Translations under genes and position numbers: made by a program
Shown here: piece after piece, positions 1 to 64,000 of the stretch
Numbering within the stretch: the stretch's first letter is position 1
How the letters are laid out: each line of letters opens with the position of its first letter
The notes under the pieces: generated by a model
Told to the model about the DNA's origin: nothing
Database searches by the model: none
What the model saw: the letters and a program-made list of their open reading frames with translations, nothing else
Source of the DNA: a virus
Lineage: Duplodnaviria; Heunggongvirae; Uroviricota; Caudoviricetes
DNA: 64,000 nucleotides
Reading direction: 5' to 3' (one strand)
IMG/VR virus record: IMGVR_UViG_3300013902_000267

Positions 1-32
1 TATATATAAGATAGTAAGCTTATAGATTTTAT

Positions 33-103
33 TGGGATATAATGTAATGGTAACATGGAATACTCTGAATGTTCTCTTACTGGTTCGAATCCGGTTATCC
101 CAA
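33..103 (+). tRNA. tRNA-Gln (anticodon CUG)
   Basis: Hand-folded cloverleaf: acceptor TGGGATA/TATCCCA, D stem ATGT/ACAT, anticodon stem GAATA/TGTTC with loop CTCTGAA (U33, CUG, A37), T arm ACTGG-TTCGAAT-CCGGT. Confidence 0.8.
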
Positions 104-222
104 CATATTCGTAATTTTTATTTTTTATTTTTTTTATTTTTAAAGGATTTATACATAAAGAGAAAAGGTTAATAAGATTTATTTCTTATTAACCTTTATT
201 ATTTTATTTCTTAAAATAAATA

Positions 223-846
223 TTAATCTTCATCATCCCAATAATCATAATATTCATTTGGATCATAATTTAATTCTTTATCTTCCTTAAAATTATCAAT
301 CACCTTAGAATTTTCAACAAATTCTTTTACTTTTTCTATAATATCTGCATCGTTAATCATTATTTCTTGAGTGCCATCTGTTAACATTAAACCATCAATA
401 TTTATTTTATCGATTTTACATTCAGTTTCATCTGGATCATCAGGTTGATCATAATCATGTGAACGCATACCTGGCGTATAATCAACCCAACAATCAATGT
501 CTGCATTAAATGCTAAACTTACGCCATAATCTTCCATTGAACGTGTTAATATTGTTGCTGTTTCATTCTTTGGATCAACATCTGGTATAATATTACACAT
601 TAAACAATCGTCATCTTGATCATATTGCTCTATATATCCATTATCATTAAGAAGATCCATAATTAATGAATTAATTAATTCTTGTGGAAGTGATTCCATA
701 TCAGAAAGATCAATATCTCCATTTTCATCATAATACTTTGGATCAATATTAGATGATGTTATTATACCTTCATTAAGTGATTTCTTAAGTGCTGAAGCAA
801 TACCATTTACTAATGATTCATATAATGCTTTATTTTGTTTCTTCAT
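223..846 (-). CDS. acidic hypothetical protein with shared N-terminal leader motif (LYES..KK.LNE)
   Basis: Track ORF of 207 aa, very D/E-rich. Its N-terminal ~28 aa resemble those of the sigma factor (59148-60137) and the lysozyme (62683-63897). Confidence 0.6.
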   Translation of the reverse strand: MKKQNKALYESLVNGIASALKKSLNEGIITSSNIDPKYYDENGDIDLSDMESLPQELINSLIMDLLNDNGYIEQYDQDDDCLMCNIIPDVDPKNETATILTRSMEDYGVSLAFNADIDCWVDYTPGMRSHDYDQPDDPDETECKIDKINIDGLMLTDGTQEIMINDADIIEKVKEFVENSKVIDNFKEDKELNYDPNEYYDYWDDED

Positions 847-942
847 AATTTCTATTAAATGCTAAATTATTTTTTATATTTATCATTTTTAAAACTATTT
901 AAAATAATTAATCTATAATAATTAAAATAAAAGGTTTGTTTT

Positions 943-1518
943 ATGAGTACACGTTGTAATTTACAAATACAAGATAATATAGAAGGAGAACATATATTAT
1001 ATCGACACTGTGATGGCATGCCAGATTCTGCAGGTAATGAAATAAAGAATTTCCTTAATGACTATGTAAAGAATACTAATACAACATATAATTATGAAGA
1101 AATTTCTAAAGGTATTATAGAACAGTTAGGATTTGAAGACGAAGGTAAAGTAGCAAAAGATATAAACTATTTTTATGAAATTGTTGTGCATCCAAATACA
1201 ATATTCTATACATGTTGGCATGTACCTGTATTTGGCAATTATGATATTGATAGTTTGGAGGATTATCCTGATTGTGAAGAACTAGAATGTGAGGAATTCA
1301 ATAAGTGTAATATACGAAAAGAAACTATTAATAAATCAACAGATGATATTGTTGATTCTAAAGAACTATTAAAATATGTAGATAGAAGAAATAAATTTCT
1401 TGATGAACTTTTAGATGAAGTTGAATTAAACGGTGGTATATCAAGAGATAAAATTATGAATATGTTAAAAGTAACATATGATCAGGGGTATAATTATAAT
1501 AGAGTAGATAATATTTAA
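943..1518 (+). CDS. hypothetical protein
   Basis: Track ORF of 191 aa; long open frame in a stop-rich AT background. Confidence 0.55.
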   Translation: MSTRCNLQIQDNIEGEHILYRHCDGMPDSAGNEIKNFLNDYVKNTNTTYNYEEISKGIIEQLGFEDEGKVAKDINYFYEIVVHPNTIFYTCWHVPVFGNYDIDSLEDYPDCEELECEEFNKCNIRKETINKSTDDIVDSKELLKYVDRRNKFLDELLDEVELNGGISRDKIMNMLKVTYDQGYNYNRVDNI

Positions 1519-1530
1519 TTTATAATTGTT

Positions 1531-1710
1531 ATGAAAAAATATTTAGAGATTCATTTGAAATATGAATTACCAGAAGATTATGATATTGATATTATAAATG
1601 ATGGTATTGATAATAAAGAAACATGGTCTTATATATTAGATTTAATGACAGATAATGAAAATAGAGAAAGTAAGGATACATGTAAATATACAACAGTTAA
1701 GATATACTAA
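1531..1710 (+). CDS. small hypothetical protein (59 aa)
   Basis: ATG..TAA frame read by hand (MKKYLEIHLKYELPEDYD...). It fills the gap between neighbouring genes and is below the track cutoff. Confidence 0.35.
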   Translation: MKKYLEIHLKYELPEDYDIDIINDGIDNKETWSYILDLMTDNENRESKDTCKYTTVKIY

Positions 1711-1712
1711 AT

Positions 1713-2396
1713 ATGAAACATTACGATTCAATAGATAATATAAAATATAATACTGAATTAGTAGGAGAACAAGTATGGGCATTCAATAAATTAGATGGTC
1801 AGAATTTTTGTGCTAAATATTCTGTAAAGAAAAAGGAATTTACAAATTTTGGTTCAAGAAAATGTATGGTAGATGAGACATCAGAACAATTTGGTGATGC
1901 TGTACGTTATTTTAAATCACATAATTATTCATCTATATTAAGTAATATAGTTGAAAAACATAGAGTAAAGAAAGATATATTTTGTGGTGTTGATGAAATT
2001 ACATTTTTCTTCGAATGGTATGGAGAACATAGTTTTGCAGGATTTCATTCTGAAGAAGATAAAGATAATATGCATCTTGCATTAATTGATGTGTTCATCA
2101 AAAAGAAGGGATATATTGAACCAAAGATATATATGGATCTATTTAGAGATTGTGGAATAGAATTGCCGCAATTAGTTTATACGGGACCATTATCAAATGA
2201 TTTTATTAAAGATATTCAAGAAAATGACTGGACTGAACCAAATTGTAAATTTCCTTATGTAAAGGAAGGTGTTGTAATAAGGAGATCTACTATTTTAAAA
2301 GGACAACGAATGCCTAAAGTAAAAGTTAAAACAAAATGGTGGTTAACTGAATTACATAAAAGATATACAGAAGAAGAATGTAAATTATTAGAGTAA
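1713..2396 (+). CDS. ATP-dependent RNA ligase-like nucleotidyltransferase
   Basis: Ligase motifs in order: NKLDGQN (KxDG), FFFEWYGEHS, KEGVVIRR, PKVKVKTKWW. Confidence 0.65.
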   Translation: MKHYDSIDNIKYNTELVGEQVWAFNKLDGQNFCAKYSVKKKEFTNFGSRKCMVDETSEQFGDAVRYFKSHNYSSILSNIVEKHRVKKDIFCGVDEITFFFEWYGEHSFAGFHSEEDKDNMHLALIDVFIKKKGYIEPKIYMDLFRDCGIELPQLVYTGPLSNDFIKDIQENDWTEPNCKFPYVKEGVVIRRSTILKGQRMPKVKVKTKWWLTELHKRYTEEECKLLE

Positions 2397-2398
2397 TT

Positions 2399-2851
2399 AT
2401 GACAACAGGTGAATTAGACGAAATTGTAAAAGATATTATTAATATTTTTGGTAAACATATAAAGCTTGCAAGTTTATCAGAAAAATCATATGCAACAGGA
2501 CATGAAAATTATTATGATATAGTGTTTGAGAATACTACATCATTTACTTCACGAATGTTCGGTTATCAATATAGAAAGTTCCTTAATAATCTTGCAAGTT
2601 TAACTAATGGTGAAACAAGAAAAACAAATTCATATAAAGGATTTGTATATTATTGGTTTCCTGGATTTATTTACAAGAAAAATAATTTAAGAATTGAATT
2701 TGGAAGGAAAGGTTGGAATAGACATAGTGGTGATGATTCAACTACATGTTTTTATATGACGACTAATAACAAATATATTATTGAAGAAATTGTTAATAAT
2801 ATATTAAGAGATAGAGATATACGTATTTTAAAGAAGAATGATTATGAATAA
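2399..2851 (+). CDS. hypothetical protein
   Basis: Track ORF of 150 aa, translationally coupled to its neighbours. Confidence 0.5.
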   Translation: MTTGELDEIVKDIINIFGKHIKLASLSEKSYATGHENYYDIVFENTTSFTSRMFGYQYRKFLNNLASLTNGETRKTNSYKGFVYYWFPGFIYKKNNLRIEFGRKGWNRHSGDDSTTCFYMTTNNKYIIEEIVNNILRDRDIRILKKNDYE

Positions 2852-3491
2852 TAAACCAACATTAGTTGTTCCAAAAGGCAGACTATATAAAGGAATTAAA
2901 CATATGTTTAATTTATGTAATATTGATATGCCTGATGAGAATACTAGACAATATTATTTCCCTGATTGGAGTGATGATTGTGCATTATTTATAGCAAAAC
3001 CTAAAGCAATACCAGAATTAATTGCAAGTAAATTCTGTGAATTCAGTATGTGCGGATATGATATTATAAAGAATAGTGAATATGAAAATGATATAGAGCT
3101 CATTAAACACACAGGACTAAATAGAGTAAAAGTATGTTTAGCTTCACGATATAATATTGATGAATTGTGTCATATGAATAAACCAGTTATTTGTGCCACA
3201 GAATTTGATGTGTTAGCAAATCATTATTTTACAAAATTAGGAATTCCACATTATATATTAAATACAGCAGGTTCAACAGAAGGATATATTGATATTGGTG
3301 CAGATTGTATTATTGATGTTGTAGAAACAGGGAAAACACTTAAAGAAAATAATATTAATATATTAGATACACTGATTGATACTGATACATGTATATTTGA
3401 ACATGCATCATTAATGGATGCAATGTTACCATCAAATATACAAATAATTTATGATCAATGGATTAATAAGACATGGGAAACGAGAATGTAA
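2838..3491 (+). CDS. hisG: ATP phosphoribosyltransferase (HisG short form)-like
   Basis: N-terminal LVVPKGRL and C-terminal IDIGADCIIDVVETGKTLKENNI match HisG signature regions; length 217 aa. Confidence 0.6.
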   Translation: MIMNNKPTLVVPKGRLYKGIKHMFNLCNIDMPDENTRQYYFPDWSDDCALFIAKPKAIPELIASKFCEFSMCGYDIIKNSEYENDIELIKHTGLNRVKVCLASRYNIDELCHMNKPVICATEFDVLANHYFTKLGIPHYILNTAGSTEGYIDIGADCIIDVVETGKTLKENNINILDTLIDTDTCIFEHASLMDAMLPSNIQIIYDQWINKTWETRM

Positions 3492-3934
3492 AATATATAG
3501 TAGAATTTGATGGTAATGATGGCACAGGAAAAACTTATACGATAAAAGTATTATCAAAAGTTTTTTCTAACTGTATTTTTATAGATAGAGGATTATTCAG
3601 TAAAGCAACATTGCTATCAGACGAAAATGATGAAATGTATAAGTATATTGATGATAATATTGATATGAATAGAATTTATATTATATTGGATGATTATCCA
3701 GAACATTGTCAAATGCTTATAAAAAGAAGAGGAGATTCTATTGAAGAGAAATATCATACAATAGAAGATTTAGAGTATTATCGTAAACAATTTACAAACT
3801 TATATGGTTATTGTTGTAAAAAGAATTATGATAATGTTTATTTAGTTACACGATTATTACCAGATCATGTTCAGGTAATGATTGATATTATTAAGAAATT
3901 TACTAATTTTAATAAGGAAAATAATAATGAGTAA
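3473..3934 (+). CDS. P-loop nucleotide kinase (dNMP/thymidylate kinase-like)
   Basis: VEFDGNDGTGKTY resembles the ExxDGxGKsT P-loop of dTMP kinase-type enzymes. Confidence 0.5.
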   Translation: MGNENVKYIVEFDGNDGTGKTYTIKVLSKVFSNCIFIDRGLFSKATLLSDENDEMYKYIDDNIDMNRIYIILDDYPEHCQMLIKRRGDSIEEKYHTIEDLEYYRKQFTNLYGYCCKKNYDNVYLVTRLLPDHVQVMIDIIKKFTNFNKENNNE

Positions 3935-4577
3935 AATAATTATTGGTACCAGTAATCCAGGTAAGATTAGAGAAATTGCATCTATTCTTTCACCATTAGG
4001 ATATGAGATTGAACCGCATGCATTGGATGTTGATGAAACAGGAAAGACTATTAAAGATAATGCTATTATAAAAGCAAAAGCATATAGTAATGTATTTCCA
4101 GATACTTATGTTATTGCAGAAGATAGTGGATTAGTCGTTCCTAAATTGAATAATCTTCCTGGTCCGTATTCAGCAAGATTTCATGAAATTACAATAGATG
4201 ATAATTTGAATGTTATAAATGTTCCACATGAAGAATTTACTACGGATAAATCTGAACATGATAAACTTAATAATGAGAAGTTGTTGAAGTATATTAAAGA
4301 TATTCCGTTTGATGAGCGTGCAGCATATTTTGAAGTATGTTTTGTCATTGCAAAGAATGGAATTATTCAAGAAACATTTAGTGGTTATTCATATGGTTAT
4401 ATAGCAGATGAATTACGTGGAACAAATGGATTTGGTTATGATCCATTGTTTATTGGTGAGAATACATTTGGTAAGACATATGCAGAACTAGATTCTGCAA
4501 GAAAGAATTTAAAGAGTCACAGAAAGCAAGCATTGAAACAATTGGGCCTTTGGGTTTCACAGAATATAGAGAATTAA
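3927..4577 (+). CDS. rdgB: dITP/XTP pyrophosphatase (RdgB/HAM1 family)
   Basis: IIIGTSNPGKIREI, EDSGLVVPKLNNLPGPYSAR and GFGYDPLF motifs. Start placed at the internal ATG (MSKIIIG) of track ORF 3882-4577. Confidence 0.75.
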   Translation: MSKIIIGTSNPGKIREIASILSPLGYEIEPHALDVDETGKTIKDNAIIKAKAYSNVFPDTYVIAEDSGLVVPKLNNLPGPYSARFHEITIDDNLNVINVPHEEFTTDKSEHDKLNNEKLLKYIKDIPFDERAAYFEVCFVIAKNGIIQETFSGYSYGYIADELRGTNGFGYDPLFIGENTFGKTYAELDSARKNLKSHRKQALKQLGLWVSQNIEN

Positions 4578-4583
4578 TAATAT

Positions 4584-5075
4584 ATGAAGAAATTTATTTT
4601 TCCAGGTTCATTTGATCCTTTTACAAATGGGCATAAAGCAATAGTAGATCAGACATATAAATTGTGTGATGAATTTATTATAGCATTAGCGACAAACTTA
4701 AAGAAAGGAGAAGGACTTATTAAACGTCCTGAGCGTATTAAGTTAATTAAAGAGATTTTTAAAGATTATCCGAATGTAAAGGTAATTGATATGACAGATA
4801 CCTTGATTTCTGATTATTGTAAAAAGAATGGAGTTTCTTATATTGTTAGAGGTATCAGAAATTCGGAAGACTTTACATATGAAAAATCATTGGCAGCTAC
4901 TAACCATTATTTGGCAGGTGTAGAAACAATGTTGGTAATGGGTTTTTGCGAACCATATAATATTGATATTTCATCTACATTCGTTAGAGAATTGGTACAT
5001 TATAAATTACCTATTGGTGAGTTTGTTCCACCAGTTGTTGAACAATATATTAAAGATAATAATTTAACATGGTAA
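4584..5075 (+). CDS. coaD: phosphopantetheine adenylyltransferase (CoaD-like cytidylyltransferase fold)
   Basis: FPGSFDPFTNGH, VRGIRNSEDFTYE and ISSTFVRELV align with PPAT motifs; length 163 aa. Confidence 0.7.
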   Translation: MKKFIFPGSFDPFTNGHKAIVDQTYKLCDEFIIALATNLKKGEGLIKRPERIKLIKEIFKDYPNVKVIDMTDTLISDYCKKNGVSYIVRGIRNSEDFTYEKSLAATNHYLAGVETMLVMGFCEPYNIDISSTFVRELVHYKLPIGEFVPPVVEQYIKDNNLTW

Positions 5076-5938
5076 ATAAGATTCAAGAAGAAGATTTAAA
5101 AGCAGTTGAGTATTGTAAAACTGTATTATATCCTAAATGGAATATCAAAGATTTGTATTCTATAGATTTTGATACATTTAGAAAAATGCCGTTGGTTGTA
5201 GAAGGTGAAAGTAAAGAGATACGTGCATTGGATGATGATTATTGTATCATTTATTTTAAACCTACAATTTATTCATTTACATATAATAGAACTGGTATTG
5301 TAGAAGGAAGTAATATTCCACGTGTTCATGTAAGTAAAGTATTGTGTGAGTTACTTAAAGAAAATGGTATTAAACATGCATATCTAGATTATGGTGATGA
5401 ATTTGTATTAGCACGCATAATTAAAGATACACCTAATATTGAAGTTGTTGTAAAAGCAAATCATACAGGTACAAGTAAACATAGATATTTTGGTATGGGT
5501 AAATCACATGTAAGAATGTCACATCCATATTATTCGGGAATGAAAATTAAAGACATGGAACCATATCCAGCACCTATTGTAAGATTTGATTGGCGAAATC
5601 CATTTTGGGAACCAAATACACATAAGATGTTAGCTGATGAAGTTATGTGCGATGATCAAGCAGATTATTATATTGATGTTAAGAAAGCAAAGAAAACTGC
5701 AGCACTAACATTCAGTGTATTAAGTGATTTTCTTGCAAGTAAAGATATTGTTATTTATGATTTGTGTTTGTTTATATCAGAAGATGGTGAAACAGTATAT
5801 GGAGAAATTTCACCAGATTGTGGAAGATATAGACATTATGATTTAGGAAGTCTTGATAAGGATGTATGGCGTGCAGGAGGTTCATCAGATCAGGTATTGG
5901 AGAAGTGGAATTTACTGTATAAAATGATTACACAATAA
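5069..5938 (+). CDS. SAICAR synthetase (PurC)-like ATP-grasp-type ligase
   Basis: EGESKEIR near the N-terminus and GEISPDCGRYRH resemble the PurC GKxK and (D/E)xxPDxxR motifs; weak, made by eye. Confidence 0.45.
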   Translation: MVNKIQEEDLKAVEYCKTVLYPKWNIKDLYSIDFDTFRKMPLVVEGESKEIRALDDDYCIIYFKPTIYSFTYNRTGIVEGSNIPRVHVSKVLCELLKENGIKHAYLDYGDEFVLARIIKDTPNIEVVVKANHTGTSKHRYFGMGKSHVRMSHPYYSGMKIKDMEPYPAPIVRFDWRNPFWEPNTHKMLADEVMCDDQADYYIDVKKAKKTAALTFSVLSDFLASKDIVIYDLCLFISEDGETVYGEISPDCGRYRHYDLGSLDKDVWRAGGSSDQVLEKWNLLYKMITQ

Positions 5939-5940
5939 TT

Positions 5941-6177
5941 ATGAGAAAATACGAATGTGAGATTGAAGATTATCATGGACATTTCTTTCACCATCGGTTT
6001 GAAGCAAACGATGATAATGAAGCGTTGGATAAAGCAAATGACCATGGTTATAGATATTATGCTAATGATGATACTTTATATTATGTAGAAGGAGATTATG
6101 TTGATTATAGTAATATAAGTACAGATCATTATAAAGAGAATATAAAGAAGTACCATCAAATATGGACTTCAATTTAA
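5941..6177 (+). CDS. hypothetical protein
   Basis: Track ORF of 78 aa. Confidence 0.5.
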   Translation: MRKYECEIEDYHGHFFHHRFEANDDNEALDKANDHGYRYYANDDTLYYVEGDYVDYSNISTDHYKENIKKYHQIWTSI

Positions 6178-6189
6178 ATAGTATATTTA

Positions 6190-6225
6190 AAAGTCACTAA
6201 AATAAAAACTTTAGTGACTTTTTCT
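6190..6225 (+). terminator. rho-independent terminator
   Basis: AAAGTCACTAAA / TTTAGTGACTTT 12-bp hairpin followed by a T run. Confidence 0.6.
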
Positions 6226-6263
6226 ATTATTATATATGAATTATAATTTAAACTATAAGATAA

Positions 6264-6647
6264 ATGAATTTAATTACAAATATAAAGAAATCATACAAAC
6301 ATATACCATATACATTTAAACATTGGAAGATGGTATTGAAATTAGAGAAGAAATATATAGGCTATTATAAATATCCTTTTCATGATTTAGATAAATTGTT
6401 CATGTATATATTCTTCCCTTATTTAGGAACAAAGATAATTCAGAAAATTCATACAAAGTTTGCTAATCATCATTTACGTAAATATAAGAAACATATGAAT
6501 TTTGATGAAGCTATTCTTGATTGGGAATCTGCAAGGTTTACAAAACCTGATAAACCATTGGATGCGTGGGATACATATCAAAAATATTTTACGGAATTTT
6601 CAAATGAACTTTTACCTATATTTGAAAAATTTAACTTGAAACATTAA
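6264..6647 (+). CDS. hypothetical protein
   Basis: Track ORF of 127 aa. Confidence 0.5.
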   Translation: MNLITNIKKSYKHIPYTFKHWKMVLKLEKKYIGYYKYPFHDLDKLFMYIFFPYLGTKIIQKIHTKFANHHLRKYKKHMNFDEAILDWESARFTKPDKPLDAWDTYQKYFTEFSNELLPIFEKFNLKH

Positions 6648-6869
6648 AGACTTTATTTATATACGTTTATATAAAATACATAATGATTTTGTTTTAGAAG
6701 AACATTTATAAAAACTGTTTTAATAATTAGTGTAAAAGTGAGCACACAGAAAAAGAGAATTATGATAATTTCTGTAGAGCATGGATCAATACCAGCATTA
6801 TATAATGTACAGTTTATAGCAACGAATGTTCGAAATTTAAATTAACTATATGTCTAACATTCTTAATTT

Positions 6870-6939
6870 TTATTATTGGTAATAAGTGGCAAAACATGCT
6901 AGGAATAGTAAGTTATCGGTTCGAACCCGATATAATAAA
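6870..6939 (+). other. tRNA-like fragment (T arm plus acceptor only)
   Basis: ATCGG-TTCGAAC-CCGAT T arm and TTATTAT/ATAATAA acceptor pairing are present, but no acceptable D or anticodon arm could be folded. Confidence 0.25.
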
Positions 6940-7154
6940 GATAGAAAATGGATGATAGTTAATGATGCTAGATATAACGCTTATTATAGAAGTATTATAG
7001 GATTTGATTGAAGTGTGGATGTTTATTATACCTGTTCTATTTTTTAATAAAACAAATGTCCCTATAGATTGAAACATGGATTGAGATGAATATAATATGA
7101 TGTAATTTTAAGTTTGTTATATTTAGCATTAATTTTTTAATAAGAATTATTAAT

Positions 7155-7598
7155 ATGTATATGTTACGATTACAAGATTTACCAGATGGTGCAATAGTTC
7201 AATTATACTATAGGTCTTACGAAGAAGGATATGGACGTAGTAAACCAATGTTTAGAACATATATTATATCATTTAATGATAATACTATAATTTTTTCAAA
7301 TGTAGAATCTAAATACGAAGGTAATTTTAGTTTTTATTTAAATCAAACAGCACAATATATACATTTTGATCCAACAGACATAAATAATATTAATAATTTT
7401 GGATTTGATAAAAACTATATTATTGTATATGGAATTTATACATTTGATGATTCTAATAATAAAGTAAAAATGCCATATTCAATGAAAGGCAAGTATAAAA
7501 TGAACATATACAATACAAAATGTATATATCAAGAAGATATATCAAAAATTGCAGGGGATGAAATACAAGCTTACAATAGACGATACAAATATTATTAA
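7155..7598 (+). CDS. hypothetical protein
   Basis: Track ORF of 147 aa. Confidence 0.45.
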   Translation: MYMLRLQDLPDGAIVQLYYRSYEEGYGRSKPMFRTYIISFNDNTIIFSNVESKYEGNFSFYLNQTAQYIHFDPTDINNINNFGFDKNYIIVYGIYTFDDSNNKVKMPYSMKGKYKMNIYNTKCIYQEDISKIAGDEIQAYNRRYKYY

Positions 7599-8109
7599 TA
7601 TAAACATATTACCCGGTGCAAAATTTGAATGTACAATATATAAAGGCAACGGACATTATGAAAGTTCATATGGAACTATTATGAAATGCAATGATAGATT
7701 AGTATTAATGTTGTGTGGACTTTTGTTTTTTGGATATGACTATCATTCTTGGAATAGTATTCATACTTATAATAAAAAACATTATCTGTATTATAATTAT
7801 TATAAGAATGATAACGATAGTATGAAAATAAAAGGTATTGTATGGTATTTAGATTTTGAAAAATATCCAGATAATTTTGGATTGTCTCCAAAATTATTTG
7901 TTGTTACTGATATATGGTTTAATAATATACATATATATAAAAGTAATTATATGTTGAAGAAATACAAACCAAGTTTAAAACCAAATTATATACATGAAGC
8001 AAATGAAAATTGTAAATGTTTTAAATATTGCGGTGGTAGTGTATATTCATCGGAAAAGTTAGAGGAATATGCAGAAGTAATACCTAATAAAAATTATAAT
8101 TATGAATAA
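7549..8109 (+). CDS. hypothetical protein
   Basis: Track ORF of 186 aa; the true start may be a downstream ATG. Confidence 0.45.
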   Translation: MQGMKYKLTIDDTNIININILPGAKFECTIYKGNGHYESSYGTIMKCNDRLVLMLCGLLFFGYDYHSWNSIHTYNKKHYLYYNYYKNDNDSMKIKGIVWYLDFEKYPDNFGLSPKLFVVTDIWFNNIHIYKSNYMLKKYKPSLKPNYIHEANENCKCFKYCGGSVYSSEKLEEYAEVIPNKNYNYE

Positions 8110-9580
8110 TATTAAAGAAAATAATTTTTTCATTCCTAGAAAAATTGCTGTAGGATTTGTAAAAAGAGCAAATACATATTCAGGAAAGTTATCTTATATT
8201 ACTTATTATGATAATACTAATAAATTACGTAAGGACGTATCTTGGAATGGTTGGAGAGATAAAAATATAGAACCTGTATATACGGATAATATTCCAACAA
8301 CAGGTTTTATTATTAATAAACGTGCAGGAGGCGAAAAATGGGGATGGAACCAAAGAGCAACATATGCGCGTATATATGATCCAAGAGGGTTTGAATTTGA
8401 GATAACTATAGATAATCTTCTTTGGATTCTGGAATATACTAATTCAGAAAACAAGGAATTAAAAGGACAATTTGTATATAGTTGGTATGGAACTGAACTT
8501 GTACTTATGCCTATTGTTTCATCTGATTATGAAGAATCTAAACGTTTATCTGAACAACAATATAATAAAACATCGTTTAAAGAACGCGATTTAATTCCTG
8601 GAACACTTTATAAAATGAAAGGTAAGGAATTAAATGAATTGGTATATATTGGTAAAGTAAAAGTATCTACTGAATTCAATATGTCTTATGTTAATAAATT
8701 AGCATTTGTACCTATACAGGATTCTTGGAAGTTATATTCACATTATGATAAAAATATCAACAGATCTGATTTCTTTATATTTAAAAGTGTTTCGTCTGTT
8801 ATAGCAGAAATGCAACAAAATTATTTTAGTGACGATATTGTAAAAGAATATCTACATAGATTTGATATGTGCGCGTATTCATATAATTTCTGGAATAATT
8901 TTGGTAATTTCATTGATAAATTTGTTTCTGACCATCCATGTATAATGAATGATTATAAAAAACCATATAAGATAGAATATAATAGATATAGCACAGAGAA
9001 GAATAATTATAATAATATTATTGATAAATTCGAATATAATGGTATAAAGTTAGATTCATTAAGAATTATTCCTGAATGGTTAATCCAAACAGACAGAGAA
9101 CACATATTTTATGAAAATACAAGTGTATTAAAATCAGTTATATCCGATGATGGTAAATCCGTATTGATAAAAGATCAATATCCTACTATAGAAAAGATTA
9201 ATACATTTAATAGGATTGTATATAAACGAATGTATGATTTCATGAATATTGATTTAAATACAAATACATTTAATAAAATATGTGATCCCGGATTGTGGGA
9301 TGAATATAGAGGTCATCATTCTTGCGAAGTATCAAATATTATATATAAGCATCCATCAGAAACTACAGATGTTCAGAAAGCAAGAGAAATTAATACTCAG
9401 GTTTCATTAAATGATAACAGAACATTCTTATATTATATAACGAAGGATAATTATATATCTATATCATTACAGGAAATGATACGGAATCATCGTTATATGA
9501 AATTCGGTTTCTCGAATGGTATAGATGAGAATAAATGGGTAACATTAGATGTAATATTGTTACCAAAAAAGATTAAGTAA
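8102..9580 (+). CDS. hypothetical protein (492 aa)
   Basis: Track ORF; long open frame. Confidence 0.55.
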   Translation: MNNIKENNFFIPRKIAVGFVKRANTYSGKLSYITYYDNTNKLRKDVSWNGWRDKNIEPVYTDNIPTTGFIINKRAGGEKWGWNQRATYARIYDPRGFEFEITIDNLLWILEYTNSENKELKGQFVYSWYGTELVLMPIVSSDYEESKRLSEQQYNKTSFKERDLIPGTLYKMKGKELNELVYIGKVKVSTEFNMSYVNKLAFVPIQDSWKLYSHYDKNINRSDFFIFKSVSSVIAEMQQNYFSDDIVKEYLHRFDMCAYSYNFWNNFGNFIDKFVSDHPCIMNDYKKPYKIEYNRYSTEKNNYNNIIDKFEYNGIKLDSLRIIPEWLIQTDREHIFYENTSVLKSVISDDGKSVLIKDQYPTIEKINTFNRIVYKRMYDFMNIDLNTNTFNKICDPGLWDEYRGHHSCEVSNIIYKHPSETTDVQKAREINTQVSLNDNRTFLYYITKDNYISISLQEMIRNHRYMKFGFSNGIDENKWVTLDVILLPKKIK

Positions 9581-9657
9581 TTTTTTTATTTCAAAATAAT
9601 TATGTATCTTTGTATTGTTAATAAACAAAAAGTATAAACAATTAAAAATATATAATT

Positions 9658-10149
9658 ATGGCAACAAATAAAAAGAATACAGTTAAGAAGTATATGCTTT
9701 CCCAAAATTTACCTTTTGGTAATTTAAAAGCAGGCATGATTTTCTCTTATGATACTATTACAAAAACTGCGGTATTTCCAAATGGACAAGAGATCTCACC
9801 ATTTGATGTAACAGATAAGAATTTCGTTAAGTCTGTCGCAGATGTAAAGTTTAATGTAGGTGATTGTGTCATTTATCATACACGATTGTATAAGATTACT
9901 GATATTAACTATGTAACAGGTCGTTGTAAGCTTTTAGAGTTTTACGCAAATAAAGAGGTTGATTTTGTAAGTCATTCTGTATTGACAGCAGCACAAGTTT
10001 ATTGGTTTGTTAATTCGTCTGGAACTGTTTCATCATCATATATTGGCAAACAACCAGATGCAGACTTATGGAGAGCAAAAACAAAGAACATGTTTAATAC
10101 CAAGGAGGAGTGTCAGAAGTATAAGAATATTGTTCTTAAAAGTAAATAA
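9658..10149 (+). CDS. hypothetical protein
   Basis: Track ORF of 163 aa. Confidence 0.55.
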   Translation: MATNKKNTVKKYMLSQNLPFGNLKAGMIFSYDTITKTAVFPNGQEISPFDVTDKNFVKSVADVKFNVGDCVIYHTRLYKITDINYVTGRCKLLEFYANKEVDFVSHSVLTAAQVYWFVNSSGTVSSSYIGKQPDADLWRAKTKNMFNTKEECQKYKNIVLKSK

Positions 10150-10198
10150 AGAATATTTTTCAAATTTAAAATTTTAAATTAATATTTTATTTAACTCT

Positions 10199-10236
10199 TA
10201 AAGAGATTTGTAGTGATTACAAGTCTCTTTTTTCTT
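10199..10236 (+). terminator. rho-independent terminator
   Basis: AAGAGATTTGTA / TACAAGTCTCTT hairpin followed by a T run. Confidence 0.5.
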
Positions 10237-10269
10237 TTTAATAAATATATAAAATATAAAAGAAGTATT

Positions 10270-10863
10270 ATGCCAACAATGATGCCATTAATGGATAAAG
10301 ATACCGTAAGATATATAACATAGAATATTACACCAGAAGAAACTAAATATGTAGCTGATATAAAATCTACTATTGATGATACAAAGTGTGAACCAGAGAA
10401 ATGTGATGATGTTATATATCTTACTAAGATTATCGCTTTTTATACTAAATTTACAAATCTTGCAAATACAACACCTAATAATCAATATAAGATGCATATT
10501 CAAGATTTTATGTGGAGATTACAGCAATATAAGGAAGATATATTTGAAGTTGTTCAATCTATCATAGGAGTTTTAAATGGTTCCGATATTACAAAGATTG
10601 AATTACCTATAAGTGATAATCCATTAGAGATTATAAATGAATTAAAACAATGTGTACAAAATTGGTTTACACTTCATACAGATGATATTGAATATGAAGG
10701 CGCTAGATCATTAACTAGTTCATTCCTTTCTGTAATTCATAAGTTTGTTTACCTTTTTAGATTAGATAAATGCTCGACTGCTGATTATGGTCAGGATTAG
10801 AAATTACCAAATCCTGATGCAGGATTATGTGGAGTAAACGGAGCATATGCAGTAAATTTTTAA
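10270..10863 (+). CDS. late-module hypothetical protein (2 in-frame TAG)
   Basis: ATG upstream is in frame with track ORF 10492-10800. Only TAG interrupts the frame and it ends at TAA. Confidence 0.55.
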
Positions 10864-10874
10864 TATGATATAAT

Positions 10875-11828
10875 ATGAATCCTATAAATCAACCATCATC
10901 TAGAAATTACAATATCAATGGTAGTACAAGAAATAATGGGTTCTTATATAAAATTATGCCTTTATCATTTAATTTACAATAGAGAGGAAATGATTTTAAA
11001 GTTAAAAAATACAATAAGTGTAAATTTAATATCGGCGATAATGTAAGAGGATTGTGTTTGGAAGATAAGAAAGAACATTCAGGACGAATTACTAATATCT
11101 TATACAGTACAAATACAGAAGTTCCTTATTTAGTTTATATCATTGATAATAAGACAAGATAGAAATTATCATTAAACTTTAGTTCGCTAGAATTTAATAA
11201 TTCTAAAATTGATGAGTCATATGGGTTTGATGTTGCCATTAAACTATATGAAACATTAAATAAAGATAAATATAATAAATTAAAACTTTAGAATAGAATG
11301 GTAAATTCAATAAAAGTTTTACTTGAAGAATATTTTAATAATACAGAACAAATGGATATGTTGTTAAATGATTATTAGAAACAACAGAAAAAAGCAAGTA
11401 AAGCATATGATTCACGTCAAGAGTTTTTAAAATCAATATTAGGTAAAGTAACATATAACAAATATCAAAATAAAGGTATGTTTGCTCCTATTCCTTTATC
11501 TGCATTGCATTTAACATTCGAAGATTTTTATTATTTGTTTCCAGAGAATAATATTAAGATGAGACCAATGGATAATGAAGCAGGTGTAGAGAAAGTAAAG
11601 AAACTTATTGCACGTATTAATAAGGAATATCCTAATAACGGTATTAGATTGTTAGATAATGGTGTTTCTTATACATTAAGTTCAAATCTTGTATTTAAGA
11701 GATTAGATAATATAATTGATTTTTTATAGATAATTCAGAAAAATGTTTTGAGGATTTCATCTGATAAAACAAATCCAACAGTTAATTGGAAGGCGATGAT
11801 AAAGAAATTCAGAAATTATCTACGATAA
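10875..11828 (+). CDS. late-module hypothetical protein (about 6 in-frame TAG)
   Basis: ATG 10875 is in frame with track ORF 11478-11729 (603 nt apart). All intervening stops are TAG and the frame ends at TAA 11826-11828. Confidence 0.65.
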
Positions 11829-11861
11829 TCAAATAAGTAAAATAAATTAATTAAAATAATA

Positions 11862-12365
11862 ATGATGATAACTACAAACATAAGTAACATTCCAGACGCA
11901 TGGGATGGTTATTTTGAACAATAGGTTAATAAGTTCACGCCTTCTGTTGAAGTTCCTAAGCCTTGGAGACATCCGGTTGGACCTGAACCTATGATGAAAC
12001 CTTGCAAGCATCATAAGACATAGTTTATTATAAAACATAAACCTGCTACATTACCAAATGGACCAGAACATGGATGTAACGTATGTGATCCATATCATCC
12101 AAATTTGTATGATCATATGAATATGCCTTGTTTTAATCAACATAAACCATATGGTATCGCTACTAATAGATTAATGAGTCCATTTGAAGATGATGATAGA
12201 CCTGATTGGCATGAATTCCATGCTAAGAATCGTAAACCTATGATGTTTGAAGAAGTTATAGATGAAAATGGTTGTTCACATGGTCCTCATGGAACAATTA
12301 ATGTTAGACCAGTTGAACCTGCTGATGATGAAGCAGATGAGATTGAAGATGAAGTAACAGTTTAA
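11862..12365 (+). CDS. His/Cys-containing protein with acidic tail (2 in-frame TAG)
   Basis: ATG 11862 is in frame with track ORF 12105-12365; CKHHK, GCNVCDPYHP and GCSHGPHG motifs. Confidence 0.65.
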
Positions 12366-12398
12366 AATGAAAATTAATTAATGATAGAAATATAAATT

Positions 12399-13166
12399 AT
12401 GCAAACATCAAGTAAAGTTTCATACGATAATTGGAGTGATTGGAATTTAGGAAATTAGATAATGAATATAAGACCTGTTGGTACATATTGCTTCTGTGAA
12501 CATCATCATTGTCACCATCATCATCCTTGTGATTGTGTAGATTGTGAATTCTCAGAATCATATATTAAACCAGAATCTTGTTGTCATCATCATCCGCATC
12601 CACCAGTACCATGTCCACCACATCATTGTGATTGTCATGATCCACATTTATTTCCAATTGATCAAGATAATGATGGATTTGTAGAAAGTGATATGATTCA
12701 TAAACATCCAGAACCATATATTCCAGAACCATTACCAGGAGAAATTGGAGATAAAGAAGATGATACAACAAATAGAATGGAAGTAGGTGACGAAGTTGAT
12801 GATATTGATGATTCAACAAATTATTATGGTTCAAATTTAGTTGTAAGTATTCCTAAAGAAATTCAACCAGTAGAAACATCAGATGAAATTGATTCTATTT
12901 TAGATGAAGATACACAAGATGATATGGTAACTACTGATGAAGATGGTTATCATACATTAAGTGATGAAGTTCCAGCAGAAGAAGATAATTGGGAAACATC
13001 AAAAATGATTGATACTAATACATCTAAAATTATTGAAGAAACACCAGTTCCTGAATAGGAATTAAAGGAAGTTGAAACTATTCCATCTGTAGAATCAGTA
13101 GAAGAGAAACCCACACGTGGACGTAGAAGAGTTAATCGTGGAGGAAGACGTAAAAAAGAAGAATAA
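12399..13166 (+). CDS. His/Cys-rich putative metal-binding protein (2 in-frame TAG)
   Basis: ATG 12399 is in frame with track ORF 12462-13058. CFCEHHHCHHHHPCDCVDC...CCHHHPHPPVPCPPHHCDCHDPH; reads through TAG 13056 to TAA 13164-13166. Confidence 0.65.
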
Positions 13167-13188
13167 TTTTTATTCTATATATAATAGA

Positions 13189-13226
13189 AAAGAGACTTAG
13201 AACAAAAATACTAAGTCTCTTTTTAT
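13189..13226. terminator. bidirectional terminator between convergent genes
   Basis: AAAGAGACTTAG / CTAAGTCTCTTT hairpin flanked by A and T runs. Confidence 0.6.
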
Positions 13227-13262
13227 TTTTTATAAACATTCACATTTAATTTTACTATAAAA

Positions 13263-13889
13263 TTAAAGCATACATTCATCCCACCAGTCAGCGCGGAAAG
13301 TCATATCACAAGACATCAAATCTGTACTGTCATAATTAAGTGTAGGACCAGGTACACCTGTTGTAGGGAAAATGTAATAGAATACCCATTGCCAATATGG
13401 ATTACCAGCACGATCTTGCATAGTAATAGTCATTGATGGCGCCACGTAATCTTTCTTAAGGCCTTCACGACCTGTAAGAGGATCATAAATAAGGTCAACC
13501 CATTCACGAAGGAACTTATATGTGTAGTTCTCAGGTGAACCGTTATCATATGAAAGGTTAAGGTTAAAGTGTAATGTCAAGTCGACATTAGTTCTATCTG
13601 GTTTTGCACCAGCGAATGAACGTTGTGCAAATTTATACTTTTGCTCTGTTGCGTTAGCACCAAATGAAGTAGAAATCTGACCAACACTTTGTACACCTTC
13701 AAGAATAATATTCAAACGTTCATCATCTGTTGTATCAACCATACCTTGAGGACAACTTAATTGAACAGTAAACAAGTTCAAATATATAGGTTCCCATAAT
13801 GAGGTAGATACACGGCTATTTCTAAAATGTGATAATCCTAACAAACCTGGAGATTTCTTAGGTAAAGTAGGTCCATTTGTTACTGCCAT
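13263..13889 (-). CDS. tail tube protein (T4 gp19-like)
   Basis: IYLNLFTVQL near the N-terminus and a MTFRADWWDE C-terminus recall T4 gp19 PNLFQVEI ... TLALDYWE. TAG-free and visibly higher GC than its neighbours. Confidence 0.6.
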   Translation of the reverse strand: MAVTNGPTLPKKSPGLLGLSHFRNSRVSTSLWEPIYLNLFTVQLSCPQGMVDTTDDERLNIILEGVQSVGQISTSFGANATEQKYKFAQRSFAGAKPDRTNVDLTLHFNLNLSYDNGSPENYTYKFLREWVDLIYDPLTGREGLKKDYVAPSMTITMQDRAGNPYWQWVFYYIFPTTGVPGPTLNYDSTDLMSCDMTFRADWWDECML

Positions 13890-14042
13890 ATTATTATTAA
13901 AGTATATTTTATTTTATTTATCTGTGAAAAATAGGTAGATTAAATGTAGACAAAAATATTTTTTTATAGTATAAATTAAGAATTTAAAAAAAATAGAGAT
14001 AAATAATTAAGTTCAAAAAATAAATTTTAAATAAAGAAGAAA

Positions 14043-14216
14043 ATGAAGAAGATTTTATTTGTACTTGCTGCTGTTGTAACAATGAGTTTCGCTTCTTGTG
14101 GTAACAAGACTACTACATGTGGAACAGCAAATGATTCAACTGCAACAGATACTACAGTTGTTGATTCTACAGCTACAGATTCAACTGCAGCTGATTCTAC
14201 AGTTTGTCCTATGTAA
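14043..14216 (+). CDS. small lipoprotein with DSTA repeats (57 aa)
   Basis: MKKILFVLAAVVTMSFASC signal peptide plus lipobox, then a repeated (T/A)DSTA(T/A) motif. Below the track cutoff. Confidence 0.55.
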   Translation: MKKILFVLAAVVTMSFASCGNKTTTCGTANDSTATDTTVVDSTATDSTAADSTVCPM

Positions 14217-14389
14217 TTCATAAGACAAACTTTATTTTAGAGAAGATTATTGTGTAATTAAAATATAACCTAATATAAGGTTTATATTAAACTAATTTTA
14301 GAGATATACTAAATATATTCATTTATATTTGGTATATCTTTTTTTATTTAATAAATATTTAAAATTTATTTAACTGAATTATATAATAT

Positions 14390-15286
14390 ATGGCAACATG
14401 GAATCAAGCAGTTCAATAGATGGGTAAGTTTTATCAATAGAATATACATACATATCAAGGAGGTAAATCAGGACATGCGACAGGTGCTAGACGTTCTTAT
14501 TCATGTCCTTTAGTTGGACACAGTGTAGGAGATGATTGTTCAGGATTTACTTCTGCGTGTTTATAGTTATTTGGAGCATTTCCAGGCTCATATATTGTTT
14601 CATCTAGTGGTTTTGCATCAACATCTGGTGCAACAGCCGCATATTTAAGAAAAGCTGGATTTTCACCGTTAAGATATATTAGTTACTCATCTTTATAGCC
14701 ATATGATATTGTTGCAAGAAATGGACATGTTGAAGTATTTTGTGGTATGAAGGGAAGTTCACCAATGTCATACGCATGGGGAAATATTCATGATGGCATA
14801 AATGGACATGTTGGTATGCCATGTTGGTTTTCTAAACAGTCTTATTCTATTGTATGGAGAAATTCTGGTGTAAGTATAGATACACCATTAGATTTTTCTT
14901 CAGTGTCTGGCGGTTCATTACAACAATAGATGAATTCTGGATATGGTACAGGTGGAACATTAAATGGGTAGACAGGTTCATAGTTTAATTATACATCAAA
15001 TACATATCCTGTTCATGATGAATATGAAACTATTTCATCTGGTAATGGTTCAAAATCTGTATTTGAAATTGTAGGTGAAAATACATTACGTATGGCATAT
15101 ACAAATTCATCATATATACAACAATTAGATTCATCTAATTATTAGTTAAAAAATACTCGTATATATTCAACTAATGATGCATCTATAATATTAGATGAAT
15201 TATCAATACCATTAGATCCATTTGATACGAGTGTTAATACATTAGATTCAAGTGTTATTGATAATTCAGTTAAAACAAATAATTAA
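14390..15286 (+). CDS. NlpC/P60-type cell-wall peptidase (about 8 in-frame TAG)
   Basis: ATG 14390 is in frame with track ORF 14747-14929. DCSGFTSACL (Cys nucleophile) and NGHVEVF (His); ends TAA 15284-15286. Confidence 0.7.
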
Positions 15287-15292
15287 TAATAT

Positions 15293-16333
15293 ATGGCTGG
15301 CAAGAAATTACTTAATGGTGTTTATATAACAAAGAAAATAATGGAAGCTTTTAATCTTAAAGATTATCAGGCTGCTGGATTTGCTGGTTGTTTTATGGAA
15401 GAATCTGGTTGTGATCCCGGTGCATATAATGCCGCTGAAAAATCTGGAAGATTTAAAGGTTCATCAGCGAACGGTGCAGGTTATGGTGCAGGTCTTGCAT
15501 AGTGGTCTAATGCATGGAAACGGTAGATATAGAGATAGTTTAATAATTCAAGGCCTATAGAAAATTGGACATTAGATTAGCAAATAGCTATTGTTACTAA
15601 AGGCTGTTCATAGTCTTTTGTAAATTTATTAAGAAAATGTACATCAGTAGGTTAGTCTACAGATATTGTTTTAAGAGGATATGAAAATGGTTCTGCAGGT
15701 AAAGGTACTAAATTACGTTCATAGCAATCAATGAAAGCATATACGTGGTGTAAGACATCATATATGGCAGATGGTAGTAGACGTACGTTTAGTGATGGAT
15801 ATATTGGTGCATTAACATGTAGAACATCATGGGCTAATGCAGTTTTAAGTAAAATGGGATCAGTTAATCTTGCAGATTTATCCGGATTAGGAACAGAAGT
15901 AGGTGGAGGATTAGGTGATGATGGCTCTTTTGGTTCTACTGGTGGAGGAGGAACTGGAGATTCAAACGCATATCCTGTTCATGATGAATATGAAACATTT
16001 ACTGGACAAGGTGGAAATATATTTGCAAATGCAAAAGATAATGCATTTCAATTAGCTGCTGATGCATCAAAATCTAAATTTTCATCTAAAGATTCTGAAG
16101 CATCTAAGCATACACGTATATATTCTACAAATGATTCTTGTATTGTTTTAGATGAATTAAGTATACCATATGATCCAAATGATCCAACTATTGAATATGC
16201 AAATCAAAATGTAAAAGCGGAAGATGTTAAGAAAGATACATCTACTAATGCAAAAGATAATACTAAAGACACATCTACAAATAAAAGTACAAATAAATCT
16301 AATACTACAAAAAAGACAACTAAATCTAAATAA
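15293..16333 (+). CDS. lysozyme-like (phage tail lysozyme-type) peptidoglycan hydrolase (about 8 in-frame TAG)
   Basis: Track ORFs 15293-15502 and 15731-16333 are co-framed (438 nt apart) and joined only by TAGs. AAGFAGCFMEESGCDPGAYN ... GYGAGLA-TAG-WS motif. Confidence 0.7.
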
Positions 16334-16335
16334 TT

Positions 16336-19300
16336 ATGATTACAATAAATGGTATTAAATATTTAAAAAAAGGAGAGACATCAAATGATAAAACAATAAC
16401 GCATTATTATTATACAGATTCATTAAAGAAAACTTATAACATAATATATAATGGCAAAAATGCTAAATTATATACAGATACTAAAGTATACAAGGATTCT
16501 GATACAAATTAGATTATAAAGAAAGATTTCTTTAATTATACTATTGATTACGGAACAGGAAAATATGGAGGTGTTTGTTATTCAAAATCAGATGAAGATA
16601 AGATATTAGGTATGGTCGATTCTGATAGTAATATAGATGGAAGTTCTAATGGAGATTCTACAACTGATGGTGATAATAGTTCAAACTCTGGAAATAATTC
16701 TGATGATTCTGATAATAATGACGGTAATAGTTCAAATAATGGTAATGGAACAGGTGATGATACAAATGATTCTGATAGTAATGGATCTGGTAATAAAGAT
16801 ACTAATAATAAAGGTATATTTGAGGATTCAATGGGTAATAAAGATAAAGATAATCCTCGAAGTTCATTACCATTAGGAGCAGATATTAAAGATCCTGATG
16901 TTACAGGTTTTAGCATTGATGAAGTAACAGCGCCACATCCACGAGAAAACAATTGGTATAATAAAGGTTCTGTTTGTCCAATAATACGTATAAATGATCA
17001 TTATTTTTCTGATACTGAAATATAGCATTTTTCTATGGAAACTGGATATTATAAGAATTTTTATGATTATCAAGTATACCAAGCACCGTTAACAGGTGTT
17101 TTACCAACTATGAGGCTTATTGTTACAACAACAGATCCAGGTTTATTAAAGAAAGATTTTATAAAGCAAGGTGATAGATGTAATGTATTTTTCTAGAGTA
17201 ATCATTCTATGATTAAATCTATGAGATGTGATTTCAGAATTACTAATGTTGTAACAGATTAGTTAGATTAGACGTAGTATTAGAAATATCAAACATAGAT
17301 TATAACAGGTGAACTTTATGTCCCGGATTTAAGAAATGAAGAAACTCGTTATAATTTTAATGGTTCATCAAGAGATGCTATGATGGATTTGGCAAAGAGA
17401 TTAAGATTAAGTTTTTTCTTTTGTGATCCTGATGATACTAATGATAAAATGGTTTGGTGTAATTGTAAAACACCTGAAATGTTCATTCATGATTTAACAA
17501 CGCATGCATGGAAAAATTCTATATCATTCTTTGAATCTTGGATTGATCCACGTTATGGATTATCTTTTATGAATATTAATAGATTATTAGGTGAAGATGG
17601 ATTTGATGAATCAATAGATATGACATTCTGGACTAATACATTTATTAATAATAGATCAGTTGATGGAAAATCTGCAAATGAAACAGATACAGAATAGAAA
17701 AATAGTACACATATTCAAACAAAATGTTTTACTAATATTATTAATGATAATGAATCTGCTACAGTATATCATGTTAATAGTTGGAGATTGGTTAATAATG
17801 CATAGGAAATACAAGATTTTGTTGGATTGAATTGTAAAATGCAATATTCATCTGTTAATCCTGGATTATTATCAGATGAGAATAATAATCCAAATTATAG
17901 TGTAGAATTTTCATTATGTTTAAATAGAACTAAATTTGATCCAACTAAAAAGGATAATGATTTTTATGTATTATTAGGACCTGGTAGAAATATGACATAT
18001 GCGAGTGGCGATGCCGCCATGGGAACATCTGAAACACAATCTTCAAATAAAAATGAACCTGAACAAGTTACAAATCAAATGTCTGATGGTGATGCAGATG
18101 CAATGGATAGTACAGGAAATAATATGATGTCTTCTGGTAATACACATCAATTTTATGAAGTTGCTTATGAACATAATATGAGAAATTTACTATAGTTATA
18201 GAAATAGTATTTACTTGTAGAATTAAATGGTGCAAACTTAAGTATTGTTCGCGGTGAAAAAATGCCTATTGTATTAATGGATTTAAATAAAGCAGAACAA
18301 GCTATTAGAACTAGTCAAGCACGTACAAAAATAGAAGAATGTATGTATGAAGCTGAATCCGGTTGGTATATAATTGATGGTATTGAATGGGTTTTTGATC
18401 CTGATAATGATTAGGGACAAGGTACAAACTGGCGAACTAATGTGAAATTAGTTAGAAGAGAATGGCCAATACCATCAAAAATAAAAGATGCAAATGGTAA
18501 TACTGTTTCAAAAAATGTCGCAAATAGTATTGTTTTGGTAGATATTGGAAACGGACAATAGATAAGAATGGCTTATTATGATGCAGTAAAGAAATATAGT
18601 TAGGAAATAAAAAATGGTGATGTCAAAATATTAGGTGGAACAACATCTGAAGACGCAGTTGTAATTGGTCAGAAAAAACAAAACATATCTTCAACTAATG
18701 ATGAATAGAATTCAGATGATCTAGAAGAAAGTGGTAAATTATATACTGCAAATGGTGTAGAGACTGTAAGTGCAGTTAATTTTAATCTTGATTTAATGGA
18801 TCAATATGTAAAAGATTCTGATTATGTTGGTTAGTCTACAATACCTTTAACTGGTTTGAAAGATTTTATGAAAAATATTTATAAAACAATATTATCTGAA
18901 TCCGATAATAAATGTAAATTGGTATCTGGAAGACGGTGGGCAGTAGATGAATATGGTAATAAGGTAAATGGAAATGCGTTTGTAAAGAAATATGATTATT
19001 ATAAATGTATGAATGCTATAGGTGAAGTAATGTATTTTAAAAAAAATAATTCAAGTCATTTATATGGTGAAGCTATTGATATTATTAATAATGGTATAGA
19101 TTTTACTGAACTTATGACTAATGTAATAATGAAATCACCTGCGATATTAAAATTATTTTATGATAATGGTGTTTCTGCTTATATAGAGCAAGCAAAGGAT
19201 GATACAGGCGCAACTACTAAACATTACCATATTGGAACTGATACAATAAAACAACGAGAATTTTGGGAATCTGTTAAAGCTATATTAGGTTCTGATATGA

Positions 19301-19425
19301 TTCCAGGAACTATGATAACATTTATGAACTATATGACAAAAAATACATAGAGAACAACAGAATTCTCTGTAAGTAGTGAAATAGACGAAAACACATTACA
19401 AAAAAATAGTAATAATGATAAATGA
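16336..19425 (+). CDS. large tail/baseplate-associated protein with C-terminal M15-type peptidase (about 19 in-frame TAG)
   Basis: Track ORFs 16612-17025, 17380-17697, 17827-18195 and 18856-19350 all share the frame of ATG 16336. N/D/S/G-rich low-complexity region; SSHLYGEAIDI...HYHIGTD zinc-peptidase motif; ends TGA 19423-19425. Confidence 0.7.
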
Positions 19426-19429
19426 AAAT

Positions 19430-19460
19430 AAGGGAATAGATATTTGTAATCTATTCCCTT
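19430..19460. terminator. bidirectional terminator between convergent genes
   Basis: AAGGGAATAGAT / ATCTATTCCCTT perfect 12-bp hairpin. Confidence 0.6.
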
Positions 19461-19467
19461 TATTATA

Positions 19468-20433
19468 TTAAATATGTTTTCTTTTTAATATTTGAATAAA
19501 TTCATCTTCAGTTATTTGAGCACCTGCTGCACCTTCATGTCCTCCACCATGATAATATTCTTGAAGATATTTACCACAATGGAATTCATGTGTATCTGTA
19601 GGATTATACAATGAAATTGCCCACATACCATCAGGTAATCTCTTAAATACAATACCGTTTTTGATTTTATCTTTACATGTTTTAAATATCTGTGAATTTG
19701 TTGGTTTCTGAATAAACAAAGCACATGCAGATCGATTATCAAATCCTACAGTCCATGTAAAATCACCATATGAATTAATGAGGTTCTTATTGTTTCTATC
19801 AATAATCTCTGATTCTAACTTACCTAATTCTTTAAGTTTCCCTAGTTCACATGCTAATTCTTCTGGTTTTGCTTGATATATTATATAATATACATGATTA
19901 ATAATTTCACTTACATTTAAATCATATTTATTATTAACACCAATGTTTACATATCTACAAAAATCAAAATTAATATTCTCCGCATCATAACTCCAGCTAT
20001 CCCATGCAGACAATACTTTAAACAAATCCGGTATTCTTCCAATAAAATTATACAAATAGCTAAAAGCATTATATAATGCAGAATGATCGATTGTCCTTAA
20101 ACCCTGAATATCGTCAAAATGTAATTCTTTTGAACTATTAATCATAGGCGCATGATGGTCAAACCAATATAGTTTATCACCAAAATGTTTTTTCAGTTTA
20201 AGCATTGTTTCTGCTGTATCAAACGAAATATCTGATATATAAACATAATCATATACACCTATAATATCATTTTGAATATTTAAGTTCTCCATCCCATTAT
20301 AATCTTCACCTAATAGTGTGATCATATTTGGATGTATTCCTTTTTCAATTACAAGAAAATTATATATGATAGCCATCGAAAATAAACCATCATTATCTTC
20401 CTTGTGATATATAATTAAATATTTGTCATCCAT
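19468..20433 (-). CDS. DHH/DHHA1 phosphoesterase (NrnA-like)
   Basis: HKEDNDGLFS, DISFD, WFDHHAP and GGGHEGAAG motifs. Confidence 0.75.
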   Translation of the reverse strand: MDDKYLIIYHKEDNDGLFSMAIIYNFLVIEKGIHPNMITLLGEDYNGMENLNIQNDIIGVYDYVYISDISFDTAETMLKLKKHFGDKLYWFDHHAPMINSSKELHFDDIQGLRTIDHSALYNAFSYLYNFIGRIPDLFKVLSAWDSWSYDAENINFDFCRYVNIGVNNKYDLNVSEIINHVYYIIYQAKPEELACELGKLKELGKLESEIIDRNNKNLINSYGDFTWTVGFDNRSACALFIQKPTNSQIFKTCKDKIKNGIVFKRLPDGMWAISLYNPTDTHEFHCGKYLQEYYHGGGHEGAAGAQITEDEFIQILKRKHI

Positions 20434-20445
20434 TATATTATTAAT

Positions 20446-20631
20446 TTAATAATTAGTTTTCTGTTTCTCTAACATTTCTATTGCTTTTGCTTGTCTATCT
20501 ACTGTCTCTTGAAGTTGTTCACACTTATATTTGTAATAATGAGCTTCACCAGCTGCAATCAATATACAAACACATGTAAGTCCCAATATATAAATATCAA
20601 GCTTATTAAAAATCTTTTTTATTGTTTCCAT
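20446..20631 (-). CDS. small membrane protein
   Basis: Track ORF of 61 aa with one hydrophobic helix (IYILGLTCVCILIAAG). Confidence 0.5.
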   Translation of the reverse strand: METIKKIFNKLDIYILGLTCVCILIAAGEAHYYKYKCEQLQETVDRQAKAIEMLEKQKTNY

Positions 20632-20642
20632 TTAATATATAA

Positions 20643-21344
20643 TTATTTTGATAAAGTACAATTATTAAAGAAAGTACAATATGATATATTAACTATATCA
20701 TTATATATAATTGTATCAACAAGTTCATCATATCTCAAAAGAGATGCTATGAAATTTTTATTATTCTGAAATTTAACACCTGGTTGCAATATCTTCGTTT
20801 CATAATGCATCCATATATTAACATTATTAAACTTATTTTTTAATATATCTATATACTTATGATAATCATCAAATGTATTAAATACACCTTTAAATAATGT
20901 ATCTATTATGTTAATATCATTGAAATCAACACTATTTAATAAATTTAATTCATCTGTATTACATGTTTCATATATTACATTATTATCTTTATCATATGAT
21001 TTTGTATTATATAAAATAAGTTGTATATCCTTTTCAGTTGTATTAATTATTTTTATATTTCTAACTATCAACGGACATGATATAATATATGATATAGGAC
21101 ATAGTATGCAGTTCTTTTTAATATTACTATCAAATATTAATGTAACACCACCATCTGAATATTCTATATCATCTATATTATGAACAATATTAATGTTTAT
21201 ATTATAATCATTCTTTTGTTTCTTTAATTTCAGTATATCATCTTTCCATCTTTTGAATTCTAATTCTCTTTGTTCATTTAGAACCTTTGAACCAACAGAT
21301 TCATTATTTACTATGTTATCAAATTCTTCGTCAAATAAATTCAT
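20643..21344 (-). CDS. hypothetical protein
   Basis: Track ORF of 233 aa. Confidence 0.5.
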   Translation of the reverse strand: MNLFDEEFDNIVNNESVGSKVLNEQRELEFKRWKDDILKLKKQKNDYNININIVHNIDDIEYSDGGVTLIFDSNIKKNCILCPISYIISCPLIVRNIKIINTTEKDIQLILYNTKSYDKDNNVIYETCNTDELNLLNSVDFNDINIIDTLFKGVFNTFDDYHKYIDILKNKFNNVNIWMHYETKILQPGVKFQNNKNFIASLLRYDELVDTIIYNDIVNISYCTFFNNCTLSK

Positions 21345-21433
21345 ACCTTTTTAAAATTAATCAATAATTATATAGAAAAATGATGAAAAAGTTATATATT
21401 TTCTTAAAAATATTGATATTTTAACAATAAAAA

Positions 21434-21463
21434 ATGATTCCAGTAGAAGTATACTGGAATCAT
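21434..21463 (-). terminator. rho-independent terminator downstream of nrdD
   Basis: ATGATTCCAGTA / TACTGGAATCAT perfect 12-bp hairpin, followed by a T run on the minus strand. Confidence 0.6.
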
Positions 21464-21489
21464 TAAAATATTAAAATAAAATAGTTAAA

Positions 21490-21579
21490 TTAAATATTTT
21501 CTTTTGGTAAATAAACACGTGTCTTTTGTTCTTTCTGACGTCCATCAGACCAATTCGAAATTTTAGTTAAATCACAATA
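21490..21579 (-). CDS. nrdD: anaerobic ribonucleotide reductase NrdD, exon 6 (C-terminus after the glycyl-radical Gly)
   Basis: Minus-strand frame reads (Y)CDLTKISNWSDGRQKEQKTRVYLPKENI-TAA, completing RIIG|Y from exon 5. The 5' boundary is approximate. Confidence 0.6.
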   Translation of the reverse strand, partial: YCDLTKISNWSDGRQKEQKTRVYLPKENI

Positions 21580-21817
21580 TACCCGAACTTTCATTCTATT
21601 TTAAAGGGGTTAGACTATACCACTAACTTCTTGAGTTACATCTTGGTAGTCGTTGAGGGCTTTTATTTGTTTCGTATCAAATAACTATCCCTGCTGATTA
21701 TCCATTGTTATATCATTAGAATTTTTACACTTTGGTATCTAATGCTTTAGGAACTTCCAGCATATTCGATGTTTGCTATATATGTCACCATATATAGGGG
21801 CATTTAATTAAAAATTT
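21580..21817 (-). ncRNA. group-I-like intron 5 (ORF-less)
   Basis: About 238 nt interrupt the RIIG/Y glycyl-radical motif. Contains ACTACCAAG ... GGTATAGTCTAA, like the P7 region of T4-type group I introns. The exact splice sites are ambiguous. Confidence 0.5.
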
Positions 21818-22156
21818 ACCCGATTATTCTGTCATATAAACTTACATGAACTGATCCACACTTTGGACATACACTAAATGGTGTCTTTGAAATATATCCA
21901 CAATCTTCACATTTACAATTAGGAACATTAAATGTCCAATATTGACAACCATTCTCTGCCGCAAATTTCATAATGTGAACAATCTGTTTCTTAGACAAGT
22001 GCTCTGACAAATTGAGATGCGCTGCTGAACCACCATCCAAAAAATCTCCAATATAGTTCTTACCATGTAAGGTAATCTTATCAAAGATTGACAATGTTTT
22101 ATCATTTGGTTTGAATATGTAAGACGCATACAGGTTAGTGTCTGTTGGTACCCAAT
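21818..22156 (-). CDS. nrdD: NrdD exon 5
   Basis: (Y)WVPTDTNLYASYIFKPNDKTLSIFDKITLHG...LDGGSAAHLNL...CEDCGY...CPKCGS...YDRIIG; track ORF 21816-22094 extended upstream. Confidence 0.75.
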
Positions 22157-22191
22157 CAACTCTGTTACATGATTACATAATAATTTTAATA

Positions 22192-22479
22192 TTATTGTTG
22201 AATGTAATCTGATTTATTAATATATTCATTTAGATTTATTAAACCTGCATGAATTTTCCTATGACAATTTGAACATACACATACACATTTTTTTATTTCT
22301 TCATATAGTTTTTCTTTACCTCTCCCTCGATGTTTACCTATTGTAAAATCTTTTTCATTTGGATCTATATGATGAAAATCTATACAACATGGTTCATATT
22401 CACTACATATTATACATGGATTCTTTAATGAATATAACCATTCTGTTTTTCTTTTTTGTGAACGCTTATTTTTGTTCAT
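22192..22479 (-). CDS. HNH homing endonuclease (intron 4)
   Basis: CIICSEYEPCCIDFHHIDP...CSNCHRKIH HNH/zinc motif; track ORF of 95 aa. Confidence 0.7.
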   Translation of the reverse strand: MNKNKRSQKRKTEWLYSLKNPCIICSEYEPCCIDFHHIDPNEKDFTIGKHRGRGKEKLYEEIKKCVCVCSNCHRKIHAGLINLNEYINKSDYIQQ

Positions 22480-22612
22480 TATGTATTTCAGGATGTGCTT
22501 TTCTCATCTATTTCCTATATAATTTTCTACATTCTTTACATACTGCACGTCCTTTTTCAAACATTTCTATAGACAATTCTTTACCACATTTATTACATAT
22601 TTTTGTTGTCAT
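22466..22612 (-). CDS. Cys4 zinc-ribbon ORF, probable detached N-terminus of the intron-4 HNH endonuclease
   Basis: MTTKICNKCGKELSIEMFEKGRAVCKECRKLYRK-TAG-MRKAHPEIHNEQK. Overlaps the HNH ORF start in another frame at an A-run. Confidence 0.4.
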
Positions 22613-22911
22613 ATATATTAAATTATGTTTTATTATTTATCACCGGAACATGACAAAAATAACATAACCCAATTATATTAATAAACGCTTAATTATTTCT
22701 AATCAAGTCTCTATGTTACCATAGAGTTCGGACTATTGCATAGTTTTGTTTCACAACAAAACTCCTTTTTATTTAGTCTCTCAGGCTGCCCATAACATTG
22801 TTGTTATTGCTTGCCCCTCGTTATCCTTACTACCGGTACCTAAGGTAATAAAATGTAAGGAACTTCGAGTCAATTAAAAAAGGTTTTACATGGACATTGT
22901 TATTGTTGTCT

Positions 22912-23395
22912 ATCCATCTTCAGAATCCCAATTATAATTCTTTATTGCCAAACTTTCAGCTGGTATACATTCAGTATTGAACGTTAACTTATGACCGTTA
23001 AATGTACCTGCAGCTTCTTGATTCTTTTGCTTTATATATCCAAATATTGTTTGACAAAGTTTTTCATAATGAGGATTTACATTACAAGTAATTCCTAAGA
23101 ATTCTGCCATTTGATTAAGACCATTCAAACCAATTGTTAAATATTGCTTATTCAAATTAATAAACCCTGCTTTATATACAGGTAATAATCCTGCGTCATA
23201 CATATCCCAAAGAAGTTCATTATATGCTGTATGATATTTATATACTCTATCAAGAATATTACCAAAATATTCGCACATATCATCATAATGCTCTTCTACA
23301 TTTTCTTTTGTTACTCCAGATTTCTTAACACTGTTAAACCAGTCTTGAGTTATGCGACTAAGATTCAGGGTTATCACACTTTTACTTCCTGTTTG
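22912..23395 (-). CDS. nrdD: NrdD exon 4
   Basis: QTGSKSVITLNLSRI ... AESLAIKNYNWDSEDG; track ORF 22910-23377 extended upstream. The 5' boundary is approximate. Confidence 0.75.
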
Positions 23396-24623
23396 ACGTT
23401 TTCTCCATATATTTCTATATGGTCCGGGTCATATCTTATGTTTATTTAAATAATAAACATTGCACTATTTCGGCATTTAAAACGATTCGTTTCCTAAAAC
23501 GTTACTACGTATCAATAGTAGTCCTACTCCACCTGCTCATCACTTAGGGGATGACCTCCACACACATTAATAATTTTTATATGTTCTACCTATTAACATA
23601 TTCCTAAAATTATTCATTAAATAATTTTTATATTTACCGATTTTTAATTCTTCAATAGATTTGCCATTATTATATTGTTCTCTTAAATAAACAACTTCAT
23701 CTTTAGATAACAATGGTAACTTCTATTTACATTTATCAGTTCTAATAGGCATTTTTACATGCATATATGATTTTCCAAATAATATTTTATTAAATCCACT
23801 CCATGAATATAAATTACTATATTCTTTAAAAATATCATCTTCTTTTTCACCATTTACAAAATATCTTATTCTTATGTTTAATACTTCTTCATCAGATAAA
23901 TTCTTAGAATTTGCATGCATATTTCCTCTACGTGTTCTTCGATCTGATTTATAAAAATCATTTACTTTATCTGTATTATATTCTATACCAATTTCAGGTC
24001 TTGTATAATAATGCCAATATTTTGAAAATCCACTTTTTGACATTCTATCTTTATACATTTCATATACTTCTCCAAAAGTATATTTCATAGAATAACGTAT
24101 TTTTCTTAATTCTAATAATTCATTATCATTTAATATTGCTTTGGGATGCTCCTCCCCAACTTTTATTATAGTTGCAGAATGTCCACCCAATGTAGAATTA
24201 TATCCATTATTATAACTATCATATAATTTAATGTAATATATTTCTTTATTATCAGCTTCATCCTAATTAGGAACATTATCTTCTAATATTGAAAAATTTG
24301 ATTCATTAATATTATATTTTCTCATTGCTCTATATAATTTATAATCACTATGTTTCATATCATTTAAATGTTCTCTTACTCTTATATGATAATGATGTGT
24401 CTACCCAATATATACTTTTCCATTAGGAAATGATATTTTATAAATTGTAAATATTTTATTCATATATTATAAATGTAAAATTATAACATATTTATATTAA
24501 CTTGGCTCGGTATTACCATGCATATAGTTTCACAACTTATGTTTAGGCTTCACCGATGCATTAATATCGCTATATTAATACATTGCTTGATTAGCAATTA
24601 AGCACATAAAGGACCCAAGTTGA
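23396..24623 (-). mobile_element. group-I-like intron 3 with GIY-YIG endonuclease ORF
   Basis: Separates GNLG(I) from QTGSKSV. Structured flanks include GCCGAAATAGTGCAATG. Boundaries are good to about 10 nt. Confidence 0.6.
23567..24463 (-). CDS. GIY-YIG homing endonuclease (3 in-frame TAG)
   Basis: IYKISFPNGKVYIG-TAG-THHYHIRVREH...YNNGYNST; in frame with track ORF 23723-24190; ends TAA. Confidence 0.75.
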
Positions 24624-25408
24624 TCCCTAAATTTCCATTTGTGAAGTTGAATTCCTTTGTTTGTATCTTATTCTTAAGTCTGCAGTTATGTGTTATATTT
24701 CCATTAGGCATTAAGAAATATGGTTCAAGATTCTTATCGCAGAGTTCTACACAATAATAATCTTTTGGTTCATCAAGATTTACAACTTCAACCTTTGTAA
24801 TTTTTCTTATAACAATGTCTTGATCTACATCTTTAAAATCATTTCTAAACATACCCATATATTGTCCATACTCAAAGATAAGTTGATCTCCTGTTTGAAG
24901 CAAATATGCTTGCTTATCTTTAATCATCTTATCATCATCAATAATAGGGAATATATGATCCGGTGTAACTCTCATTACATTTCGTGATTCATCCGGATTA
25001 AAATCGTCTGGAGCGAAATAAATTCTTACTTCTTGAACTGCTTCTGCTTTTACAAACTTAGCATTTACCCATTCACCTGTACATTTACCTGTTGTACCAT
25101 TAAAATTCATATGATATACATTAATAATTTCATCCTTATGCTTTTCATATGCATTTTTAAATGACTCAACCATATATGCGTTTGAACCTGCGTTTTCTTC
25201 CATATTACAAGGTTCTACATACATGAATGGAGTATCACCATCGAAACAACAACTTGATAATGAATCAACTGTATCTGACATATATGTAAAGAATGAATGA
25301 CCTCTTGCATATTCATCCGCCACAAAATCTGCAGATTCCTTATCAAGGAATTCTCCATCCTTATATACTAATGCGAAACTTTCCCATTTATATTCTATAT
25401 AGTTCGTT
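24624..25408 (-). CDS. nrdD: NrdD exon 3 (includes the intein)
   Basis: ...FALVYKDGEFLDKESADFVADEYARGHSFFTYMSDTVDSLSSC [intein] CRLKNKIQTKEFNFTNGNLG; track ORF 24598-25425. Confidence 0.75.
24685..25248 (-). mobile_element. mini-intein (188 aa Hint domain, no endonuclease domain)
   Basis: Starts CFDGDTPFMYV, has block B VTPDH, and ends YYCVEL..PYFLMPNGNITHN followed by +1 Cys. Excision restores SLSSC-CRLKN. Confidence 0.75.
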
Positions 25409-26203
25409 ACACTATATACGTTCATAATAATGAACTGCTTTATGTTACCATAAAGATTAGACTATATCACAATCCTATAAATATAGGATTCTCCCCATTT
25501 CCACTCACTTGAGTGTACTTCCTTTCGGAATAGTCGTTGAACCTTATTATATAAATGAATATTTATGACCATAATATAATCTATTTGCATTTATCGATTT
25601 TACTAATCCTGATATACATGCAGTTCCTCCAATATTTTTAATAACTTCGGACATTGATGAATATATTATATTATTATCTAAACATTTTATTTTCTTTGGA
25701 AACGTTTTTCCCTTCATCGTATTACCAAATGTTTTAATAGAATATAATTCATTCTCTGATTGTGTGCACCATTCTAAATTATCTACTCTATTATCTGATC
25801 TATTACCATTTAAATGATTTACAAATGGTTTATTTTCAGGATTTGGTATAAATTCTTGAGCAACAAGTCTATGACATAAATATCTAGTTTTAATAGAATT
25901 TTGCATTAATGATATTCTTAAATAACCATCTAATGTATATTCTACTTTTAATGGTTTACCTTTATACGGACGTAATCCACCCCATCTACAAGGCACCATT
26001 CTATCTTTACTTCTGAAATTACCTAAATTACTAACTTCAAATGCGCCATCATATCCTGTTATACTTTTCCAAATTTCTTCCATAATATTCTCTTATATAA
26101 TCTTGGTTGCTGATTATCTAATAACTTCGCATATTTATTAGAGTTCCCAGCAGTTAAAGGAGTTTTTCAATAATAAATTACTTTATTATGCCGCAGATTG
26201 ATT
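25409..26203 (-). mobile_element. group-I-like intron 2 with HNH endonuclease ORF
   Basis: Interrupts TFPV / TNYIEY. Core GTGATATAGTCTAA and CGACTATTCCGAAAGGAAGT elements. Boundaries are approximate. Confidence 0.6.
25547..26083 (-). CDS. HNH homing endonuclease (I-HmuI-like, NUMOD4 + HNH)
   Basis: YDGAFEVSNLGNFRS and VNHLNGNRSDNRVDNLEWCT motifs; track ORF of 178 aa. Confidence 0.8.
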   Translation of the reverse strand: MEEIWKSITGYDGAFEVSNLGNFRSKDRMVPCRWGGLRPYKGKPLKVEYTLDGYLRISLMQNSIKTRYLCHRLVAQEFIPNPENKPFVNHLNGNRSDNRVDNLEWCTQSENELYSIKTFGNTMKGKTFPKKIKCLDNNIIYSSMSEVIKNIGGTACISGLVKSINANRLYYGHKYSFI

Positions 26204-26442
26204 TACGGGGAAGGTGATTATCGTACGAAGACGTTCCTTATTAAACCATATCATGAAGTCTTTCTGTAACCATGAAACACTTTCCCAACATGGTCTTGTT
26301 CCTTCTTCATCAGGAAATACAAATTCACCAAACATACCTTCAAAGAACGGTTTATCAAAATAAGAGAAATTTACAACATTTTTTCTTCTACATAAATCGT
26401 TACTTTATGTACGTTACTATTTGTAACTGCTCTATGATTTCC
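26204..26442 (-). CDS. nrdD: NrdD exon 2
   Basis: Minus frame reads NHRAVTNSNVHKVTIYVEEKNVVNFSYFDKPFFEGMFGEFVFPDEEGTRPCWESVSWLQKDFMIWFNKERLRTIITFPV. Antisense to track ORF 26272-26454. Confidence 0.6.
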
Positions 26443-27797
26443 ATAGACGATTAACGAATTTCACGTTAAAAGGGTTTGTTTAAACCGTTTAGACTATATC
26501 ACCAAATTTAATTTTCTTAAATTTGCACCTACACTTCCATAACACTTGTTATGTACTCTACTAACTCATTTAAAGTTTTCGATAGTCGTTGAACTTTTAT
26601 CCTTGTAGGATAATTAGCTGCGTATGATTACCCAATCTTTATCGTTTTTACAATCTGATAGCCGTTATACTATCTGCTACTATCTATGTTACCATGATAT
26701 GCTGTAGATAAAGCTCTAAGGGACTTCCCGCAATTCAAGGTGTTTATTAACGTCAGCACATGTAATTTCTCTTATAATTTAATTATTACCAAAATTATGT
26801 ATTTTATACATGTGACAATTTTTACAATATGTTATAAGATTATCTATGTTATTAAGTTCTTTATTTTTTATCGCTAAATTAAATAATTCATCAAAATTAT
26901 CAGTAGGATTTAATTCTGGATGTTCTGATAATAAATTATGAAATAATATTTTAAATGGAACTATATGATGAACTTGAAGATTTTCATGACAACCGCATAG
27001 CTAACAAGTATTATGATCTCTCTCTATAACTTCTGGAACTAATCGATTAAAATATGTTCTTATTTTATTACCTAATCTTGTAGTATCTGTTGTATATGGA
27101 ATATTAGTAATATTTAAACTATTTAATACTCTATTAATTACAGCTATTGTACAATTATATCTCCGTGCCAATTCTGTTTTTGATATTGACTATTCAATAT
27201 ATAAATTATATAATTTTTTATAATCATTAAAATCTTCTGGTATTTCTTTTTTATGATAATTCCACATAGATTCTGCAAAAGTACGTCTTTTAATCCCATT
27301 ATGTTTTAAATGACTTCTTATAGTAGTTGCTGAACAGTTAAATATTTTACCTATTTCTACTGTAGATTTACCATCATTATATAATTTTATTATTTCCTAA
27401 TCATTTGTATCATCATATTGTTCATAAACTTCATAATTAGTATTTTTTATATTATATTTTTTAAAATATCTATTAATAGTACCTTTATGACATTTATATA
27501 TTTCTGAAATTTCTTTCATTGTTAAACCATTATTAACATAATTTATTAAATCTTCTTTTTTAATTATTAATTTAGATTTTTCAATATTCCATTTTCTTAA
27601 ATATTCTTTAATATTTGCTAATGTTGTATTTCCTTCTTTAGCACACTATTTTCGTGTTAAACCTTTAATAACATAATTTTCATATAACCAATCTCTATCT
27701 TTTGTAAAATATCTATAATTAGACATAATTTCAGATATGTAAAATTACATACAGGATTATGTAATTTTTAATTTATTTTAGTTTATGCTGACTATAA
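26443..27797 (-). mobile_element. group-I-like intron 1 with HNH endonuclease ORF
   Basis: Separates INQPAASRG from NHRAVTN. Core GGTGATATAGTCTAAACGG and CAACGACTATCGAAAAC elements. Boundaries are approximate. Confidence 0.6.
26779..27726 (-). CDS. HNH homing endonuclease with repeated HTH modules (4 in-frame TAG)
   Basis: 948 nt from ATG to TAA when TAG is read through. RDHNTC-TAG-LCGCHENLQVHHIVPF ... YCKNCHMYKIH, plus three NUMOD-like HTH repeats. Confidence 0.75.
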
Positions 27798-28901
27798 TCC
27801 TCTGGAGGCCGCAGGTTGGTTAATTGAATACACGACCTATTGAAAGAATTGTTGAATACATGAACCAATAGTTCTTGTACCATCACCTATCTTAATAGGA
27901 TTCGTAAAATCTTTTATTGAACCTTCAACATCATATTGTGATAATTCTTTCTCATATGCTTCAAGTTCTTCATCTGTTAACTCTCTTTCTGAATTATAAA
28001 CAAGTTCATCACGAAGTTTGTTTAATTCGTCTGAACCAAAATCATGTTTTCTCAATGTATCTACATCTTTACACCAATAATTAGATTCATTAAGAAGTTT
28101 CCTATATTTAGGCCCAATCTTATAAAATTCTTTACTATGCAAATGATAATCTTCACCAAACTCTTTTCTTGCAAAATAATCAAAATAAACAAGAAATTCC
28201 GATGTTGCAACTGCACCTGCAAATTGAGCAGCAACTGCAAATACAAGATTTACATACATACCACAATAAGAATCAAGATTTTGTGGATGACATGAAAGAC
28301 CTCCTATTTTTTCTAAACCATTATGAAGGAATGGATACATAGTTATACTTGTGCAATACGGACTTATGGCACCAGCGAAGCTAGACTCATCGTTCTTATA
28401 TATAATATGGTTTTTTAAATCTTTTTGATATTGTTTTGCTTTAAAATTTGGATATAGTTCTTTAAGTTTCCTTGTAATCATACCTCTGCTTACAAGAATA
28501 TTATCAGCTTTATGAATTTCAGCATTTAATACACCGATATTCTTAGAAGAAACATTAGAATTATCATCTACAGTACTATTTGCAGTATTAGATGCATTCT
28601 TATATCTTTCAATAAATGCTTCCTTATTAGCAACCCATTCTCTAATTTCCTTTTTCTTGTTACGATAAAGAATAAATTCTTTCGCAACTTTAGGATAATC
28701 ATGAGAATACAAACTTGTTTCAATTTGATCCTGTATTTCCTCTACAGGAATACCATCATATGGTGTTATTGAGTTTGCAATATTAGCTATAGTATCTTTA
28801 GTATACTTAGTTTTCGTAGACTTAAACGCCTCACGAATCGCTCGTTTAACTGTCTAAACACTATAGTTCTCAAAACTACCATCACGTTTCGTTACCTTCA
28901 T
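27798..28901 (-). CDS. nrdD: NrdD exon 1 (ATP-cone plus N-terminal core; in-frame TAGs at 28854-28856 and 27837-27839)
   Basis: MKVTKRDGSFENYSV-TAG-TVKRAIREAF (ATP-cone) is in frame with track ORF 27837-28712. Continues through TAG 27837 to VVYSINQPAASRG. Confidence 0.8.
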
Positions 28902-28992
28902 ACTTAGTTTTCTTTCTATTTTATTTTTGGTAAAATATTTATTCTCGACTATGAGAATTTTTCAAAATATTATTTTATATATTATATAAAAA

Positions 28993-29030
28993 AATGCAAA
29001 TGAAGTCTTATAACAAACATCATTTGCATT
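28993..29030 (-). terminator. rho-independent terminator
   Basis: AATGCAAATGA / TCATTTGCATT perfect 11-bp hairpin, followed by a T run on the minus strand. Confidence 0.5.
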
Positions 29031-29038
29031 AAAATATT

Positions 29039-29758
29039 TTAATTATTTTTAAAAATTTTTTCTTTCCAATAATTAAAGTCAATATCTTTGATTTGATATT
29101 GAATTAAATTTCCAGTTAATACATCAGAAAGTTTTACAGGTTTATAATCATTTCCATCAACACCAACATCATATGTCATTGCTTTTTCTTTTAATTTCTT
29201 AGCAATATTTGCATCTGTACCTGTATATGTTTCAACATTCTTTGGTGTATGCAGATGTCCATGTATATTGAACTTTCCTAAAAATTGACCATCACAATGT
29301 GGATAATGTGAAACTGTAAATTGAAGAATTATTTTATCTTTATAATCGTCATATATTTGTACAATAAGTTCTGTACTCCAATATACTTTACTATTCTCAT
29401 TATATGGCATCATATTCCTTCTTTGCAATACATTCTTTACATCATGATTTCCAATAATATTATAAATCTTTTCAGCATTAATATTATTAACCATTTCATC
29501 ATATGTACTTACATTACTAAATATAAAATCACCACAATTTATAAGTATTGGATTAACGCATTCAGATAAAGTTTCATTAAGATTATCAAATAAAACTTTA
29601 TTCATTTCTTGTACATCTTTAAATGGTCGATTACAATATTTTATTATATTTGCATGATTTGCATGTATATCACTAGTAAAAAATATTCTATTTATATCAG
29701 ATACTTTAAACTTTAATATATGCGGCCCCATTACTACTGTTTTCTTTTCTTGCTTCAT
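29039..29758 (-). CDS. calcineurin-like metallophosphoesterase
   Basis: FFTSDIHANH, CGDFIF, IIGNHD and IHGHLH motifs. Confidence 0.7.
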   Translation of the reverse strand: MKQEKKTVVMGPHILKFKVSDINRIFFTSDIHANHANIIKYCNRPFKDVQEMNKVLFDNLNETLSECVNPILINCGDFIFSNVSTYDEMVNNINAEKIYNIIGNHDVKNVLQRRNMMPYNENSKVYWSTELIVQIYDDYKDKIILQFTVSHYPHCDGQFLGKFNIHGHLHTPKNVETYTGTDANIAKKLKEKAMTYDVGVDGNDYKPVKLSDVLTGNLIQYQIKDIDFNYWKEKIFKNN

Positions 29759-29761
29759 TAT

Positions 29762-30016
29762 TTACCAAAATCCCCTTTTATAATCTTCATATTCTACATA
29801 ACATCTTTCTACATTCCTAAATAGAATTTTAAAATAACGTGGAAGTTCATCATACATTAATGCTAAACATTGATCTACACTTAATGGATCAACTATATAT
29901 TCATGTCCAGATAATTCCCAACATTTAGTTATAAGTTTTGCTTCACTTTCAACATAATCACACATAAATGGAGCAATCCATATATTACCAGAGTTCTTAA
30001 TTGTTACAATTCTCAT
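29762..30016 (-). CDS. hypothetical protein
   Basis: Track ORF of 84 aa. Confidence 0.5.
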   Translation of the reverse strand: MRIVTIKNSGNIWIAPFMCDYVESEAKLITKCWELSGHEYIVDPLSVDQCLALMYDELPRYFKILFRNVERCYVEYEDYKRGFW

Positions 30017-30018
30017 TA

Positions 30019-30822
30019 TTACATATTTCTAAATGAAGTTTTTGGATCAAAACCTGCATTTATAATTTTTGTTTTATTATCAGGTAAGCATTCAGGTTCT
30101 TTCTTTGTTTCCCAAAGAAAATTCTCTATATCTATATAAACATTCTGTTCATTCGTTATTCTACTTCTATTTGAACCTAATACATCAAACTTTTGTTTTA
30201 CAAATATAGGATTAATTGTTAATCCTGCATTACCATCAAGATAGTGAGAAATATCATCTGATTCATTAGCATACATAAAAGTAGGTGATTCAAGCTTTCT
30301 GAATATATCTGGATTCTCTATTTTCCAACTTTGTTTTTCAAATTCAAATTTAGGAATATACCACCTACTATTTCTATCATACAATTTATCAATATGAAGC
30401 TTTTCTCTTAATCCATTTTTCTTACAATATTCATCAAATTTACATTGGACCTTATTATAAATTTTATCCCACAAATTCTTATCATGTACATATTCTTCAG
30501 CAACTGGTATAGGATTTAATTCAATAGGGACATATGTATTTCTTGTAATTTTATGCATAATTACATAAAATGGACATATATAGATATAAGGATAAAATCC
30601 ACATACAATAGATTCCATCCATGCTACATAATCTTCTTTAAATCCATATGTATGAAAATAAAGATGTCCATAATCATGAATTTCCTTTATAATAGATTTA
30701 TATTTTTTATCATCTTTATCTATTTGTATAGGATTACGTACATAGGTAATACTTTCATCTGGTTTACCAAGAATAAATCCAAATGAATCATAAAAATCCT
30801 TATATTTTGATACTATTTTCAT
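30019..30822 (-). CDS. hypothetical protein
   Basis: Track ORF of 267 aa. Confidence 0.55.
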   Translation of the reverse strand: MKIVSKYKDFYDSFGFILGKPDESITYVRNPIQIDKDDKKYKSIIKEIHDYGHLYFHTYGFKEDYVAWMESIVCGFYPYIYICPFYVIMHKITRNTYVPIELNPIPVAEEYVHDKNLWDKIYNKVQCKFDEYCKKNGLREKLHIDKLYDRNSRWYIPKFEFEKQSWKIENPDIFRKLESPTFMYANESDDISHYLDGNAGLTINPIFVKQKFDVLGSNRSRITNEQNVYIDIENFLWETKKEPECLPDNKTKIINAGFDPKTSFRNM

Positions 30823-30827
30823 AATGA

Positions 30828-31280
30828 TTAAACTTTCATTTCTTTGTTAGATTCTGCAATATAAAGTTTCATATGTGTAAATATCATATATCCCCTATAT
30901 ACAGTATCTAAATTTTCATTTTCGTAAAAATGCTTTACTGCATTCTTCCTTTGTTCTTCACGTATTTCATCTATTCCTCTCCATTGAGATTCAGACCTAT
31001 ATGTATATTCATTAAATTTAAATCCATATGAATATTGTTCATATAAATCATTATTTAGTTTTCGAACGTGATTATATATATTTTCCCAAAGTTTCTTATC
31101 TATCCGTTTATTTGCATTCATAAAAAGATAAATCATGTCATAATTATCTTCTATATATGTAGCAAATGTTTCTTTAATATATGGCTGAAATTCTTCATAT
31201 GGATGATGTTTCTTTGGACGACCTCGTTTTCTTTTAACCGGTTGTTCAATAATTTCTTCAGTATCTTTAATTTCTTCCAT
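30828..31280 (-). CDS. hypothetical protein
   Basis: Track ORF of 150 aa. Confidence 0.5.
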   Translation of the reverse strand: MEEIKDTEEIIEQPVKRKRGRPKKHHPYEEFQPYIKETFATYIEDNYDMIYLFMNANKRIDKKLWENIYNHVRKLNNDLYEQYSYGFKFNEYTYRSESQWRGIDEIREEQRKNAVKHFYENENLDTVYRGYMIFTHMKLYIAESNKEMKV

Positions 31281-31282
31281 TT

Positions 31283-31477
31283 TTACTTTGCAAACTTTAA
31301 TTTCATAATAAGTTCATCCACTAATTCACCTGGAACATCATTCACTTTAATATATTGATTATCAAACTCAGACCATACACATGTGCATTCAGTCCACTTC
31401 AATACATCAATTAACTTTTGAACCATATCCTTTGAAAGTGATACTTGATTATTATTTCCTTTAAGTGTAAAATCCAT
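31283..31477 (-). CDS. hypothetical protein
   Basis: Track ORF of 64 aa. Confidence 0.45.
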   Translation of the reverse strand: MDFTLKGNNNQVSLSKDMVQKLIDVLKWTECTCVWSEFDNQYIKVNDVPGELVDELIMKLKFAK

Positions 31478-31598
31478 TATCGTTTTAATTTAAGTTATTA
31501 ATATACATATATTACTTTAAAAATATTGATTTGTTTACTCATATAAAATAAAAAATCTCTAATAATCTTTCAAAATTATTAGAGATAAAAATATAAAA

Positions 31599-32393
31599 TT
31601 ACTTTCCAAGAATTAAATTAGGAATTCCGTGACTACCAACATATGTTTTTGGTAGTTCTCCTGTCCATTTTTCAATTGCCATTTTTTGAATAAGCAAAGG
31701 TGTAAGAGACTGTTCTTTCAACTTATTTGCTTTAGCTTCTGCTTCTGCAAGAACAATCTTTTTCTTTGCTTCTGCTTCTGCCACGCGTATCTCATTGCTG
31801 ACTCGCATTTCATCTTGTATAGCTTTGTTTTTAGCATTAATAGCTTCTTCATAAGATTTCGGATAACCAATACCTGGTGTTAGTTGCTGAAGAATAAAAT
31901 GTTCTTTTGCAAATGATTTTCTAACTCTATCCTCAAATGATTTATCAACTGATTCTCGATTTGATACAATCTGATCTGCTGTATACTTGTTGAATTCAAT
32001 ACGAGCAGCGTCTCTAATATATACATATAATGTATTCTTTACAATATCATCAAGTTGCTTACGATATTTCTTAAATATAATAGGCGATTTCCCATCTTCT
32101 ATTTTTACAAGAACTGCTGGATCAACTGTAAATTTTGTTCCATCTTTACTGTTTACTTCAAATGATGGATAATCTACTGTCTGAATATATGTAGGATATT
32201 CAAATACGTCATTCGTAAATGGACAATACCATTTAACGCCTGTACATAGACTTACTTCACCCACACCCTTATCATCACCATAAAGATTTACATAAATACC
32301 TTCACACCCTGCGTCTATCCTCTCATACCAGCAAGATGTCAAACTCATACATGCTATAATAGCAACAATAAAATTCAATAGAATTTTCTTCAT
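31599..32393 (-). CDS. SPFH/band-7 family lipoprotein
   Basis: Signal peptide with lipobox (ACMSLTSC), an SPFH-like core, and the Ala/Glu coiled coil RVAEAEAKKKIVLAEAEAKANKLKEQ typical of HflK/C and prohibitin proteins. Confidence 0.65.
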   Translation of the reverse strand: MKKILLNFIVAIIACMSLTSCWYERIDAGCEGIYVNLYGDDKGVGEVSLCTGVKWYCPFTNDVFEYPTYIQTVDYPSFEVNSKDGTKFTVDPAVLVKIEDGKSPIIFKKYRKQLDDIVKNTLYVYIRDAARIEFNKYTADQIVSNRESVDKSFEDRVRKSFAKEHFILQQLTPGIGYPKSYEEAINAKNKAIQDEMRVSNEIRVAEAEAKKKIVLAEAEAKANKLKEQSLTPLLIQKMAIEKWTGELPKTYVGSHGIPNLILGK

Positions 32394-32418
32394 ATAAAAT
32401 TATATTTTAAATAGTTAA

Positions 32419-32670
32419 TTAATGTTGTATATTCTTATTCATTTCTTTTTGTCTCTTCATATATCTAATATAAAAATCATTATAATATCGCAATACAATA
32501 ATACAGCAATATATAGTAAATAATATAACAAATAACGCTACAATATTTAAAATCGTAGATGTTACAGAAAGTAATGTAGGTATTGCATATCCAAACATTA
32601 CAACCAGCAGAATAATAAATCCTGATGTTACTGTATAAATTCCTAATTTTCTAAGTGGATTATGATACAT
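32419..32670 (-). CDS. small membrane protein (2 TM helices)
   Basis: Track ORF of 83 aa with two long hydrophobic segments. Confidence 0.5.
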   Translation of the reverse strand: MYHNPLRKLGIYTVTSGFIILLVVMFGYAIPTLLSVTSTILNIVALFVILFTIYCCIIVLRYYNDFYIRYMKRQKEMNKNIQH

Positions 32671-32779
32671 AGTTTTAATTTTTATAATTATAATTTTATA
32701 TAATTATTTATTACATTTGTCTACTTTTAATATAAAGAAAAGAGAATAACAAGTTAATGTTATTCTCTTCAATATAAAA

Positions 32780-34816
32780 TTACTTTTCAATCATCTTAAT
32801 AGATCTCTTAACGAATTTCGCTAAATCTTCACCTTGAAGCAAACCATACTGCAACAATGCAATATCAATCAACTCGTGAATATGATTATCTGTATGTGCA
32901 TGATTATTGATGATTTCTTTCTTCTTCTCTAGGACTTTATCAAGTTCTTCCTTAATAGGTTTCTTTGCATCATCATTTTCTGCGTTTTCAAGGCGTGAAT
33001 TAATGTCTTTAACTTGTTCATTAATTTCATTAATTGCAGGTCCAATTTCTTTTTCTGCAATCTTAATAATTTTCTTAACAACCTTTGAATCTGCATTAAT
33101 TACAAATTTAATATTTGCATTATCCTCAAGATACATACCAGCATTATTAAGCATAGACATTTCTTTCATACGACGGAAGAACTCATCTGCGATAATAGTA
33201 ATAGGCAAAGCATCCTTGCCATCTTGCTTAACCTGGAATTGATGTGTAATCTTAGGAAGATTCAAATCAATACAATCAAACAAAGAAATAAGCATACTAA
33301 TAATATTATCAGAAATTGGTTTAACTTTCTTTGTATCATCTTCTTTCTGAATAAGTTCCTCTGGTACTGCAGAGTCAATTCTCTTAAATGTTACATTCTT
33401 ATCCTGAAGTTTCATCTCGAATGTATGAACTTCAAATGCACCATATTGACTATTAAACAACAAGATGTTATATCCATATTCCTTCAATGCTTCAATATAT
33501 GTATATTGTGTAGCAGTATCATATGTATAAAGATATACAATCTTTCCATTCTTATCTTTCTGTGTCTCTAATACCTTATCATAATATTCATCAAAAGTAT
33601 ACATCTTATTATCTGTATCAACAAGAAGAATAATATCCTTTGCCTTGTCAAAAATATTAGGCTCCGTTACAACACCAAGGTTAATAAATGTTTTAATCGT
33701 CTCCCATTTCTTTTCATATGTTTCACGATCTTTCTTCATAAGAGTTCTCAATGAACTCATTACCTTATTTGTAATATGTGAACTAATCTTCTTAACATTC
33801 GCATCATTCTGAAGAACTGATCTTGAAACATTCAAAGGAATATCAGGGGAATCAATCACACCATGAAGAAGACTCAAATAATCTGGCAATACACCATCAA
33901 CATCATCTGTAACGAATACGCGGTTACAATACAAATTCAAATGTCTACGTTCAAAAATAGGATGTTTTTGATCGAATGCTGGGAAATAAAGAATACCCTT
34001 AAATGTAAATGGTGTATCAATATTAATATGAATCCAGAAAAGAGGGTCAGGTCTACCAGGAAATGTATCCTTATAAAACTTAATATAATCTTCATCTTTA
34101 AGTTCTGATGCAGACTTCAACCACAATGGTTCATCTCTTGTAATCAAATTTTCTGTAGGCTCTGGATATGTAACTTCACCTGTAGACGCATCTGTTGTAG
34201 GTGCAGGAATATCTTTAAGATAAATCTTTACAGGAAGATATTCAGCATATTTCTTAAGAAGTTCAGAAAGTTTTGAATTATTTACATATTCCTTATACTC
34301 ATCAGAAATATGCATAATTACATCTGTACCAACAGTTTCTTTATCATCATCTACAAGAGTAAATTCTGTTGTTCCTTCACAAGTCCAACGACATGCTGTT
34401 GAACCTTCCTTATAACTCTTTGTGACAATCTCAACCTTTGAACTCACCATGAAACTTGAATAGAATCCAAGTCCAAAATGTCCAATAATCTGAGTATCTT
34501 TATATTTCTCAAGAAAATCATTAGCACCCGAAAATGCAATCTGATTAATATACTTCTCTACTTCATCAGCAGTCATACCGATACCCATATCAGATACAGT
34601 AATAGTATTATCTTCATGATTAATAGATACTGTAACTTTCAAATCATCGGGATTTGCATTATACTCATTTGCGCTAATAACCTTAACAAGTTTCTCTGTT
34701 GCATCAACTGCATTACTAACAATCTCACGGATAAAAATATCCTGATCGTTGTACATGAACTTTTTTATCAATGGAAAAATATCCTAACTAGTAACTCCAA
34801 TATTACCTTTTTGCAT
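32780..34816 (-). CDS. htpG: HSP90-family chaperone HtpG (1 in-frame TAG at 34784-34786)
   Basis: EIVSNAVDA, DMGIGMT and IGHFGLGFYS GHKL motifs. Start extended to MQKGNIGVTS-TAG-DIFPLIKKF, in frame with track ORF 32780-34771. Confidence 0.85.
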
Positions 34817-34893
34817 ATTTAATTATCAATAAAATTTTTATTTAATTATTATACTCTAATATAAGTTAATTGTTTGAATTATTTTAAAATAAA

Positions 34894-34924
34894 AAAGGGT
34901 ATAACCTTTAGAGTTATACCCTTT
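34894..34924 (-). terminator. rho-independent terminator
   Basis: AAAGGGTATAAC / GTTATACCCTTT perfect 12-bp hairpin, followed by a T run on the minus strand. Confidence 0.55.
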
Positions 34925-35057
34925 AAAAATTAATAGTATGTTTTTAATAATTATTCAAAATCTAAAAGTCCAATAAAATCTCCGCTTTAAATTAACCTCC
35001 AATAACACAGGGACATTCATTACTCATTAATCATCCAATTAATCTATAATACTATTT

Positions 35058-35076
35058 TCATCTCATTTTCAACTCC
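35058..35076. repeat. 19-nt direct repeat copy 1 (TCATCTCATTTTCAACTCC)
   Basis: Repeats at 35127-35145 with one mismatch, inside an ORF-free 570-bp region. Confidence 0.6.
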
Positions 35077-35126
35077 TAAACTTATATCAAACTTTTATTT
35101 TAAAATAAAAATCTTTATAAAAATTA

Positions 35127-35145
35127 TCATCTCATTTTCAATTCC
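35127..35145. repeat. 19-nt direct repeat copy 2 (TCATCTCATTTTCAATTCC)
   Basis: See copy 1; the spacing is 69 bp. Confidence 0.6.
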
Positions 35146-35495
35146 AATATATTACTTCATAATCTTCAAATTAACTTTCTTGGGTATAATACTACTGTAC
35201 TATTAAAATAAAGTTTCAATAATACCTTCCTAATAAACTGAAATAACTAATAAATAGTATCTAATTTATGTTTTTACTTGATTTATGGGATTATCAGAAA
35301 TATGTATATTGTTTATTCTTAAATATATTTAATCGTTCATATTCTATTATATATTACTACAACTATACATATATTCATATCATATTTCTAATTATAAATA
35401 TCTATTGATACTTATCTGATAAAGGAAATGGTCATAAAATCATAATGGTTTAGCCTATAGATTCAGTTATACTATTATTTTTTATATTATATCTT

Positions 35496-35921
35496 TTACT
35501 TATTAGTACTATCCTCTTTATTATTTTGAGCAATATCTTCATTCATCATTCGATAAATACGCTCAGGTGATTCATTGAATGTTGCAGACTCAATTGTCTC
35601 ATTATTAAAGTAAATAGTTGATACATACTTTCCAGATTCCTCTGTTTGAGAAATAACAGAAATAATATCTGTATTTACAATCATTACAGAATTATCGTCA
35701 TTCGAATGAAGCTTCAAAAAATCTGTATTACCAAAATCAATAATATTTTGATAAATTTTCTCGGGTGTTTCATTCACTGTAATACTATCAATATTATCAT
35801 CATCAAAATATACAGTTGTTACTTTATCTTCTGTACATACAATACTAATCTTATTAATACGTATAATAATAACACTGTTATCTTCCTTTGAATGAAGTTT
35901 CAAAAACTTATTTGTTGACAT
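35496..35921 (-). CDS. hypothetical protein with internal tandem domain duplication
   Basis: FLKLHSKEDNSVIII...ETPEKIYQNI repeats as FLKLHSNDDNSVMIV...ESPERIYRMM. Confidence 0.5.
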   Translation of the reverse strand: MSTNKFLKLHSKEDNSVIIIRINKISIVCTEDKVTTVYFDDDNIDSITVNETPEKIYQNIIDFGNTDFLKLHSNDDNSVMIVNTDIISVISQTEESGKYVSTIYFNNETIESATFNESPERIYRMMNEDIAQNNKEDSTNK

Positions 35922-36016
35922 ATTTGTTATTTAGTTTATATTACTTTATTAAATTCAAATTACAATAATCATATAATGTAAATTAGATAAAGTCTATAAT
36001 TTATTTAAAATATTTT

Positions 36017-36421
36017 TTACTTACAAGGAATCCAATTAAACTCCATAGAAAATACTTGCAATCCTGGTTCATACTTAATATGATACATTTTGCAATCATT
36101 TCTATTTAATGTAAATATAGTTCCTTGTGGTCCTTCTACTTGCTTAAGAATTAATACATTAAGAAGTTGACTTTTTGATGTATAAATAAACTTCTTACAT
36201 ATATATTTCTTAACTATTTCTCTTGATCCACAAACTGACTTTTGCCTAAGCATATACTTTTGTCCAATAACAAACTTTTTGTTAACAAGAGCTTTTGCAT
36301 TATTCTTTGCCTCTTGTTTTGATAATTCAACAATAGGTTCAATTAATGCGTCTTGCTCTTGTTCTTGCTTAGTCTTTAGTTCAGATTTTTTTGGACTCGC
36401 TTCCATCAAAAAAAATCCCAT
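36017..36421 (-). CDS. hypothetical protein
   Basis: Track ORF of 134 aa. Confidence 0.45.
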   Translation of the reverse strand: MGFFLMEASPKKSELKTKQEQEQDALIEPIVELSKQEAKNNAKALVNKKFVIGQKYMLRQKSVCGSREIVKKYICKKFIYTSKSQLLNVLILKQVEGPQGTIFTLNRNDCKMYHIKYEPGLQVFSMEFNWIPCK

Positions 36422-36438
36422 AACTATATATACTAAAA

Positions 36439-37560
36439 TTACTTTTTATCTGTATCTGTCAATGATACTTCAAGTTGACGTGCAAATTCACGCAAATGAT
36501 GCTCATATTCTTTTCGCTCCTCTGCACCACGTTCATGAATATTCTTAACTTCCTGAATAGTCTGAATAAGTTCCTGAGTTGTGTCCTTAAGTGTATCAAG
36601 TTTAATAACCGATTCCTCACTTGCCTTTGCAACATTAACAGAATTCATATGCAATGCCTTTGCATTTTCACGAAGGATCTTATTCGTTGTATCAGTAATT
36701 CTTTGTTGTGCCTCAATAGAATTTTTCTGATTATTCATAATGATACTAATAGAAATCTGATTCTTCCACAACGGTAAAACATTATTTACAATATTATCAG
36801 ACTTATCTGCAATTGCAATATTATTTTGCTGAGTTGCTCTAATCTGAAGAAGATTCTGCGTCAATACATATTCAGTTGTCTCCATATCAACAACCTTCTT
36901 CTGGATCTGATTCAAGAAATTCTGAGTATCATTAATCTCATACATTTCATAATCATTTGCATGTGCCTTCATATTTTCAAGTTCATCCTTTACTGCTTGC
37001 TCACGAATTTTAGCAGCCAAAATCAACTCTCGTATTTGCTCAATATATGATACATTAGCATCAAAAATAACATTAAGTGTTGAGTTATCTCTCAATGCAA
37101 CAGTACGTGCTTGGTCAATCTTTTCACCAATCTTAGATACACTATCCTTAATAGTATCATATTTTGTCATAATAGACTCAACAGAAGTCATCATCTTTCC
37201 AATAATAGGGAAATTACGCCAAAACTTCTTCCATCGTGTATTAGTATTAATCTCATCAATATCAATAAGATTAAGTTGTCCAAGAAGTTCATTTGTCAAC
37301 TGAACAACAACAGATGAATTATCGCCACGAACAGAATTCAAAAGGTTATCACCATTTCGAGAAATAACAGAGCTAAGTTCCTTACCATATGATGTAACAG
37401 TTGTCATATCATGTCGATCAAGTTTCTCTGTCTTTTGTAGATACTTTTGCTTTTCATCAGCAGACATAACAGCAATACGCTGATCATAGTTATACTGATT
37501 TTGAGTAAGGGTTTCTACTTGTCCCTTCTCATTAAACATTGCTACTTTTGTATTATCCAT
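36439..37560 (-). CDS. TelA-like (toxic anion resistance family) protein
   Basis: 373-aa all-helical protein. By-eye resemblance to the TelA/KlaA family (N-terminal ..TSYGKEL.., long coiled regions); not verified. Confidence 0.5.
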   Translation of the reverse strand: MDNTKVAMFNEKGQVETLTQNQYNYDQRIAVMSADEKQKYLQKTEKLDRHDMTTVTSYGKELSSVISRNGDNLLNSVRGDNSSVVVQLTNELLGQLNLIDIDEINTNTRWKKFWRNFPIIGKMMTSVESIMTKYDTIKDSVSKIGEKIDQARTVALRDNSTLNVIFDANVSYIEQIRELILAAKIREQAVKDELENMKAHANDYEMYEINDTQNFLNQIQKKVVDMETTEYVLTQNLLQIRATQQNNIAIADKSDNIVNNVLPLWKNQISISIIMNNQKNSIEAQQRITDTTNKILRENAKALHMNSVNVAKASEESVIKLDTLKDTTQELIQTIQEVKNIHERGAEERKEYEHHLREFARQLEVSLTDTDKK

Positions 37561-37633
37561 TAACTTTAGTAATTTAAAATTATTAATTAAAATTTACATT
37601 AATATATATAATAACTTATTAAAAATGTTTAAT

Positions 37634-38197
37634 TTACCAACCACATTTTTCAGTTATTAACTTTAATTTGTCTTTCTCCTCTTTTTTCAATGCATCAACT
37701 TCTTCTTTTACCATATGTGGATCATCATATATTTGAATTTTAGGTAAAACTTTTTTATTCTTATTACGACCCCACATTTCATTTAGATATTTGCTATATT
37801 TAGACATCGCTTCAAATCTATAATCAGGTGCATATCTATTATTATTTGTTGCAATATAATATAATTCTTCCTTTTTCTTATCAACGAAATCTTCTAATGT
37901 TTTGTTATTACCTATATATCTTTCCAATAATCTATAATTAAAAGATGTATTTTGAATATTATCCGGAGTAATAGTATTTGCAAGAATTTTTTTACGTTCT
38001 CTATCAATAACAATATATCTAAGTTCACATACGTTAAGTTCTTCGATAAAATTATCACAAACAGACTTATCATCAAATTCTTCTGCTTGTTCATTATCTG
38101 AATTTTGTGGAATACCGTAATTATTGATAGATCTAATCTTATCTATATAAATAACTACATATCTCTTATGCCATAAATATCTTCTATAATTATTCAT
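37634..38197 (-). CDS. hypothetical protein
   Basis: Track ORF of 187 aa. Confidence 0.5.
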   Translation of the reverse strand: MNNYRRYLWHKRYVVIYIDKIRSINNYGIPQNSDNEQAEEFDDKSVCDNFIEELNVCELRYIVIDRERKKILANTITPDNIQNTSFNYRLLERYIGNNKTLEDFVDKKKEELYYIATNNNRYAPDYRFEAMSKYSKYLNEMWGRNKNKKVLPKIQIYDDPHMVKEEVDALKKEEKDKLKLITEKCGW

Positions 38198-38202
38198 AAT
38201 AA

Positions 38203-38982
38203 TTAAACTTTATCTTGACTAAATATATTATATGAAATATTAAATTCTTTCTCGTTATTTGTTATATTTTTAATAGTACCGAATTCATCTATCATAAATC
38301 CAGCTCTACAATCCAAACATGCATATGTTTCTCTAAATATAGGTGTTTCTTGTTGTTGTGTATGTCCAAATATCTGATAATAAATATCATCTAATTTATT
38401 ATCTTCATATTGTAATTCGCATTCATCAGCCCAAAGTATTGAACCGTATTTAGAATACCCTCCACGTGCATATCCTACATAATCAAAAACTTTTGCTAAC
38501 TTTTGATTATCATGTTTCCGTATAAGTTCATTTAAATATGTAATAGAATCATAAATATTCTTATGTTTTATTTCACCTACATATTCGTTTTTCCATTGAT
38601 TACCAATACATGAATGACTAAATGTTACCATACAATCATTTATCATTCTGTATGTAACTACTTTAAAATATTTTATATTATCAATAAACAATTTACGATA
38701 TTCATCAGCATGCTCATAATCATATCGCGATCTAGATAAAAATTTCTTGCTGATATATTGTATATCATGATTTCCTAATAATAGTGTTACTTTATCAATA
38801 TTTTTAGATTTAAAATCAAGAATTTCTTTGAAATTACTTATAGCATCATCTATAGTTATTCCTTCATATCTATATGGATCCAAATAATCACCTAAGAATA
38901 TAATTTCATCACATTCTTGATTCACACATTCTTTCCAAAATGTACGTCCATGAATATCCGGTATAATTATAATTTTACTCAT
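38203..38982 (-). CDS. Ser/Thr-phosphatase-like metallophosphoesterase
   Basis: IIPDIHGR, FLGDYLDP, LLGNHD and IFGHT motifs. Confidence 0.7.
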   Translation of the reverse strand: MSKIIIIPDIHGRTFWKECVNQECDEIIFLGDYLDPYRYEGITIDDAISNFKEILDFKSKNIDKVTLLLGNHDIQYISKKFLSRSRYDYEHADEYRKLFIDNIKYFKVVTYRMINDCMVTFSHSCIGNQWKNEYVGEIKHKNIYDSITYLNELIRKHDNQKLAKVFDYVGYARGGYSKYGSILWADECELQYEDNKLDDIYYQIFGHTQQQETPIFRETYACLDCRAGFMIDEFGTIKNITNNEKEFNISYNIFSQDKV

Positions 38983-39035
38983 TAAATAAAATACTTTTAT
39001 AAATTATATTCATTAGATGATTATTTGTTTGATAA

Positions 39036-40082
39036 TTATTCAGATACATTATCTTTCATAACTTCATGATATTGTTCCTTTGCATATTCTTGCATATCAG
39101 GAACGTCATCTGTTTCATCAATAATTTCAATATTGAGTATTGTTTCGATAACATCCTCCAATGTTACAATACCTCTAAACGTTCCATATTCATCAGTAAT
39201 TGCAGAAATATGTTCATGATTCTTTACCATATCATTAAATATATCTGATACATCTGTAGTATCAATATAGTTATGAATATCATGGACATAATCAGAAATC
39301 TTAATATCCTCCTTTGTTAAATCCAATTCATTCTTAAGAATATAACCACTACAATAGTTATTCATATTCATACAAGGAATACGAGAGAATGTATCACCAT
39401 TAGAAAGATATTTATATAAATCTGTATCTTTATGAACTGTTATATAATCCGCAATAGTTTCAACAACAGTTGCAGGCGTCATAATATCTTCAGCTTTATA
39501 TTGATTAAGTTTCAATATACGTTGAATAATCATATTCTCTTTCTTATCAATTACTCCCTCTTTTGCACCTTCATCTGTCATTGCAATAATCTCTTCACGT
39601 GAAATAGCAACAGCATTATCATTACTAATAAGACGTGTTACAAAATTAAGAATCTTAACCAGTGGATATGTAATATAAATCATTATATTAATTACACGAG
39701 TAACATACAATGTAATATTTTTCCAATAATTTGCACCTATAGTTTTTGGTAAAATCTCAGCAAACATAAGAATCAATACTGTAAATATTGCTGATATGAT
39801 ACCTATAAATGAAGCGCCATCAATACCTTGTTCAACTGCATATGCTGATGCAGCTGAACCAACAATAGATGCACCTACTGTATTTGCAATAGTATTAATA
39901 ATAAGGATAGCAGACAATGGTTTATCCATATTTTCCTTAAAATTTCTTAATATATCTGCCCCAGATTTTCCTTTAAGTGTAGATACAAAAGACATAGGTG
40001 TAGAAGACAAACATGCTTCACATAACGAGCAAATTGCTGATACCACAATGGCAATCAACATATAAATTATAATTGTTTCCAT
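39036..40082 (-). CDS. CNNM/CorC-HlyC family membrane protein (DUF21 + CBS pair)
   Basis: N-terminal multi-TM DUF21-like region, then IMTPATVV and ISAITDEYGTFRGIVTLEDVIETI CBS-pair motifs. Confidence 0.75.
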   Translation of the reverse strand: METIIIYMLIAIVVSAICSLCEACLSSTPMSFVSTLKGKSGADILRNFKENMDKPLSAILIINTIANTVGASIVGSAASAYAVEQGIDGASFIGIISAIFTVLILMFAEILPKTIGANYWKNITLYVTRVINIMIYITYPLVKILNFVTRLISNDNAVAISREEIIAMTDEGAKEGVIDKKENMIIQRILKLNQYKAEDIMTPATVVETIADYITVHKDTDLYKYLSNGDTFSRIPCMNMNNYCSGYILKNELDLTKEDIKISDYVHDIHNYIDTTDVSDIFNDMVKNHEHISAITDEYGTFRGIVTLEDVIETILNIEIIDETDDVPDMQEYAKEQYHEVMKDNVSE

Positions 40083-40087
40083 TTAGC

Positions 40088-40396
40088 TTAATCTTTTTTA
40101 TAATAATCATTCAGCCAATCACATTTTTTAAGATAATGGATATATTCACCATTACGGAATGATCCCTCTAAATATTGTGTATCATCCCATGTTTCTTCAT
40201 GTGTATAACCTGTCTGAAGACTATGACATAATACTCTTACATCATTACATTCATCTTCATTGAAATCAGTTAATAATGTAAATACCATATCACCTTCACC
40301 ACCACCATTACGGAATGTATAACCAGTTTTCAGATATTGAGGACGAGACCAGAAATCTGAATGATTCATAGGATAGAATTGTACTTTATTACTCAT
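40088..40396 (-). CDS. hypothetical protein
   Basis: Track ORF of 102 aa. Confidence 0.5.
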   Translation of the reverse strand: MSNKVQFYPMNHSDFWSRPQYLKTGYTFRNGGGEGDMVFTLLTDFNEDECNDVRVLCHSLQTGYTHEETWDDTQYLEGSFRNGEYIHYLKKCDWLNDYYKKD

Positions 40397-40434
40397 AATT
40401 ATTTTATTTTTAATTGTTTAATATACCATATTAA

Positions 40435-40698
40435 TTAGAATGGCAGTTCAGATTCAATAACACCTGGCTCTCCTAATGGGAGAAAATCCATACATGTATT
40501 AGTATTAAATACACGATCAAATGCATACATTACAGAAAACTTTACAAACTCATCCTTATCAACAATAAGATCTGATGTTTCCTGCTGAATATATGATGCT
40601 TCTGCAACTAATGTATTTAATGTATCATTATCAGTTAATTCTTTATTAAAACGATTCTTATATTCGTTTTTAATCATTTCTATTAATGTTGTATTCAT
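40435..40698 (-). CDS. hypothetical protein
   Basis: Track ORF of 87 aa. Confidence 0.5.
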   Translation of the reverse strand: MNTTLIEMIKNEYKNRFNKELTDNDTLNTLVAEASYIQQETSDLIVDKDEFVKFSVMYAFDRVFNTNTCMDFLPLGEPGVIESELPF

Positions 40699-40730
40699 AT
40701 TTCTTATTTTTTATAATTGAATTATTACAT

Positions 40731-40742
40731 CACAAAGATACA
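40731..40742 (-). promoter_or_regulatory. conserved promoter core (gene-sense TGTATCTTTGTG; TAnnTTTG -7-like)
   Basis: One of 5 copies of the ACAAAGATACA motif (plus-strand spelling), each upstream of a minus-strand start codon. Confidence 0.45.
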
Positions 40743-40810
40743 CATATTTTTTAAAACAAAAAAATGATGATACTATATTTTTCAATATAATACCATCATT
40801 TAATATTTAA

Positions 40811-41974
40811 TTATTGTTCGTCAATATAACTATTTGAATCATCATTATCAATATTTTCAGATTGTTCATCTTCAATATTAGTTATACTCTTTAATATATT
40901 ATCTTTATATTTTTTATTTATACATTTATTTAATATATATGGTTCCATAGTTTCCGATCTACTAAACATAAATCCATTTGATTCATATAAATTTGAATTC
41001 TTTTTACATAAAGCAGATATTCTAGAAAATGCAACACCTGTTATCTTTTCCGCATCTTTTAATTTATTACATTTATATAACAATTTTCCGTTTAAATTAA
41101 ATACATTTACTCCTTTTTGTGTTAATAATATATCTTTATTTTTATAATTTACACAATAATTATATATTTCATTAGTCCATTTTCTAGTTAATGTAGGTAA
41201 CTAATATTTTATTATATAATTTTCATAATAATATTTAAAAATAGTTCTTGCTTTCTTAGATGATATAATATAATAACCAAAATTTTTTGTTTTATCTTCT
41301 ATAAAAATATTTGATGTTTTATCCTATAATATTTCTTCAAATCTTTGTTTTATATATAATAGTGTTTCATATGTTCCTACACAACTTATATATAAACGTT
41401 TACTTTTATGTCTATTTTCATTATATACTCCTATAGAACCATCTCCATCTATTACACCTATAATAAAGCAATCCTTATATATAGTTTCTAATATTGGTGG
41501 TATATATACATTCGTTTTCTATTTAGTAATATTAAAATTTTTATATAAATCATTCACTATCTACTCAGATAAAATATGAAAACTTACATTTTTAAATTTT
41601 TTATTATTTAAAATATTATAACCATAATATAATTTATATGTTGATGATATATTATATTTCAACTATTTTAAAAAATTCTCATCTTTTATTGATAATTTTA
41701 TATTCAAATTTTTATTTGTTTTATCTATAGAACCATCGGCAGCTATAAACCCTGCATAGTAAGAATTTATCGGATTTATTAATGAAAAATAATTATCATT
41801 AACATTATAAATACGTTCTCCTTTAATATTTTTCTTTAGTTGTAAATTATATACCTTTTTCCAATATGTTAAATTCTTACAAATTTTACCGGTAATTTCT
41901 TTTGATGCAACCTATTCTGAAATATTTTTATTATTTGCATAATCTATAATTTCCTATAATATATTTTTATCCAT
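40811..41974 (-). CDS. LAGLIDADG homing endonuclease (7 in-frame TAG)
   Basis: Two LAGLIDADG motifs (YYAGFIAADGSI, FIIGVIDGDGSIG). ATG 41974 is in frame with track ORF 40811-41083 (891 nt) and all internal stops are TAG. Confidence 0.75.
40860..40887. repeat. 28-nt perfect direct repeat copy A (GATTGTTCATCTTCAATATTAGTTATAC)
   Basis: Identical to 42066-42093. Encodes ITNIEDEQS at the C-termini of both the LAGLIDADG ORF and the RNA ligase. Confidence 0.7.
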
Positions 41975-42043
41975 TTATTAAAAAATATTTTATATATTTA
42001 TATAAAATATGGAAGCATTTAAACTTAAATGCTTCCATAAATA

Positions 42044-43555
42044 TTAATTAGTTTCATTTTCTGATGATTGTTCATCTTCAATATTAGTTATACCTGCATC
42101 TAATTCTTTTTCTTCCTTATTAACAAAACGATAGCACTTCAATTTGAATGCACGAGGTATCATATCATCTATTTTAATTACAACACCTTCATGTGGAACT
42201 TTATTATTACATTCAGGTGATAACATTTCCATATAAAAATTCTTATCACTTGACATCTTATTCCAAAAATTTTCGTGCCAATGATTAGTTATATCAAGCT
42301 CAGGATACAAATCTTTAGCTTTACCATAATAATATTCAATTACAGGTGTTAATTCATGTTGAATACACCATACTTGTACTTCTCGTGGTGAAAATTCATG
42401 TACATCTCCATCAACATTTGTTAAAGTAATACGATATATCATTATCTTAAAATGCTTTCCATATGTATACTCTTCACCAGACTTTAAAGGTACACATCCA
42501 TAATCATATCCCTTTTGTATATAATTATTATTTGGAAGATAACCTACAATTTCTGCATAAATCATCATTCCCTTTATCATGTGTGGCTTTAATACATTAA
42601 ATGCTTCACCCCATATATCAAAATTATAGAATCCCTTATGATATACATTACCATTTTTTTCAGATTCCTTCATTATATACTGGTTTTTTATAACAGTTCT
42701 TGATGAATATAAATAATCATAATCATTAAATTCATAACCTGTTAAAAATTTCGCAATTTTCTGCTTTATAGTTAATTGTTTCTTACATAAAACATAACCA
42801 ACACAAAGAGAAGTACCGTGCCATTTAGAACTTATATGTATATAATCATTAGGTTGAACAACAAATGGAACCTTCTTAACAAGTGCAGTGTCGTAATGGA
42901 ACCTAAATTGTTCTGGTATAACTCTGTTAAATCTCTTTAACTTTCGTTGTCTTCTCTTATATCTAGATTGATCACCTCCAGTTTTATTTCTCTTTATAAA
43001 TATCTTTGGTATAAATTTCTTTGATAACCAAAATGATTTACCATTATGTTCAATAGTATCAAACCATGTTCCATCCTTTATATCATTCTCATTAACTTCT
43101 ATATTAAAATTATCTAATATAAAATTAAGAACTACTTGTAATTCTATCAAGAAACCATCTGATACACCATTAGGTAAAAATACTTTTTCAACTTCTCCAG
43201 TAGATGGATCAATTTTATCCATTGTTGCTCGTAGTCTAATGGACTTCACTCTACCATTATCATCAAATAACCCAGTTTTATTAGGATTACTATTCATTTC
43301 ATTTTTACGATATAAATTAGCATATCTTAAAAATTCAGGATTTATTTGTGTACTTGATGGAAAGAATACATATTTTCCTGGTTGTGAATCCTTACTTACT
43401 ATAACATTATAAATTGTATCTCCACCTATTCTACAACACTTTAACTTGTTAACTTCAGGATTAGGATGTGGAGAGAAATCCTCTTCCTTGATATAAATTA
43501 CACGTGAAACATAATTAGGGTGTAATTCACTTTCCTTCGACTTAATAAACTTCAT
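42044..43555 (-). CDS. ATP-dependent RNA ligase (503 aa)
   Basis: ISSKWHGTS (KxHG nucleotidyl-lysine motif), IYAEIVGY, HEGVVIKID and FKLKCYRF motifs. Confidence 0.7.
   Translation of the reverse strand: MKFIKSKESELHPNYVSRVIYIKEEDFSPHPNPEVNKLKCCRIGGDTIYNVIVSKDSQPGKYVFFPSSTQINPEFLRYANLYRKNEMNSNPNKTGLFDDNGRVKSIRLRATMDKIDPSTGEVEKVFLPNGVSDGFLIELQVVLNFILDNFNIEVNENDIKDGTWFDTIEHNGKSFWLSKKFIPKIFIKRNKTGGDQSRYKRRQRKLKRFNRVIPEQFRFHYDTALVKKVPFVVQPNDYIHISSKWHGTSLCVGYVLCKKQLTIKQKIAKFLTGYEFNDYDYLYSSRTVIKNQYIMKESEKNGNVYHKGFYNFDIWGEAFNVLKPHMIKGMMIYAEIVGYLPNNNYIQKGYDYGCVPLKSGEEYTYGKHFKIMIYRITLTNVDGDVHEFSPREVQVWCIQHELTPVIEYYYGKAKDLYPELDITNHWHENFWNKMSSDKNFYMEMLSPECNNKVPHEGVVIKIDDMIPRAFKLKCYRFVNKEEKELDAGITNIEDEQSSENETN
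42066..42093. repeat. 28-nt perfect direct repeat copy B
   Basis: See copy A. Confidence 0.7.
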
Positions 43556-43657
43556 ACTAGATTTAATTTTATTTTCCTATGTCATTCTTTAGTTCGAGTC
43601 TCCACTACTCACGTATCACCAGATTATTTTTTAATAGGAAAATAATCAAACCTATTA

Positions 43658-43930
43658 TTAATATTTAGAAAACTGTTCATTCAGAACAGATAATTCTTTT
43701 TCTTTCTTAAAAATTAGCTTATCTAGGAAATCATCCATCATTCTCATTTCATCTTGATTTAGAATAATGTCAATATATGGTTTTCCATAATGATATGTTT
43801 GATAATCACTTTTCATTATCCATTCAATATCATGCAACTTTTTTAATTCTTTACATGCGGATATAATACCTTTAGTCTTTAATATTCTTTCATGTAAAGA
43901 ATTAATTTTTTTTAAAGTATCTTCATTCAT
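43658..43930 (-). CDS. hypothetical protein
   Basis: Track ORF of 90 aa. Confidence 0.5.
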   Translation of the reverse strand: MNEDTLKKINSLHERILKTKGIISACKELKKLHDIEWIMKSDYQTYHYGKPYIDIILNQDEMRMMDDFLDKLIFKKEKELSVLNEQFSKY

Positions 43931-43933
43931 AAT

Positions 43934-44425
43934 TTAAAATAGTTTAACGGACGCATTAGTATCCATTCTTTCCTTCATACCATTATTATAATAATCAGCC
44001 AAAATTTCAGCTTTAATTTTAGGTGACAATACTTTCCGTACTACATAATCATAATTAAAATTAAAGAATTCATTTATAGCTATTACCATTTCATATGCAG
44101 ATAATGTCTTCACCTCTGCTAATTTATTTTTCATGTAATAGAAGATTTTCCCTGTTTCTTCCTTAGGTATTTTTGGAACGACGAATGTAGATGTATCAAC
44201 TTTATATTGTTCTGCAAATGGAGATTCTATCCATATGCTATATAATTTTTCTGCTGTATCTTTCCTTTCATGCAACAAGACTATATCATCTGTCATCGCA
44301 TAATCATACTAATCTGCGACTAAAGGAGATACAGTCATTGTTTGACTTGAAAGATCTGCATTATAGTCTGAACTCGCAAAATACCCATCATTACTAAGCA
44401 TCTTCTATGTATTAATTCTTGCCAT
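43934..44425 (-). CDS. hypothetical protein (2 in-frame TAG), possibly a helicase accessory factor
   Basis: ATG 44425 is in frame with track ORF 43934-44296 (129 nt) and only TAG intervenes. Confidence 0.55.
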
Positions 44426-44491
44426 ATAATGTTTGATATTTTTTCTTTTACTATAATTATATGATAAAAATAGCAAATTGTTTATAATATT

Positions 44492-46000
44492 TTACATAGA
44501 AAATAAATCTTGTGCTTGTATTTGTGTTTCAGTTAATCCTAATTGCGGAGTACTCATAGAATCAGATGCACCGGGACGAATACCAACAGATGAAGAATAA
44601 TTATTTGAATTATTATGTTGGTAATTATTATCTCCTTTATGCTTATCTTTTACTAATCCATCCAATGAAACATTCTCAGGAATAATATTTTCCTCAAGAT
44701 TCTCTTCAATTCTTAAATATGTAGGATTAAAATCAAATTTCTTCTTATCTCCCATGTGTCCAGAATTACGTATTGCTACTGCTTTCAAATAATATGTATT
44801 ATCTACACGCATTAAAGATGACTGAATAATACCGAACAAACTATCAACAGTTGCGATAAGACCTCCAGATTCTGAAACGTTACTCATACCAATATCAGTA
44901 GAATCATATGCAGTTCTATTTGTCTGTGTTAATGATACAACACACCAATTATTTCTCTGAGCCATCGCACGAACATCCTCGCAGATAGATTTAATCTTTA
45001 AATATGTACTTTCAGAATTTGGATTCTTTGCGTCTTTCATAATATTAACATAATCAATGAAAATGTTCTTAAACTTAAATGGTTTATCTTCTGTAGATAA
45101 CTCTTCTTCTTGCTTAAGTAAGAATGACTCAATATCATAAACAGTTGCAGATGATGTAGGGAACTCTTCTATAATAAACTTACCTGGATTAATAAGTGAA
45201 TTCATATAAAATTCCTTCATTTTCTGCATCATAAGATTTGTGTCTGATGCATACTTATCATATTCTTCAATTGGAATATTAAAAAGATTTGAACCTATAC
45301 GTTGTGCTACAAGCTGATAAGCCATCTCCAATGTAATATATGCAGAATTCTCACCATTTCTTACAGAATTCGCACATAGGTTACAAAGCCACATAGATTT
45401 ACCAACTTTAGGTGACCCCATAAATACATTAAGAGTCTTATTTGCCCATCCGCCTTTCAAACATTGATCAACAAAATTATAACCTGTTTTCCTTGTTTCA
45501 AGTTCAGTTTGTTTATGATTAATTGGGTCAAAGAAATCATGTCCTTTAGAATTATTTAATGTAAAATTAGTTTCACTCTGAAATAATGATTTTATATGTT
45601 GTACAATTTCTGCACAATTTTCAAATGTAACTTCAGATTCTGTTGTCTTTACATATTCAATAACTCTTCGGAGACCTGTCATTAAATTCTACCATTCGCC
45701 AAATGCTACTGTATTCTGTTCCAACCATTCATCTGTATATTGACTAACCATATCACGAGTTTGCCATAATGTATGAATTTGATCTTCTGTTACTTTATCA
45801 TCTTTAGCTGCTAATCTAATAAGATCTATTGTTTGTTGCTCAGTTGGTTCTGCTCTAAAATCTAATATATGCGGTTTAACCACATCAAATATAATTTTTA
45901 ATGCAGGATTAGTAAAATATCTTCCTTTAAAAGACTATACAAGATTTAAATTCTTAATTATATAAAAGAATATGACGTTTTCAAGATACGTATTATTCAT
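44492..46000 (-). CDS. DnaB/gp41-like replicative helicase (2 in-frame TAG)
   Basis: Track ORFs 45689-45883 and 44492-45682 are co-framed and joined by TAG 45689-45691, extended to ATG 46000. Walker A GSPKVGKS and a RecA-like core (LTQTNR). Confidence 0.75.
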
Positions 46001-46125
46001 AAATAAATTATTCTACCTTTGTTTTAATTTATAGTGAGTAAAAGTATTAAAGTTTATTAGCAATTCAAAAATTAAGAAAATTATATATAGTTTTGTAAAA
46101 CTATAAAAATTTCTCAATTTTTATA

Positions 46126-46938
46126 TCATTTTATTGGAATTTTTGATGTTTTTTCAAAGATTTTTCTATTGTTTTCATCATTAAGTATATACCCACTGTG
46201 AATAACAAATTTATCTCTATCAAACTCCCCATATTCATCTGATTTCATATGAACAGTTTCCTTATATACAAATCTTCCATATTTCTTTCCATCATCAAAT
46301 GTATTCCAATCAATATCAGTTGATTCTTTCAAAATATCTATAAGTTCATCTGCTTTCTTTGATGTACATTCCTTATGTGACAAATAAGTTCTTACTGTTT
46401 GTTGCTTGCTGTTTCTTATACAATCAAGTTGTCTATATAAGAACCATGTATAAACATCATTATATGATGGAACATTCCATGCTTTACAATCGAACTCATG
46501 TAATTTTATATTATTAATAATATCAATAAGTTCAGATTTACTGAATTGCTCTTTACATGTTCTATTAATTGCTTCAATAATCATTAATTGATTAAACTTA
46601 GATGTTGCCATTGATGCACATAGTGGTAATATTTTCTCCAATCTATAACCAAAAAATGAATCTGTTTCTGGTGTATCAAAATCCGTAATAACAAGAGATA
46701 TTTCATCTGACTGGACATATGCGAATTTACATCCTTGTATACATTCACATAAATATCTTGCGGTTTCATTCATAATATTAATGAATGTATCATCAAATGG
46801 TTTCTTGAAATATTTTTTAATGGTTGATGAAAATGATCTACCGTCTAACATAACCATTACATAACTATTTGGCATTAACTTATAATCTGTTAAACCACGA
46901 AGATATAGCATTCTATCTTCAATATTCTTAAATTTCAT
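46126..46938 (-). CDS. Thg1-like tRNA 3'-5' nucleotidyltransferase
   Basis: MVMLDGRSFSSTIKKYFKKPFDDTFINIMNETA...AYVQSDEISLVI matches Thg1-family motifs. Start placed at MKFKNIEDR. Confidence 0.75.
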   Translation of the reverse strand: MKFKNIEDRMLYLRGLTDYKLMPNSYVMVMLDGRSFSSTIKKYFKKPFDDTFINIMNETARYLCECIQGCKFAYVQSDEISLVITDFDTPETDSFFGYRLEKILPLCASMATSKFNQLMIIEAINRTCKEQFSKSELIDIINNIKLHEFDCKAWNVPSYNDVYTWFLYRQLDCIRNSKQQTVRTYLSHKECTSKKADELIDILKESTDIDWNTFDDGKKYGRFVYKETVHMKSDEYGEFDRDKFVIHSGYILNDENNRKIFEKTSKIPIK

Positions 46939-47025
46939 AATTATACAAATATAATAAAAGGATATTATCAAATAAATCAAATATTTGGTAATATCCTCAT
47001 GTTATTAAAAATTAAATATTCATTA

Positions 47026-47262
47026 TTAATATACAAATTGAATCTTTGATTCAGCCATATTTGTGATACGCCATGAGAACATAGTACCACTCATTTGCTC
47101 AGTTACCTTGTGTTCACAATTTGTAACATTTGTAGCCTCAACAAGATGCACTTCCTTAATTTTCTTAGGCTTACCATTATCTGGATTTTCTCCATCAATA
47201 ACAACAGTACACATATAGAACTTATTGCCTTCTGATGGTTGCATTACTTTCATGTCTTCCAT
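47026..47262 (-). CDS. hypothetical protein (DUF4494-like by eye)
   Basis: Track ORF of 78 aa. Confidence 0.5.
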   Translation of the reverse strand: MEDMKVMQPSEGNKFYMCTVVIDGENPDNGKPKKIKEVHLVEATNVTNCEHKVTEQMSGTMFSWRITNMAESKIQFVY

Positions 47263-47457
47263 AAATTAAACAATTAAATTTGATTTTTTACTTCTTGCTT
47301 ATCCTTCTTAGTTTTAGTTTTTAAATTAATTATTTTTAAAAACCTATGTTTCTTGTTTCATAGACACACTACTTTTTAGTATAGTTATTATTTATAACTT
47401 CTGTCATCCATAGTTAGTATCTCCACAAGCGTAAATTCGGTAAAACTCAACCCTATT

Positions 47458-47772
47458 TTAAACTATTAAATTTAATTTTTTCTCTTCTTGCTTATCATTT
47501 TTATTCTTCATATTCTTTCTACTTTCAAAAAGTTTCTTATCATATGGACTTAATTCCCTACAATTAGCACATATAAAAACTTTCAATGGAACTTGTGTAG
47601 TTTCTGAACCTTGACCAATAAGCATGCCAGGAACTTTCTTAAAAATAATACCAGGTATAAAAACCTCACATCCACAATTTGGACATACTTCTGAAGGATA
47701 ATCTAACGGATTTACCGCTGGCATATTTGCATTAGTACCAGCGGCATTTCCAAATAGTTTGCTATTTTCCAT
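47458..47772 (-). CDS. zinc-ribbon protein
   Basis: CPNCGC...CANCRE Cys4 pattern; track ORF of 104 aa. Confidence 0.5.
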   Translation of the reverse strand: MENSKLFGNAAGTNANMPAVNPLDYPSEVCPNCGCEVFIPGIIFKKVPGMLIGQGSETTQVPLKVFICANCRELSPYDKKLFESRKNMKNKNDKQEEKKLNLIV

Positions 47773-48881
47773 TAGTCAACTTTATTTTCTTCTTTTTCTG
47801 CATCAGCTGCAGCTTCTTCAGCCTCACGACGTGCAATAACAGCATCACGTTCATCAGATGGTACATCTGACAAAATTACACGATTCTTCTCAATCTTATG
47901 TACATATACCTGTACATTTGCACCTGCAGGAATTTCATTATTTCTCATTGCCTCGCGAGTCTCATCCTTTACAAGTGTCTTATGCAACATACCTGTAATA
48001 AACTCGTCAAGCTCGACGAACACACCAAATGAGGTTGTACCTGTTACTTTACCCTCAAATACATGGTCCTTATCATTCTCCAACAAATCCTCAAGTTCAC
48101 GAAGCTTGACTGGAAGCATTGTTCTCAAGAACTTCTTACGTGATACAACAAAACCATAATTTGGATCATAAGATTCAATCATAACCTCAAACTTAGTACC
48201 AACCATGCTCTCAAAATCAGTTACACGGTTAGCTGCTGCCATTGAACCAGGCATAAATGCCTTAACCGTATTCATAATATCAACAACAAATCCACCCTTA
48301 TTAGTAGACAAAATTGTTGCGTAATATGCCTTAGACTTCTTGGTAATCTGTTCCTTCATCTCTCTCTCAAGAGTTTCAACATAACCATTCCAGATAGACG
48401 CTTTCTCAACATCACCCTCTGTAATCTTAGCATTCAAATCCATACCAAGAAGTTGTTCCTTAAACTTAGGGTCCTTCAATGCGGTTACAAACATATCCTT
48501 ATCCATTGTCTTATCATCACCGACATTGAACTGATTAAAGAACTGATGTTCCTTATTAAGATCAACGATAACATTGTTAGAACCACCATTAATTGTCAAC
48601 ATCAATGTATCATCATCAATAGGATCAATATCAGAAATATGCACAAGTGCATTCTTAATAAGTTCCTTACTACCAATTACATGAACATTTGCATATGCAT
48701 CATACAAATCCTGTGCATAAGATTCATGACTATAAACTTTCTCGTTATTCTTTGTCTTAATATTCTTATTTACCTTAAGTGAAGTACCATTCCATCCATC
48801 ATCATATGGACTCCAATCAAATGAACCCGGTGTTGGTTCGCCCCATTCATAACGTTGGGTCAACTCATTAAATTTCGCCAT
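47772..48881 (-). CDS. ribosomal protein S1-like multi-S1-domain RNA-binding protein
   Basis: FEGKVTGTTSFGVFVELDEFITGMLHKTLV S1 motif, further S1-like repeats, and an N-terminal FDWSPYDDGW like Bacteroidota RpsA. Confidence 0.7.
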   Translation of the reverse strand: MAKFNELTQRYEWGEPTPGSFDWSPYDDGWNGTSLKVNKNIKTKNNEKVYSHESYAQDLYDAYANVHVIGSKELIKNALVHISDIDPIDDDTLMLTINGGSNNVIVDLNKEHQFFNQFNVGDDKTMDKDMFVTALKDPKFKEQLLGMDLNAKITEGDVEKASIWNGYVETLEREMKEQITKKSKAYYATILSTNKGGFVVDIMNTVKAFMPGSMAAANRVTDFESMVGTKFEVMIESYDPNYGFVVSRKKFLRTMLPVKLRELEDLLENDKDHVFEGKVTGTTSFGVFVELDEFITGMLHKTLVKDETREAMRNNEIPAGANVQVYVHKIEKNRVILSDVPSDERDAVIARREAEEAAADAEKEENKVD

Positions 48882-48950
48882 TAAATATTCGTTTTTAAAA
48901 AATTAAACTTAAAATTATCAAAAATTAAAAATTATTAAATATTAAATTAA

Positions 48951-49829
48951 TTACTGTTGTACTGTTGAAAGAACAGTAAATGATGTTTGATCAGTTGATT
49001 CAATTCTTACCTTTTGCTTTGAATCATTAGGTAATGTAATAATAATACTCTCTGCATCACCTTTAAGATTTACTGCTGTAAAGAAATTACTTCTGTAAAT
49101 AGGTATTGCATTTTCTGCACCTGTACCATCTTTCAAGAAACCAAGCAAATAATCATAAGATTCATTTGTATCATCATACGCATAAAGTGCCCATTTGCCT
49201 GTACCTTCATCAATCTTTGTATAGAACTTAATAATATCTTTCTTTGCATCTGTAACAAAAATAGAAGAAATATTAGTAAGATTCTTCAATACATTCATTG
49301 AAATCTCAAATGACATAGGATTTGCAATAACATTAATTCTATCAAAGAAAAGTTCATCTGATACTTGTTCAAACTCAGATATATTGCAATCCTTTACCTT
49401 CATTGTATTTGTACGAGATTTAAGTCTAATAGACTGTGCATGGAACTCATCTCCTACATGTCCCTTATAAACATCAAAATCTACATTCAATTGAAAATCT
49501 GTATCCTTGAAAATATCGATAACGGAAATAAATCGTGGAAGAATCATAAAGATACCAATCTTAATTCTTACATTATATTTCTCATTCCATTCATCAAGAG
49601 AATATGCAACATTATCATTATCTCTGATATTCAAAATTTCCAATCCAGCATTTTCAAAAGAAATCTTTGCATATTTAACTACAGTATGATCTGCAGTAAA
49701 ACCCTTTGAAACAAAGCATTGTTCTTTCAAATCACATTCTATGAGAAGTGAACTTTGGATTTCCTTAAAGGCTTTCAACCATGTAGAAAATCCTGCAGTT
49801 GTTCCTTTATTCTTAAATACTAAATTCAT
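48951..49829 (-). CDS. hypothetical protein (possible sliding-clamp-like)
   Basis: Track ORF of 292 aa. The clamp idea rests only on size, beta-rich composition and the replication neighbourhood. Confidence 0.4.
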   Translation of the reverse strand: MNLVFKNKGTTAGFSTWLKAFKEIQSSLLIECDLKEQCFVSKGFTADHTVVKYAKISFENAGLEILNIRDNDNVAYSLDEWNEKYNVRIKIGIFMILPRFISVIDIFKDTDFQLNVDFDVYKGHVGDEFHAQSIRLKSRTNTMKVKDCNISEFEQVSDELFFDRINVIANPMSFEISMNVLKNLTNISSIFVTDAKKDIIKFYTKIDEGTGKWALYAYDDTNESYDYLLGFLKDGTGAENAIPIYRSNFFTAVNLKGDAESIIITLPNDSKQKVRIESTDQTSFTVLSTVQQ

Positions 49830-50134
49830 TATTAAATTATGTTAAAATTAAACGTTTATAATTATTAGATATTTAACTTAATAACAACATATACAAACTT
49901 TATAATATATGTGAAGTTAACCTAAGAAACTATATTATAATATAGAAGATAATTATCTAAATCTTATCTTATCTTTTTTTTAAAAATATAAATTAATTTA
50001 AATTCTATATGCATAATTTATAAACTAAATTCTTCCAATGACTTAAATTTATAAATACATAATGTATATAAAATAAATATATTCATATTTTAATATTTTA
50101 TTTATTATATTGATTAACTTATAAAAAGTTTATA

Positions 50135-51157
50135 TTAAATTCTTGAAAAATTTTTAATAATTGAATTTATACGTTTTGTATGTTTTAATTGTTGTTGTGT
50201 AGTTGGCCATTTAGTATATCCTCTGCTAAACCATGTATGAACAGCAATTAAATTTGTATCATAAAATTCATTTTTAATATCATTGCTATATATCGCTGAT
50301 GTTAATCCCGATAAATCAAATGTACAATTATTTTTTACAAAATCTGAATCATATAAATCTGTACCAAACAAATAATATATAGGTGTATCAGATAAAATTA
50401 CTAATGCTTGCTACAATATATAATATGGTTCAAAATTAGGTTCTTCTTCATCTTTATAACTATATGGAATTTGATGGGGTTCAATTTTATTATCAGGATC
50501 ATCTCTTACTGTTTTACAATAAGGTGTCTCATGATTTGGTAAATCAACTCTTGTTTCTCGAAATATCTTTGCATTAGAAATCATTTTCATTGATTCTCCA
50601 TTCATATACTTATATAAATCTTTATCTTTATTGTTTATTAATTTATTGATAAATTCTTTATATAAAGTATTAGGATTTTTCTCAAATTCGTTTGATATAT
50701 ATGTAATTATATTATTAAAAGAAATATTTTTATCTCTTAATAATTTAATATTCCAAAAACTTAAAAAAGTATTAATCATAAAACGACTATGATTCCTATG
50801 ACAAAATACCCCACCATCTTGAGGACCTGCTATACAACAACCACTTTGTACAAAATTCTTAAATTCTTTTATTAAAGATTCAAAATCATTAATAAAACAA
50901 TCCTCATCTATATAAATTACATAATCAAAATTTTTATTAGATAACATATAACTAAACATTAATAAAAATGCATCTAACCCATAAAATGGCTTGTTATCTT
51001 TTATACCTGGAATAACCCAAAAATTTTGAATAGGTATATATTCTATATATGTCTTTAATGACGGTATTAACAATGAACTAGGTAAACATATTGAATTTGT
51101 TACAAAGCATACTTTATTCTATGATAACCATGTTTTAATCTCTACTATATTATCCAT
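50135..51157 (-). CDS. glycosyltransferase-like protein (2 in-frame TAG)
   Basis: Track ORFs 50411-51073 and 50135-50371 are co-framed and joined by TAG 50411-50413, extended to ATG 51157. YIDEDCF DxD-like motif. Confidence 0.55.
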
Positions 51158-51209
51158 TTAAATAAAATTAAATTATTGTATATATTTTACTTTAAATTAA
51201 TAATAAAGT

Positions 51210-51518
51210 TTACAATGTTGATATATTAAAGCCACAATAACTCAATAAAATTACTATACGGATAAAATCTTGCATTTTAACATTTTCAAAATCTTTAACT
51301 TGCTCAAGATGTATCTTTAATAATTTTATATCTAATGGTTTATTTTCCTTATATAGTTTATATACATAATCATAACATATTTCAAAAAGTTCTTTTTCAC
51401 TTTTAGGCATATCACCATTAAGAATAGTATTCTTCATTTCTAAAGAATAATGGTCAAAGTCCATTTTCTCAAGGGACTTTGACCATTCATTAAAATCTTG
51501 TTTATTTGTTGTGTTCAT
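51210..51518 (-). CDS. hypothetical protein
   Basis: Track ORF of 102 aa. Confidence 0.5.
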   Translation of the reverse strand: MNTTNKQDFNEWSKSLEKMDFDHYSLEMKNTILNGDMPKSEKELFEICYDYVYKLYKENKPLDIKLLKIHLEQVKDFENVKMQDFIRIVILLSYCGFNISTL

Positions 51519-52227
51519 AATACTTTCTATACTCTTTGTATAATTTATCTATAATCAATTGGTTATCTAAATTTTCAATATGAATTTCATTTACCATTGC
51601 ACATAATTTCCATAATTCATATTGATTAATACCAGATTTTTCATAATCATGATACCATGTAGTTTCAGGAAACATCCATCCATCATCCTCGCCAATACCA
51701 AATATATGAATATCATTATGTAATTTATCTATAATTAATGATACACCACCATATGATTGACAATGACTATTATATGTAAAATGGTAAAGTCTTATAGAAG
51801 CTTCATCATAAAACCCTTTATCATAACAACCAAATGAATCCATCATATTACCTAAATAACACGGATCATAATCATATTCATATTTAACTTCTGCTAAATC
51901 ATTATACCAACGTGGTTGTCGATTTTTAATAACACCTATTTGAATAAGTTTATCTTCAATATCCTTATTATAAGGCCAATATTGCCATAAACAATTGCAT
52001 CCATAATGAGTTAATTCAGCAAATTTATATATATCATTCTGAATACATTCAAAGAATGGTGCATATTGCGTTTTATCTATATTATTTTCTTCAAAATATT
52101 TAAGATCATAACCACAACAACTACCATCTGCATCGGCAAGTAAATCTTCTTTCTGTTTATCAGATAATTCAGTTTTATTAAATATATATGGTAACCATTC
52201 AGAGCCTTTATTATAATCTAGAATCAT
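51502..52227 (-). CDS. hypothetical protein
   Basis: Track ORF of 241 aa. Confidence 0.5.
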   Translation of the reverse strand: MILDYNKGSEWLPYIFNKTELSDKQKEDLLADADGSCCGYDLKYFEENNIDKTQYAPFFECIQNDIYKFAELTHYGCNCLWQYWPYNKDIEDKLIQIGVIKNRQPRWYNDLAEVKYEYDYDPCYLGNMMDSFGCYDKGFYDEASIRLYHFTYNSHCQSYGGVSLIIDKLHNDIHIFGIGEDDGWMFPETTWYHDYEKSGINQYELWKLCAMVNEIHIENLDNQLIIDKLYKEYRKYYEHNK

Positions 52228-52478
52228 ATGGTACCTCCTTTCTTTATTAATATAGGTTTATAATAATCCTGAAAAAATTCAGGACATGCTAAAGGATTAA
52301 ATTCATTAGCTTTACGTAAATCTATATTTTCCCTTACATTTTTACAAAAAGGTTTAAGTACAGAAATTATATCATCTTCAAATATCTTTTCGCCTGTATT
52401 AATATCAACTAAACCAGTCCATGCAACATCTGATCTTTCAGATACCCATTGATTATTTTTATTTAGCCATGTTCTCAT
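52224..52478 (-). CDS. hypothetical protein
   Basis: Track ORF of 84 aa. Confidence 0.5.
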   Translation of the reverse strand: MRTWLNKNNQWVSERSDVAWTGLVDINTGEKIFEDDIISVLKPFCKNVRENIDLRKANEFNPLACPEFFQDYYKPILIKKGGTI

Positions 52479-52600
52479 TGTATAATTATCTTTTAGTTTT
52501 ACATTTAATTATACAAGATATTGAATAGAACAATAAATATATATATTCTATCCAATATCAGGCAGCCAGTTTCATTTATAGTTTGAAACAAACTTTTTAT

Positions 52601-52738
52601 TTATCGTACATCACCAGTAAAAATTGCCCATATAAACTGAAGTACCATTCCGATAACTCCAAATACTACAGGAATAATTACACATGCAAGTGCAAATACA
52701 GCAATCGCTATGATGATACCAAGTAAAAACATTATCAT
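52601..52738 (-). CDS. small membrane protein (45 aa)
   Basis: MIMFLLGIIIAIAVFALACVIIPVVFGVIGMVLQFIWAIFTGDVR, read by hand. Preceded by a promoter-motif copy. Confidence 0.4.
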   Translation of the reverse strand: MIMFLLGIIIAIAVFALACVIIPVVFGVIGMVLQFIWAIFTGDVR

Positions 52739-52783
52739 AATCTTTATATTTAAATTGTTAATATTTATGTTTATTATTTACAT

Positions 52784-52795
52784 TACAAAGATACA
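52784..52795 (-). promoter_or_regulatory. conserved promoter core (gene-sense TGTATCTTTGTA)
   Basis: Motif copy 46 nt upstream of start codon 52738. Confidence 0.45.
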
Positions 52796-52834
52796 TAATA
52801 TTTTCCTAAATAAAAAATATATTACCTAAAATTA

Positions 52835-53368
52835 TTAAGAATTTAAATAATTATGAAATGAACCATCATCAGAATCTCCAATAAGATTGTTCAATACATG
52901 CCAATACTCAAGATAACGCTTTGCTTTCTCCATATCCTGTGTTTCTTTCTCCTTATGGTCAGATCTCCAAATATACTTAAATGAATTCAACTTACAGAAA
53001 TCCATTGTTGCTTGTTTTCCAAATGTCTGAAGCATAGCTTCTATACATTGTAAGCCATTACCACCAGCGCCATAATGATTTGGATGTTCAACAACATTCA
53101 AATTCTGTGTACTAAAAATAGGATTTAATTTTGTCTTATGTAATTGTAAATGTGCAGGTTCATCCTTAAATACAATCTTCTCATAATTCAACGGTTCTCT
53201 ATTCTATTCAGCTACATTATCACTAATAGGTTCACCACATTTCTCGTCATTATCTGTTGCAACTTCATCGGTTCTATTAGAAACAAATACAATATCTTTA
53301 TCATCCTTTGTACGTGTAGGTTCACCATATACAGGTTCCTATGTACGAGTTTCCTTATTATAACTCAT
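52835..53368 (-). CDS. DUF3310-like phage protein (2 in-frame TAG)
   Basis: HPNHYGAGGNGLQCIEAM...FCKLNSFKYIWRSDHK...MEKAKRYL pattern. ATG 53368 is in frame with track ORF 52835-53191. Confidence 0.6.
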
Positions 53369-53413
53369 ATTATATCAATTAGTTTTCATTTATAATTATA
53401 CAGTAAAAATAAA

Positions 53414-53884
53414 TCATTGTTTAATAGATTTTAACGAAATTAATGTAGTTCCAGATAAATCTATTAAATCTTTTTCTTTTGATGAAAAATCTAATATATG
53501 TTGTGTATGAGTTTCTTTAATTATACCATCGTTTTCCTATATAGGTTCAGGTTCAATTAAATAAGATAACTATTCATTATTATCTTTTTTATGTATCATA
53601 TATAATGTATTCTGTTCTAACGCATCTTCTATTGAAAGTTCTTTAGTTGAACCATCAGCAAAATATGTTACGCTTGGTATTGGTGCATCTAAATCATAAT
53701 ACGTCTAAATAATATCATATTTAGACGTATCTATATCATTTATACTTTTAATATTAGTTAAATCATCTTCATCATTATTTTCATCTACAATATCTGACGT
53801 AATATCATTAACTCCTGTAAATTTTACTAATAGACAAAGAATAACAAAAAAACCTATACTTATTGATATTACTGGATCTATCAT
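53414..53884 (-). CDS. membrane-anchored hypothetical protein (3 in-frame TAG)
   Basis: 471 nt from ATG to TGA when TAG is read through; N-terminal TM helix ISIGFFVILCLLV. Confidence 0.5.
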
Positions 53885-53913
53885 AATCTCTTATTTTATT
53901 AAATTAATAATTA

Positions 53914-54147
53914 TTATTTACTCTCAAAATTAATAGTTGATACATCTTCCACTTTTTCTTTTAAACTATCAACTGTTATTGTATGTGTATTCTGTTGCTC
54001 TTGTAATGAGTCTACAATGAATTCCTGTGTTTGCTTAATATGCTTTAGCTTCTCTTCATAATCAATACGGAGACGATTTGCAATTACAAGCATCATTATA
54101 AATCCTAATACAAATAAAACAATAAATACTGTTACTATTATATTCAT
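53914..54147 (-). CDS. small membrane protein
   Basis: Track ORF of 77 aa with an N-terminal TM helix. Confidence 0.5.
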   Translation of the reverse strand: MNIIVTVFIVLFVLGFIMMLVIANRLRIDYEEKLKHIKQTQEFIVDSLQEQQNTHTITVDSLKEKVEDVSTINFESK

Positions 54148-54264
54148 ATTATTTTCTAATTAAAATTTTACTTTTTATTTATAGTATATTAAATCAATAA
54201 AGTTTATATATTAAAATAAAAAATGGATAGATAGTTAAACGAAAAAACTATCTATCCATCATAA

Positions 54265-55302
54265 TTATGCTTGATACGAATACTTGTCAAACAATGATTC
54301 AATATTAGAGGGATGCACAGCATTTATGCCGATTTCATTGCATTTTTTCAATGTATCATGGAAATCATCTATAAGACATACATCCTTAACATTCCACTTC
54401 ATTTTATGAGCAAACTGCTCAATAAAAACGTGCTTATAATTTTTATTTCCGACAAACATTCGGTTCTCAACAGGAATCTCTGGGAAATATTTATCAAGCC
54501 ATTCATTCTTCTCATTCCACGCTATTGAATTAGCACATGCAGTCACAATATAAACATTCTTCATGTCATAATGTTTCTTAACAAAATCAATGATATGTTT
54601 AACAGGCTTCAAATTTTTAAATAGTTCGCTACTTACAAAATCTGAATTTCCGTTAATATCAAGTTTTGCCTTGCCATAACAAGCTAATGTACCATCCATG
54701 TCAAGAAGTAAATACTTATTGGTAAAATAATCAACGCGAATGAATTCATCTACCAATGGGATGTACTTATTCTTACATGCTTCAATACGTAAATTTTTCT
54801 TATAAATATCTTCAATTGGAACTTTACGAGTTCTTCCTTGAAGTCTATTTATACAAACTTCTACAGGAGTATCAAAGAATATACAAGTAATCTTATCTAC
54901 ATTTTTATTTCTTAAATAATCTATAATACTAAGATTATAATGATTATTAATTCCACCGCCGTCAAGAATAACATTACAATTAATCTTTGAACTATCTGCA
55001 ATAGCAAAAATTATTTTTCGTGTTATTTGAACCGACTCTTCATGAACAACTTCCGGATGTTCATCAGTATAACCTTTTAACAATGGTTTAATTTCATCAG
55101 CAGAAATTACTATTGTTTCATTTATACAAAGATTATCTTCAATTGTCTGAATAATTTTATCTAAATTACATTCATCAAATGGTTTATCTAAAATAGATGT
55201 TAACCATTCAATGAGATGCAAAATATTTGGATAATTCTCTTGAAGATATGTACTTTTACCAGATGCAGGCAAACCGAGGAAGTACGAGAACTTACTGATC
55301 AT
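54265..55302 (-). CDS. polynucleotide 5'-kinase / 3'-phosphatase (T4 Pnk-like)
   Basis: N-terminal P-loop GLPASGKST, GRTRKVPIEDIYKKN (compare T4 KRGTKAVPIDVL), and a C-terminal HAD domain LLLDMDGTLA ... IDDF. Confidence 0.7.
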   Translation of the reverse strand: MISKFSYFLGLPASGKSTYLQENYPNILHLIEWLTSILDKPFDECNLDKIIQTIEDNLCINETIVISADEIKPLLKGYTDEHPEVVHEESVQITRKIIFAIADSSKINCNVILDGGGINNHYNLSIIDYLRNKNVDKITCIFFDTPVEVCINRLQGRTRKVPIEDIYKKNLRIEACKNKYIPLVDEFIRVDYFTNKYLLLDMDGTLACYGKAKLDINGNSDFVSSELFKNLKPVKHIIDFVKKHYDMKNVYIVTACANSIAWNEKNEWLDKYFPEIPVENRMFVGNKNYKHVFIEQFAHKMKWNVKDVCLIDDFHDTLKKCNEIGINAVHPSNIESLFDKYSYQA

Positions 55303-55327
55303 AACTAAAATATAATTTAATTTTTAA

Positions 55328-56911
55328 TTAGTCAACAGTTCCATCAAGAAGTTTATGAACTGCATCTTGACGAGTCTTTCGGATTTCAGCAAGTGTAAAC
55401 TCTCTTACTAACTTACCATCTTCAAAAACAGTCTTCAATTCATTCTTATCTGATGCTTCCTCTTCAGGCGTTACACGATCAACTGGTACATACTTACCAT
55501 TACCATCTTTTACAACCATAAGAAGTCCACGATGTGATTTCTTTGGCATACCGCATACTGTTTTAGGATCCTTATAAATTTCTATAGGTTTGCCATTAAC
55601 TTTACACCATGTAGACTTACAGGCTATGCCTAAAGAATCTCTGGATCGTACATTATAAGTAAAGCTTCCTATACCTTCAATAAGGTTAGTTGCTGCGAAA
55701 CCCTTATCTTCAAGTTGAGAATATGTATCCTTTTGGCGTTTCATATTAATTGAGTCTCCATAAAGAAGTCCAATATGTGGATCAAGAATTTTATATCCTT
55801 TTTCATTAAATGTTCCACCGAACGTATTCCAAAGAAATTCATAAGAACCCATCTTTACAAATGGATCTTCTGCTTCCGGATCACCACAAATAATTTTAAC
55901 AGGATCACCACTATCAGGACGAATTACTACACGCCCATTACGAGACATAATTTGTTCTTTATACTTAGGAACAATCTTTGTCAAGAAATACCAATAATCA
56001 TAACCATCTGCAACAATTGAAATAATACCATCTGGAAATTCATCAAGCATATTCTTAAAATAAACTTCATCATTTGGCTTACCTGTTTCATCTGTTGCAT
56101 TAGAGCACTCAATAGAATGTTCAGTAGCTGGAACAGTTGCAGCTATCAATTCTTTTTTAGGATCTGCATTATAATAATACTCAATCATCTTAATTGCTGG
56201 AACTGTTTCAGAACCACAAAAAGAAGTAAGATGTGCCATACCAGAAACAATAGATGCTTCAAATGAACTCATTCCTCTCATAGAGAAATCATGACATAGA
56301 AATGCAAGATTAGACATATCGTTAGGATTATAAAAACCAGTTTTCATAGCATGTCTAACAAGTTCACGTTTAAATACATCAGCTGTTGTTGCAGAAGTAA
56401 TTGGAAGCCAAAGGACATTTGAAGTCAAAGACTCCAAATAATTTGTGAGCCAAGCAAAATCAGGATGTGTATTTGTGATTGTTAAAATAGGGCATCCGAT
56501 TGGACAATATGAACCTTCAGGAAGTGCCTTAATACGAATAGGAAGATAACCAAGTTTATGCAATGCAATAATATGATCAACCCCTACTTTCTTTGCAACT
56601 GCTTCTCCTAGAAATGTAGTTGTCAAATCTGTATAAGTTTTTCGTACAGTATCTTCATCAAGATTAAAGAAATAATTATTAAATGTATTAATAAGATACT
56701 TCTTAATAAAATACTGAATACCAAACACAACTGCTCCCTCTGTAGCTTCCGGAAAATATTTATTACTACGAGGAGTAAAGTTACTGAAAAGTTGCGTCAT
56801 TCCCTTAGGGTACATACAGTGATGACCAAGCTTGTAGCCATCTGTCATAAGCATTGCATTAAGAAGTATGTCTTCTACCAATACATGCTGTGAATCTTTT
56901 ACGTTTGTCAT
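55328..56911 (-). CDS. nadV: nicotinamide phosphoribosyltransferase (NAMPT/NadV)
   Basis: LMTDGYKLGHHCMYPKG, VIRPDSGDP and LLYGDSIN motifs; 527 aa. Confidence 0.85.
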   Translation of the reverse strand: MTNVKDSQHVLVEDILLNAMLMTDGYKLGHHCMYPKGMTQLFSNFTPRSNKYFPEATEGAVVFGIQYFIKKYLINTFNNYFFNLDEDTVRKTYTDLTTTFLGEAVAKKVGVDHIIALHKLGYLPIRIKALPEGSYCPIGCPILTITNTHPDFAWLTNYLESLTSNVLWLPITSATTADVFKRELVRHAMKTGFYNPNDMSNLAFLCHDFSMRGMSSFEASIVSGMAHLTSFCGSETVPAIKMIEYYYNADPKKELIAATVPATEHSIECSNATDETGKPNDEVYFKNMLDEFPDGIISIVADGYDYWYFLTKIVPKYKEQIMSRNGRVVIRPDSGDPVKIICGDPEAEDPFVKMGSYEFLWNTFGGTFNEKGYKILDPHIGLLYGDSINMKRQKDTYSQLEDKGFAATNLIEGIGSFTYNVRSRDSLGIACKSTWCKVNGKPIEIYKDPKTVCGMPKKSHRGLLMVVKDGNGKYVPVDRVTPEEEASDKNELKTVFEDGKLVREFTLAEIRKTRQDAVHKLLDGTVD

Positions 56912-57106
56912 AAAATAATTTGTTTAAATTTTAATTTGATTACAATAATAATTTGTTTGTTTAATTATCTTGTAATCATTATTTATATATATTATTAATT
57001 AAATTGTTTATAAAATTCATATTAAAAAAATAACATCCTATTTTCACAAACAAGATGTTAATAATTCAAAGACATATTTATTTGAAAATTAAGTTGCGAA
57101 ATTAAT

Positions 57107-57652
57107 TTATGCAGCCTGTCGAACTTCCCAATCAATAATATCAACAACATACTTTTCTTTGTTGATAGAAATTGACTTAATATTTTTAAGTGAAAGTGTT
57201 CTATACTCAATAACAGAAGTACTTGCCTTTTTCTTTGGCATGAATCTCTTCATATACACTTCATCTTCTGCAGAAATCTTCTCACCATTAAGAATAATAT
57301 TATTCTTTGAATAATTATTAGGAATGTAAATCAAACATACATTACCTGTACTAATATATTGCATAACAACATTCTTTACAAGATGACGGCGATTTGTATC
57401 TGTTGCCTTATAATCCTCACCAAGAATCTTACTCATTGTCTTTTCATAATCCTGTCCAAAATGGAAAGTAACTGAGAAATCTGTGCGTGGTTGAAATCCA
57501 TCCTTAATATGTTCCTTAGGAAGACCATCTGTATTAAACTTATTCAACTTAATATCAGACTCACCATATACAGTGACATACTTACCGTTGCACTTTGCGT
57601 TAGACATAAGCTCGATAAACTCATCTACTGTTGTAATAATATTGTTGTTCAT
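57107..57652 (-). CDS. hypothetical protein
   Basis: Track ORF of 181 aa, preceded by the promoter/leader cassette. Confidence 0.5.
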   Translation of the reverse strand: MNNNIITTVDEFIELMSNAKCNGKYVTVYGESDIKLNKFNTDGLPKEHIKDGFQPRTDFSVTFHFGQDYEKTMSKILGEDYKATDTNRRHLVKNVVMQYISTGNVCLIYIPNNYSKNNIILNGEKISAEDEVYMKRFMPKKKASTSVIEYRTLSLKNIKSISINKEKYVVDIIDWEVRQAA

Positions 57653-57697
57653 ATTCTTTATATTTTTAATTGTTCAACTTAATTGTTTTATTAACAA

Positions 57698-57709
57698 TAC
57701 AAAGATACA
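57698..57709 (-). promoter_or_regulatory. conserved promoter core (gene-sense TGTATCTTTGTA) plus conserved leader
   Basis: TTATTAACAATACAAAGATACA is identical at 59021-59042 and 61889-61910; 46 nt to the start codon. Confidence 0.5.
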
Positions 57710-57746
57710 TGTTTTATTTCAAATAAAAAAATATTAGAAGAAAAAA

Positions 57747-57887
57747 TTAAATATTTTCTCTTAAAAATTTATCGATAAGTTTTTTAACACTATTACATTT
57801 ATATTGTGTTTCTACATAACTACCTGTCCAATCAGTATGAACATGAAAATTCTCAAGAAACCAGTTTGCAATCTTTTCTTTATCCAT
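57747..57887 (-). CDS. small hypothetical protein (46 aa)
   Basis: MDKEKIANWFLENFHVHTDWTG... read by hand; its start overlaps the stop of the upstream gene. Confidence 0.3.
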   Translation of the reverse strand: MDKEKIANWFLENFHVHTDWTGSYVETQYKCNSVKKLIDKFLRENI

Positions 57888-57888
57888 A

Positions 57889-58188
57889 TCAATAATCTTC
57901 TGCATCTCGTGAAACTCTCATATTCTTTAAATCATTAATGAGTTTTTCACACTCTTTTAACAATACATATATAGTAGAAATAATTATCACTATAATAAAT
58001 AATAATATTCCTAATGCTATATAAAACCCTGAATCTTCATAATTAGAAATAAACTTAAAACATGTAATTATATATGTAAAAGTAAATGGTATTACTAAAC
58101 ATAAAATCCAATTTATTATATGTCTCCATACATGTTTCTCTATATATTCGTTTCTCTCTTTATGTGATTTAAACCATTTATTTTCCAT
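57889..58188 (-). CDS. membrane protein
   Basis: Track ORF of 99 aa with two hydrophobic helices. Confidence 0.5.
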   Translation of the reverse strand: MENKWFKSHKERNEYIEKHVWRHIINWILCLVIPFTFTYIITCFKFISNYEDSGFYIALGILLFIIVIIISTIYVLLKECEKLINDLKNMRVSRDAEDY

Positions 58189-58229
58189 ATTTCCTATTTC
58201 TTTTTTACATCATCAATAGTTAGAATACG

Positions 58230-58415
58230 TCACTTTTTAATATAAAATTTCTTTATAGATGGAGATTCCTGTATTTCTTCAAATAATGAACATGGACTAA
58301 ACCAATTATGTACAGTCTTAGCATATTCCATTGCTGTCTCTTCTGAATCGCAAACTGCAGATAATTCACGATTATATTCGTCACATGTACGATAAACTTC
58401 TACAACTTCTTTCAT
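58230..58415 (-). CDS. hypothetical protein
   Basis: Track ORF of 61 aa. Confidence 0.45.
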   Translation of the reverse strand: MKEVVEVYRTCDEYNRELSAVCDSEETAMEYAKTVHNWFSPCSLFEEIQESPSIKKFYIKK

Positions 58416-58434
58416 AATTATATGTAATTTAAAA

Positions 58435-58623
58435 TTAATTATTCAAATGTATATCATTAATACATAAAGGGATAAAAATATAAAATATATTTTCTATATA
58501 TAATGATAAAATCAAATTCCATAAATTATCTATAGTTAACATATTATAATACCAAAATCCCAATATAGTTAGTACGCTACCTATGATAGAACATAAAATA
58601 GTAAATTTATATATTTGTTTCAT
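58435..58623 (-). CDS. small membrane protein
   Basis: Track ORF of 62 aa, hydrophobic. Confidence 0.45.
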   Translation of the reverse strand: MKQIYKFTILCSIIGSVLTILGFWYYNMLTIDNLWNLILSLYIENIFYIFIPLCINDIHLNN

Positions 58624-59009
58624 TCTTTAATTTTTCTACCTAAAATATTTTTTAACATCCATACCAACATATTAAATGCAACCAATAATTTATTTTCTGT
58701 ATCATCAGTCTCTTCTGAATGAACTATATTATCACCTTTCATATTTTCAAGTTTCACCGAATAACTATCAATAACCATATAATATTCTGTACTCATAGTC
58801 AAATCTTCAATACGACGGTATAAATCTTGAAGAGTATATGTATAATAACCTAATTTATACTTAACTAATTGTTCACAATAATCTTTGTGCATATTTACAT
58901 TATATTGATTTTTACCAATATAAATTAATGAAGCATCTGAAATATCAAGTCCAAGCTTCACCAATATATCCATATTATCTTTTGATAATGTAATTGTATT
59001 CTCTTTCAT
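58620..59009 (-). CDS. hypothetical protein
   Basis: Track ORF 58620-59030 trimmed to MKENTITL, because the promoter motif occupies 59031-59042. Confidence 0.5.
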   Translation of the reverse strand: MKENTITLSKDNMDILVKLGLDISDASLIYIGKNQYNVNMHKDYCEQLVKYKLGYYTYTLQDLYRRIEDLTMSTEYYMVIDSYSVKLENMKGDNIVHSEETDDTENKLLVAFNMLVWMLKNILGRKIKE

Positions 59010-59030
59010 ATATATAATTTTTATTAACAA

Positions 59031-59042
59031 TACAAAGATACA
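59031..59042 (-). promoter_or_regulatory. conserved promoter core (gene-sense TGTATCTTTGTA)
   Basis: Motif copy 22 nt upstream of ATG 59009. Confidence 0.5.
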
Positions 59043-59147
59043 TATTTTATTTTAAATAAAAAAGAGATATAACAAAATAATCTGTTATACCTCTTATAAA
59101 ATATATCTTAAAATAATAAAAAATTACATAATATATTGTAAAAGCAT

Positions 59148-60137
59148 CTATGTTTCCTCATCAGCTTTTAATTTTGGATATGCAGCTCTAAGTATCTGTA
59201 ATACACGTGTTTCTGTCATTCCATGTTCTTCTGCAACTTGCCATGTATTCTTTTCACCACGTCCATTAATACCATAGCAATCACATACAATTTCACCATC
59301 TCTTTCACCAAGAACTCTCTTTACATTATCTTCAAGTTCTCTTTCAAGATCAGCGTTATTAAGATTACTATCAGGGTCTTTAAATGTCCTATTAGCTGTT
59401 ACATCACCTAATGTTGTTTTAGAATCATCATCATCCCCGTATGATTTATCCAAACTATTTGCACGTGTATTTGCTTCCATTGTTTGTGCAAATGTTTCAT
59501 ATTTCAAATCTGGATGTTTCTTTACGAGAACATTATAAATATCATCAATATCAGGTTCATAACCATTCTTATTATATAATTGATCCTTGATACGAGCGGC
59601 TTCACGAGCAATACTACCCATATTACGGGGAACTGCCATATGTCCACCTACCTCATCAACAGCAGTCATAATTTCTCTACGAATATACCAAATAGCATAA
59701 GAAACAAAACGTACATCTTTACCTGGCAAACTTGGATCATATGTATCTGCTGCTTGCATAAGTCCTATATTTCCATATTGAATCATATCTTCCTTTGGTA
59801 TATTAATATTTTTATACTTATTGACAACAGAAATAACAAATGGAAGATTTGCGGACACCAACTTATTCTTTGCCTTTTCAATTTCTCTCTTATTATCAGA
59901 ATGTTGAATAATATCAGCAAGTTTCACTTCATCTGCATGTGATAATTGTTTTTTCTTATTAATAGCATGTAAATATGCAATAGTAGACTTTGCTGTATTT
60001 TCATCCTGTGTAATAGCAAAATCATCATGCAAATCCATATGCATTCCATTATTAGCTTCATTGAGTTTCTTTCTAATAGTCTTAGAAACATTTCTCATGA
60101 TACTTTCATACAATGTCTTCTTTTCATTTAACTTCAT
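59148..60137 (-). CDS. sigma-70 family RNA polymerase sigma factor
   Basis: Region 2 LPFVISVVNKYKN...YGNIGLMQAADTYDP...FVSYAIWYIRREI and region 4 WQVAEEHGMTETRVLQILRAAYPKL. The N-terminus carries the shared leader motif. Confidence 0.8.
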   Translation of the reverse strand: MKLNEKKTLYESIMRNVSKTIRKKLNEANNGMHMDLHDDFAITQDENTAKSTIAYLHAINKKKQLSHADEVKLADIIQHSDNKREIEKAKNKLVSANLPFVISVVNKYKNINIPKEDMIQYGNIGLMQAADTYDPSLPGKDVRFVSYAIWYIRREIMTAVDEVGGHMAVPRNMGSIAREAARIKDQLYNKNGYEPDIDDIYNVLVKKHPDLKYETFAQTMEANTRANSLDKSYGDDDDSKTTLGDVTANRTFKDPDSNLNNADLERELEDNVKRVLGERDGEIVCDCYGINGRGEKNTWQVAEEHGMTETRVLQILRAAYPKLKADEET

Positions 60138-60189
60138 ATCTTGATAAAAATTATTTCAATATTTTAAATATTTATCTTAAAATAAAAAT

Positions 60190-60216
60190 AGAGAATAGTT
60201 ATCGCAACTACTCTCT
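60190..60216 (-). terminator. rho-independent terminator
   Basis: AGAGAATAGTT / AACTACTCTCT hairpin (one mismatch), followed by a T run on the minus strand. Confidence 0.5.
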
Positions 60217-60231
60217 ATTTATAATTATCTA

Positions 60232-60789
60232 TTATTCTATATTTAATATTTGTTTAATCTTTACTATGTCATCCTGTGTTATACCTGAATAACTATCTAT
60301 TTTTATAAAGTTATCCTGTTGATATGTCATCATATCATCATCGTCATCTACTATACAATAATCTATTCTTAATTCATCATCTTTAAATTTAAAATAATCT
60401 TCATCATAAAATTGTTTATAGTTTCGCACATTTGTATTTCCGCTATACATAAGGAAATAATGAATTTCATTTCCTCTTATTGAGTGTTCATCATGATATT
60501 TTGGTGTTATACCTACTATATATTTAATTAAACATTTCAAATCTTTATACTTATCAAACGCATATTTTGTTGCTTCTAATGAAATCTCTCTCCATGACGA
60601 TGATATAACTAATCTTACATTATAATTCTCACATAATTGTTCTATAAGTTTTACTGCATTTTTGTCTACAAAATGATCACCATTTTCTTCATTTATATAT
60701 TTCTTTCCTTCCTTTGTAAAACACCAATTCGCATATTGTTCAGAATTCAAAACACCGTCTATGTCTAAAAATAATATTTTTATATTCAT
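60232..60789 (-). CDS. HAD-superfamily phosphatase
   Basis: ILFLDIDGVLN motif I, SSSWR, and a late VDDDDD acidic motif. Confidence 0.6.
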   Translation of the reverse strand: MNIKILFLDIDGVLNSEQYANWCFTKEGKKYINEENGDHFVDKNAVKLIEQLCENYNVRLVISSSWREISLEATKYAFDKYKDLKCLIKYIVGITPKYHDEHSIRGNEIHYFLMYSGNTNVRNYKQFYDEDYFKFKDDELRIDYCIVDDDDDMMTYQQDNFIKIDSYSGITQDDIVKIKQILNIE

Positions 60790-60792
60790 TTA

Positions 60793-61116
60793 TTAATCTT
60801 CATCAAAATTATCATATATTGAAATCTTATTCTTCCTACGTTCTTTCTTAGGTTCTATACAAGGAAAACAATACTCTCCTACATGCTTTATATATCTTTC
60901 ATTCGTATATGTTGGTTCACCTTTAAAATTAAAATTCCGTTGTTCACCATATGCAATATGTTTCTTTTTCTTCCATTTAACAACTTTATCTTTCTGTACT
61001 TCTATATCTTGTAAATCCTTATGTTTATTCTTTACTTTAAATTTTTTATCACATTCTACTACAAAACTAGATGAACCCTTATTTACTTTATGTGTTTGAT
61101 GATAACTTCTTGACAT
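60793..61116 (-). CDS. hypothetical basic protein
   Basis: Track ORF of 107 aa. Confidence 0.5.
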   Translation of the reverse strand: MSRSYHQTHKVNKGSSSFVVECDKKFKVKNKHKDLQDIEVQKDKVVKWKKKKHIAYGEQRNFNFKGEPTYTNERYIKHVGEYCFPCIEPKKERRKNKISIYDNFDED

Positions 61117-61132
61117 AATATAAATTTTTTAT

Positions 61133-61444
61133 TTATAATCTTTCTATATTTATAACTTTATCTGCTAATAATGGTTTTAATGTTTTATTAAACGTGTTTT
61201 CACTTATAGAAATTTTTTTATATCTTAATTTATATTCTCGTGTATTACTTTCAAAAGGATTATTTACTTCATATTTTAATTCAGAAGCAAAATATATTGT
61301 ATAATATATATTTGGTCTAACAGAATCATATGTTCTACTTATATTCTTTTCTATATATACAATGGATTTAATAGGTAAAATTATATTACTACATTTTATA
61401 TATTCTATATTATTTCCTTTACTATGATTTTTAAATTTTATCAT
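61133..61444 (-). CDS. hypothetical protein
   Basis: Track ORF of 103 aa. Confidence 0.5.
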   Translation of the reverse strand: MIKFKNHSKGNNIEYIKCSNIILPIKSIVYIEKNISRTYDSVRPNIYYTIYFASELKYEVNNPFESNTREYKLRYKKISISENTFNKTLKPLLADKVINIERL

Positions 61445-61448
61445 TTTA

Positions 61449-61853
61449 CTAAATATATCTTAAATCATCTGCATAATCGCACATATCTAAAAATTCATTT
61501 TGAAGTTCACTATCTATAATAGTAAATGCTCTGACTTCATCATATGATTTCTTGTCTGGAATAACATCACACCAATCTGCATCCACATCATATACTTTAT
61601 GCGTCGCTGTAGACATAACACGAATCATTGTTTTTTCTTTATATTCTTGTGTATATCCTAACGGTCCATATTCGTTAACTAATACTGTTTTCTTAAATGG
61701 CTTCATAATACATACAAGTCTTGTATTCATTTCATCTTTCTCACATGAATACATTCCTGGTATAAGCAATACTCTTTTACCTGTTGTTACATTTATATTA
61801 TATTCACAGTTACTTCTGAGAAATATCAAATCACCAATATTAAAGCACATCAT
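61449..61853 (-). CDS. hypothetical protein
   Basis: Track ORF of 134 aa, preceded by the promoter/leader cassette. Confidence 0.5.
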   Translation of the reverse strand: MMCFNIGDLIFLRSNCEYNINVTTGKRVLLIPGMYSCEKDEMNTRLVCIMKPFKKTVLVNEYGPLGYTQEYKEKTMIRVMSTATHKVYDVDADWCDVIPDKKSYDEVRAFTIIDSELQNEFLDMCDYADDLRYI

Positions 61854-61898
61854 AATTCTTTATATTTTTAATTGTTTATATTCTTATTTTATTAACAA

Positions 61899-61910
61899 TA
61901 CAAAGATACA
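61899..61910 (-). promoter_or_regulatory. conserved promoter core (gene-sense TGTATCTTTGTA) plus conserved leader
   Basis: 46 nt to start codon 61853. The leader ACAATTAAAAATATAAAGAAT is shared with the 57652 gene. Confidence 0.5.
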
Positions 61911-62091
61911 CATTATTTTTGATATAAAAAAGAAAACATAAAGAAATATCAATTTTTATAGTAAAAACAATTAAAATTCTATAGAAATCTTATTAAATTT
62001 TATAATATTTTTTAAACAAGTATAGATAAGAAAAGTCTACCATGACTTACATCATAATAGACTTATAGTACATCTTTAAAAATAATATCTG

Positions 62092-62187
62092 TGGATATAG
62101 ATGGACTCGAACCACCATGTATCTGCCCTAGAATTATGATACAAACTAACATCATATTAGTCGCGTTTACCATTTCGCCATATATCC
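62092..62187 (-). tRNA. type-II (long variable arm) tRNA, Ser(UGA)-like, with a non-canonical anticodon loop
   Basis: Acceptor GGATATA/TATATCC, Ser-like D arm TGGCGAAATGGTAAACGC, anticodon stem ACTAA/TTAGT with loop TATGATG (A33, U37), a 26-nt variable hairpin TGTATC..GATACA, and T arm GGTGG-TTCGAGT-CCATC. Confidence 0.55.
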
Positions 62188-62193
62188 ATATAG

Positions 62194-62266
62194 CAGGCCT
62201 GATGAGATTCGAACTCACAACAACATGATTAAAATTCGTGTGCTCTACCAATTGAGCTACAGGCCC
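62194..62266 (-). tRNA. tRNA-Lys (anticodon UUU)
   Basis: GGGCCTG acceptor, GCTC-AATTGGTA-GAGC D arm, anticodon loop ATTTTAA, and T arm GTGAG-TTCGAAT-CTCAT. Confidence 0.85.
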
Positions 62267-62322
62267 AAAGTTCTATTTTAAATTTCCACGCAATAGAACT
62301 CCGAAGATTTGTAGATCTGTGT

Positions 62323-62472
62323 TCATGGTACTTAATCTAATGCTTGTTTTTAATACTGACGTGTTAACCTCTTCACCAAATCCCCGATTAAATAATATGT
62401 AATAGAGGGGATTCATGGGTTCGAACCATGGATAATCAGTAAAATCATGATATATCACGAATGACACCATGA
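62323..62472 (-). ncRNA. tRNA-like element with closed acceptor stem and open anticodon stem (YrlA / Y-RNA-like topology)
   Basis: Minus strand reads ACTGA-TTATC-CATGG TTCGAAC CCATG-AATCCCC-(21 nt)-GGGGATT-TG-GTG AAGAGGTTAA CAC-G-TCAGT. The flanks TCATGGT (62466-62472) and ACCATGA (62323-62329) pair 25 nt out on each side. Confidence 0.55.
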
Positions 62473-62682
62473 CAATCTACGTTAACTGTAATACTAAAGC
62501 TCTTGACTCAATGCTAACGCTAAAATCTAGGATTCTGTTTATGCTAAATGTAATCAAGCTAATGCTTTAGTCAATTTACATATGTTATATATGATATTAT
62601 ATTCAAAGTCTATTATTCATATCAAAAATATTTTTAAGAAATAAATATCATAAATGAATCGATAACATTTATTATATAATAT

Positions 62683-63897
62683 ATGAATAAGAATTATAAC
62701 AAACTATATGAAGAAATGATGTCAGATATTTCAGTTATCGTTAAAAAGAAAATAAATGAAGCATATGACAATCAGCTTCTCGAAGAATATGGTGCAAAGG
62801 ATATGTTTAATGATATTATGAAAGAAGCATCAAAAGAAGGTAAAATCTTTTATAAGCATCTTAAATAGTTTATAATTTATATCATCAAAAAATTACAAGA
62901 GACAGATCAATATAAAAAAGCTGAAAAACTTATGAATGCGTATGTTCAGAAAGTACAGAAATATATTGATGAACATAAGAAGATTACTCCGAGACGTATG
63001 TTGAAAATTACTGTTGCTGTATTGACAATGTATGGAGGTGTTTCAATGATACAAGATTGTAAATAGATGATTAAATCTTTATAGGGTAATGTTGAAACTT
63101 ATGAATAGAAAGTAGAAAATGTACCGGATGAAAAGCAACAAGAAGTAATAGTAGAAGAACCTGAAGATTTTGTTGTTGAAGTTAAAGATGAAGCAAAAGA
63201 AAAATTAAGTGTCAAGAAAGTATCTACTGAAGATATTAATAATACACCTGAAAAGAAATTTAAGGAAGACAAGAATTTCAATTTTAAGTCAAGCAACGAG
63301 GCTCGCGAATTTATTAAACATCATGAGTTATGCTTACTTTACCCTTATTACGCAAAACCCGAAGAGGAAGCAAAAGGAATGGTAACTATTGGTTATGGTC
63401 ATGTTGTATTGGAATCAGATGGTGAATTATACAAGAAAGTATAGCAATTAAAAAAGAAAGGCTTAATTAAACAATCATTTGTTACAAAAAATGGTAAAAC
63501 TATTTTAAACCCTAATCATTGTAAAACCATTATAACAAAGACTGACGCAGATAAATTATTTTAGAAAGATATTAAGATTGCTGAATAGCGTGCATATAGA
63601 ACTATACAAAATATGCCTACTGATGATGATAATGTTAAATATTATATGTTATATAATCAAAAAATAAGAGATGGTTTAACATCATTATGTTATAATGCTG
63701 GATAGCTTAAACATGAAAAATATACATTCATAACAAAAGGTCTTGCAAAATCTAGATATGATTATCAAGCATAGAAAATAAATGCAGGTGATTATAATGT
63801 ATCCTTTAAATATTTCAAGAATATTAAAGATAATCCTAACAGAAGAAATGAGGAATATAAGTTATTCTTTATGAACGCAAATAAGTCTATGTCATAA
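62683..63897 (+). CDS. membrane-anchored GH24 (T4-type) lysozyme with long N-terminal extension (9 in-frame TAG)
   Basis: Track ORF 62683-62868 continues in frame through TAGs to TAA 63895-63897. TM helix ITVAVLTMYGGVSMI; HHELCLLYPYY...GMVTIGYGHVV...TKTDADKLF lysozyme motifs. Confidence 0.75.
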
Positions 63898-63922
63898 TAA
63901 AAAATAAATTTTAATTAAATAT

Positions 63923-64000
63923 ATGAAAAAATTATTTGAAGCAAAATAGAAGCCATTAGTTGTTTATAATCCTGCTGATATTTTCATGAAATATAATATG
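63923..64000 (+). CDS. hypothetical protein, 5' partial at window edge (1 in-frame TAG)
   Basis: ATG AAA AAA TTA TTT GAA GCA AAA TAG AAG CCA..., open to the end of the window. Confidence 0.35.

Follow-up and report, generated by a model that had tools for sequence, protein, structure and literature searches.

Classical cases of a phage gene or operon with several selfish elements include bnrdE/bnrdF of the Bacillus prophage SPbeta, where an RNR gene contains both an intron and an intein, and orf142 of Staphylococcus phage Twort, a single ORF interrupted by three group I introns. Phage T4 carries self-splicing IA-type introns with GIY-YIG or HNH-type endonucleases in its RNR genes, namely nrdD (sunY, I-TevII), nrdB (I-TevIII) and td, but has one intron per gene, no intein and the standard code. 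In the Jug jumbo gut phages, nrdD is fragmented by group I introns in 95 of 104 genomes, and the inserts contain ORFs for endonucleases or intein domains (PMC12880540). One Jug nrdD lies in four fragments, with RNA-seq reads backing splicing at some junctions, and 37 of 76 predicted Jug introns had read support (PMC12880540). In Zeta and Delta crAss-like phages, the TerL gene has both recoded TAG and an intein (Yutin et al. 2021, PMC7886860). Genes that contain several introns and an intein, nrdD among them, have been published for crAss-like (PMC7886860) and Jug phages (PMC12880540); within the literature accessible to us, we found none published for Lak phages.

Here we analyzed a viral DNA stretch of 64,000 nt (the window), of which positions 20000-32000 were 100.0% identical over 12 kb to Lak-B7 (MK250026.1). 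Lak megaphages have genomes of ~550 kb and gut Prevotella as host. An earlier reading made from the letters alone (the sequence-only reading) had proposed that one minus-strand nrdD at 28901-21490 is split into six coding segments by five intervening segments and an intein, and our analysis agreed, giving six exons, five introns (I1-I5) and one mini-intein (Table 1). The source is most likely a Lak-B-group megaphage that infects Prevotella in the baboon gut and reads TAG as Gln; we give this origin, jointly with the explanation of the locus developed below, a probability of about 0.9.

Table 1. Exons, introns and mini-intein of nrdD in the window, in 5′ to 3′ order of the gene
Feature	Coordinates	Strand	Length	Content
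Exon 1	27785..28901	-	1117 nt	ATP-cone and N-terminal half of NrdD
Intron I1	26377..27784	-	1408 nt	putative group I
Exon 2	26205..26376	-	172 nt	(F)VNFSYFDKPFF...RTIITFP(V)
Intron I2	25385..26204	-	820 nt	putative group I, IA type with P7.1 and P7.2
Exon 3	24623..25384	-	762 nt	ESFALVYKDGEF...SLSSC, intein, CRLKNKIQTKEFNFTNGNLG(I)
Mini-intein	24685..25248	-	188 aa	in frame within exon 3, at SSC/CRL
Intron I3	23397..24622	-	1226 nt	putative group I, divergent P7 (GGUCA/UGACC)
Exon 4	22912..23396	-	485 nt	(I)QTGSKSVITLNLSRI...NYNWDSEDG(Y)
Intron I4	22157..22911	-	755 nt	putative group I; core 22911 to ~22709
Exon 5	21818..22156	-	339 nt	(Y)WVPTDTNLY...zinc ribbon CKCEDCG...CPKCG...LYDRIIG(Y)
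Intron I5	21573..21817	-	245 nt	putative group I, no ORF
Exon 6	21490..21572	-	83 nt	(Y)LTKISNWSDGRQKEQKTRVYLPKENI, including the TAA stop

The locus resembles the Jug case, which concerns nrdD and terL, in that both come from huge gut phages of Bacteroidota with a fragmented nrdD. Jug phages use the standard code, whereas TAG encodes Gln in the Lak window; the published Jug example has four fragments rather than six exons and an intein, and Jug introns average ~206 nt, but of the Lak introns all except I5 measure 755-1408 nt and contain ORFs. The evidence for splicing also differs, consisting of RNA-seq reads in Jug phages and, for the Lak nrdD, which is known from DNA, of intron-less sister alleles at every junction. 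CrAss-like phages belong to another lineage with genomes of 100-190 kb, and their published intron-rich genes are MCP, PolB and TerL rather than nrdD; with five introns and one intein, the Lak nrdD lies slightly above the published crAss-like examples in elements per gene. The sequence-only reading considered such a density unusual, which holds within the 50 related loci sampled but is weakened by the crAss-like and Jug cases (PMC7886860, PMC12880540). It was right that T4 nrdD has a single group I intron. Compared with the Lak gene, SPbeta and Twort have fewer elements per gene, the standard code and Firmicutes hosts.

Conceptual splicing yielded an in-frame mRNA of 2958 nt encoding a precursor of 985 aa, or 797 aa without the intein. 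Alignment to NrdD profiles, suggested earlier as a check, gave 667.5 bits for the 797-aa product with NCBIfam TIGR02827 (anaerobic RNR; cut-off 568.3) and 272.5 bits for the spliced product with Pfam NRDD (model positions 16-560 of 562); the ATP-cone domain scored 64.9 bits. The catalytic motifs SSCCRL, zinc ribbon and RIIGY were all intact. The spliced product was colinear with Thermotoga maritima NrdD (4coi) across J1, J2, the intein site and J5, and with eight homologues of 58-71% identity at all junctions; of the non-Lak NrdD proteins in the phage collection, the nearest (62% identical) belonged to the crAss-like phage cr116_1. By these results, the conceptually spliced gene encodes a full-length anaerobic ribonucleoside-triphosphate reductase of class III. 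A scan of five neighboring ORFs revealed no nrdG activase gene.

All five spliced junctions corresponded base for base to uninterrupted nrdD DNA in Lak-A1, Lak-A2 or Lak-C1. With TAG read as Gln and the introns removed, each of four divergent Lak alleles gave a 2958-nt ORF with one stop, at its end. Between alleles, the exons were ~86-87% identical in nucleotides and 92-93% in amino acids; by this comparison, every allele keeps the exons in frame and shows purifying selection on them.

In-frame TAG occurs in exon 1 at codons 16 (28856-28854), 355 (27839-27837) and 370 (27794-27792), and the latter two are CAA in Lak-A1. The intron ORFs contain four (I1), three (I3), one (I4) and zero (I2) TAG codons, and TAG occupies conserved Gln positions in the CQLCG motif of an HNH ORF and the YIGQT motif of the GIY-YIG ORF. 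Code 15 has been reported for Lak phages (PMC6784885). At the level of codon comparison, these correspondences establish TAG as a sense codon for Gln in the phage of the window. Several exon boundaries in the sequence-only reading were wrong because it missed this code. Exon 1, which it ended at SRG, continues through L-Q(TAG)-S-A and one base into the Phe373 codon, to 27785. The stretch beginning NHRAVTN, which it took for exon 2, is the 3′ part of I1, and exon 2 begins with (F)VNFSYFDKPFF at 26376; the start of exon 3 was likewise corrected, to ESFALVYKDGEF at 25384. Exon 6, placed at YCDL, starts 10 nt downstream at 21572 with (Y)LTKISNW (RIIGY/LTK): RIIGYLTKIS aligns with RIVGYLVPVS of T. 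maritima NrdD, and RIIGYLTKI is invariant among the homologues. Its boundaries for I4 were exact (5′ exon ending in U, terminal G, DGYWVP restored), and it correctly put the last intron in the glycyl-radical motif RIIG/Y, where I5 is inserted behind the initial base of the Tyr codon directly after the Gly.

The splice sites of all five insertions conform to group I rules. Each 5′ exon has a terminal U that pairs with a G of the guide sequence within a P1 of 4-7 bp, each intron ends in G, and four of the five have a P10 of 3-6 bp. The covariance-model check proposed in the sequence-only reading gave a mixed answer: with Rfam RF00028, no intron reached the curated cut-off of 50 bits and searches of the whole window or of 8.5 kb returned no match at all, but targeted short-range searches of the sense strand scored four introns at 24-42.6 bits (I4 42.6, I1 33, I2 29.3, I5 24). 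The T4-like element (G/A)TATAGTC(T/C)(A/G)A, said to be present in every intron, was exact in I1, I2 and I5 only, with CAATAGTCCGA in I4 and GATATGACC in I3. Together with the exact junctions in sister phages and the covariation in I2 and I3 described below, these data support the assignment of the five insertions as group I introns, and self-splicing of the predicted RNAs is probable.

As the sequence-only reading had stated, four introns contain endonuclease ORFs. In I1, the guide GUGCUGA (26759-26753) pairs with exon UCAGCAU (7/7 pairs in P1), and the ORF, a predicted HTH and HNH endonuclease of 315 aa (27726-26779; profile matches HNH_2, HNH and HTH; phrog_8446), begins ~1 kb before the guide. 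Because this ORF lies inside the P1 loop, P1 must form over ~1025 nt. The ribozyme core spans ~26790-26377 and matched the full-length model (E 8e-7, 431-nt search). In I4, which also matched the full-length model (E 7e-10, 286-nt search), P1 is AUGGAU/GUCCAU (guide 22895-22890) and P10 is AUUG/CAAU. Its endonuclease region lies 3′ of the core and is divided between a Zn-ribbon ORF (22612-22466) and an HNH ORF (22479-22192); in combination the two read as a single small HNH endonuclease that a +1 frameshift in a run of A5 interrupts; the fused 139 aa scored 98 bits with phrog_2255 (profile 52-175), versus 81.6 for the HNH part alone. In I5, P1 is GGGU/GCCC (guide 21801-21798) and P10 is AUUUAA/UUAAAU (6 bp), and the match covered model positions 60-148 (E 3e-4, 311-nt search).

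Compensatory pairs and resemblance to known phage introns support I2 and I3 as group I introns. In I2, P1 is CCGU/GCGG (guide 26194-26191), and an ORF for a putative NUMOD4 and HNH_3 endonuclease of 178 aa (26083-25547) separates the P4-P6 elements from P7. An alifold alignment with three IMG/VR homologues had compensatory changes at 15 of 46 pairs, and P1 covaried with the exon (CCGU/GCGG versus CUGU/GCAG). By blastn, the I2 core was ~75% identical over ~115 nt to the T4 nrdB/I-TevIII intron region and to other phage RNR genes. In I3, P1 is AGGGAU/GUCCUU (guide 24614-24609), the ORF encodes a putative GIY-YIG endonuclease of 298 aa (24463-23567), and no significant Rfam match was obtained even in short-range searches. 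The I3 core was 98% and 92% conserved versus 87.5% for its ORF and also exceeded the exons in conservation, and its hairpin block contained compensatory changes. The 3′ core of an insert in Enterococcus phage EF1 (MF001358.1), which also has a GIY-YIG ORF, shared 85% identity with I3 over 88 nt; P7 and two hairpins covary between the insert and I3 (10 of 41 pairs compensatory, 3 in P7). The EF1 insert adjoins the CDS of an unrelated host gene, DNA polymerase III alpha, in a Firmicutes phage, has a canonical P7 (GACUA/UAGUC) unlike I3, and carries no intron annotation in its record.

The mini-intein lies between the two Cys residues of the conserved SSC/CRL motif. It begins with CFDGDT, contains a TPDH block, ends in THN followed by Cys and has no endonuclease domain. 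It scored 26.7 bits with Pfam Intein_splicing, under the cut-off of 35.8. Intein-less homologues are colinear across the site, and two homologues (P0046 and P0014) have inteins at the same position: the former was 29% identical to the window intein end to end (E 2e-12), and the latter scored 38.6 bits, over the cut-off. The intein was present in every Lak-type locus. A single-sequence structure model of it was unusable (pLDDT 39). Splicing of the intein and activity of the endonucleases are predicted.

Intron content varies among Lak genomes. I1 is absent from Lak-A1, I2 and I5 from Lak-A1, Lak-A2 and Lak-C1, and I3 from Lak-C1, each with an exact junction; I4 is absent from Lak-A and Lak-C. 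Because I4 was found in six of nine B-Lak records and ~750 nt, probably I4, are missing from the other three (Lak-B3, B5 and B6), it appears polymorphic within B-Lak. I1 was 97% identical between Lak-B and Lak-C1, versus ~87% for the flanking exons, and a ~20-nt co-conversion tract of Lak-B type lies directly upstream of I1 in Lak-C1. The I2 site is also taken by an I2 homologue, itself with a homologous endonuclease, in viral contigs that share only 43-51% identity in NrdD. The T4 nrdD intron site is none of the five window sites and lies 15 codons upstream of I1, and by alignment an intron of Lak-A2 nrdD shares its Tyr codon and phase with the T4 nrdD intron.

We propose that nrdD would be transcribed as a single ~7.4 kb precursor, from which the I1-I5 ribozymes would excise themselves by the usual two transesterifications, the guide sequence holding the 5′ exon via the U.G pair and the terminal G marking the intron 3′ end. 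Joining of the six exons would give the 2958-nt mRNA, TAG-to-Gln decoding at three codons would be needed for the 985-aa precursor, and removal of the 188-aa mini-intein from SSCCRL would leave the 797-aa enzyme. This explanation, at about 0.9, draws on what the sequences show: gene identity, exact exon boundaries, presence/absence polymorphism, the co-conversion tract, the U/G splice-site rules, covarying core pairs in I2 and in I3, and the reading of TAG as Gln.

An unlikely variant is that the gene is functional but at least one insertion, most plausibly I3 or I1, no longer self-splices efficiently, splicing then requiring a protein cofactor or being a slow regulatory step, so that part of the transcripts would yield no NrdD. 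The silence of RF00028 on I3, the ~1025-nt span of P1 in I1, the sub-threshold Rfam scores and the read support for only about half of the predicted Jug introns (PMC12880540) are in its favor. It is opposed by the purifying selection on in-frame exons in all alleles and by the I3 core, conserved beyond ORF and exons with helices kept by compensatory changes; moreover, exons 2 and 6 look usable only after splicing, since they are short internal pieces that start inside codons.

That the segments are separate genes or pseudogene fragments of a decayed, enzyme-less nrdD overrun by selfish elements is very improbable: under the standard code the region does break into many short ORFs with in-frame TAG stops, and the I4 endonuclease is frameshifted, but this reading is contradicted by the complete ORFs in four divergent alleles once TAG=Gln and the five junctions are applied, by the intact motifs, by the score above the equivalog cut-off and by the stronger conservation of amino acids than of DNA. 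Chimeric joins or collapsed repeats could in principle arise in metagenome assemblies, from which the source genomes come, yet we consider an artefact barely credible, as the same arrangement recurs in nine Lak-B genomes manually curated per their authors (PMC6784885) and in three independent IMG/VR contigs (L007, L008 and L024), and each insertion has exact, biologically sensible boundaries.

The observations of the sequence-only reading are thus partly confirmed, and its core interpretation is supported: a single nrdD that holds an intein and about five group I introns, of which four contain ORFs for homing endonucleases. The homing endonucleases (two HNH, one GIY-YIG and one frameshifted HNH) would move introns into intron-less nrdD during co-infection, which would explain the varying intron content among Lak genomes and the related introns in other phages. 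The Lak nrdD is a real, extreme case of a gene fragmentation already known from other gut phages.

Over positions 20000-32000 the window matched Prevotella phage Lak-B7 (MK250026.1) in a single piece at 100.0% identity, and the other baboon Lak-B genomes at 99.3-99.9%; the GenBank records of Lak phages in the phage collection are unannotated. Read with the standard code, 21490-28901 on the minus strand broke up into many short ORFs with NrdD-, HNH- and GIY-YIG-like pieces. The sequence-only reading had assigned these pieces to one interrupted nrdD, the gene for the class III anaerobic ribonucleotide reductase (RNR). Joining the six exons (E1-E6) produced 2958 nt in frame with one stop at the end, and conceptual splicing to remove the intein as well left an NrdD of 797 aa. 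Alignment of the spliced protein to NrdD profiles bore out the single-gene claim: it scored 667.5 bits against NCBIfam TIGR02827 (anaerobic RNR; cut-off 568.3) and 272.5 bits against Pfam NRDD, covering positions 16-560 of the 562 in the model, in addition to an ATP-cone. The product was colinear with Thermotoga maritima NrdD (4coi) at junctions 1, 2 and 5 and at the intein site, and with eight metagenomic homologues (58-71% identity) over every junction; in the alignment with these eight, SAFVNFSYFD, TFPVE, QTGSKSV, YWVP and GYLTK were invariant or nearly so. Splicing also restored SSCCRL, the CKCEDCG...CPKCG zinc ribbon and the glycyl-radical motif RIIGY (RxxGY). The gene for the radical-SAM activase, nrdG, was not found among the five ORFs flanking nrdD, which were DHH-like, metallophosphatase and SPFH ORFs.

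Exons, group I introns (I1-I5) and intein of the window nrdD, with matches to the Rfam group I intron model RF00028 in short-range searches
Feature	Coordinates	Strand	Length	Content	RF00028 match
E1	28901-27785	minus	1117 nt	ATP-cone, N-terminal half	
I1	27784-26377	minus	1408 nt	HTH+HNH ORF within P1 loop	33 bits, full-length model, E 8e-7
E2	26376-26205	minus	172 nt		
I2	26204-25385	minus	820 nt	NUMOD4+HNH_3 ORF	29.3 bits, model 1-253, mostly 3' half, E 2e-5
E3	25384-24623	minus	762 nt	holds the intein	
Intein	25248-24685	minus	188 aa	between SSC and CRL	
I3	24622-23397	minus	1226 nt	GIY-YIG ORF	8.7 bits, not significant
E4	23396-22912	minus	485 nt		
I4	22911-22157	minus	755 nt	HNH ORF, frameshifted	42.6 bits, full-length model, E 7e-10
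E5	22156-21818	minus	339 nt	zinc ribbon, RIIG	
I5	21817-21573	minus	245 nt	no ORF	24 bits, model positions 60-148, E 3e-4
E6	21572-21490	minus	83 nt, stop included		

Comparison of alleles provided the exon boundaries. Besides the window (Lak-B7), which carries I1, I2, the intein, I3, I4 and I5 and lacks a further intron, I0, described below, we examined Lak-A1 (intein and I3; no I0, I1, I2, I4 or I5), Lak-A2 (I0, intein and I3; no I1, I2, I4 or I5) and Lak-C1 (I1 and intein; no I0, I2, I3, I4 or I5). The joined nrdD exons of each of these four alleles gave a 2958-nt ORF. At all five sites the conceptually spliced junction was identical to the uninterrupted genomic DNA of an intron-less Lak allele, and for I1-I3 such alleles fixed the boundaries with no sliding ambiguity. 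The exons of Lak-B were ~80-91% identical in nucleotides to those of Lak-A/Lak-C, versus 92-93% identity of the protein, indicating purifying selection and ruling out pseudogene fragments.

The finding made from the sequence alone was real and its interpretation essentially right, but boundary details had to be corrected for the reading of TAG as Gln, which it had overlooked and which lay behind most of its boundary errors. Its exon 6, joined as RIIG/YCDL (slashes mark splice or insertion points), would require U or A as the last base of the intron and was rejected. A join by a direct repeat, giving RIIGYIVI-stop, was also discarded. The accepted I5/E6 junction, ...UUGUG/AUUUAA, has a 6-bp P10, agrees with the homologues and is identical to the Lak-A1 DNA. 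An alternative 3′ splice site for I2 (FPVV/TNYIEYKWESF) was ruled out by the T. maritima and homologue alignments together with the intron-less alleles.

Whether the five insertions belong to group I was examined with the Rfam model and by comparative folding. The search of the whole window with Rfam returned no RF00028 core match at the curated (gathering) cut-off of 50 bits, and no group I match at E<=10 was obtained when 8.5 kb or more was searched. The Infernal check proposed with the sequence-only reading was therefore negative at the curated cut-off, but sub-threshold matches of 24-42.6 bits were obtained for four introns, on the sense strand and only from ranges of 286-836 nt. The low scores are probably due to the ORF insertions and to AT-rich peripheral elements. 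In all five introns the 5′ exon ends in a U that forms a U.G wobble with the internal guide sequence in a P1 of 4-7 bp, and the 3′-terminal nucleotide is G; contiguous P10 pairings of 3-6 bp are present in I2-I5.

Three IMG/VR viral contigs have homologues of I2 at its nrdD site, and with these a consensus fold of its 3′ half was made. RNAalifold recovered P7, P7.1, P7.2, P8, P9, P9.1 and P9.2, with compensatory changes in 15 of 46 pairs (over P7.1, P7.2, P8, P9 and P9.2), and P1 of I2 covaries with the exon (CCGU/GCGG versus CUGU/GCAG). The I2 core was ~75% identical over ~115 nt to the T4 nrdB/I-TevIII intron region and also matched Staphylococcus, Listeria and Brochothrix phage sequences, several of them under RNR genes. 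I1 and I2 belong to the IA type and have additional helices between P7 and P3′. In I3, Lak-B and Lak-A1 were 98% (5′) and 92% (3′) identical outside the ORF and 87.5% identical within it, and one hairpin contained a compensatory block (AACG/CGTT versus AGTA/TACT). Over 88 nt the 3′ core of I3 shared 85% identity with an insert of Enterococcus phage EF1, and in the consensus fold of the two 10 of 41 pairs were compensatory, three of them in P7, which is GGUCA/UGACC in Lak I3 and the canonical GACUA/UAGUC in the EF1 insert. This comparison replaced our initial hand assignment of P7 in I3 (GGACUA/UAGUG). I3 is a divergent group I member. Taking these pairings and similarities together, we conclude that all five insertions are group I introns, and we infer that the five RNAs self-splice and that the intein is spliced from the protein.

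The EF1 insert (MF001358.1, ~1675-2655) carries a GIY-YIG ORF in addition to the I3-like 3′ core and follows the CDS for DNA polymerase III alpha. By translation, the polymerase appears to resume in the next annotated CDS; in the EF1 record the pieces are given as separate 'hypothetical proteins' and no intron is annotated.

The intein lies in frame between the two Cys residues of SSCCRL, and intein-less homologues are colinear across the site. It has an N-terminal Cys (CFDGDT), a TPDH block (TxxH), a C-terminal THN and a +1 Cys. Its score against Pfam Intein_splicing was 26.7 bits, under the cut-off of 35.8; another NrdD (P0014) has a homologous insertion at this site that scored 38.6 bits, above the cut-off, and the window intein aligned end to end with the intein of a further homologue, P0046 (E 2e-12). 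It was present in all Lak-type loci. A PDB sequence search with the intein returned no match, and a single-sequence AlphaFold2 model (mean pLDDT 39.4) was too poor to test the Hint fold.

Four of the introns carry endonuclease ORFs, which matched phrog_8446, phrog_59, phrog_7168 and phrog_2255 at 74-135 bits. The I1 ORF (315 aa, HTH repeats and HNH, four TAG codons) scored 26.9 bits against Pfam HNH_2 (cut-off 21); because it sits in the P1 loop, the guide sequence of I1 is 1025 nt from the splice site. The I2 ORF (178 aa, no TAG) scored 53.3 bits against NUMOD4 and 44.8 against HNH_3, and the I3 ORF (298 aa, three TAG codons) scored 22.2 bits against GIY-YIG, slightly under the cut-off of 22.6. 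In I4 (22612-22192, minus), a zinc-ribbon ORF and a 95-aa HNH ORF are split by a +1 frameshift at an A5 run. Together the pieces match one HNH family (98 bits when fused versus 81.6 for the HNH part alone), and the frameshifted sequence is identical in the other B-Lak genomes that have I4. Owing to the shift, this homing-endonuclease gene may be decaying; the alternative is that it depends on the shift.

The distribution of the introns points to mobility. I1 was 97% identical between Lak-B and Lak-C1, with flanking exons at ~87%. Around the I1 site, Lak-C1 agreed with Lak-A1 at nearly every position that differs from the window, except in ~20 nt directly upstream of the intron (window 27806-27785), where Lak-C1 has ten Lak-B-specific substitutions, including the in-frame TAG codon 370. 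Such a tract is the co-conversion signature that endonuclease-driven homing is expected to leave. TAG at codon 370 was found in exactly those examined alleles that have I1 (Lak-B, Lak-C1 and the related loci L023 and L007), and the examined alleles without I1 (Lak-A1 and Lak-A2) have CAA. Within the same tract, GGATTAT of exon 1 (27801-27795) is perfectly complementary over 7 nt to ATAATCC in I1 (~27752-27746); that this pairing could help hold the 5′ exon, the guide sequence being 1 kb off, is speculation.

I4 was found in six of nine B-Lak genomes; B3, B5 and B6 covered only 94% of the 12-kb query, with a gap of about the size of I4, and the intron appears to be polymorphic within the group. 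The Lak-type IMG/VR contigs L007 and L024 lack it. The first 10 nt of I4 (22911-22902), an ACAACA-type repeat in the P1 loop, differ by 6 nt in length between Lak-B7 and B1, B2, B4, B8 and B9. The I2 homologues, with homologous NUMOD4-HNH ORFs, occupy exactly the same nrdD site in L039, L040 and L044 (99-188 kb), despite only 43-51% identity between the NrdD proteins of these contigs and that of Lak, indicating intron exchange between distant gut phage lineages. I1, I3, I4 and I5 recur in other Lak-type genomes, and I2 recurs only outside Lak-type loci.

I0 is a 1372-nt group I intron of Lak-A2 (MK250019.1, 8073-9444) in the Tyr codon of QQVV-Y-SINQP. The insert was considered as a variant of I1, but its position 45 nt upstream of the I1 site and its sequence mark it as a separate intron. 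Its ORF (345 aa) is of the HTH+HNH type with many TAG codons, its 3′ core is ~73% identical to that of I1, and ORF-less forms of ~365 nt occupy the site in contigs L011 and L028. Introns occupy at least six sites in Lak nrdD. Across 50 related loci, no insertion was counted in 29, one in seven, two in six, three in three and four in three; six (five introns and the intein) were seen in Lak-B only. Other sites used in relatives are codon 357, 429/430, 641/642 and 699/700, and an intein-like insert is found near residue 183. A different insert type, which starts ...CTAATTGACT and ends ...GGCGTAACAGAAKG, was observed in L030, L036, L037, L043 and L044 and occupies two other nrdD sites, 429/430 (phase 0) and 641/642. 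Yet another type, which has a canonical AAGATATAGTC element, lies at 699/700, also in the Lak-type contigs L023 and L028.

TAG occurs at conserved Gln positions in NrdD (RGL-TAG-SAF), in the HNH motif (C-TAG-LCG) and in the GIY-YIG motif (YIG-TAG-T), and the window nrdD TAG codons 355 and 370 correspond to CAA in sister genomes (four Lak alleles compared), indicating that TAG encodes Gln in the window. This reading agrees with code 15 (TAG=Gln), published for Lak phages (PMC6784885). All three TAG codons of nrdD are in exon 1. A TAG-decoding (suppressor) tRNA was not found in the window, which has a tRNA-Gln(CTG) at 33-104. In-frame TAG is very patchy over the window: most ORFs have none, a block at 14390-19425 (+) has 8, 8 and 19 per ORF, and similar patchy use is seen at 10270-13166 (+), 40811-41974 (-) and 62683-63897 (+). 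The pattern is in keeping with the published view that certain (late) genes hold most of the recoding. Next to tRNA-Lys, at 62092-62187 (minus), is a 96-nt tRNA-like gene that scored 45.3 bits against Rfam tRNA and was missed by default ARAGORN. Its assignment in the intron mode of ARAGORN as tRNA-Asn(GTT) with a 4-nt intron and a long extra arm was unconvincing; it may be the one intron-containing tRNA (Tyr-GTA) that the Lak paper describes in baboon Lak genomes.

Group I introns have long been known from phage RNR genes. The T4 nrdD has one intron, with I-TevII, whereas the window gene has five, none of them at the T4 site. We infer that the T4 intron lies in the Tyr codon of E-Y/E-V-N; by our alignment I0 of Lak-A2 (V-Y/S-I-N) shares both codon and phase with the T4 nrdD (sunY) intron. 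Dense group I introns and inteins, sometimes with TAG recoding, have been described in crAss-like phages (PMC7886860) and also in Jug jumbo phages, in which nrdD is fragmented in 95 of 104 genomes and one example is broken into four pieces whose splicing RNA-seq supports (PMC12880540). In the main texts of the Lak phage papers there is no mention of ribonucleotide reductase, of inteins or of protein genes with group I introns. Mechanistically, the gene shows nothing beyond the known biology of group I introns and inteins, with no new kind of element, and the five introns and one intein on a single gene are the highest number among the loci and published cases compared.

As a single nrdD interrupted by five introns and an intein, the gene would give Lak phages a complete anaerobic RNR. 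A wider reading, which we consider unlikely, is that intron homing may be a vehicle that spreads recoded codons and that recoding may gate selfish elements. If this held widely, essential early genes of recipient phages would acquire TAG codons from mobile introns; translation of NrdD and of the endonucleases in I1 and I3, with three or four TAG codons each, would then require prior expression of the TAG-decoding tRNA of the phage, and dNTP supply and intron homing would be tied to the code switch. The more modest reading is that the Lak-B nrdD bears the highest intron-plus-intein load documented in one phage or bacterial protein-coding gene. The nrdD alleles of the Lak family form a natural series with one visible co-conversion tract and with related introns in unrelated gut phages and a Firmicutes phage. 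This makes the family well suited to work on how introns home between co-infecting megaphages, and its nrdD also permits study of the interplay between homing and stop-codon recoding.

What the first reader, a model, noticed from the sequence alone, without database searches (positions are those of the whole stretch)
23567..27726. Some intron-borne endonuclease genes are themselves TAG-recoded and others are not
The GIY-YIG ORF (3 TAG) and the HTH-HNH ORF 26779-27726 (4 TAG) only make full-length proteins if TAG is a sense codon. The free-standing LAGLIDADG ORF 40811-41974 (7 TAG) behaves the same way. The I-HmuI-like HNH ORF 25547-26083 and the small HNH ORF 22192-22479 have none. The first group has therefore either evolved for a long time inside recoded genomes or moves only among them. 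The TAG-free group could be recent arrivals or expressed early. This gives an internal clock for the history of the mobile elements.
Basis: inference. Interest (0 to 1): 0.5.

Follow-up and report, generated by a model that had tools for sequence, protein, structure and literature searches.

The report
Homing endonucleases wearing different genetic codes
In a giant gut phage that reads the stop codon TAG as glutamine, three selfish homing-endonuclease genes use that altered code and two in the same enzyme gene do not, which hints at where each came from, although a similar recoded endonuclease has already been published for another phage group.

Summary
The window is Prevotella megaphage Lak-B7, a known TAG-to-Gln phage. 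The TAG counts are exact: GIY-YIG 3, HTH-HNH 4, LAGLIDADG 7, and the two small HNH ORFs 0. On the minus strand, 28901-21490 is one nrdD gene. It is broken by five group I introns (four carry an endonuclease gene, one has no ORF) and a mini-intein.

The TAG-bearing endonuclease genes are intact, not pseudogenes. dN/dS is 0.13-0.17, TAG positions are conserved between Lak clades, and catalytic motifs lie downstream of the TAGs. Their relatives in TGA-recoded phages carry in-frame TGA instead. Relatives in TAG-recoded phages carry TAG.

Intron A is 97-99% identical between Lak-B and Lak-C while the flanking exon 1 is about 85%. It also drags along an 18-nt exon tract that contains a TAG codon.

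The two TAG-free HNH genes occur only in Lak-B. Their nearest relatives (61-72% aa) lie in or beside nrdD of standard-code phages.

The "clock" is weak. It rests on 0 of 6 Gln codons. The LAGLIDADG is Lak-B-only yet has 7 TAG. The old intein has none. A genome-wide check of 8 genes gives p = 0.29. Borges et al. already described a recoded intron endonuclease.

The parts
27785..28901 (-). nrdD exon 1 (ATP-cone plus the N-terminal part of NRDD). It has TAG at codons 16, 355 and 370.
   Evidence: Pfam ATP-cone and NRDD hits. The junction was defined against intron-less Lak-A1. The codon-16 TAG is conserved in Lak-A1, A2, C1 and B3.
26377..27784 (-). Group I intron A (1408 nt). The ribozyme core lies downstream of the ORF.
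   Evidence: Absent from Lak-A1 and present in Lak-C1. The 5' exon ends in T and the intron ends in G. Rfam RF00028 matches the full-length model at 33 bits, E = 8.5e-7, which is below the gathering score of 50. It is 97-99% identical to Lak-C1 while exon 1 is about 85%.
26779..27726 (-). HTH-HNH homing endonuclease gene in intron A, 315 aa, 4 in-frame TAG (27648, 27399, 27192, 27003).
   Evidence: Pfam HTH_28/HTH_23 plus HNH_2/HNH. dN/dS is 0.125 against Lak-C1, with all 4 TAG positions shared. Homologues at the same nrdD site carry 6 TAG, 1 TAG or 2 TGA, matching the host contig's code.
26205..26376 (-). nrdD exon 2
   Evidence: blastn against Lak-A1/A2/C1 and the spliced translation.
25385..26204 (-). 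Group I intron B (820 nt)
   Evidence: Absent from Lak-A1, A2 and C1. U/G boundary rule met. It is homologous to introns at the same FPV|E site in standard-code phage contigs. 20 of 43 predicted pairs show compensatory changes.
25547..26083 (-). I-HmuI-like HNH endonuclease gene in intron B, 178 aa, no TAG (3 CAA).
   Evidence: Pfam NUMOD4 plus HNH_3. PDB 1U3E I-HmuI at E = 1.3e-11. Found only in the nine Lak-B records. Nearest relatives are 61-72% identical and sit in nrdD of standard-code contigs L008, L111, L112, L113.
24623..25384 (-). nrdD exon 3, which contains the mini-intein
24685..25248 (-). 188-aa mini-intein inserted in the SSC|C...HN|CRL active-site motif. It has no endonuclease domain, 0 TAG and 6 CAA.
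   Evidence: Pfam Intein_splicing at 27 bits, below cut-off. C...HN|C boundaries are visible. Present in Lak-A1, A2 and C1. Codon counts.
23397..24622 (-). Group I intron C (1226 nt)
   Evidence: Absent from Lak-C1 and present in A1 and A2. U/G rule met. It has diverged from Lak-A1 about as much as the flanking exons. No Rfam hit, and no canonical P7 motif was found.
23567..24463 (-). GIY-YIG homing endonuclease gene in intron C, 298 aa, 3 in-frame TAG (24403, 24265, 23725).
   Evidence: Pfam GIY-YIG at 22.2 bits against a cut-off of 22.6. The I-TevI catalytic domain 1MK0 matches at E = 6e-5, with Y, Y, R, H, E and N aligned. dN/dS is 0.17 against Lak-A1; 3 TAG are shared and Lak-A1 has 3 more. 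Homologues in nrdD carry 0 TAG, 5 TGA or 1 TAG.
22912..23396 (-). nrdD exon 4
   Evidence: Pfam NRDD positions 281-428. Junctions.
22157..22911 (-). Intron D (755 nt), polymorphic within Lak-B
   Evidence: Absent from Lak-B3, B5, B6, A1, A2 and C1. U/G rule met. An AGACUA...UAGUC motif is present, but there is no RF00028 hit.
22192..22479 (-). Small HNH endonuclease gene in intron D, 95 aa, no TAG (3 CAA).
   Evidence: tblastn matches annotated HNH endonucleases in many standard-code phages. Nearest relatives are 63% identical and lie next to nrdD in standard-code contigs L088-L091. A 218-aa paralogue elsewhere in Lak-B7 has 2 TAG; a second tblastn place in all listed Lak-B records and hits in all 15 Lak records suggest, but do not show, that it is pan-Lak.
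21818..22156 (-). nrdD exon 5, ending ...YDRIIG
21573..21817 (-). ORF-less group I intron E (245 nt) at the position of the C-terminal glycyl-radical glycine of class III reductases (RIIG|Y; role assigned from general knowledge)
   Evidence: Absent from Lak-A1, A2 and C1. RF00028 partial hit at 24 bits, E = 3e-4, covering P4-P6 and J6/7-P7. It shares UUCAACGACUA...AUAGUCUAA with introns A and B.
21490..21572 (-). nrdD exon 6 with the stop codon
40811..41974 (-). Free-standing LAGLIDADG endonuclease gene, 387 aa, 7 in-frame TAG. It lies inside a roughly 1.18-kb insertion (about 40888-42065) that is absent from Lak-C1.
   Evidence: Pfam LAGLIDADG_3. Found only in the nine Lak-B records. Insertion mapped. 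Homologues carry 8 TAG and 3 TAG in TAG-recoded contigs and 0 in a standard-code contig. The TAG at codon 138 aligns with a Gln that most homologues share.
42044..43585 (-). RNA-ligase-like gene just upstream of the LAGLIDADG gene. Its C-terminal ...ITNIEDEQ tail is duplicated at the end of the endonuclease ORF.
   Evidence: Pfam RNA_ligase. Tail duplication seen.

Best explanation
The locus is the anaerobic ribonucleotide reductase gene (nrdD) of megaphage Lak-B7, which decodes TAG as glutamine. It has been colonised repeatedly by mobile group I introns.

Each endonuclease gene carries the imprint of the genetic code of the genomes in which its lineage has been evolving and expressed. The GIY-YIG, HTH-HNH and LAGLIDADG lineages have long circulated in stop-codon-recoded phages. 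Over that time, CAG/CAA and other codons drifted to TAG, until TAG became their commonest Gln codon. They are intact and under purifying selection. They can only be made when TAG is read as Gln.

The two TAG-free HNH genes belong to intron families whose known members sit in or beside nrdD of standard-code phages. They were added to the Lak-B lineage after it split from Lak-A and Lak-C.

Shown: the TAG counts, the gene integrity, the intron boundaries, the clade distribution, the code of the relatives, and horizontal exchange of intron A among Lak lineages.

Inferred: the direction and timing of transfer, that TAG accumulation is mostly neutral drift, and that the endonucleases are active.
For: 1. 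Genome and code. The window is 100% identical to Lak-B7. Eight plus-strand ORFs at 10.3-19.4 and 62.7-63.9 kb are full length only if their 2-19 in-frame TAG are read through. TAG in Lak-B7 exons aligns with CAA in Lak-A1. TAG-to-Gln in Lak is published.

2. Intact genes. GIY-YIG, Lak-B7 against Lak-A1: dN/dS 0.17 at dS 0.475, with 3 TAG positions conserved. HTH-HNH, Lak-B7 against Lak-C1: dN/dS 0.125, with 4 TAG conserved. The I-TevI catalytic residues align. The HNH motif lies downstream of all four TAG.

3. The in-frame stop type follows the host genome.
- GIY-YIG relatives in nrdD: 5 in-frame TGA in a TGA-recoded contig (L105), 1 TAG at the same YIGqT position in L106, and 0 in L104.
- HTH-HNH relatives at the same RGLQSA| site: 6 TAG (L107), 1 TAG (L108), and 2 TGA in a TGA-recoded contig (L109).
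- LAGLIDADG relatives: 8 TAG (L101), 3 TAG (L102), and 0 in a standard-code 45% GC contig (L103).

4. Movement among recoded genomes.
- Intron A is 97-99% identical between Lak-B7 and Lak-C1 while exon 1 is about 85% identical.
- dS is 0.105 for the endonuclease gene against 0.75 for exon 1.
- The 18 nt of exon before the intron are entirely synonymously recoded in intron-plus alleles, including CAA to TAG. Lak-C1 switches from Lak-A1-like to Lak-B7-like sequence exactly there.

5. TAG-free pair.
- Intron B is only in Lak-B. Intron D is in 6 of 9 Lak-B genomes.
- The four nearest relatives of the intron B endonuclease (61-72% aa) lie in nrdD of 34-37% GC contigs with no internal in-frame TAG. 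Three of them (L008, L111, L113) are shown at the same FPV|E site. The ribozyme is homologous and covaries across L008, L111 and L113.
- The nearest relatives of the intron D endonuclease (63%) are beside nrdD in standard-code contigs.
- The paralogue of the intron D endonuclease elsewhere in Lak-B7 has 2 TAG.
Against: - The TAG-free state rests on 0 of 6 Gln codons. P is 0.002-0.03 at the TAG share of the recoded endonuclease or TAG-rich genes, but 0.63 at the rate of neighbouring genes.
- TAG load does not track clade distribution cleanly. The LAGLIDADG is Lak-B-only with 7 TAG. The pan-Lak mini-intein has 0 of 6. A pan-Lak HNH has 0 TAG in Lak-B7 and 1 in Lak-A1 and Lak-C1. Over 8 endonuclease-like genes in the genome, one-sided Fisher p = 0.29.
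- The TAG-free genes are already as AT-rich (GC3 0.11 and 0.08) as resident genes, while their relatives have GC3 0.26. Either they are not very recent arrivals or the true donor is unsampled.
- Codon usage excluding TAG does not separate the two groups.
- L104 shows that a GIY-YIG relative can be TAG-free. The code of that contig is undetermined: no TAG is used as sense or as stop in 14 genes.
- Nothing here shows endonuclease activity or expression timing.
Confidence: 0.6

Rival explanations
1. Regulatory gating. In-frame TAG in the endonuclease ORFs is selected because it blocks their translation until the phage's suppressor tRNA is active. This keeps ribosomes out of the intron while it must fold and splice, and delays DNA cleavage. 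The TAG-free endonucleases are simply those expressed without such a delay. This can coexist with the history explanation.
For: - Borges et al. report a group I intron endonuclease that is preferentially TGA-recoded in Agate phages and propose exactly this delay.
- For T4 I-TevI, ribosome occupancy of the intron impairs splicing, and translation is delayed by an RNA hairpin (Gibb and Edgell 2010, as cited there).
- TAG density in the three endonuclease genes is 8.4-fold above the neighbouring genes, and TAG makes up 64% of their Gln codons against 44% in the TAG-rich plus-strand genes.
- In L102, L106 and L108 the endonuclease gene carries TAG while the adjacent replication genes do not.
- The first TAG is early: codons 21, 27 and 7.
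Against: - nrdD itself has a TAG at codon 16, conserved in every Lak clade. The host gene is therefore gated in the same way, and the contrast 'early gene, late endonuclease' does not hold here.
- The early position of the first TAG is not significant (combined p = 0.13).
- Two endonucleases in the same transcript unit lack any TAG.
- No expression data exist for this locus.
Confidence: 0.3
2. Chance. The two TAG-free ORFs are short and Gln-poor, and they lie in a TAG-poor part of the genome. The dichotomy carries no information about history or expression.
For: - There are only 3 Gln codons in each ORF.
- P(0 TAG in 273 codons) is 0.63 at the neighbourhood rate.
- About 40 of 56 ORFs in the window are TAG-free.
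- The genome-wide association is not significant.
Against: - At the rate seen in the other endonuclease genes, P is 0.02 per codon count or 0.002 per Gln codon.
- The two TAG-free genes are also the two that are Lak-B-restricted within nrdD, and the two whose nearest relatives are in standard-code phages. Three independent properties coincide.
Confidence: 0.15
3. The TAG-containing ORFs are decaying pseudogenes, and the TAGs are real stops.
For: Under the standard code, each ORF would be cut after 6-26 codons.
Against: - dN/dS is 0.13-0.17 along the full length downstream of the TAGs.
- There are no frameshifts. ORF lengths are identical or nearly so in Lak-A1, Lak-C1 and distant homologues.
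- TAG positions are conserved between clades.
- The TAG in YIGqT aligns with Gln in homologues.
- Catalytic residues are intact.
- Eight plus-strand ORFs of the window carry 2-19 in-frame TAG each and are full length only if TAG is read through.
Confidence: 0.02

Closest known systems
Preferentially recoded group I intron endonuclease of TGA-recoded Agate phages (Borges et al., bioRxiv 10.1101/2021.08.26.457843)
   Same: A homing endonuclease gene sits inside a self-splicing intron of a replication-type gene of a stop-codon-recoded gut phage. It is enriched in the reassigned stop codon relative to its surroundings. The same consequence follows: no endonuclease is made until the code switch.
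   Different: - Here the reassigned codon is TAG to Gln, in a Lak megaphage.
- The host gene also needs read-through (codon 16).
- Recoded and unrecoded endonuclease genes coexist in one gene.
- Homologous endonuclease families are traced across TAG-recoded, TGA-recoded and standard-code phages.
Phage T4 group I introns in td, nrdB and nrdD (sunY), with I-TevI, I-TevIII and I-TevII
   Same: - Mobile group I introns in nucleotide-metabolism genes of a large lytic phage, including nrdD itself.
- A GIY-YIG endonuclease whose catalytic domain aligns with I-TevI.
- Exon co-conversion accompanies homing.
- Endonuclease translation is delayed in T4.
   Different: - T4 uses the standard code and delays I-TevI with an RNA hairpin and a late promoter.
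- T4 has one intron per gene. Lak-B7 nrdD has five introns and an intein.
- The Lak GIY-YIG protein is only distantly related beyond the first 90 residues.
Jug jumbo gut phages with nrdD fragmented by group I introns, endonucleases and inteins (Sci Adv 2026, PMC12880540)
   Same: nrdD of huge Bacteroidota phages is a hot spot for introns, HNH, GIY-YIG and LAGLIDADG genes and inteins. Splicing there is supported by metatranscriptomes.
   Different: In the passages I read, that paper does not mention in-frame stop codons in the endonuclease genes. Lak was not analysed for protein-gene introns in the Lak papers I checked.
I-HmuI / I-HmuII HNH endonucleases of Bacillus phage SPO1/SP82 introns
   Same: The intron B ORF has the NUMOD4 plus HNH_3 architecture and matches I-HmuI (1U3E) at E = 1.3e-11 over residues 5-128.
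   Different: It sits in a different host gene (nrdD rather than DNA polymerase). The C-terminal DNA-binding part is not alignable. Nicking activity was not tested.

Membership tests
Group I self-splicing intron | The 5' exon ends in U (the U.G pair of P1) and the intron ends in G (omega-G). | tested here: met
   All five insertions allow a boundary with T as the last exon base and G as the last intron base. That boundary restores the uninterrupted reading frame seen in intron-less Lak alleles. The boundaries have 1-2 nt of ambiguity, so this is supportive rather than decisive.
Group I self-splicing intron | Conserved catalytic core (P3-P9, J6/7-P7 guanosine-binding site) recognised by the Rfam RF00028 model at its gathering score. 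| tested here: inconclusive
   Nothing reaches the gathering score of 50. In small-window searches, intron A matches the whole model at 33 bits (E = 8.5e-7) and intron E matches P4-P7 at 24 bits (E = 3e-4). Introns A, B and E share UUCAACGACUA...AUAGUCUAA. Intron D has no hit. Intron C was covered only by the broad searches, which gave no hit.
Group I self-splicing intron | Secondary structure maintained by compensatory changes. | tested here: met
   Tested for the 3' half of the intron B family only: 5 sequences, 43 predicted pairs, 20 with double compensatory changes, including hairpins flanking an invariant P7. Not tested for introns C and D.
Group I self-splicing intron | Self-splicing of the RNA and exon ligation. 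| not testable with these tools
   No transcript data are available for Lak. Splicing of comparable nrdD introns is documented for Jug phages.
GIY-YIG homing endonuclease (I-TevI-like) | N-terminal GIY...YIG module with the conserved Arg, His, Glu and Asn. | tested here: met
   The alignment to I-TevI 1MK0 (E = 6e-5) pairs IYKI/IYQI, VYIG/VYVG, R..H, E and NGYN. The Pfam score of 22.2 is just under the 22.6 cut-off. The codon after YIG is TAG and aligns with Gln in homologues.
HNH (His-Me finger) homing endonuclease | HNH motif with flanking Cys pairs, or the NUMOD4/HNH_3 architecture. | tested here: met
   - HTH-HNH ORF: C-x-x-C...HH...N...C-x-x-C-H, with Pfam HNH_2 at 26.9 bits, above cut-off.
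- Intron B ORF: NUMOD4 at 53 bits and HNH_3 at 45 bits, plus the I-HmuI match.
- The 95-aa ORF has no Pfam hit. It has C-x-x-C...HH...C-x-x-C-H and tblastn matches to annotated HNH endonucleases.
LAGLIDADG homing endonuclease | Two LAGLIDADG motifs in a single-chain enzyme. | tested here: met
   YYAGFIAADGSI and CFIIGVIDGDGSI are both invariant or nearly so across 26 homologues. Pfam LAGLIDADG_3 scores 30 bits.
Homing (mobility) of the elements | Presence/absence polymorphism at a fixed site, with co-conversion of flanking exon sequence. | tested here: met
   All five introns are polymorphic among Lak genomes at exact sites. Intron A is far more similar between Lak-B7 and Lak-C1 than the exons are, and an 18-nt co-converted tract precedes it. 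Cleavage activity was not tested.
Genetic code 15 (TAG = Gln) phage | In-frame TAG in conserved genes at positions that are Gln in relatives, plus a suppressor tRNA-CUA. | tested here: inconclusive
   In-frame TAG aligns with CAA in orthologues, and TAG aligns with conserved Gln. No tRNA with a CUA anticodon lies in this window. The rest of the genome was not scanned for tRNAs. The recoding itself is published for Lak.
Intein | In-frame insertion that starts with Cys/Ser, ends in His-Asn and is followed by Cys/Ser/Thr. | tested here: met
   The sequence reads ...SSC|CFDGDT...ITHN|CRLKNK, and removing the insert restores the SCCRL motif seen in intein-less homologues. Pfam Intein_splicing at 27 bits is below the 35.8 cut-off.

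The most novel reading that the evidence does not exclude
The genetic code acts as a mobility barrier and a tracer for selfish DNA. Once an endonuclease gene has picked up reassigned stop codons, it can only drive homing in phages that share that reassignment. Endonuclease families would therefore split into TAG, TGA and standard-code pools that still target the same nrdD sites. Code-neutral (stop-free) copies would be the only ones able to cross between pools. Early in-frame stops would also be selected as a translational gate that protects intron splicing. The Lak-B7 nrdD, with both kinds side by side, would then be a natural record of cross-code and within-code invasions.
Probability: 0.3. 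Interest if true: 0.65.

Novelty: new member of a known kind. Interest (0 to 1): 0.45.

Why it matters
Stop-codon recoding in gut phages is thought to time late gene expression. Whether it also restricts gene flow is an open question.

Homing endonucleases are good probes for this. They move between phages, they target conserved sites such as those in nrdD, and their own translation depends on the code of the cell they land in. This locus shows homologous endonuclease families carrying TAG, TGA or neither, according to the genome they sit in. It also shows both states inside one gene.

A systematic survey of such families could measure how often genes cross between code domains and how fast reassigned codons accumulate.

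On the practical side, the locus is a warning for annotation. Under the standard code, nrdD of Lak appears as a dozen fragments. Its five introns and intein are not mentioned in the Lak papers I could read.

Tried and rejected
- Rfam on the whole window, and at E <= 1 on 8.7 kb, gave no intron hit. Only small-window searches gave sub-threshold RF00028 matches, and none for intron D.
The log-likelihood of each endonuclease gene under the TAG-rich against the TAG-poor gene sets (TAG excluded), and GC3, do not separate the TAG-bearing from the TAG-free genes.
- Position of the first TAG as evidence for gating: not significant (p = 0.13).
- Genome-wide test of the clock. I fetched all of Lak-B7 and looked for endonuclease genes with phmmer seeds and motif patterns. 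I found only three more (HNH 128115-128531, HNH 131175-131831 and GIY-YIG 413268-414029, in record coordinates). With n = 8 the association between TAG-free and clade-restricted is not significant. The motif screen is crude and may have missed families.
- Pseudogene reading: rejected on dN/dS and conservation.
- Split-gene reading (separate polypeptides, as in some T4-like nrdA genes): rejected. Exons lack start codons, the boundaries follow the U/G rule, and ribozyme cores are present.
- The other TAG-bearing minus-strand ORFs are not endonucleases. They are Hsp90, RNA ligase, DnaB, a sigma factor and DUF3310.
- The 96-nt tRNA-like gene at 62092-62187 was examined as a possible suppressor tRNA but could not be typed.

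Full report
**Identity and code.** The window is 100% identical to Prevotella phage Lak-B7 (MK250026.1); window position plus 139511 gives the record position. Lak megaphages are published as TAG-recoded, code 15 (Devoto et al. 2019; Borges et al.). The window shows this directly. A plus-strand block at 10270-19425 and the ORF at 62683-63897 are open only if TAG is read through, with 2-19 in-frame TAG per gene. Most other genes have none.

**Observation.**
- GIY-YIG, 23567-24463: 3 TAG.
- HTH-HNH, 26779-27726: 4 TAG.
- LAGLIDADG, 40811-41974: 7 TAG.
- NUMOD4/HNH_3 ORF, 25547-26083: 0 TAG.
- 95-aa HNH ORF, 22192-22479: 0 TAG.

Pfam and PDB searches confirm the families, and tblastn types the 95-aa ORF. 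The three TAG-bearing genes have 14 TAG per 1000 codons. The 34 other minus-strand genes have 15 per 8845 (Fisher p = 2e-7). The TAG-rich plus-strand genes have 55 per 3013. TAG makes up 64% of the Gln codons in the three endonuclease genes.

**What the locus is.** On the minus strand, 28901-21490 is a single nrdD gene for the anaerobic ribonucleotide reductase. Comparison with Lak-B3, A1, A2 and C1 gives exact insertions.

| Intron | Window coordinates | Size / content | Distribution among Lak genomes |
|---|---|---|---|
| A | 27784-26377 | HTH-HNH | absent in A1, present in C1 |
| B | 26204-25385 | I-HmuI-like HNH | Lak-B only |
| C | 24622-23397 | GIY-YIG | absent in C1, present in A1 and A2 |
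| D | 22911-22157 | small HNH | absent in B3, B5, B6 and in all A and C |
| E | 21817-21573 | 245 nt, no ORF, splits RIIG\|Y at the position of the glycyl-radical glycine (role from general knowledge) | Lak-B only |

Joining the exons gives an uninterrupted 985-aa precursor. It also contains a 188-aa mini-intein in the SSC|C...HN|CRL motif.

**Evidence that the insertions are group I introns.**
- Every boundary can be placed so that the exon ends in T and the intron ends in G.
- Rfam RF00028 does not reach its gathering score.
- In small windows it matches intron A over the whole model (33 bits) and intron E over P4-P7 (24 bits).
- Introns A, B and E share the J6/7-P7 and P7' sequences.
- The 3' half of the intron B family shows 20 of 43 pairs with compensatory changes.
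- Introns C and D rest on the boundary evidence only. D has an AGACUA...UAGUC pair but no model hit.

**Are the TAG-bearing ORFs real genes?** Yes.
- GIY-YIG, Lak-B7 against Lak-A1: dS 0.475, dN/dS 0.17. Three TAG positions are shared and Lak-A1 has three more.
- HTH-HNH, Lak-B7 against Lak-C1: dN/dS 0.125, with all four TAG shared.
- Lengths are conserved and there are no frameshifts.
- The I-TevI catalytic residues align. The first TAG sits in YIG-q-T, where homologues have Gln.
- The HNH motif of the HTH-HNH protein lies after all four TAG.
- The LAGLIDADG has both motifs, and its TAG at codon 138 aligns with a Gln that most of the 25 homologues share.

**History of the TAG-bearing group.**

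*Intron C* has diverged from Lak-A1 about as much as the flanking exons. This fits vertical descent since the split of Lak-A and Lak-B.

*Intron A* behaves differently.
- It is 97-99% identical between Lak-B7 and Lak-C1, while exon 1 is about 85% identical.
- dS is 0.105 for the endonuclease gene against 0.75 for exon 1.
- The last 18 nt of exon 1 read TCC AGA GGA TTA TAG TCA in intron-plus alleles and AGT CGT GGT CTG CAA TCT in intron-minus alleles.
- Lak-C1 switches from Lak-A1-like to Lak-B7-like sequence exactly at this tract.

This is a co-conversion tract, and it carries a TAG-for-Gln codon. The donor was therefore itself TAG-recoded.

*Outside Lak*, homologues fetched with their DNA show the in-frame stop type following the host's code.

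| Family | Locus | aa identity | In-frame stops | Host contig |
|---|---|---|---|---|
| HTH-HNH, same RGLQSA\| site | L107 | 64% | 6 TAG | TAG-recoded |
| HTH-HNH, same site | L108 | 41% | 1 TAG | TAG-recoded |
| HTH-HNH, same site | L109 | 43% | 2 TGA | TGA-recoded |
| GIY-YIG in nrdD | L104 | 56% | 0 | code undetermined |
| GIY-YIG in nrdD | L105 | 49% | 5 TGA | TGA-recoded |
| GIY-YIG in nrdD | L106 | 40% | 1 TAG, at YIGqT | has in-frame TAG elsewhere |
| LAGLIDADG | L101 | 54% | 8 TAG | TAG-recoded |
| LAGLIDADG | L102 | 47% | 3 TAG | TAG-recoded |
| LAGLIDADG | L103 | 42% | 0 | standard code, 45% GC, TAG used as stop |

(HTH-HNH. GIY-YIG. LAGLIDADG.)

**History of the TAG-free group.**
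- The intron B endonuclease is found only in the nine Lak-B records among GenBank phages. It has about 2500 distant relatives in standard-code phages.
- Its four nearest relatives (61-72% aa: L008, L111, L112, L113) all sit in nrdD of 34-37% GC contigs whose genes have no internal TAG. L008, L111 and L113 are mapped to the same FPV|E site, and their ribozyme is homologous.
- The intron D endonuclease is present in 6 of 9 nearly identical Lak-B genomes.
- Its nearest relatives (63%) lie next to nrdD in standard-code contigs.
- A 218-aa paralogue elsewhere in Lak-B7 has 2 TAG. A second tblastn place in the listed Lak-B records and hits in all 15 Lak records suggest it is shared, but this was not confirmed.

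**Limits of the 'clock'.**
- The TAG-free state is 0 of 6 Gln codons. P(0 TAG in 273 codons) is 0.63 at the neighbourhood rate.
- The LAGLIDADG is Lak-B-only yet has 7 TAG.
- The mini-intein is shared by all clades and has 0 of 6.
- A pan-Lak HNH has 0 TAG in Lak-B7 and 1 in Lak-A1 and Lak-C1.
- A second GIY-YIG gene, polymorphic in Lak-B but also present in Lak-A and Lak-C, has 8-11 TAG.
- Over the eight endonuclease-like genes found in the whole genome, the association between TAG-free and clade-restricted gives one-sided p = 0.29.
- From the GIY-YIG pair, TAG turnover is about 3 events per 298 codons per 0.475 dS. By my estimate, zero TAG in 178 codons then only bounds residence to less than roughly the whole divergence between Lak-A and Lak-B. 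That says no more than presence/absence already does.
- The TAG-free genes are also already as AT-rich as resident genes (GC3 0.11 and 0.08, against 0.26 in their relatives). Codon usage without TAG does not separate the groups.

**Mechanism.** The best-supported reading is historical. In-frame reassigned stops mark the code of the genomes in which an endonuclease lineage has been evolving. Stop-free copies come from the standard-code pool, or are too young or too short to have gained any.

A direct consequence is that the three recoded endonucleases can be made only while TAG is read as Gln.

The regulatory reading of Borges et al. is compatible with this. It proposes that in-frame stops delay endonuclease synthesis, by analogy with delayed I-TevI translation. 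It fits the 8-fold TAG enrichment. It is weakened here because nrdD itself carries a conserved TAG at codon 16, and because the early position of the first TAG is not significant.

**Novelty.** TAG recoding in Lak is published. So is a recoded intron endonuclease (in Agate phages), and so is an intron-riddled nrdD in gut jumbo phages (Jug). The Lak papers I could read mention only tRNA introns. What appears new:
- the anatomy of this nrdD, with five introns and an intein;
- recoded and unrecoded endonuclease genes side by side in one gene;
- the same endonuclease families carrying TAG, TGA or no in-frame stop according to host code;
- the TAG-bearing co-conversion tract.

This is a new member of a known kind, of moderate interest.

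Noticed in passing
window 21573-21817 (-): An ORF-less 245-nt group I intron splits nrdD exactly at the RIIG|Y motif, the position of the glycyl-radical glycine in class III reductases (role from general knowledge). It is present only in Lak-B. It shares its P7 sequences with introns A and B.
   Followed up: partly
window 24685-25248 (-): A 188-aa mini-intein without an endonuclease domain sits in the active-site SSC|CRL motif of NrdD. It is present in all Lak clades and is TAG-free (0 TAG, 6 CAA).
   Followed up: partly
window 27786-27803 (-), and L003/L004: The 18 nt of exon before intron A are completely synonymously recoded in intron-plus alleles (11 of 18 bases differ, including CAA to TAG). 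Lak-C1 changes from Lak-A1-like to Lak-B7-like sequence exactly there. This is a textbook co-conversion tract.
   Followed up: yes
L002 (Lak-A2) 3577-4995: Lak-A2 has a different intron 46 nt upstream of site A (VV|YS). It carries a divergent 339-aa HTH-HNH gene (32% aa identity) with 9 in-frame TAG, none at the positions used in Lak-B7.
   Followed up: partly
L004 (Lak-A1) 6822-7883; also L002 and L003: Lak-A and Lak-C carry a free-standing 353-aa HNH gene (3 TAG) directly after nrdD. Its last codons (VYLNSENI*) duplicate the end of nrdD (VYLHSENI*). It is absent from Lak-B7.
   Followed up: no
window 40811-43585 (-); alignment A1: The LAGLIDADG ORF, and many of its homologues, end in ...NIEDE(Q/A/N). 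This duplicates the C-terminal tail of the upstream RNA-ligase-like gene. It suggests the element inserts inside the 3' end of that gene and supplies a replacement tail.
   Followed up: partly
window 62092-62187 (-): A 96-nt tRNA-like gene (Rfam tRNA, 45 bits) with a 25-nt insert was missed by ARAGORN. The anticodon could not be assigned. Devoto et al. report an intron-containing tRNA-Tyr in the baboon Lak phages.
   Followed up: partly
Lak-B7 record 128115-128531, 131175-131831 and 413268-414029 (outside the window; L192, L197): Three further endonuclease-like genes lie elsewhere in the genome:
- an HNH with 0 TAG, present in all Lak clades;
- an HNH with 2 TAG that is a paralogue of the intron D endonuclease;
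- a GIY-YIG with 8 TAG that is present in only 5 of 9 Lak-B genomes and at 69% identity in Lak-A and Lak-C.
   Followed up: partly
L088/L089 890-3309: In these standard-code phage contigs the nrdD ORF stops right after ...GLASC. It is followed by the small-HNH relative and then nrdG. The second half of nrdD was not found in the locus.
   Followed up: no
window 943-10149 (+) versus 10270-19425 (+): There is a sharp switch on one strand from 13 consecutive TAG-free genes to 7 TAG-rich genes (2-19 TAG each). The boundary is near 10.2 kb.
   Followed up: no

Follow-up and report, generated by a model that had tools for sequence, protein, structure and literature searches.

A probable mini-intein in the SCCR motif of the intron-rich nrdD gene of a Prevotella Lak megaphage

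In Prevotella phage Lak-B7, one of the Prevotella "Lak" megaphages, the gene for the anaerobic ribonucleotide reductase (nrdD) is interrupted by a 188-codon insert (24685..25248, minus strand) that is very probably a canonical mini-intein with a class 1-like N-terminal cysteine, belonging to the same insertion-site family as the intein in the NrdD of Clostridium botulinum phage c-st. The window, by which is meant the whole 64,000-nt stretch of DNA analysed, is part of the genome of this phage. The gene adds a further case to an arrangement previously described in other phages, that of a ribonucleotide reductase gene containing both introns and an intein, and it follows from the gene structure that an intact enzyme would require both RNA and protein splicing. 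The original prediction had placed a mini-intein at exactly these bounds, which coincide with the codons for Cys1 to Asn188, and its identification of the element is borne out by a HINT fold, by the full set of canonical splice-junction residues and by intein-less homologues with identical flanking sequences.

The nrdD gene lies on the minus strand and consists of six exons separated by five introns, with TAG read as Gln; all intron boundaries were set using the intron-less alleles of other Lak genomes. Exon 1 (27785..28901, with the ATG at 28901) covers the ATP-cone and the beginning of the NRDD domain, has TAG in frame at residues 16, 355 and 370, and includes an extra stretch of approximately 70 aa. 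It is followed by exon 2 (26205..26376), exon 3 (24623..25384), exon 4 (22912..23396), exon 5 (21818..22156), the last residue of which is the glycyl-radical Gly (..DRIIG), and exon 6 (21490..21572), which encodes YLTKISNWSDGRQKEQKTRVYLPKENI before a TAA stop. The six exons join in one frame with the glycyl-radical and Zn-ribbon motifs intact, and the joined protein shares 70-75% identity with bacterial NrdD, in alignments that span 99-100% of a 425-aa query. The precursor is 985 aa in length, with the intein corresponding to residues 476-663, and the predicted spliced NrdD is 797 aa.

Exon 3, which carries the intein in frame, contributes just 198 nt of extein. The N-extein part (25249..25384, minus strand), reading ESFALVYKDGEF...DSLSSC, has its start set by the intron-less Lak-A1, A2 and C1, while the end of the C-extein part (24623..24684, minus strand), reading CRLKNKIQTKEFNFTNGNLGI..., is set by the intron-less Lak-C1. 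The open reading frame from which the element was originally predicted (24598-25425) is genuine under translation table 11, lies on the minus strand and reads ...DSLSSC/CFDGDTPFMYV...RVTPDH...DYYCVELCDKNLEPYFLMPNGNITHN/CRLKN. It does contain the intein exon, but overshoots it (25384-24623) at both ends, as intron sequence accounts for MNVYSVTNYIEYKW at its start and INLGPLCA at its end. The proposal that this exon is flanked by introns was likewise correct in that both flanking introns are absent from other Lak genomes, although the gene has five introns rather than two.

Intron 1 (26377..27784, minus strand; 1408 nt) is absent in Lak-A1, has the P, R and S core elements and contains an ORF (27726-26779, minus strand) with HTH and HNH domains and four in-frame TAG codons. 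Intron 2 (25385..26204, minus strand), immediately upstream of the intein exon, is an 820 nt group I-type intron that is absent in Lak-A1, A2 and C1; its ORF (25547-26083) encodes a NUMOD4 and HNH_3 endonuclease according to Pfam, R and S core elements are present, and the core resembles a Staphylococcus phage sequence adjoining an annotated 'intron encoded nuclease'. Intron 3 (23397..24622, minus strand; 1226 nt), on the downstream side of the intein exon, is precisely absent in Lak-C1 and contains an ORF (24463-23567, minus strand) for a 298-aa GIY-YIG-type protein with three in-frame TAG codons. Intron 4 (22157..22911, minus strand; 755 nt) is absent in Lak-B3, B5 and B6, and has a small HNH-like ORF (22192-22479). 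Intron 5 (21573..21817, minus strand; 245 nt), which separates the glycyl-radical Gly from the next Tyr, is absent in Lak-A2 and C1; it has no ORF, and R and S elements are found within it.

Matches to the Rfam group I model RF00028 came from narrow searches, and were found below the gathering score in introns 2 and 5 only: 29.3 and 14.7 bits for intron 2, against a gathering score of 50, and 24 bits (E = 2.6e-4, local search) for intron 5. An Rfam search of the whole window, and of 21000-29500, at E <= 1 gave no group I match. For intron 3, a narrow search likewise gave no Rfam group I match and a pattern search found no R and S elements; a group II identity is rejected, as it has neither a GUGYG start nor an AY end. 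In intron 4, GAGACTAAAT and CAATAGTCC look by eye like R and S elements; a stricter pattern search gave no match there. At all five introns the 5' exon ends in U (T in the DNA, as at introns 2 and 3) and the intron ends in G. Furthermore, the precise presence or absence of introns 2 and 3 at the same site in related Lak genomes restores the reading frame. On the basis of the comparative boundaries, the T...G junction rule and the core motifs in introns 1, 2 and 5, the introns of nrdD are likely to be removed by RNA splicing.

Within the insert, the sequence blocks of an intein can be recognised from one end to the other. The N-terminal nucleophile, Cys1 (25246..25248, minus strand), opens block A, CFDGDTPFMYV (25216-25248), and is a Cys in every homologue that spans this position, as well as in the inteins of c-st and of the gut phage MT835492. 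Block B, RVTPDHIF (24949..24972, minus strand), supplies Thr95 (B:7), His98 (B:10) and Phe100 (B:12); in an alignment of 12 sequences V94, T95, P96, D97, H98 and F100 are invariant, and R93 and I99 nearly so. Block F, DYYCVEL (24742..24762, minus strand), has Cys166 at F:4, a position that is usually Asp in class 1, or standard, inteins (PMC2807308), although Asp is not obligatory there. Block G, NGNITHN (24685..24705, minus strand), contains Thr186 (G:5) and ends in His187 and Asn188 (24687-24685), the penultimate and last residues of the intein, with N182, G183, I185, T186, H187 and N188 invariant across the same number of sequences. Thr95, His98, Cys166, Thr186, His187 and Asn188 are all invariant in relatives that are 45-52% identical to the Lak intein, and its blocks, including the TxxH of block B, align with those of reference inteins. 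The first C-extein residue, the +1 Cys (24682..24684, minus strand), provides the second Cys of SCCR in NrdD, and is a Cys in every sequence spanning it.

The description of the element as a mini-intein also stands, given its length of 188 aa, the lack of any LAGLIDADG or HNH homing endonuclease match in Pfam at E <= 1, and a short, lower-confidence linker. This linker (residues 127-142; 24823..24870, minus strand) is found where full-length relatives carry a LAGLIDADG endonuclease domain, and the mean pLDDT of residues 131-140 in the AlphaFold model is 65.

The test against an intein profile that accompanied the prediction is weak when taken alone, with Pfam Intein_splicing (PF14890) scoring 26.5 bits (E = 6e-6) against a gathering score of 35.8 bits. 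The entire insert also matches positions 932-1101 of the 1350 in NCBIfam PRK14714 (E = 8e-6), which we read as the intein part of that profile. No match to the TIGR models of intein N- and C-termini was reported at E <= 10, and a phmmer search of the intein against PDB sequences returned noise and no intein. As the sequence alone is too diverged, a fold search was needed. The AlphaFold2 model (pLDDT 87.7, pTM 0.82) consists of a HINT core and the short linker, and the best 45 matches in a Foldseek comparison with the PDB are all inteins or other HINT domains, headed by the Pyrococcus RadA mini-intein (E = 7e-10, TM 0.64-0.74). The archaeal mini-inteins of Pyrococcus RadA (4E2T), PolII (2LCJ) and TFIIB (5O9I), which match the structure best, have the same fold, a similar size and, as in Lak, no endonuclease, but are only 13-17% identical to the Lak intein and occupy unrelated sites in unrelated host proteins. 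It is the fold search and the comparative data, rather than the Pfam score, that make the case for an intein.

Excision of the 188 codons yields SLSSCCRLKN, as had been predicted, and the same string is found unbroken, with identical flanks, in many intein-less NrdDs (for example P0016, P0017, P0024, P0040 and P0047). These empty-site proteins share 70-75% identity with the spliced, intein-free form of the Lak protein, in alignments covering 99-100% of a 425-aa query. One of them is encoded on a phage-like 96-kb contig, where the gene is itself split at the equivalent of the intron 1 site, and the motif is also unbroken in the NrdD of the crAss-like phage cr116_1. All 15 Lak genomes, which represent clades A, B and C, have an intact insert; as no intein-less Lak allele occurs among them, the boundaries of the excision are defined by these more distant homologues. 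The predicted junction peptide is ...TVDSLSSCCR if spliced and ...SLSSCCFDGDTPFMYVEPCNMEENAGSNAYMVESFK if unspliced.

The insertion point is thus between the two Cys of the SCCR motif, in agreement with the proposed location in a conserved SCCR(L) motif of NrdD. In a published alignment, 328-SCCR-331 of Thermotoga NrdD corresponds to 288-MGCR-291 of T4, and the C329A and C330A substitutions are inactive (PMC4493059). The +1 Cys of the Lak protein aligns with the radical Cys290 of T4 NrdD.

Comparison of this site with known ribonucleotide reductase inteins, another of the checks suggested at the outset, shows that the NrdD intein of c-st lies at the same point. A putative nrdD intein has been described in this phage (CST076), and in phage D-1873 (PMC3653736). 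The host protein is likewise a Thermotoga-type NrdD, and the junctions (ASC/CFDG...ITHN/CRL) have Cys1, THN and the +1 Cys as in Lak; the C-terminal blocks are recognisably homologous and share the unusual Cys at F:4. By contrast, the splicing halves at the N-terminus have diverged strongly, the c-st intein is a full-length form of 330 aa with LAGLIDADG where that of Lak is 188 aa with no endonuclease, and the annotation of c-st nrdD, unlike the Lak gene, has no introns. The same site and flanks (SSC/CFSK...ITHN/CRL) are occupied in MT835492.1 (L007 3061-4119) by an intein of 353 aa in which, unlike the mini form of Lak, LAGLIDADG_3 reaches the Pfam threshold. This intein is 48% identical to that of c-st over 99% of the query, and 55% identical to that of Lak over the C-terminal 33 aa (E = 2e-7); the N-terminal half of the Lak intein is weakly similar to the full-length forms. 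P0144 also has an intein at this NrdD site. Since the c-st and gut-phage inteins share its insertion point, the Lak element is best regarded as a mini member of a known intein family. The family is small: a phmmer search of the whole library with the intein returned just 14 clusters, with no new host protein securely identified.

The substitution pattern indicates that the Lak intein is under purifying selection. In comparisons of Lak-B7 with Lak-A2 or C1, the dN/dS of the intein is 0.15, with a dS of approximately 0.77, and that of the adjacent extein is approximately 0.08. Such a ratio, together with the invariant splice residues and the E value of the best fold match, tells against the pattern having arisen by chance.

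A plausible scheme for the production of the enzyme begins with the nrdD transcript shedding its five putative group I-type introns, after which the joined mRNA would be translated, with TAG read as Gln, to give the 985-aa precursor. The HINT domain would then fold, and an N-S acyl shift at Cys1, helped by Thr95 and His98 of block B, would be followed by transthioesterification onto the +1 Cys, formation of a succinimide at Asn188 with the help of His187, and an S-N shift. The expected products are the 797-aa NrdD, containing ...SSCCRLKN..., and a free 188-aa intein. As F:4 is Cys rather than Asp, the catalytic details may differ from this textbook scheme. Because the +1 nucleophile aligns with the thiyl-radical Cys of T4 NrdD, the unspliced precursor should be catalytically dead, and it is proposed that selection on NrdD consequently keeps splicing active. 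With no endonuclease domain, the intein would be unable to home alone; it is most likely to be a size-reduced descendant of a LAGLIDADG intein like those of c-st and MT835492.1, which now apparently passes vertically through Lak clades A, B and C.

Other interpretations of the insert can be weighed against this canonical mini-intein. That nrdD is interrupted six times, that the endonuclease has been lost and that the Pfam score falls under the gathering threshold might suggest a decayed, splicing-incompetent remnant in a pseudogene the phage no longer needs, as might a breakpoint inside the intein in P0013/L005 and the frameshifted copy in P0007. Yet such decay is very unlikely given the invariance of all the splice residues, the low dN/dS of both the intein and the adjacent extein, the maintenance of one frame across six exons that retain the key motifs and a high identity to bacterial NrdD, and the preservation of the arrangement in 15 Lak genomes from three clades. 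It is scarcely credible that the 188 residues are instead a lineage-specific structural insertion retained in the mature enzyme. Ribonucleotide reductase families do have lineage-specific insertions, and the extra residues in exon 1 may be one such case, but a retained segment here would split the SCCR motif, both Cys of which are essential in Thermotoga NrdD (PMC4493059), and would not account for a HINT fold with a complete set of intein junction residues or for the occupation of this site by LAGLIDADG inteins in other phages.

The remaining alternative concerns chemistry rather than identity. Class 3 inteins, such as those of mycobacteriophage Bethlehem DnaB and AceL NrdHF, have a triad of Cys, His and Thr from blocks F, B and G respectively. 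They resemble the Lak intein in their F:4 Cys, G:5 Thr and phage context, and in them the F:4 Cys is the obligate nucleophile (PMC2807308; PMC7664689). Splicing in Lak might accordingly depart from a plain class 1 route, either through an alternative or additional thioester involving Cys166, His98 and Thr186 or through a disulfide of Cys166 with Cys-1, Cys1 or Cys+1, which would confine it to reducing (anoxic) conditions. Both the F:4 Cys, itself the class 3 state, and the G:5 Thr are shared without exception by the inteins of Lak, c-st and MT835492; in stand-alone relatives that are more distant, F:4 is Gly and G:5 is not Thr. Four Cys would moreover lie close together in the active site of an enzyme that is sensitive to oxygen. 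Nevertheless, this departure is quite unlikely, as Cys1 and the class 1 Thr and His of block B are present, and the B:12 Trp of class 3 is replaced by Phe in Lak and by Asn in both c-st and MT835492. Ordinary class 1 chemistry with a tolerated substitution at F:4 remains the simplest reading, any role for Cys166 being purely hypothetical. Membership of class 3 itself, raised by the F:4 Cys and G:5 Thr, is rejected: class 3 inteins have no N-terminal nucleophile, which Lak has in Cys1, and the WCT triplet (B:12, F:4, G:5) is represented by Phe100, Cys166 and Thr186, matching at two of the three positions.

It is conceivable, though unlikely, that the SCCR-site inteins of Lak, c-st and MT835492 are natural hybrids of classes 1 and 3, combining Cys1 and the block B Thr and His with the Cys at F:4 and the Thr at G:5. 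If so, Cys166 could be a second thioester acceptor or the disulfide partner of the cluster formed by Cys-1, Cys1 and Cys+1, and were it to act in this way, the redox state would control splicing and, with it, the activation of a radical enzyme that is sensitive to oxygen. Alternatively, such a hybrid family might represent an evolutionary intermediate. [quoted passage not shown]

Genes combining the two kinds of self-splicing element have been described elsewhere: nrdE of Bacillus subtilis SPbeta has an intron and an intein, nrdE of Brochothrix phage A9 has three introns and an intein, and Jug-phage nrdD has group I introns and Intein_splicing ORFs (PMC3653736; PMC12880540). As in Lak, a single gene needs both RNA and protein splicing, and endonuclease ORFs lie within the introns. 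The Lak gene differs from these in belonging to a 550-kb megaphage that reassigns TAG to Gln, and in having five introns together with a mini-intein in an exon that contains 198 nt of extein. A search of the literature library found no report of inteins in Lak phages. The clustering of self-splicing elements in ribonucleotide reductase genes now extends to the largest gut phages, and one NrdD site, by the equivalent of the radical cysteine, is occupied by inteins in phages that infect Clostridia, Desulfovibrio and Bacteroidota. The Lak NrdD mini-intein leaves current concepts unchanged, although Lak and its same-site relatives provide a matched mini and full-length pair for studies of intein reduction, and a mini-intein as compact as this one, with 188 aa, Cys1 and Cys+1 and a mesophilic gut phage as its source, would, if active, be a candidate tool for protein engineering.

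There are also implications for annotation, as the correct NrdD product is obtained only by using code 15 and removing five introns and one intein. A table-11 gene caller splits the Lak-B7 gene into many fragments, and the GenBank Lak records in the searched collection are without annotation; the worked model of exons, introns and intein presented here is transferable to other Lak genomes. Two further copies of the intein were encountered on metagenomic contigs. That in P0007 is frameshifted. In P0013/L005, an ORF or intron nested in the intein was considered and rejected, as the sequence instead has a breakpoint, with the first 1138 nt of the contig unrelated; it is an assembly chimera or rearrangement. 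These unrelated 1138 nt include a fragment that was read as a TrpRS-like protein.

The 188-codon insert in nrdD (25248-24685, minus strand) is a real element, and the original prediction of a mini-intein within the SCCRL motif of NrdD is correct in both observation and interpretation. The ORF on which it was based (24598-25425) is present on the minus strand, and its translation holds exactly the strings DSLSSC / CFDGDTPFMYV ... RVTPDH ... DYYCVELCDKNLEPYFLMPNGNITHN / CRLKN. The search for Hint or intein profiles pointed in the expected direction, but the Pfam Intein_splicing match (26.5 bits, E = 6e-6) falls under the 35.8-bit gathering score. With the NCBIfam PolII-DP2 model, the match (E = 8e-6) spans the insert in full and falls at profile positions 932-1101, which we take to be the intein portion of that model, while phmmer comparison of the insert with PDB sequences gave nothing meaningful. 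An AlphaFold2 model built from 12 aligned sequences is confident (pLDDT 87.7, pTM 0.82), and the best 45 Foldseek matches in the PDB are all inteins or other HINT domains, headed by the Pyrococcus horikoshii RadA mini-intein (E = 7e-10, TM 0.64-0.74) and followed by PolII, TFIIB, CDC21, VMA, DnaB and DnaE inteins.

T95-P-D-H98 in block B, Y165-C166 in block F and I185-T186-H187-N188 in block G are among the residues that stay invariant across homologues with only 45-52% identity to the Lak-B7 intein, and both Cys1 and the +1 Cys are cysteine in every homologue covering those positions. This block assignment is borne out by local alignment with reference inteins. No endonuclease domain is detectable in the insert with Pfam, and in the AlphaFold2 model a short linker of lower confidence (approximately residues 127-142) lies where full-length inteins carry theirs, as befits a mini-intein. 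The insert is intact in all 15 Lak genomes; between Lak-B7 and Lak-A2 or C1 it has a dS of ~0.77, a dN of ~0.115 and a dN/dS of 0.15, while the dN/dS of ~0.08 for the adjacent extein comes from 45 codons only. The intein is predicted to be, almost certainly, functional.

The 7.5-kb region around the intein matches Prevotella phage Lak-B7 (MK250026.1) at 100% identity and the other eight Lak-B genomes at 99.2-99.9%, with coverage of only 90% in Lak-B3, B5 and B6 because intron 4 is missing there; Lak-A and Lak-C match at 86-90% identity across about half of the region. In the Pfam search, fragments of the NRDD domain are spread over five separate ORFs of the minus strand. If TAG encodes Gln, six minus-strand exons (28901-27785, 26376-26205, 25384-24623, 23396-22912, 22156-21818 and 21572-21490) join in a single reading frame, giving a precursor of 985 aa, or 797 aa once the 188 residues are taken out. 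This recoding is directly visible in the window: the TAG in ...SRGL(TAG)SAF of Lak-B7 stands opposite CAA in Lak-A1 (SRGLQSAF alignment), and the Q of the canonical GIY-YIG motif 'YIGQT' in the intron-3 ORF is written as TAG. In-frame TAG codons (27788-27790, 24401-24403 and others) fall at nrdD residues 16, 355 and 370, with four in the intron-1 ORF and three in the intron-3 ORF. Hence ORF calling with table 11 breaks up exon 1 and the genes for homing endonucleases. Exon 1 also encodes ~70 extra residues (~27870-28140, minus strand; NrdD residues ~255-345; ..KDVDTLRKHDFGSDELNKLRDELVYNSERELTDEELEAYEKELSQYDVEG..), acidic and probably helical, which are missing from bacterial NrdDs of 70-75% identity; the stretch has no intein features.

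When the spliced, intein-free C-terminal 425 aa were used as a query, thousands of NrdDs were returned, the best uninterrupted ones having 70-75% identity over 99-100% of the query. The insert has no counterpart in these close homologues: in the protein clusters P0016, P0017, P0024, P0040 and P0047, the aligned sequence reads ...FFTY(I/M)SD(T/S)VDSLSSCCRLKNK(V/I)Q(T/S)KEFNFTNGN... with the two cysteines adjacent, and the NrdD of crAss-like phage cr116_1 is likewise uninterrupted at SSCCRLKN. A homologous insert is found at the same point in clusters P0001-P0012, P0014 and P0029. P0016 is encoded on a phage-like 96-kb contig with mostly unannotated genes (L010, Logan SRR21150940_1343, nrdD 1587-5299). 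This nrdD shares 75% identity with that of Lak and is split once, by a 188-aa intervening ORF at the point corresponding to intron 1, and it has neither the intein nor the other introns; the set of inserts is therefore variable among related NrdD genes.

In T4 NrdD the thiyl-radical cysteine is Cys290. The sequence of the Thermotoga maritima NrdD structure aligns up to ...DSIDAVASCC-R331, its 328-SCCR-331 corresponds to 288-MGCR-291 of T4 NrdD, and C329A and C330A each abolish activity (PMC4493059). This implies that the intein separates two essential cysteines, with its +1 nucleophile the equivalent of the radical cysteine, albeit that in the Thermotoga crystal this motif is located at a distance from the active site.

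The same junction is occupied elsewhere. A tblastn search of phage genomes identified a 353-aa intein in gut phage MT835492.1 at SSC/CFSKDT...LITHN/CRLQN; it carries LAGLIDADG_3 at the Pfam threshold, unlike the endonuclease-free Lak intein, with which its C-terminal 33 residues share 55% identity. Used in turn as a query, it matched the NrdD of Clostridium phage c-st (CST076) over 99% of its length at 48% identity, as well as phage D-1873 and Desulfovibrio phage 7757. The c-st protein reads ...ALASC/CFDGQQ...(LAGLIDADG)...VYCFEMKNIEEPYFTLPNGIITHN/CRLTS, and its intein is already in the literature (PMC3653736). The junction is thus common to Lak, c-st and MT835492.1, and the Lak element belongs, as a mini form, to an insertion-site family that is already known. 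Introns and inteins also coincide in SPbeta nrdE (one of each) and Brochothrix phage A9 nrdE (three introns and an intein) (PMC3653736), and the nrdD genes of Jug-phages are fragmented by group I introns, with inserts encoding endonucleases or Intein_splicing proteins (PMC12880540). No mention of inteins in Lak phages was found in the literature searched. Both site and architecture have clear precedents. The main value of the element lies in Lak genome annotation, and possibly also in its being a compact intein whose block F cysteine is of interest.

That residue, Cys166 (24751-24753, minus strand), is invariant at F:4, where standard inteins usually have Asp, and is accompanied by Thr186 at G:5 (24691-24693) and Phe at B:12. 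Class 3 inteins combine Cys at F:4, Thr at G:5 and Trp at B:12 with the lack of Cys1 (PMC2807308; PMC7664689). Membership of that class is ruled out by the presence of Cys1 and the absence of the Trp; the Lak intein is filed under class 1, yet it unites traits of the two. In c-st and MT835492, the NrdD inteins similarly have Cys at F:4 and Thr at G:5 with Cys1 kept, whereas stand-alone relatives at a greater distance (P0135, P0138-P0140) carry Gly at F:4 and no Thr at G:5. Cys166 may be catalytic or redox-regulatory, or it may simply be tolerated.

Intron boundaries were defined by comparing the window with Lak-B3, Lak-A1, Lak-A2 and Lak-C1 (loci L001-L004). Each of the five minus-strand insertions is precisely missing from at least one other Lak genome: intron 1 (26377-27784) from Lak-A1, intron 2 (25385-26204) from Lak-A1, A2 and C1, intron 3 (23397-24622) from Lak-C1, intron 4 (22157-22911) from Lak-B3, and the ORF-less, 245 nt intron 5 (21573-21817) from Lak-A2 and C1. 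An upstream exon ending in T and an intron ending in G are hallmarks of group I splice sites, and this arrangement is seen in all five. Conserved R (..CAACGACTA..) and S (..ATATAGTC..) core elements are present in the right order in introns 1, 2 and 5, and every occurrence of either motif in the whole window is on the minus strand. Rfam searches of the whole window and of 8.5 kb found no group I intron; narrow searches gave sub-threshold matches to RF00028 for intron 2 (29.3 bits, E = 2e-5; P4-P6 part 14.7 bits) and intron 5 (24 bits, E = 2.6e-4). HNH ORFs are found in introns 1, 2 and 4, and a GIY-YIG ORF in intron 3. Intron 3, the downstream neighbour of the intein exon, has no Rfam match, and is taken as an intron because it is precisely missing from Lak-C1, has T...G boundaries and carries an endonuclease ORF. 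The predicted flanking of the intein exon by introns is well supported by these comparative data, and RNA splicing would be expected to remove them.

Canonical class 1 protein splicing after loss of the five introns is the most likely mechanism: the introns would be removed first, and the intein would then excise to restore SSCCRLKN. Lacking an endonuclease, the Lak intein cannot home by itself. The simplest view is that it would derive by reduction from a LAGLIDADG intein such as that of c-st or MT835492, with fixation probably preceding the split of Lak clades A, B and C. The extein in its exon comprises only 136 + 62 nt between two endonuclease-bearing introns, so intron homing could carry the intein by co-conversion, although that it moved in this way is speculation. 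Neither flanking intron is as widely fixed as the intein.

Part of intron 2 shares 81-85% identity with Staphylococcus Twortvirinae phage sequence adjoining an annotated 'intron encoded nuclease', as in Staphylococcus phage CF5. This 3' core (25428-25555) matches Staphylococcus (Twortvirinae), Bacillus and Enterococcus phages at that identity over 115-128 nt, and Vibrio, Alteromonas and Rhizobium phage records are also among the megablast matches listed; it is very widely shared for a phage of a Bacteroidota host. Intron 5 directly follows the glycyl-radical Gly (..DRIIG / YLTK..), such that nrdD seems to stop at the radical glycine. The MT835492.1 NrdD ORF likewise stops at DRIIG*, and from its sequence this site may be occupied there too. 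Further minus-strand matches to group I core motifs are found near 43882 and 36379 (CAACGACTA-like, R-like) and near 45940, 44286 and 2888 (ATATAGTC, S-like), and group I introns may interrupt other genes of the window as well.

The stand-alone relatives P0135, P0138, P0139 and P0140 are ORFs of ~200-210 aa with 37-42% full-length identity to the Lak intein. Their termini are short and not NrdD-like, with three of the four ending in HD or RG, not HN; they could be intein-like autoprocessing domains elsewhere, or gene-call fragments. One metagenomic contig (L005, ENA ERZ27280919 k141_781048, 1-1443; P0013) carries a Lak-type intein of which only the C-terminal half is present, from the position equivalent to 24904 in the window. 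It is joined to an unrelated N-terminal ORF of 200 aa, and a fragment upstream is read as TrpRS-like; the P0007 cluster is a copy with a frameshift. Both represent either chimeric assemblies or nrdD alleles that have decayed.

Follow-up and report, generated by a model that had tools for sequence, protein, structure and literature searches.

The 28-nt repeat downstream of the RNA ligase gene in this phage DNA very probably belongs to a mobile cassette that encodes a homing endonuclease, has the 3′ end of the ligase gene as its target for intronless homing, and follows a "C-terminal replacement" design, with cleavage itself predicted from the sequence. The DNA analysed, here called the window, is a 64,000-nucleotide stretch that is 100% identical to the Prevotella megaphage Lak-B genomes B2, B4, and B7. 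The cassette is 1.2 kb long (window ~42155 to 40888) and has three parts: (a) substitute last ligase codons with their own stop (…ITNIEDEQS-SENETN and stop), (b) a short spacer with a terminator-like hairpin, and (c) a LAGLIDADG plus NUMOD1 gene with its own ATG and no stop of its own. Because the cassette brings a substitute ligase end with a stop, the ligase stays intact. The endonuclease frame runs on without a break into the displaced native end of the ligase, and the gene uses the native stop and terminator. During a mixed infection, the enzyme would cut an endonuclease-less ligase allele near its 3′ end, and repair of the break would copy the cassette and some of its flank from the endonuclease-carrying genome. 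The features of the locus are listed below.

42044..43555, minus strand: RNA ligase gene, 503 aa, Rnl2-like, with a KxHG motif I and no in-frame TAG
42044..42155 (left limit approximate), minus strand: cassette-borne substitute ligase 3′ end, ~36 terminal codons that take in the new tail SENETN and its stop
42066..42093, minus strand: upstream copy of the 28-nt repeat, within the working ligase ORF, reading ITNIEDEQS
42008..42039, minus strand: terminator-like hairpin and U-rich run carried by the cassette, directly after the new ligase stop
41974..40811, minus strand: endonuclease ORF, 387 codons from its own ATG, open only with TAG as a sense codon
40888..41974, minus strand: endonuclease proper, codons 1–362, with an N-terminal helical region, two LAGLIDADG domains, and a NUMOD1-like helix-turn-helix
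41954–41956, 41912–41914, 41663–41665, 41561–41563, 41519–41521, 41324–41326, and 41201–41203, minus strand: seven sense TAG codons
40860..40887, minus strand: downstream repeat copy, 28 nt, read in frame near the end of the endonuclease ORF
40811..40885, minus strand: native C-terminus of the ligase, displaced, with the sequence ITNIEDEQSENIDNDDSNSYIDEQ and the native stop, now supplying the endonuclease ORF with its final 24 codons and its stop
40755..40801, minus strand: native terminator-like hairpin with an 18-bp stem and U7, once after the ligase and now after the endonuclease
40480..40887, minus strand: one-sided recombination (co-conversion) tract of roughly 410 bp adjoining the insertion point

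The repeat, GATTGTTCATCTTCAATATTAGTTATAC, occurs as two exact copies at 40860–40887 and 42066–42093, each reading ITNIEDEQS on the minus strand, just as the sequence-only reading had reported. It is not a common sequence: the window holds no other copy even when up to 3 mismatches are allowed, and none of 100 dinucleotide-preserving shuffles gave a match (chance expectation 0). Outside the exact 28-mer, a looser likeness runs on into both tails, with 81% identity over 47 nt. The placement of one copy near the end of the ligase and the other near the end of the endonuclease also holds, as the ligase ORF (43555..42044) ends in DAGITNIEDEQSSENETN followed by its stop, and the endonuclease frame ends in KSITNIEDEQSENIDNDDSNSYIDEQ followed by a stop at 40811.

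Alignment with endonuclease-less relatives identifies the original ligase end. Lak-C1, A1, and A2 have no cassette and align with the window as two segments sharing an overlap of exactly 28 nt. These genomes, together with five more A/C-type contigs, contain a single repeat copy and no endonuclease, and their ligases end in ITNIEDAQSENIDNDDSNSYIDEQ and a stop. The tail that is now fused to the endonuclease is thus the original end of the ligase, as had been suspected from the sequence, and the substitute tail SENETN is unlike it. We found no endonuclease-less genome of the Lak-B type.

A mosaic contig, L100, carries the cassette on a different backbone. Its backbone is of the A/C type (96–100% identical to C1/A1) and its cassette is 95–100% identical to that of Lak-B, which bears out the recent mobility event proposed earlier. 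The breakpoints of the mosaic can be mapped: the L100 ligase changes from A/C type to Lak-B/cassette type between L100 positions 2365 and 2371 (equivalent to window 42158–42152), and its two repeat copies differ, the downstream one being partly of recipient type. Between Lak-B and L100, dS is 0.079 in the endonuclease and 0.83 in the ligase body, so the cassette has moved horizontally; between Lak-B and L099 the corresponding values are 0.30 and 0.73. Informative sites are too few to decide the direction of the transfer between Lak-B and the A/C type.

The same comparison can be made in a distant lineage, where L025 has the cassette and L026 does not, and where the flanks around the 1.2-kb insertion are 96–97.6% identical. 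The endonuclease-fused end of L025 equals the ligase end of L026 at 59 of 60 nt, and the working ligase end of L025 is recoded and foreign. Hence the cassette is polymorphic for presence and absence at one precise site in two distant lineages, Lak and L025/L026. The earlier proposal that the insertion either duplicated the target 3′ end or brought its own copy can now be narrowed, as the differing copies in L100 and the recoded working end in L025 fit the second option better than the first.

We also weighed whether the repeat could be a target-site duplication that arose in place when a free endonuclease gene inserted by a transposition-like or fill-in process, rather than arriving with the element. 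This would account for the two Lak-B copies being identical over 28 nt and directly flanking the insert, but we consider it highly improbable. The cassette ends lack terminal inverted repeats, no transposase domain was found, and the exact duplication has no fixed length, varying from 8 to 34 nt between lineages (28 nt in Lak-B, 34 nt in L099, 18 nt in L100, and 8–9 nt in L101, L102, and L025). The upstream copies of these last three are recoded over ~20 codons, and L100 suggests that the upstream copy moves along with the cassette. The cuts made by LAGLIDADG enzymes have 4-nt overhangs, and no duplication arises when homing proceeds by break repair.

Under the homing explanation, the 28-nt repeat is the stretch over which the substitute and the displaced native ligase ends remain identical. 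This has a consequence for the cleavage site, since any recognition site no longer than 28 bp, if placed inside the repeat or at one of its edges, would survive intact in Lak-B. The intact 28-mer in Lak-B therefore implies that the site is longer, lies off the junction, or depends on the two substitutions, ACA to ACT and GCA to GAA, that distinguish Lak-B from Lak-A/C.

The empty alleles can also be read in the opposite direction, with the cassette ancestral in Lak and lost from Lak-A/C by recombination between the repeats, in which case the "native" A/C tail would be the tail of the endonuclease. Perfect direct repeats of 28–34 nt placed 1.2 kb apart can give a precise deletion with the A/C structure, the cassette is found in two diverged Lak clades (Lak-B and L099), and about 70 distant endonuclease-less ligases terminate in NIEDE[AQN] and a stop, at the repeat and with no long tail. 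However, the endonuclease dS is 2.4 to 10 times below the ligase dS between lineages, which shows lateral movement rather than co-inheritance; L100 combines an A/C backbone with nearly the Lak-B cassette; and the allele of the empty relative fused to the L025 endonuclease, next to a foreign working end, is an invasion signature. We therefore regard an ancestral cassette as quite unlikely to be the main explanation. Gain and loss are both expected in the life cycle of a homing endonuclease, so that such loss complements the homing explanation and does not replace it. Some of the empty sites may be secondary, since recombination between the repeats yields the same empty allele.

The DNA downstream of the insertion point carries a further trace of genetic exchange. 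By sliding identity and alignment, the tract at 40480..40887 is 92–97% identical to Lak-A/C against a background of 70–86%, and codons 1–75 of an 87-aa ORF in this flank have a dS of 0.18, compared with 0.6–0.94 in neighbouring genes. Selection as the source of this likeness is ruled out, because the same ORF has a dS of 0.91 against L099. Co-conversion of the ligase body, as a reason for 80% identity upstream versus 95% downstream, is ruled out as well: the ligase body lies at the genome-wide background of 70–86%, and it is thus the downstream tract that is anomalous. Phylogenies of Lak-like ligases and recombination analyses should mask the last ~36 ligase codons and the ~400-bp flank. With filled and empty sites, recent transfer between lineages, and mapped conversion tracts, the locus would serve as a clear case of homing in nature among uncultivated megaphages.

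The two hairpins agree with the proposed layout. The cassette-carried hairpin has perfect 15-nt arms and a predicted RNA fold of −21 kcal/mol (z −4.25), and it is kept in L099 and L100. The downstream hairpin has an RNA fold z of −3.63 and stands directly after the ligase stop in Lak-C1. The displaced tail between the endonuclease and this second hairpin is predicted to be disordered, with a pLDDT of 44–65 in the AlphaFold2 model of P0001, a database protein 96% identical to the Lak-B endonuclease.

The upstream gene was identified as an RNA ligase by PHROG 968 "RNA ligase" (E 1.6e-23) and by Pfam RNA_ligase PF09414, the latter at 27.1 bits with a cutoff of 27. K244, H246, and G247 are invariant in the ligase alignment, and relatives carry the Pfam marks PHA02142/RNA_ligase. 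Searches of the ligase against solved structures and NCBIfam gave no matches.

The sequence-only reading had placed a LAGLIDADG endonuclease gene just 3′ of the ligase, and the gene is there, its ATG separated from the ligase stop by a 69-nt spacer. It matches Pfam LAGLIDADG_3 at 30.2 bits (cutoff 22.5; E 5e-7) and PHROG 4645 "endonuclease" at E 1.6e-22. The LAGLIDADG motifs are YYAGFIAADG (codons 72–81) and IIGVIDGDG (codons 171–179, the motif as a whole taking in codons 170–179), within which G75, F76, A79, D80, G81, G173, D176, G177, D178, and G179 are invariant in 47 homologues. A NUMOD1-like helix-turn-helix follows at about codons 287–325, NUMOD1 being detected in the homologue P0004. 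The P0001 model (mean pLDDT 89.5) shows a tandem alpha-beta-beta-alpha-beta-beta-alpha LAGLIDADG fold, and almost all of the Foldseek matches listed from the PDB are LAGLIDADG homing endonucleases or maturases, among them I-Tsp061I, I-AniI, the bI3 maturase, I-SceI, and I-OnuI, with probability 1.00. Taken together, the motifs and the model identify the predicted product as a single-chain, two-domain LAGLIDADG homing endonuclease with predicted cleavage activity.

The endonuclease is free-standing, lying outside any self-splicing intron or intein. An Rfam search at the locus with E up to 1 returned no intron family, only a sub-threshold chance match to the hairpin. Searching the phage collection by tblastn, we found the endonuclease nowhere else in Lak genomes, which shows that it is not a multi-copy family within the genome. 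No Bacteroidetes-type promoter is recognisable upstream of the Lak-B endonuclease. By eye, the spacers of L025, L102, and L104 do show a TAnnTTTG element of this type.

The endonuclease frame requires TAG as a sense codon, a point that the sequence-only reading did not make. The 387-codon frame contains seven in-frame TAG, no TAA, and no TGA, and in the standard code the longest ORF of the region is only 90 aa (40811–41083), so standard-code gene callers fragment the gene. One might accordingly take the frame for a decaying pseudogene with seven stops and the repeat for a relic of an old, inactive insertion, the more so as no suppressor tRNA(CUA) was found by ARAGORN within this 64-kb window of the ~550-kb genome, where only tRNA-Gln(CTG) and tRNA-Lys(TTT) were detected. 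We find decay barely credible, as all seven interruptions are TAG, whereas the other two frames of the same stretch hold 26–44 TAA and 3–17 TGA. The dN/dS between genomes is 0.20, so the gene is under purifying selection; six or seven TAG positions are shared, and codons 138 and 286 alternate between TAG and CAA. Many further genes in the window are likewise open only with TAG read as sense. The endonuclease is thus a TAG-to-Gln recoded gene (genetic code 15), as fits a Lak phage. Lak phages are described as TAG-recoded in PMC8346664 and in preprint 10.1101/2021.08.26.457843, and the preprint reports suppressor tRNAs in them.

Recoding sets the two genes of the locus apart. Seven of the 12 Gln-type codons in the endonuclease are TAG and the ligase has none, which suggests that the enzyme would not be produced until the phage decodes TAG as glutamine. 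The pair could serve as a test case for stop-codon recoding as a means of timing protein production during infection. A related arrangement has been described in TGA-recoded "Agate" phages, in which an early gene contains a recoded group I intron endonuclease with TGA read as Trp (Borges et al., 10.1101/2021.08.26.457843). Both systems have a homing endonuclease rich in the reassigned stop, in or next to a gene lacking that codon, and both enzymes are predicted to be made only after the code switch of the phage. They differ in that the Agate endonuclease sits in a group I intron with TGA as Trp, whereas the Lak gene is free-standing, with TAG as Gln and no intron detected.

T4 SegF, SegG, and MobE are free-standing phage homing endonucleases that spread by intronless homing with co-conversion of their flanks. 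To our knowledge, free-standing LAGLIDADG genes are less commonly described in phages. The Lak gene resembles the T4 Seg/Mob type in being a stand-alone endonuclease gene that adjoins a conserved phage gene and is variably present in close relatives, and in showing inheritance with flanking markers and a boundary of genetic exchange (Barth et al. 2023, PMC10448857). By contrast, the T4 enzymes are GIY-YIG or HNH rather than LAGLIDADG and lie between complete genes, and the T4-type literature (PMC10448857) describes neither a built-in substitute gene end nor in-frame capture of a displaced end.

By layout, the closest known analogue is the fungal mitochondrial mORF element, which replaces the C-terminus of a gene (Paquin et al. 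1994, as cited in PMC3630166). Such elements occur in Allomyces macrogynus atp6, Glomus atp6, atp9, cox2, and nad3, Rhizopus atp9, and Mortierella cox2 (Beaudet et al. 2013, PMC3630166). In both systems an endonuclease ORF (LAGLIDADG or GIY-YIG in fungi) lies near the 3′ end of a protein gene, a foreign and diverged C-terminus has been brought in, and the native C-terminus is duplicated downstream, where it matches element-less relatives. The mORF order of inserted C-terminus, endonuclease ORF, and native C-terminus is found in Lak-B and its relatives, and in Lak-B the inserted and displaced ends diverge only past the shared 28-mer. The host differs, being a bacteriophage instead of an organelle. 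In the fungal cases the inserted C-terminus, the mORF, or both are in phase with the upstream gene, whereas in Lak the ligase has its own stop followed by a hairpin, and the endonuclease starts at an ATG of its own and shares its phase with the native end downstream, whose stop serves it. The Lak endonuclease differs further in its NUMOD1 domain and its TAG sense codons. We found no phage description of a C-terminal replacement architecture in the literature searched, and no mention of endonuclease or RNA ligase in the Lak literature checked, coverage being incomplete in both cases, so that absence there is no proof of novelty. The Lak locus shows that the fungal strategy of bringing one's own gene end operates in phages too.

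The ligase-linked arrangement recurs as a conserved trait across a large family of endonucleases and is not a one-off, which had also escaped the earlier reading. We detected 415 homologues of the endonuclease. Among the best 120, 38 have a ligase-type peptide as their C-terminus, and in all ten genomic contexts examined the endonuclease gene lies directly 3′ of an RNA ligase gene. It is conceivable, though rather unlikely, that this in-frame tail is a selected part of the design and not a passive scar. The family, having no stop of its own, would then yield a full-length and properly terminated enzyme only when the cassette stands at the right codon of the right gene, and the acidic NIEDE tail might have the same use in the enzyme as in the ligase, such as docking to a partner common to both. 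Together with the dense TAG recoding, this would gate the endonuclease twice, by its insertion context and by a late code switch. The family appears to specialise in a single target, the 3′ end of an RNA ligase gene, and would supply many natural enzyme/target pairs (LAGLIDADG plus NUMOD1) for studies of specificity. Outside Lak genomes, the tblastn search of the phage collection gave one further endonuclease match, at 32%, in a 735-kb phage.

The 28-nt sequence GATTGTTCATCTTCAATATTAGTTATAC occurs at exactly two sites in the window, 40860–40887 and 42066–42093. The sequence-only reading had both the positions and the two gene ends right when read on the minus strand. The repeat is not common elsewhere in the window: no third copy was found there with up to three mismatches allowed, and none of 100 shuffled sequences contained a match. 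The two copies bracket a ~1.2-kb cassette consisting of a substitute ligase end with its stop, a hairpin, and an endonuclease gene that has its own ATG but no stop of its own.

43555..42044, minus strand: RNA ligase ORF, 503 aa, C-terminus DAGITNIEDEQSSENETN then stop, with the upstream repeat copy near its end
42008–42022 and 42025–42039, minus strand: arms of the cassette hairpin (z -4.25)
41974 (ATG)..40811, minus strand: endonuclease ORF, 387 codons, end KSITNIEDEQSENIDNDDSNSYIDEQ then stop, with the downstream repeat copy

By homology, the upstream ORF is assigned as an RNA ligase. Its match to Pfam RNA_ligase is barely over the cutoff (27.1 bits versus 27), it matches PHROG 968 'RNA ligase' with an E-value of 1.6e-23, and the KxHG motif I is invariant among relatives. 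The downstream ORF is predicted to be a LAGLIDADG enzyme from its matches to Pfam LAGLIDADG_3 (30.2 bits; cutoff 22.5) and PHROG 4645 (E 1.6e-22), and its two motifs, YYAGFIAADG and IIGVIDGDG, are both invariant in 47 homologues. An AlphaFold2 model of a 96%-identical database protein (P0001) has a mean pLDDT of 89.5, and the PDB folds it matches best are those of I-Tsp061I, I-AniI, bI3 maturase, I-SceI, and I-OnuI. A NUMOD1-type helix-turn-helix 3′ of the nuclease core was detected in the homologue P0004 and is precomputed for many matches. The ligase-derived tail, the last ~28 residues, is predicted to be disordered (pLDDT 44–65 in the model).

The endonuclease gene is thus present as first noticed, but its need for TAG as a sense codon had gone unmentioned. 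In the standard code the frame is interrupted seven times and the longest ORF is 90 aa. All seven stops are TAG, with no TAA or TGA, versus 26–44 TAA and 3–17 TGA in the other two frames. TAG is a sense codon in Lak phages according to the Borges et al. preprint (10.1101/2021.08.26.457843) and to Crisci et al. (PMC8346664), and this reading is also required to open numerous other genes in the window. We considered a pseudogene and rejected it. The dN/dS is 0.20 against both L100 (an A/C-type contig with the cassette) and L099 (a third Lak clade with the cassette), which shows purifying selection, and codons 138 and 286 alternate between TAG and CAA between genomes. Together these mark it as a live gene in which TAG is translated as Gln. 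The G+C content is 19% in the endonuclease gene (40811–41974), 28% in the ligase (42044–43555), and 27% in the window, making the cassette compositionally distinct from its host gene.

Comparison with endonuclease-less relatives, the check proposed from the sequence alone, identifies the original ligase end. The 3.3 kb around the cassette is 100% identical to the Prevotella megaphages Lak-B2, B4, and B7 and 99.8–100% identical to all nine Lak-B genomes. Lak-C1, A1, and A2 align to the region as two segments, which share exactly 28 nt of the subject sequence. These relatives carry a single repeat copy, differing by 2 nt from that of Lak-B, rather than keeping both. Their 512-aa ligase ends in DAGITNIEDAQSENIDNDDSNSYIDEQ and a stop, followed directly by the hairpin and downstream gene found in Lak-B, and five more A/C-type contigs from IMG/VR and metagenomes have the same empty structure. 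Because the Lak-A/C ligases bear the same tail with one repeat, the tail that the endonuclease now carries represents the original ligase end in that lineage, as had been suspected. In Lak-B the endonuclease frame runs into this displaced end and uses its stop and terminator-like hairpin.

A more distant phage, with a ligase only 53% identical to that of Lak-B, supplies an independent filled/empty pair (L025/L026). The flanks are 96–97.6% identical around a 1.2-kb insertion. The endonuclease-fused copy in L025, FLNKEQKALDAGEIDIEDNA then stop, has a single difference from the empty-allele end over 60 nt; the working ligase end, HINKIEQYELDAGIENIEDLN then stop, is foreign and recoded. The sequence-only reading had left two options, that the insertion duplicated the target end or that it brought its own copy; these ends speak against duplication and for the latter. 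In Lak-B, the perfect 28-mer is what the substitute and displaced ends still have in common.

The arrangement is widespread. Among 415 detectable endonuclease homologues, a ligase-type C-terminus (…LD[KA]GE.NIEDE.) is found in 38 of the 120 best cluster representatives, reaching homologues of 35–40% identity and including a subgroup whose C-terminal DNA-binding domain is of another kind. In about 70 distant ligases without an endonuclease, the protein ends with exactly this NIEDE-type peptide, then stop. An RNA ligase gene immediately precedes the endonuclease in all ten genomic contexts examined (Lak-B, L099, L100, L101, L102/103, L104, L025, L107, L108, and L110), even where the tail is missing. 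In the 383-kb phage L110 (4090–4210), the called stop of the homologue is TAG, and the frame beyond it encodes FLNKETEPID..., which resembles a remnant of a ligase end. That phage either reads through TAG or has kept the tail as a decaying relic.

The recent mobility proposed earlier is borne out by L100, a 13.5-kb contig found through P0001. Its flanks on both sides are 96–100% identical to Lak-C1/A1 and only ~80% to Lak-B, whereas its cassette is 95–100% identical to that of Lak-B. Its ligase switches from A/C-type to cassette-type ~65 nt before the repeat, and downstream the Lak-B state persists for ~100 nt before A/C-type sequence resumes. The repeat copies of L100 are unlike each other, the downstream one keeping an A/C-type GCA codon. 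Between Lak-B and L100, dS is 0.079 for the endonuclease versus 0.83 for the ligase, and against L099 it is 0.30 versus 0.73, which confirms horizontal movement of the cassette.

Lak-B itself has a ~410-bp stretch, from the downstream repeat to an abrupt limit near 40480, that is 92–97% identical to Lak-A/C against a background of 70–86% (dS 0.18; 0.6–0.94 in neighbouring genes). Constraint was rejected as the cause, since the same ORF has a dS of 0.91 against L099, and the stretch is therefore a recombination tract. We read it as co-conversion from a homing event between A/C-type and B-type lineages. In the simplest version, an L100-like A/C-type donor passed the cassette to Lak-B together with the displaced A/C-type tail and a ~400-bp flank; transfer in the opposite direction plus a second exchange is possible. 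The last ~12 codons of an 87-aa ORF (40698..40435, minus strand) are wholly different, LGEPGVIESELPF in Lak-B and FDNTILDDDLPF in Lak-A/C (40384–40483). The switch falls exactly where the high-identity tract stops, which places a sharp recombination breakpoint within this small gene.

Natural filled and empty alleles support homing as the explanation; the cleavage itself we infer. During co-infection, the enzyme would cut empty ligase alleles near the 3′ end, and repair of the break would copy the cassette with flanks of variable length. The substitute end would keep the ligase functional and, being recoded, would shield the filled allele. Since the two copies share all 28 nt, Lak-B would itself retain an uninterrupted copy of any target of ≤28 bp located inside the repeat or at one of its edges. 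The site must therefore extend past the repeat, be located away from the junction, or hinge on the two substitutions between Lak-B and A/C. A LAGLIDADG core with a NUMOD1 domain could plausibly recognize a long site, and other free-standing phage endonucleases are known to have off-junction sites.

The dense TAG codons of the gene imply that the enzyme cannot be produced until the phage decodes TAG as Gln. The same logic was proposed for a recoded intron endonuclease of Agate phages (Borges et al. preprint 10.1101/2021.08.26.457843). The cassette is also relevant to the timing of the code switch. TAG makes up 58% of Gln-type codons in the endonuclease (7 TAG and 5 CAA), comparable to the heavily recoded block 14390–19425 (47–57%). 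The ligase has no in-frame TAG among 14 Gln codons, and TAG is essentially absent from the 13 genes downstream. TAG use in the window is patchy and varies by module. Blocks 10270–19425 (plus), 23567–28901 (minus), and 62683–63897 (plus) are open only with sense TAG (20–75% of Gln-type codons), and blocks 223–10149 and 29039–40396 have no in-frame TAG. Upstream of the ligase, two minus-strand genes (43934–44425 and 44492–46000) read as 120 aa and 396 aa in the standard code. The L099/L100 calls are 163 aa and 500 aa (DnaB_C), which would put two TAG in each N-terminal extension. A bacterial-mode scan, which intron-containing tRNAs may escape, found no TAG-suppressor tRNA in the 64-kb window; introns are reported in Lak tRNAs (Lak paper). 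Only two tRNA genes were found:

33–104, plus strand: tRNA-Gln(CTG)
62193–62266, minus strand: tRNA-Lys(TTT)

The nearest known architecture is that of fungal mitochondrial mobile-ORF C-terminal replacement elements, such as those of Allomyces atp6 and Glomus atp6, atp9, cox2, and nad3 (PMC3630166). Both combine a foreign inserted C-terminus, an endonuclease ORF, and a duplicated native C-terminus matching element-less relatives. Unlike the fungal elements, the Lak-B cassette has a phage host, and its endonuclease carries a NUMOD1 domain and sense TAG and is a separate cistron, joined not to the upstream gene but to the native end that lies downstream. Functionally, the cassette appears akin to the intronless homing of T4 Seg/Mob genes, and it is consistent with nuclease genes marking boundaries of exchange between phages (PMC10448857). 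In our incomplete coverage of the phage literature, including papers on Lak phages, we found no description of this arrangement. It is an unusually clean and widespread case of homing, and these genomes had not previously been described as harbouring such elements.

Other endonuclease insertions were also observed. In Lak-A1, an SPFH/Band_7 gene (Pfam Band_7 E 8.5e-24) has a ~1.2-kb insertion (L018:29474–30708) after ...SLCTGAVWYC that is absent from Lak-B (window 31599–32399, minus strand) and Lak-C1. It encodes a different LAGLIDADG ORF of 316 codons with five in-frame TAG, 33% identical to the ligase-site endonuclease, and adds a second case of endonuclease presence/absence polymorphism, possibly carried by an intron. 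In two distant phages (L104:1415–3924 and L107:272–2911) the ligase gene is split by extra LAGLIDADG ORFs, which suggests a hot spot invaded several times by endonucleases or introns:

L104:2728–3330: LAGLIDADG_2 ORF between ligase fragments
L107:982–1905: LAGLIDADG_3 ORF within the broken ligase gene

Two distant ligase homologues have aberrant ends, one running to 865 codons with sense TAG (L010:4001–6598) and one closing in an unrelated peptide (L046:3501–4991); further insertions at this 3′ site may account for them.
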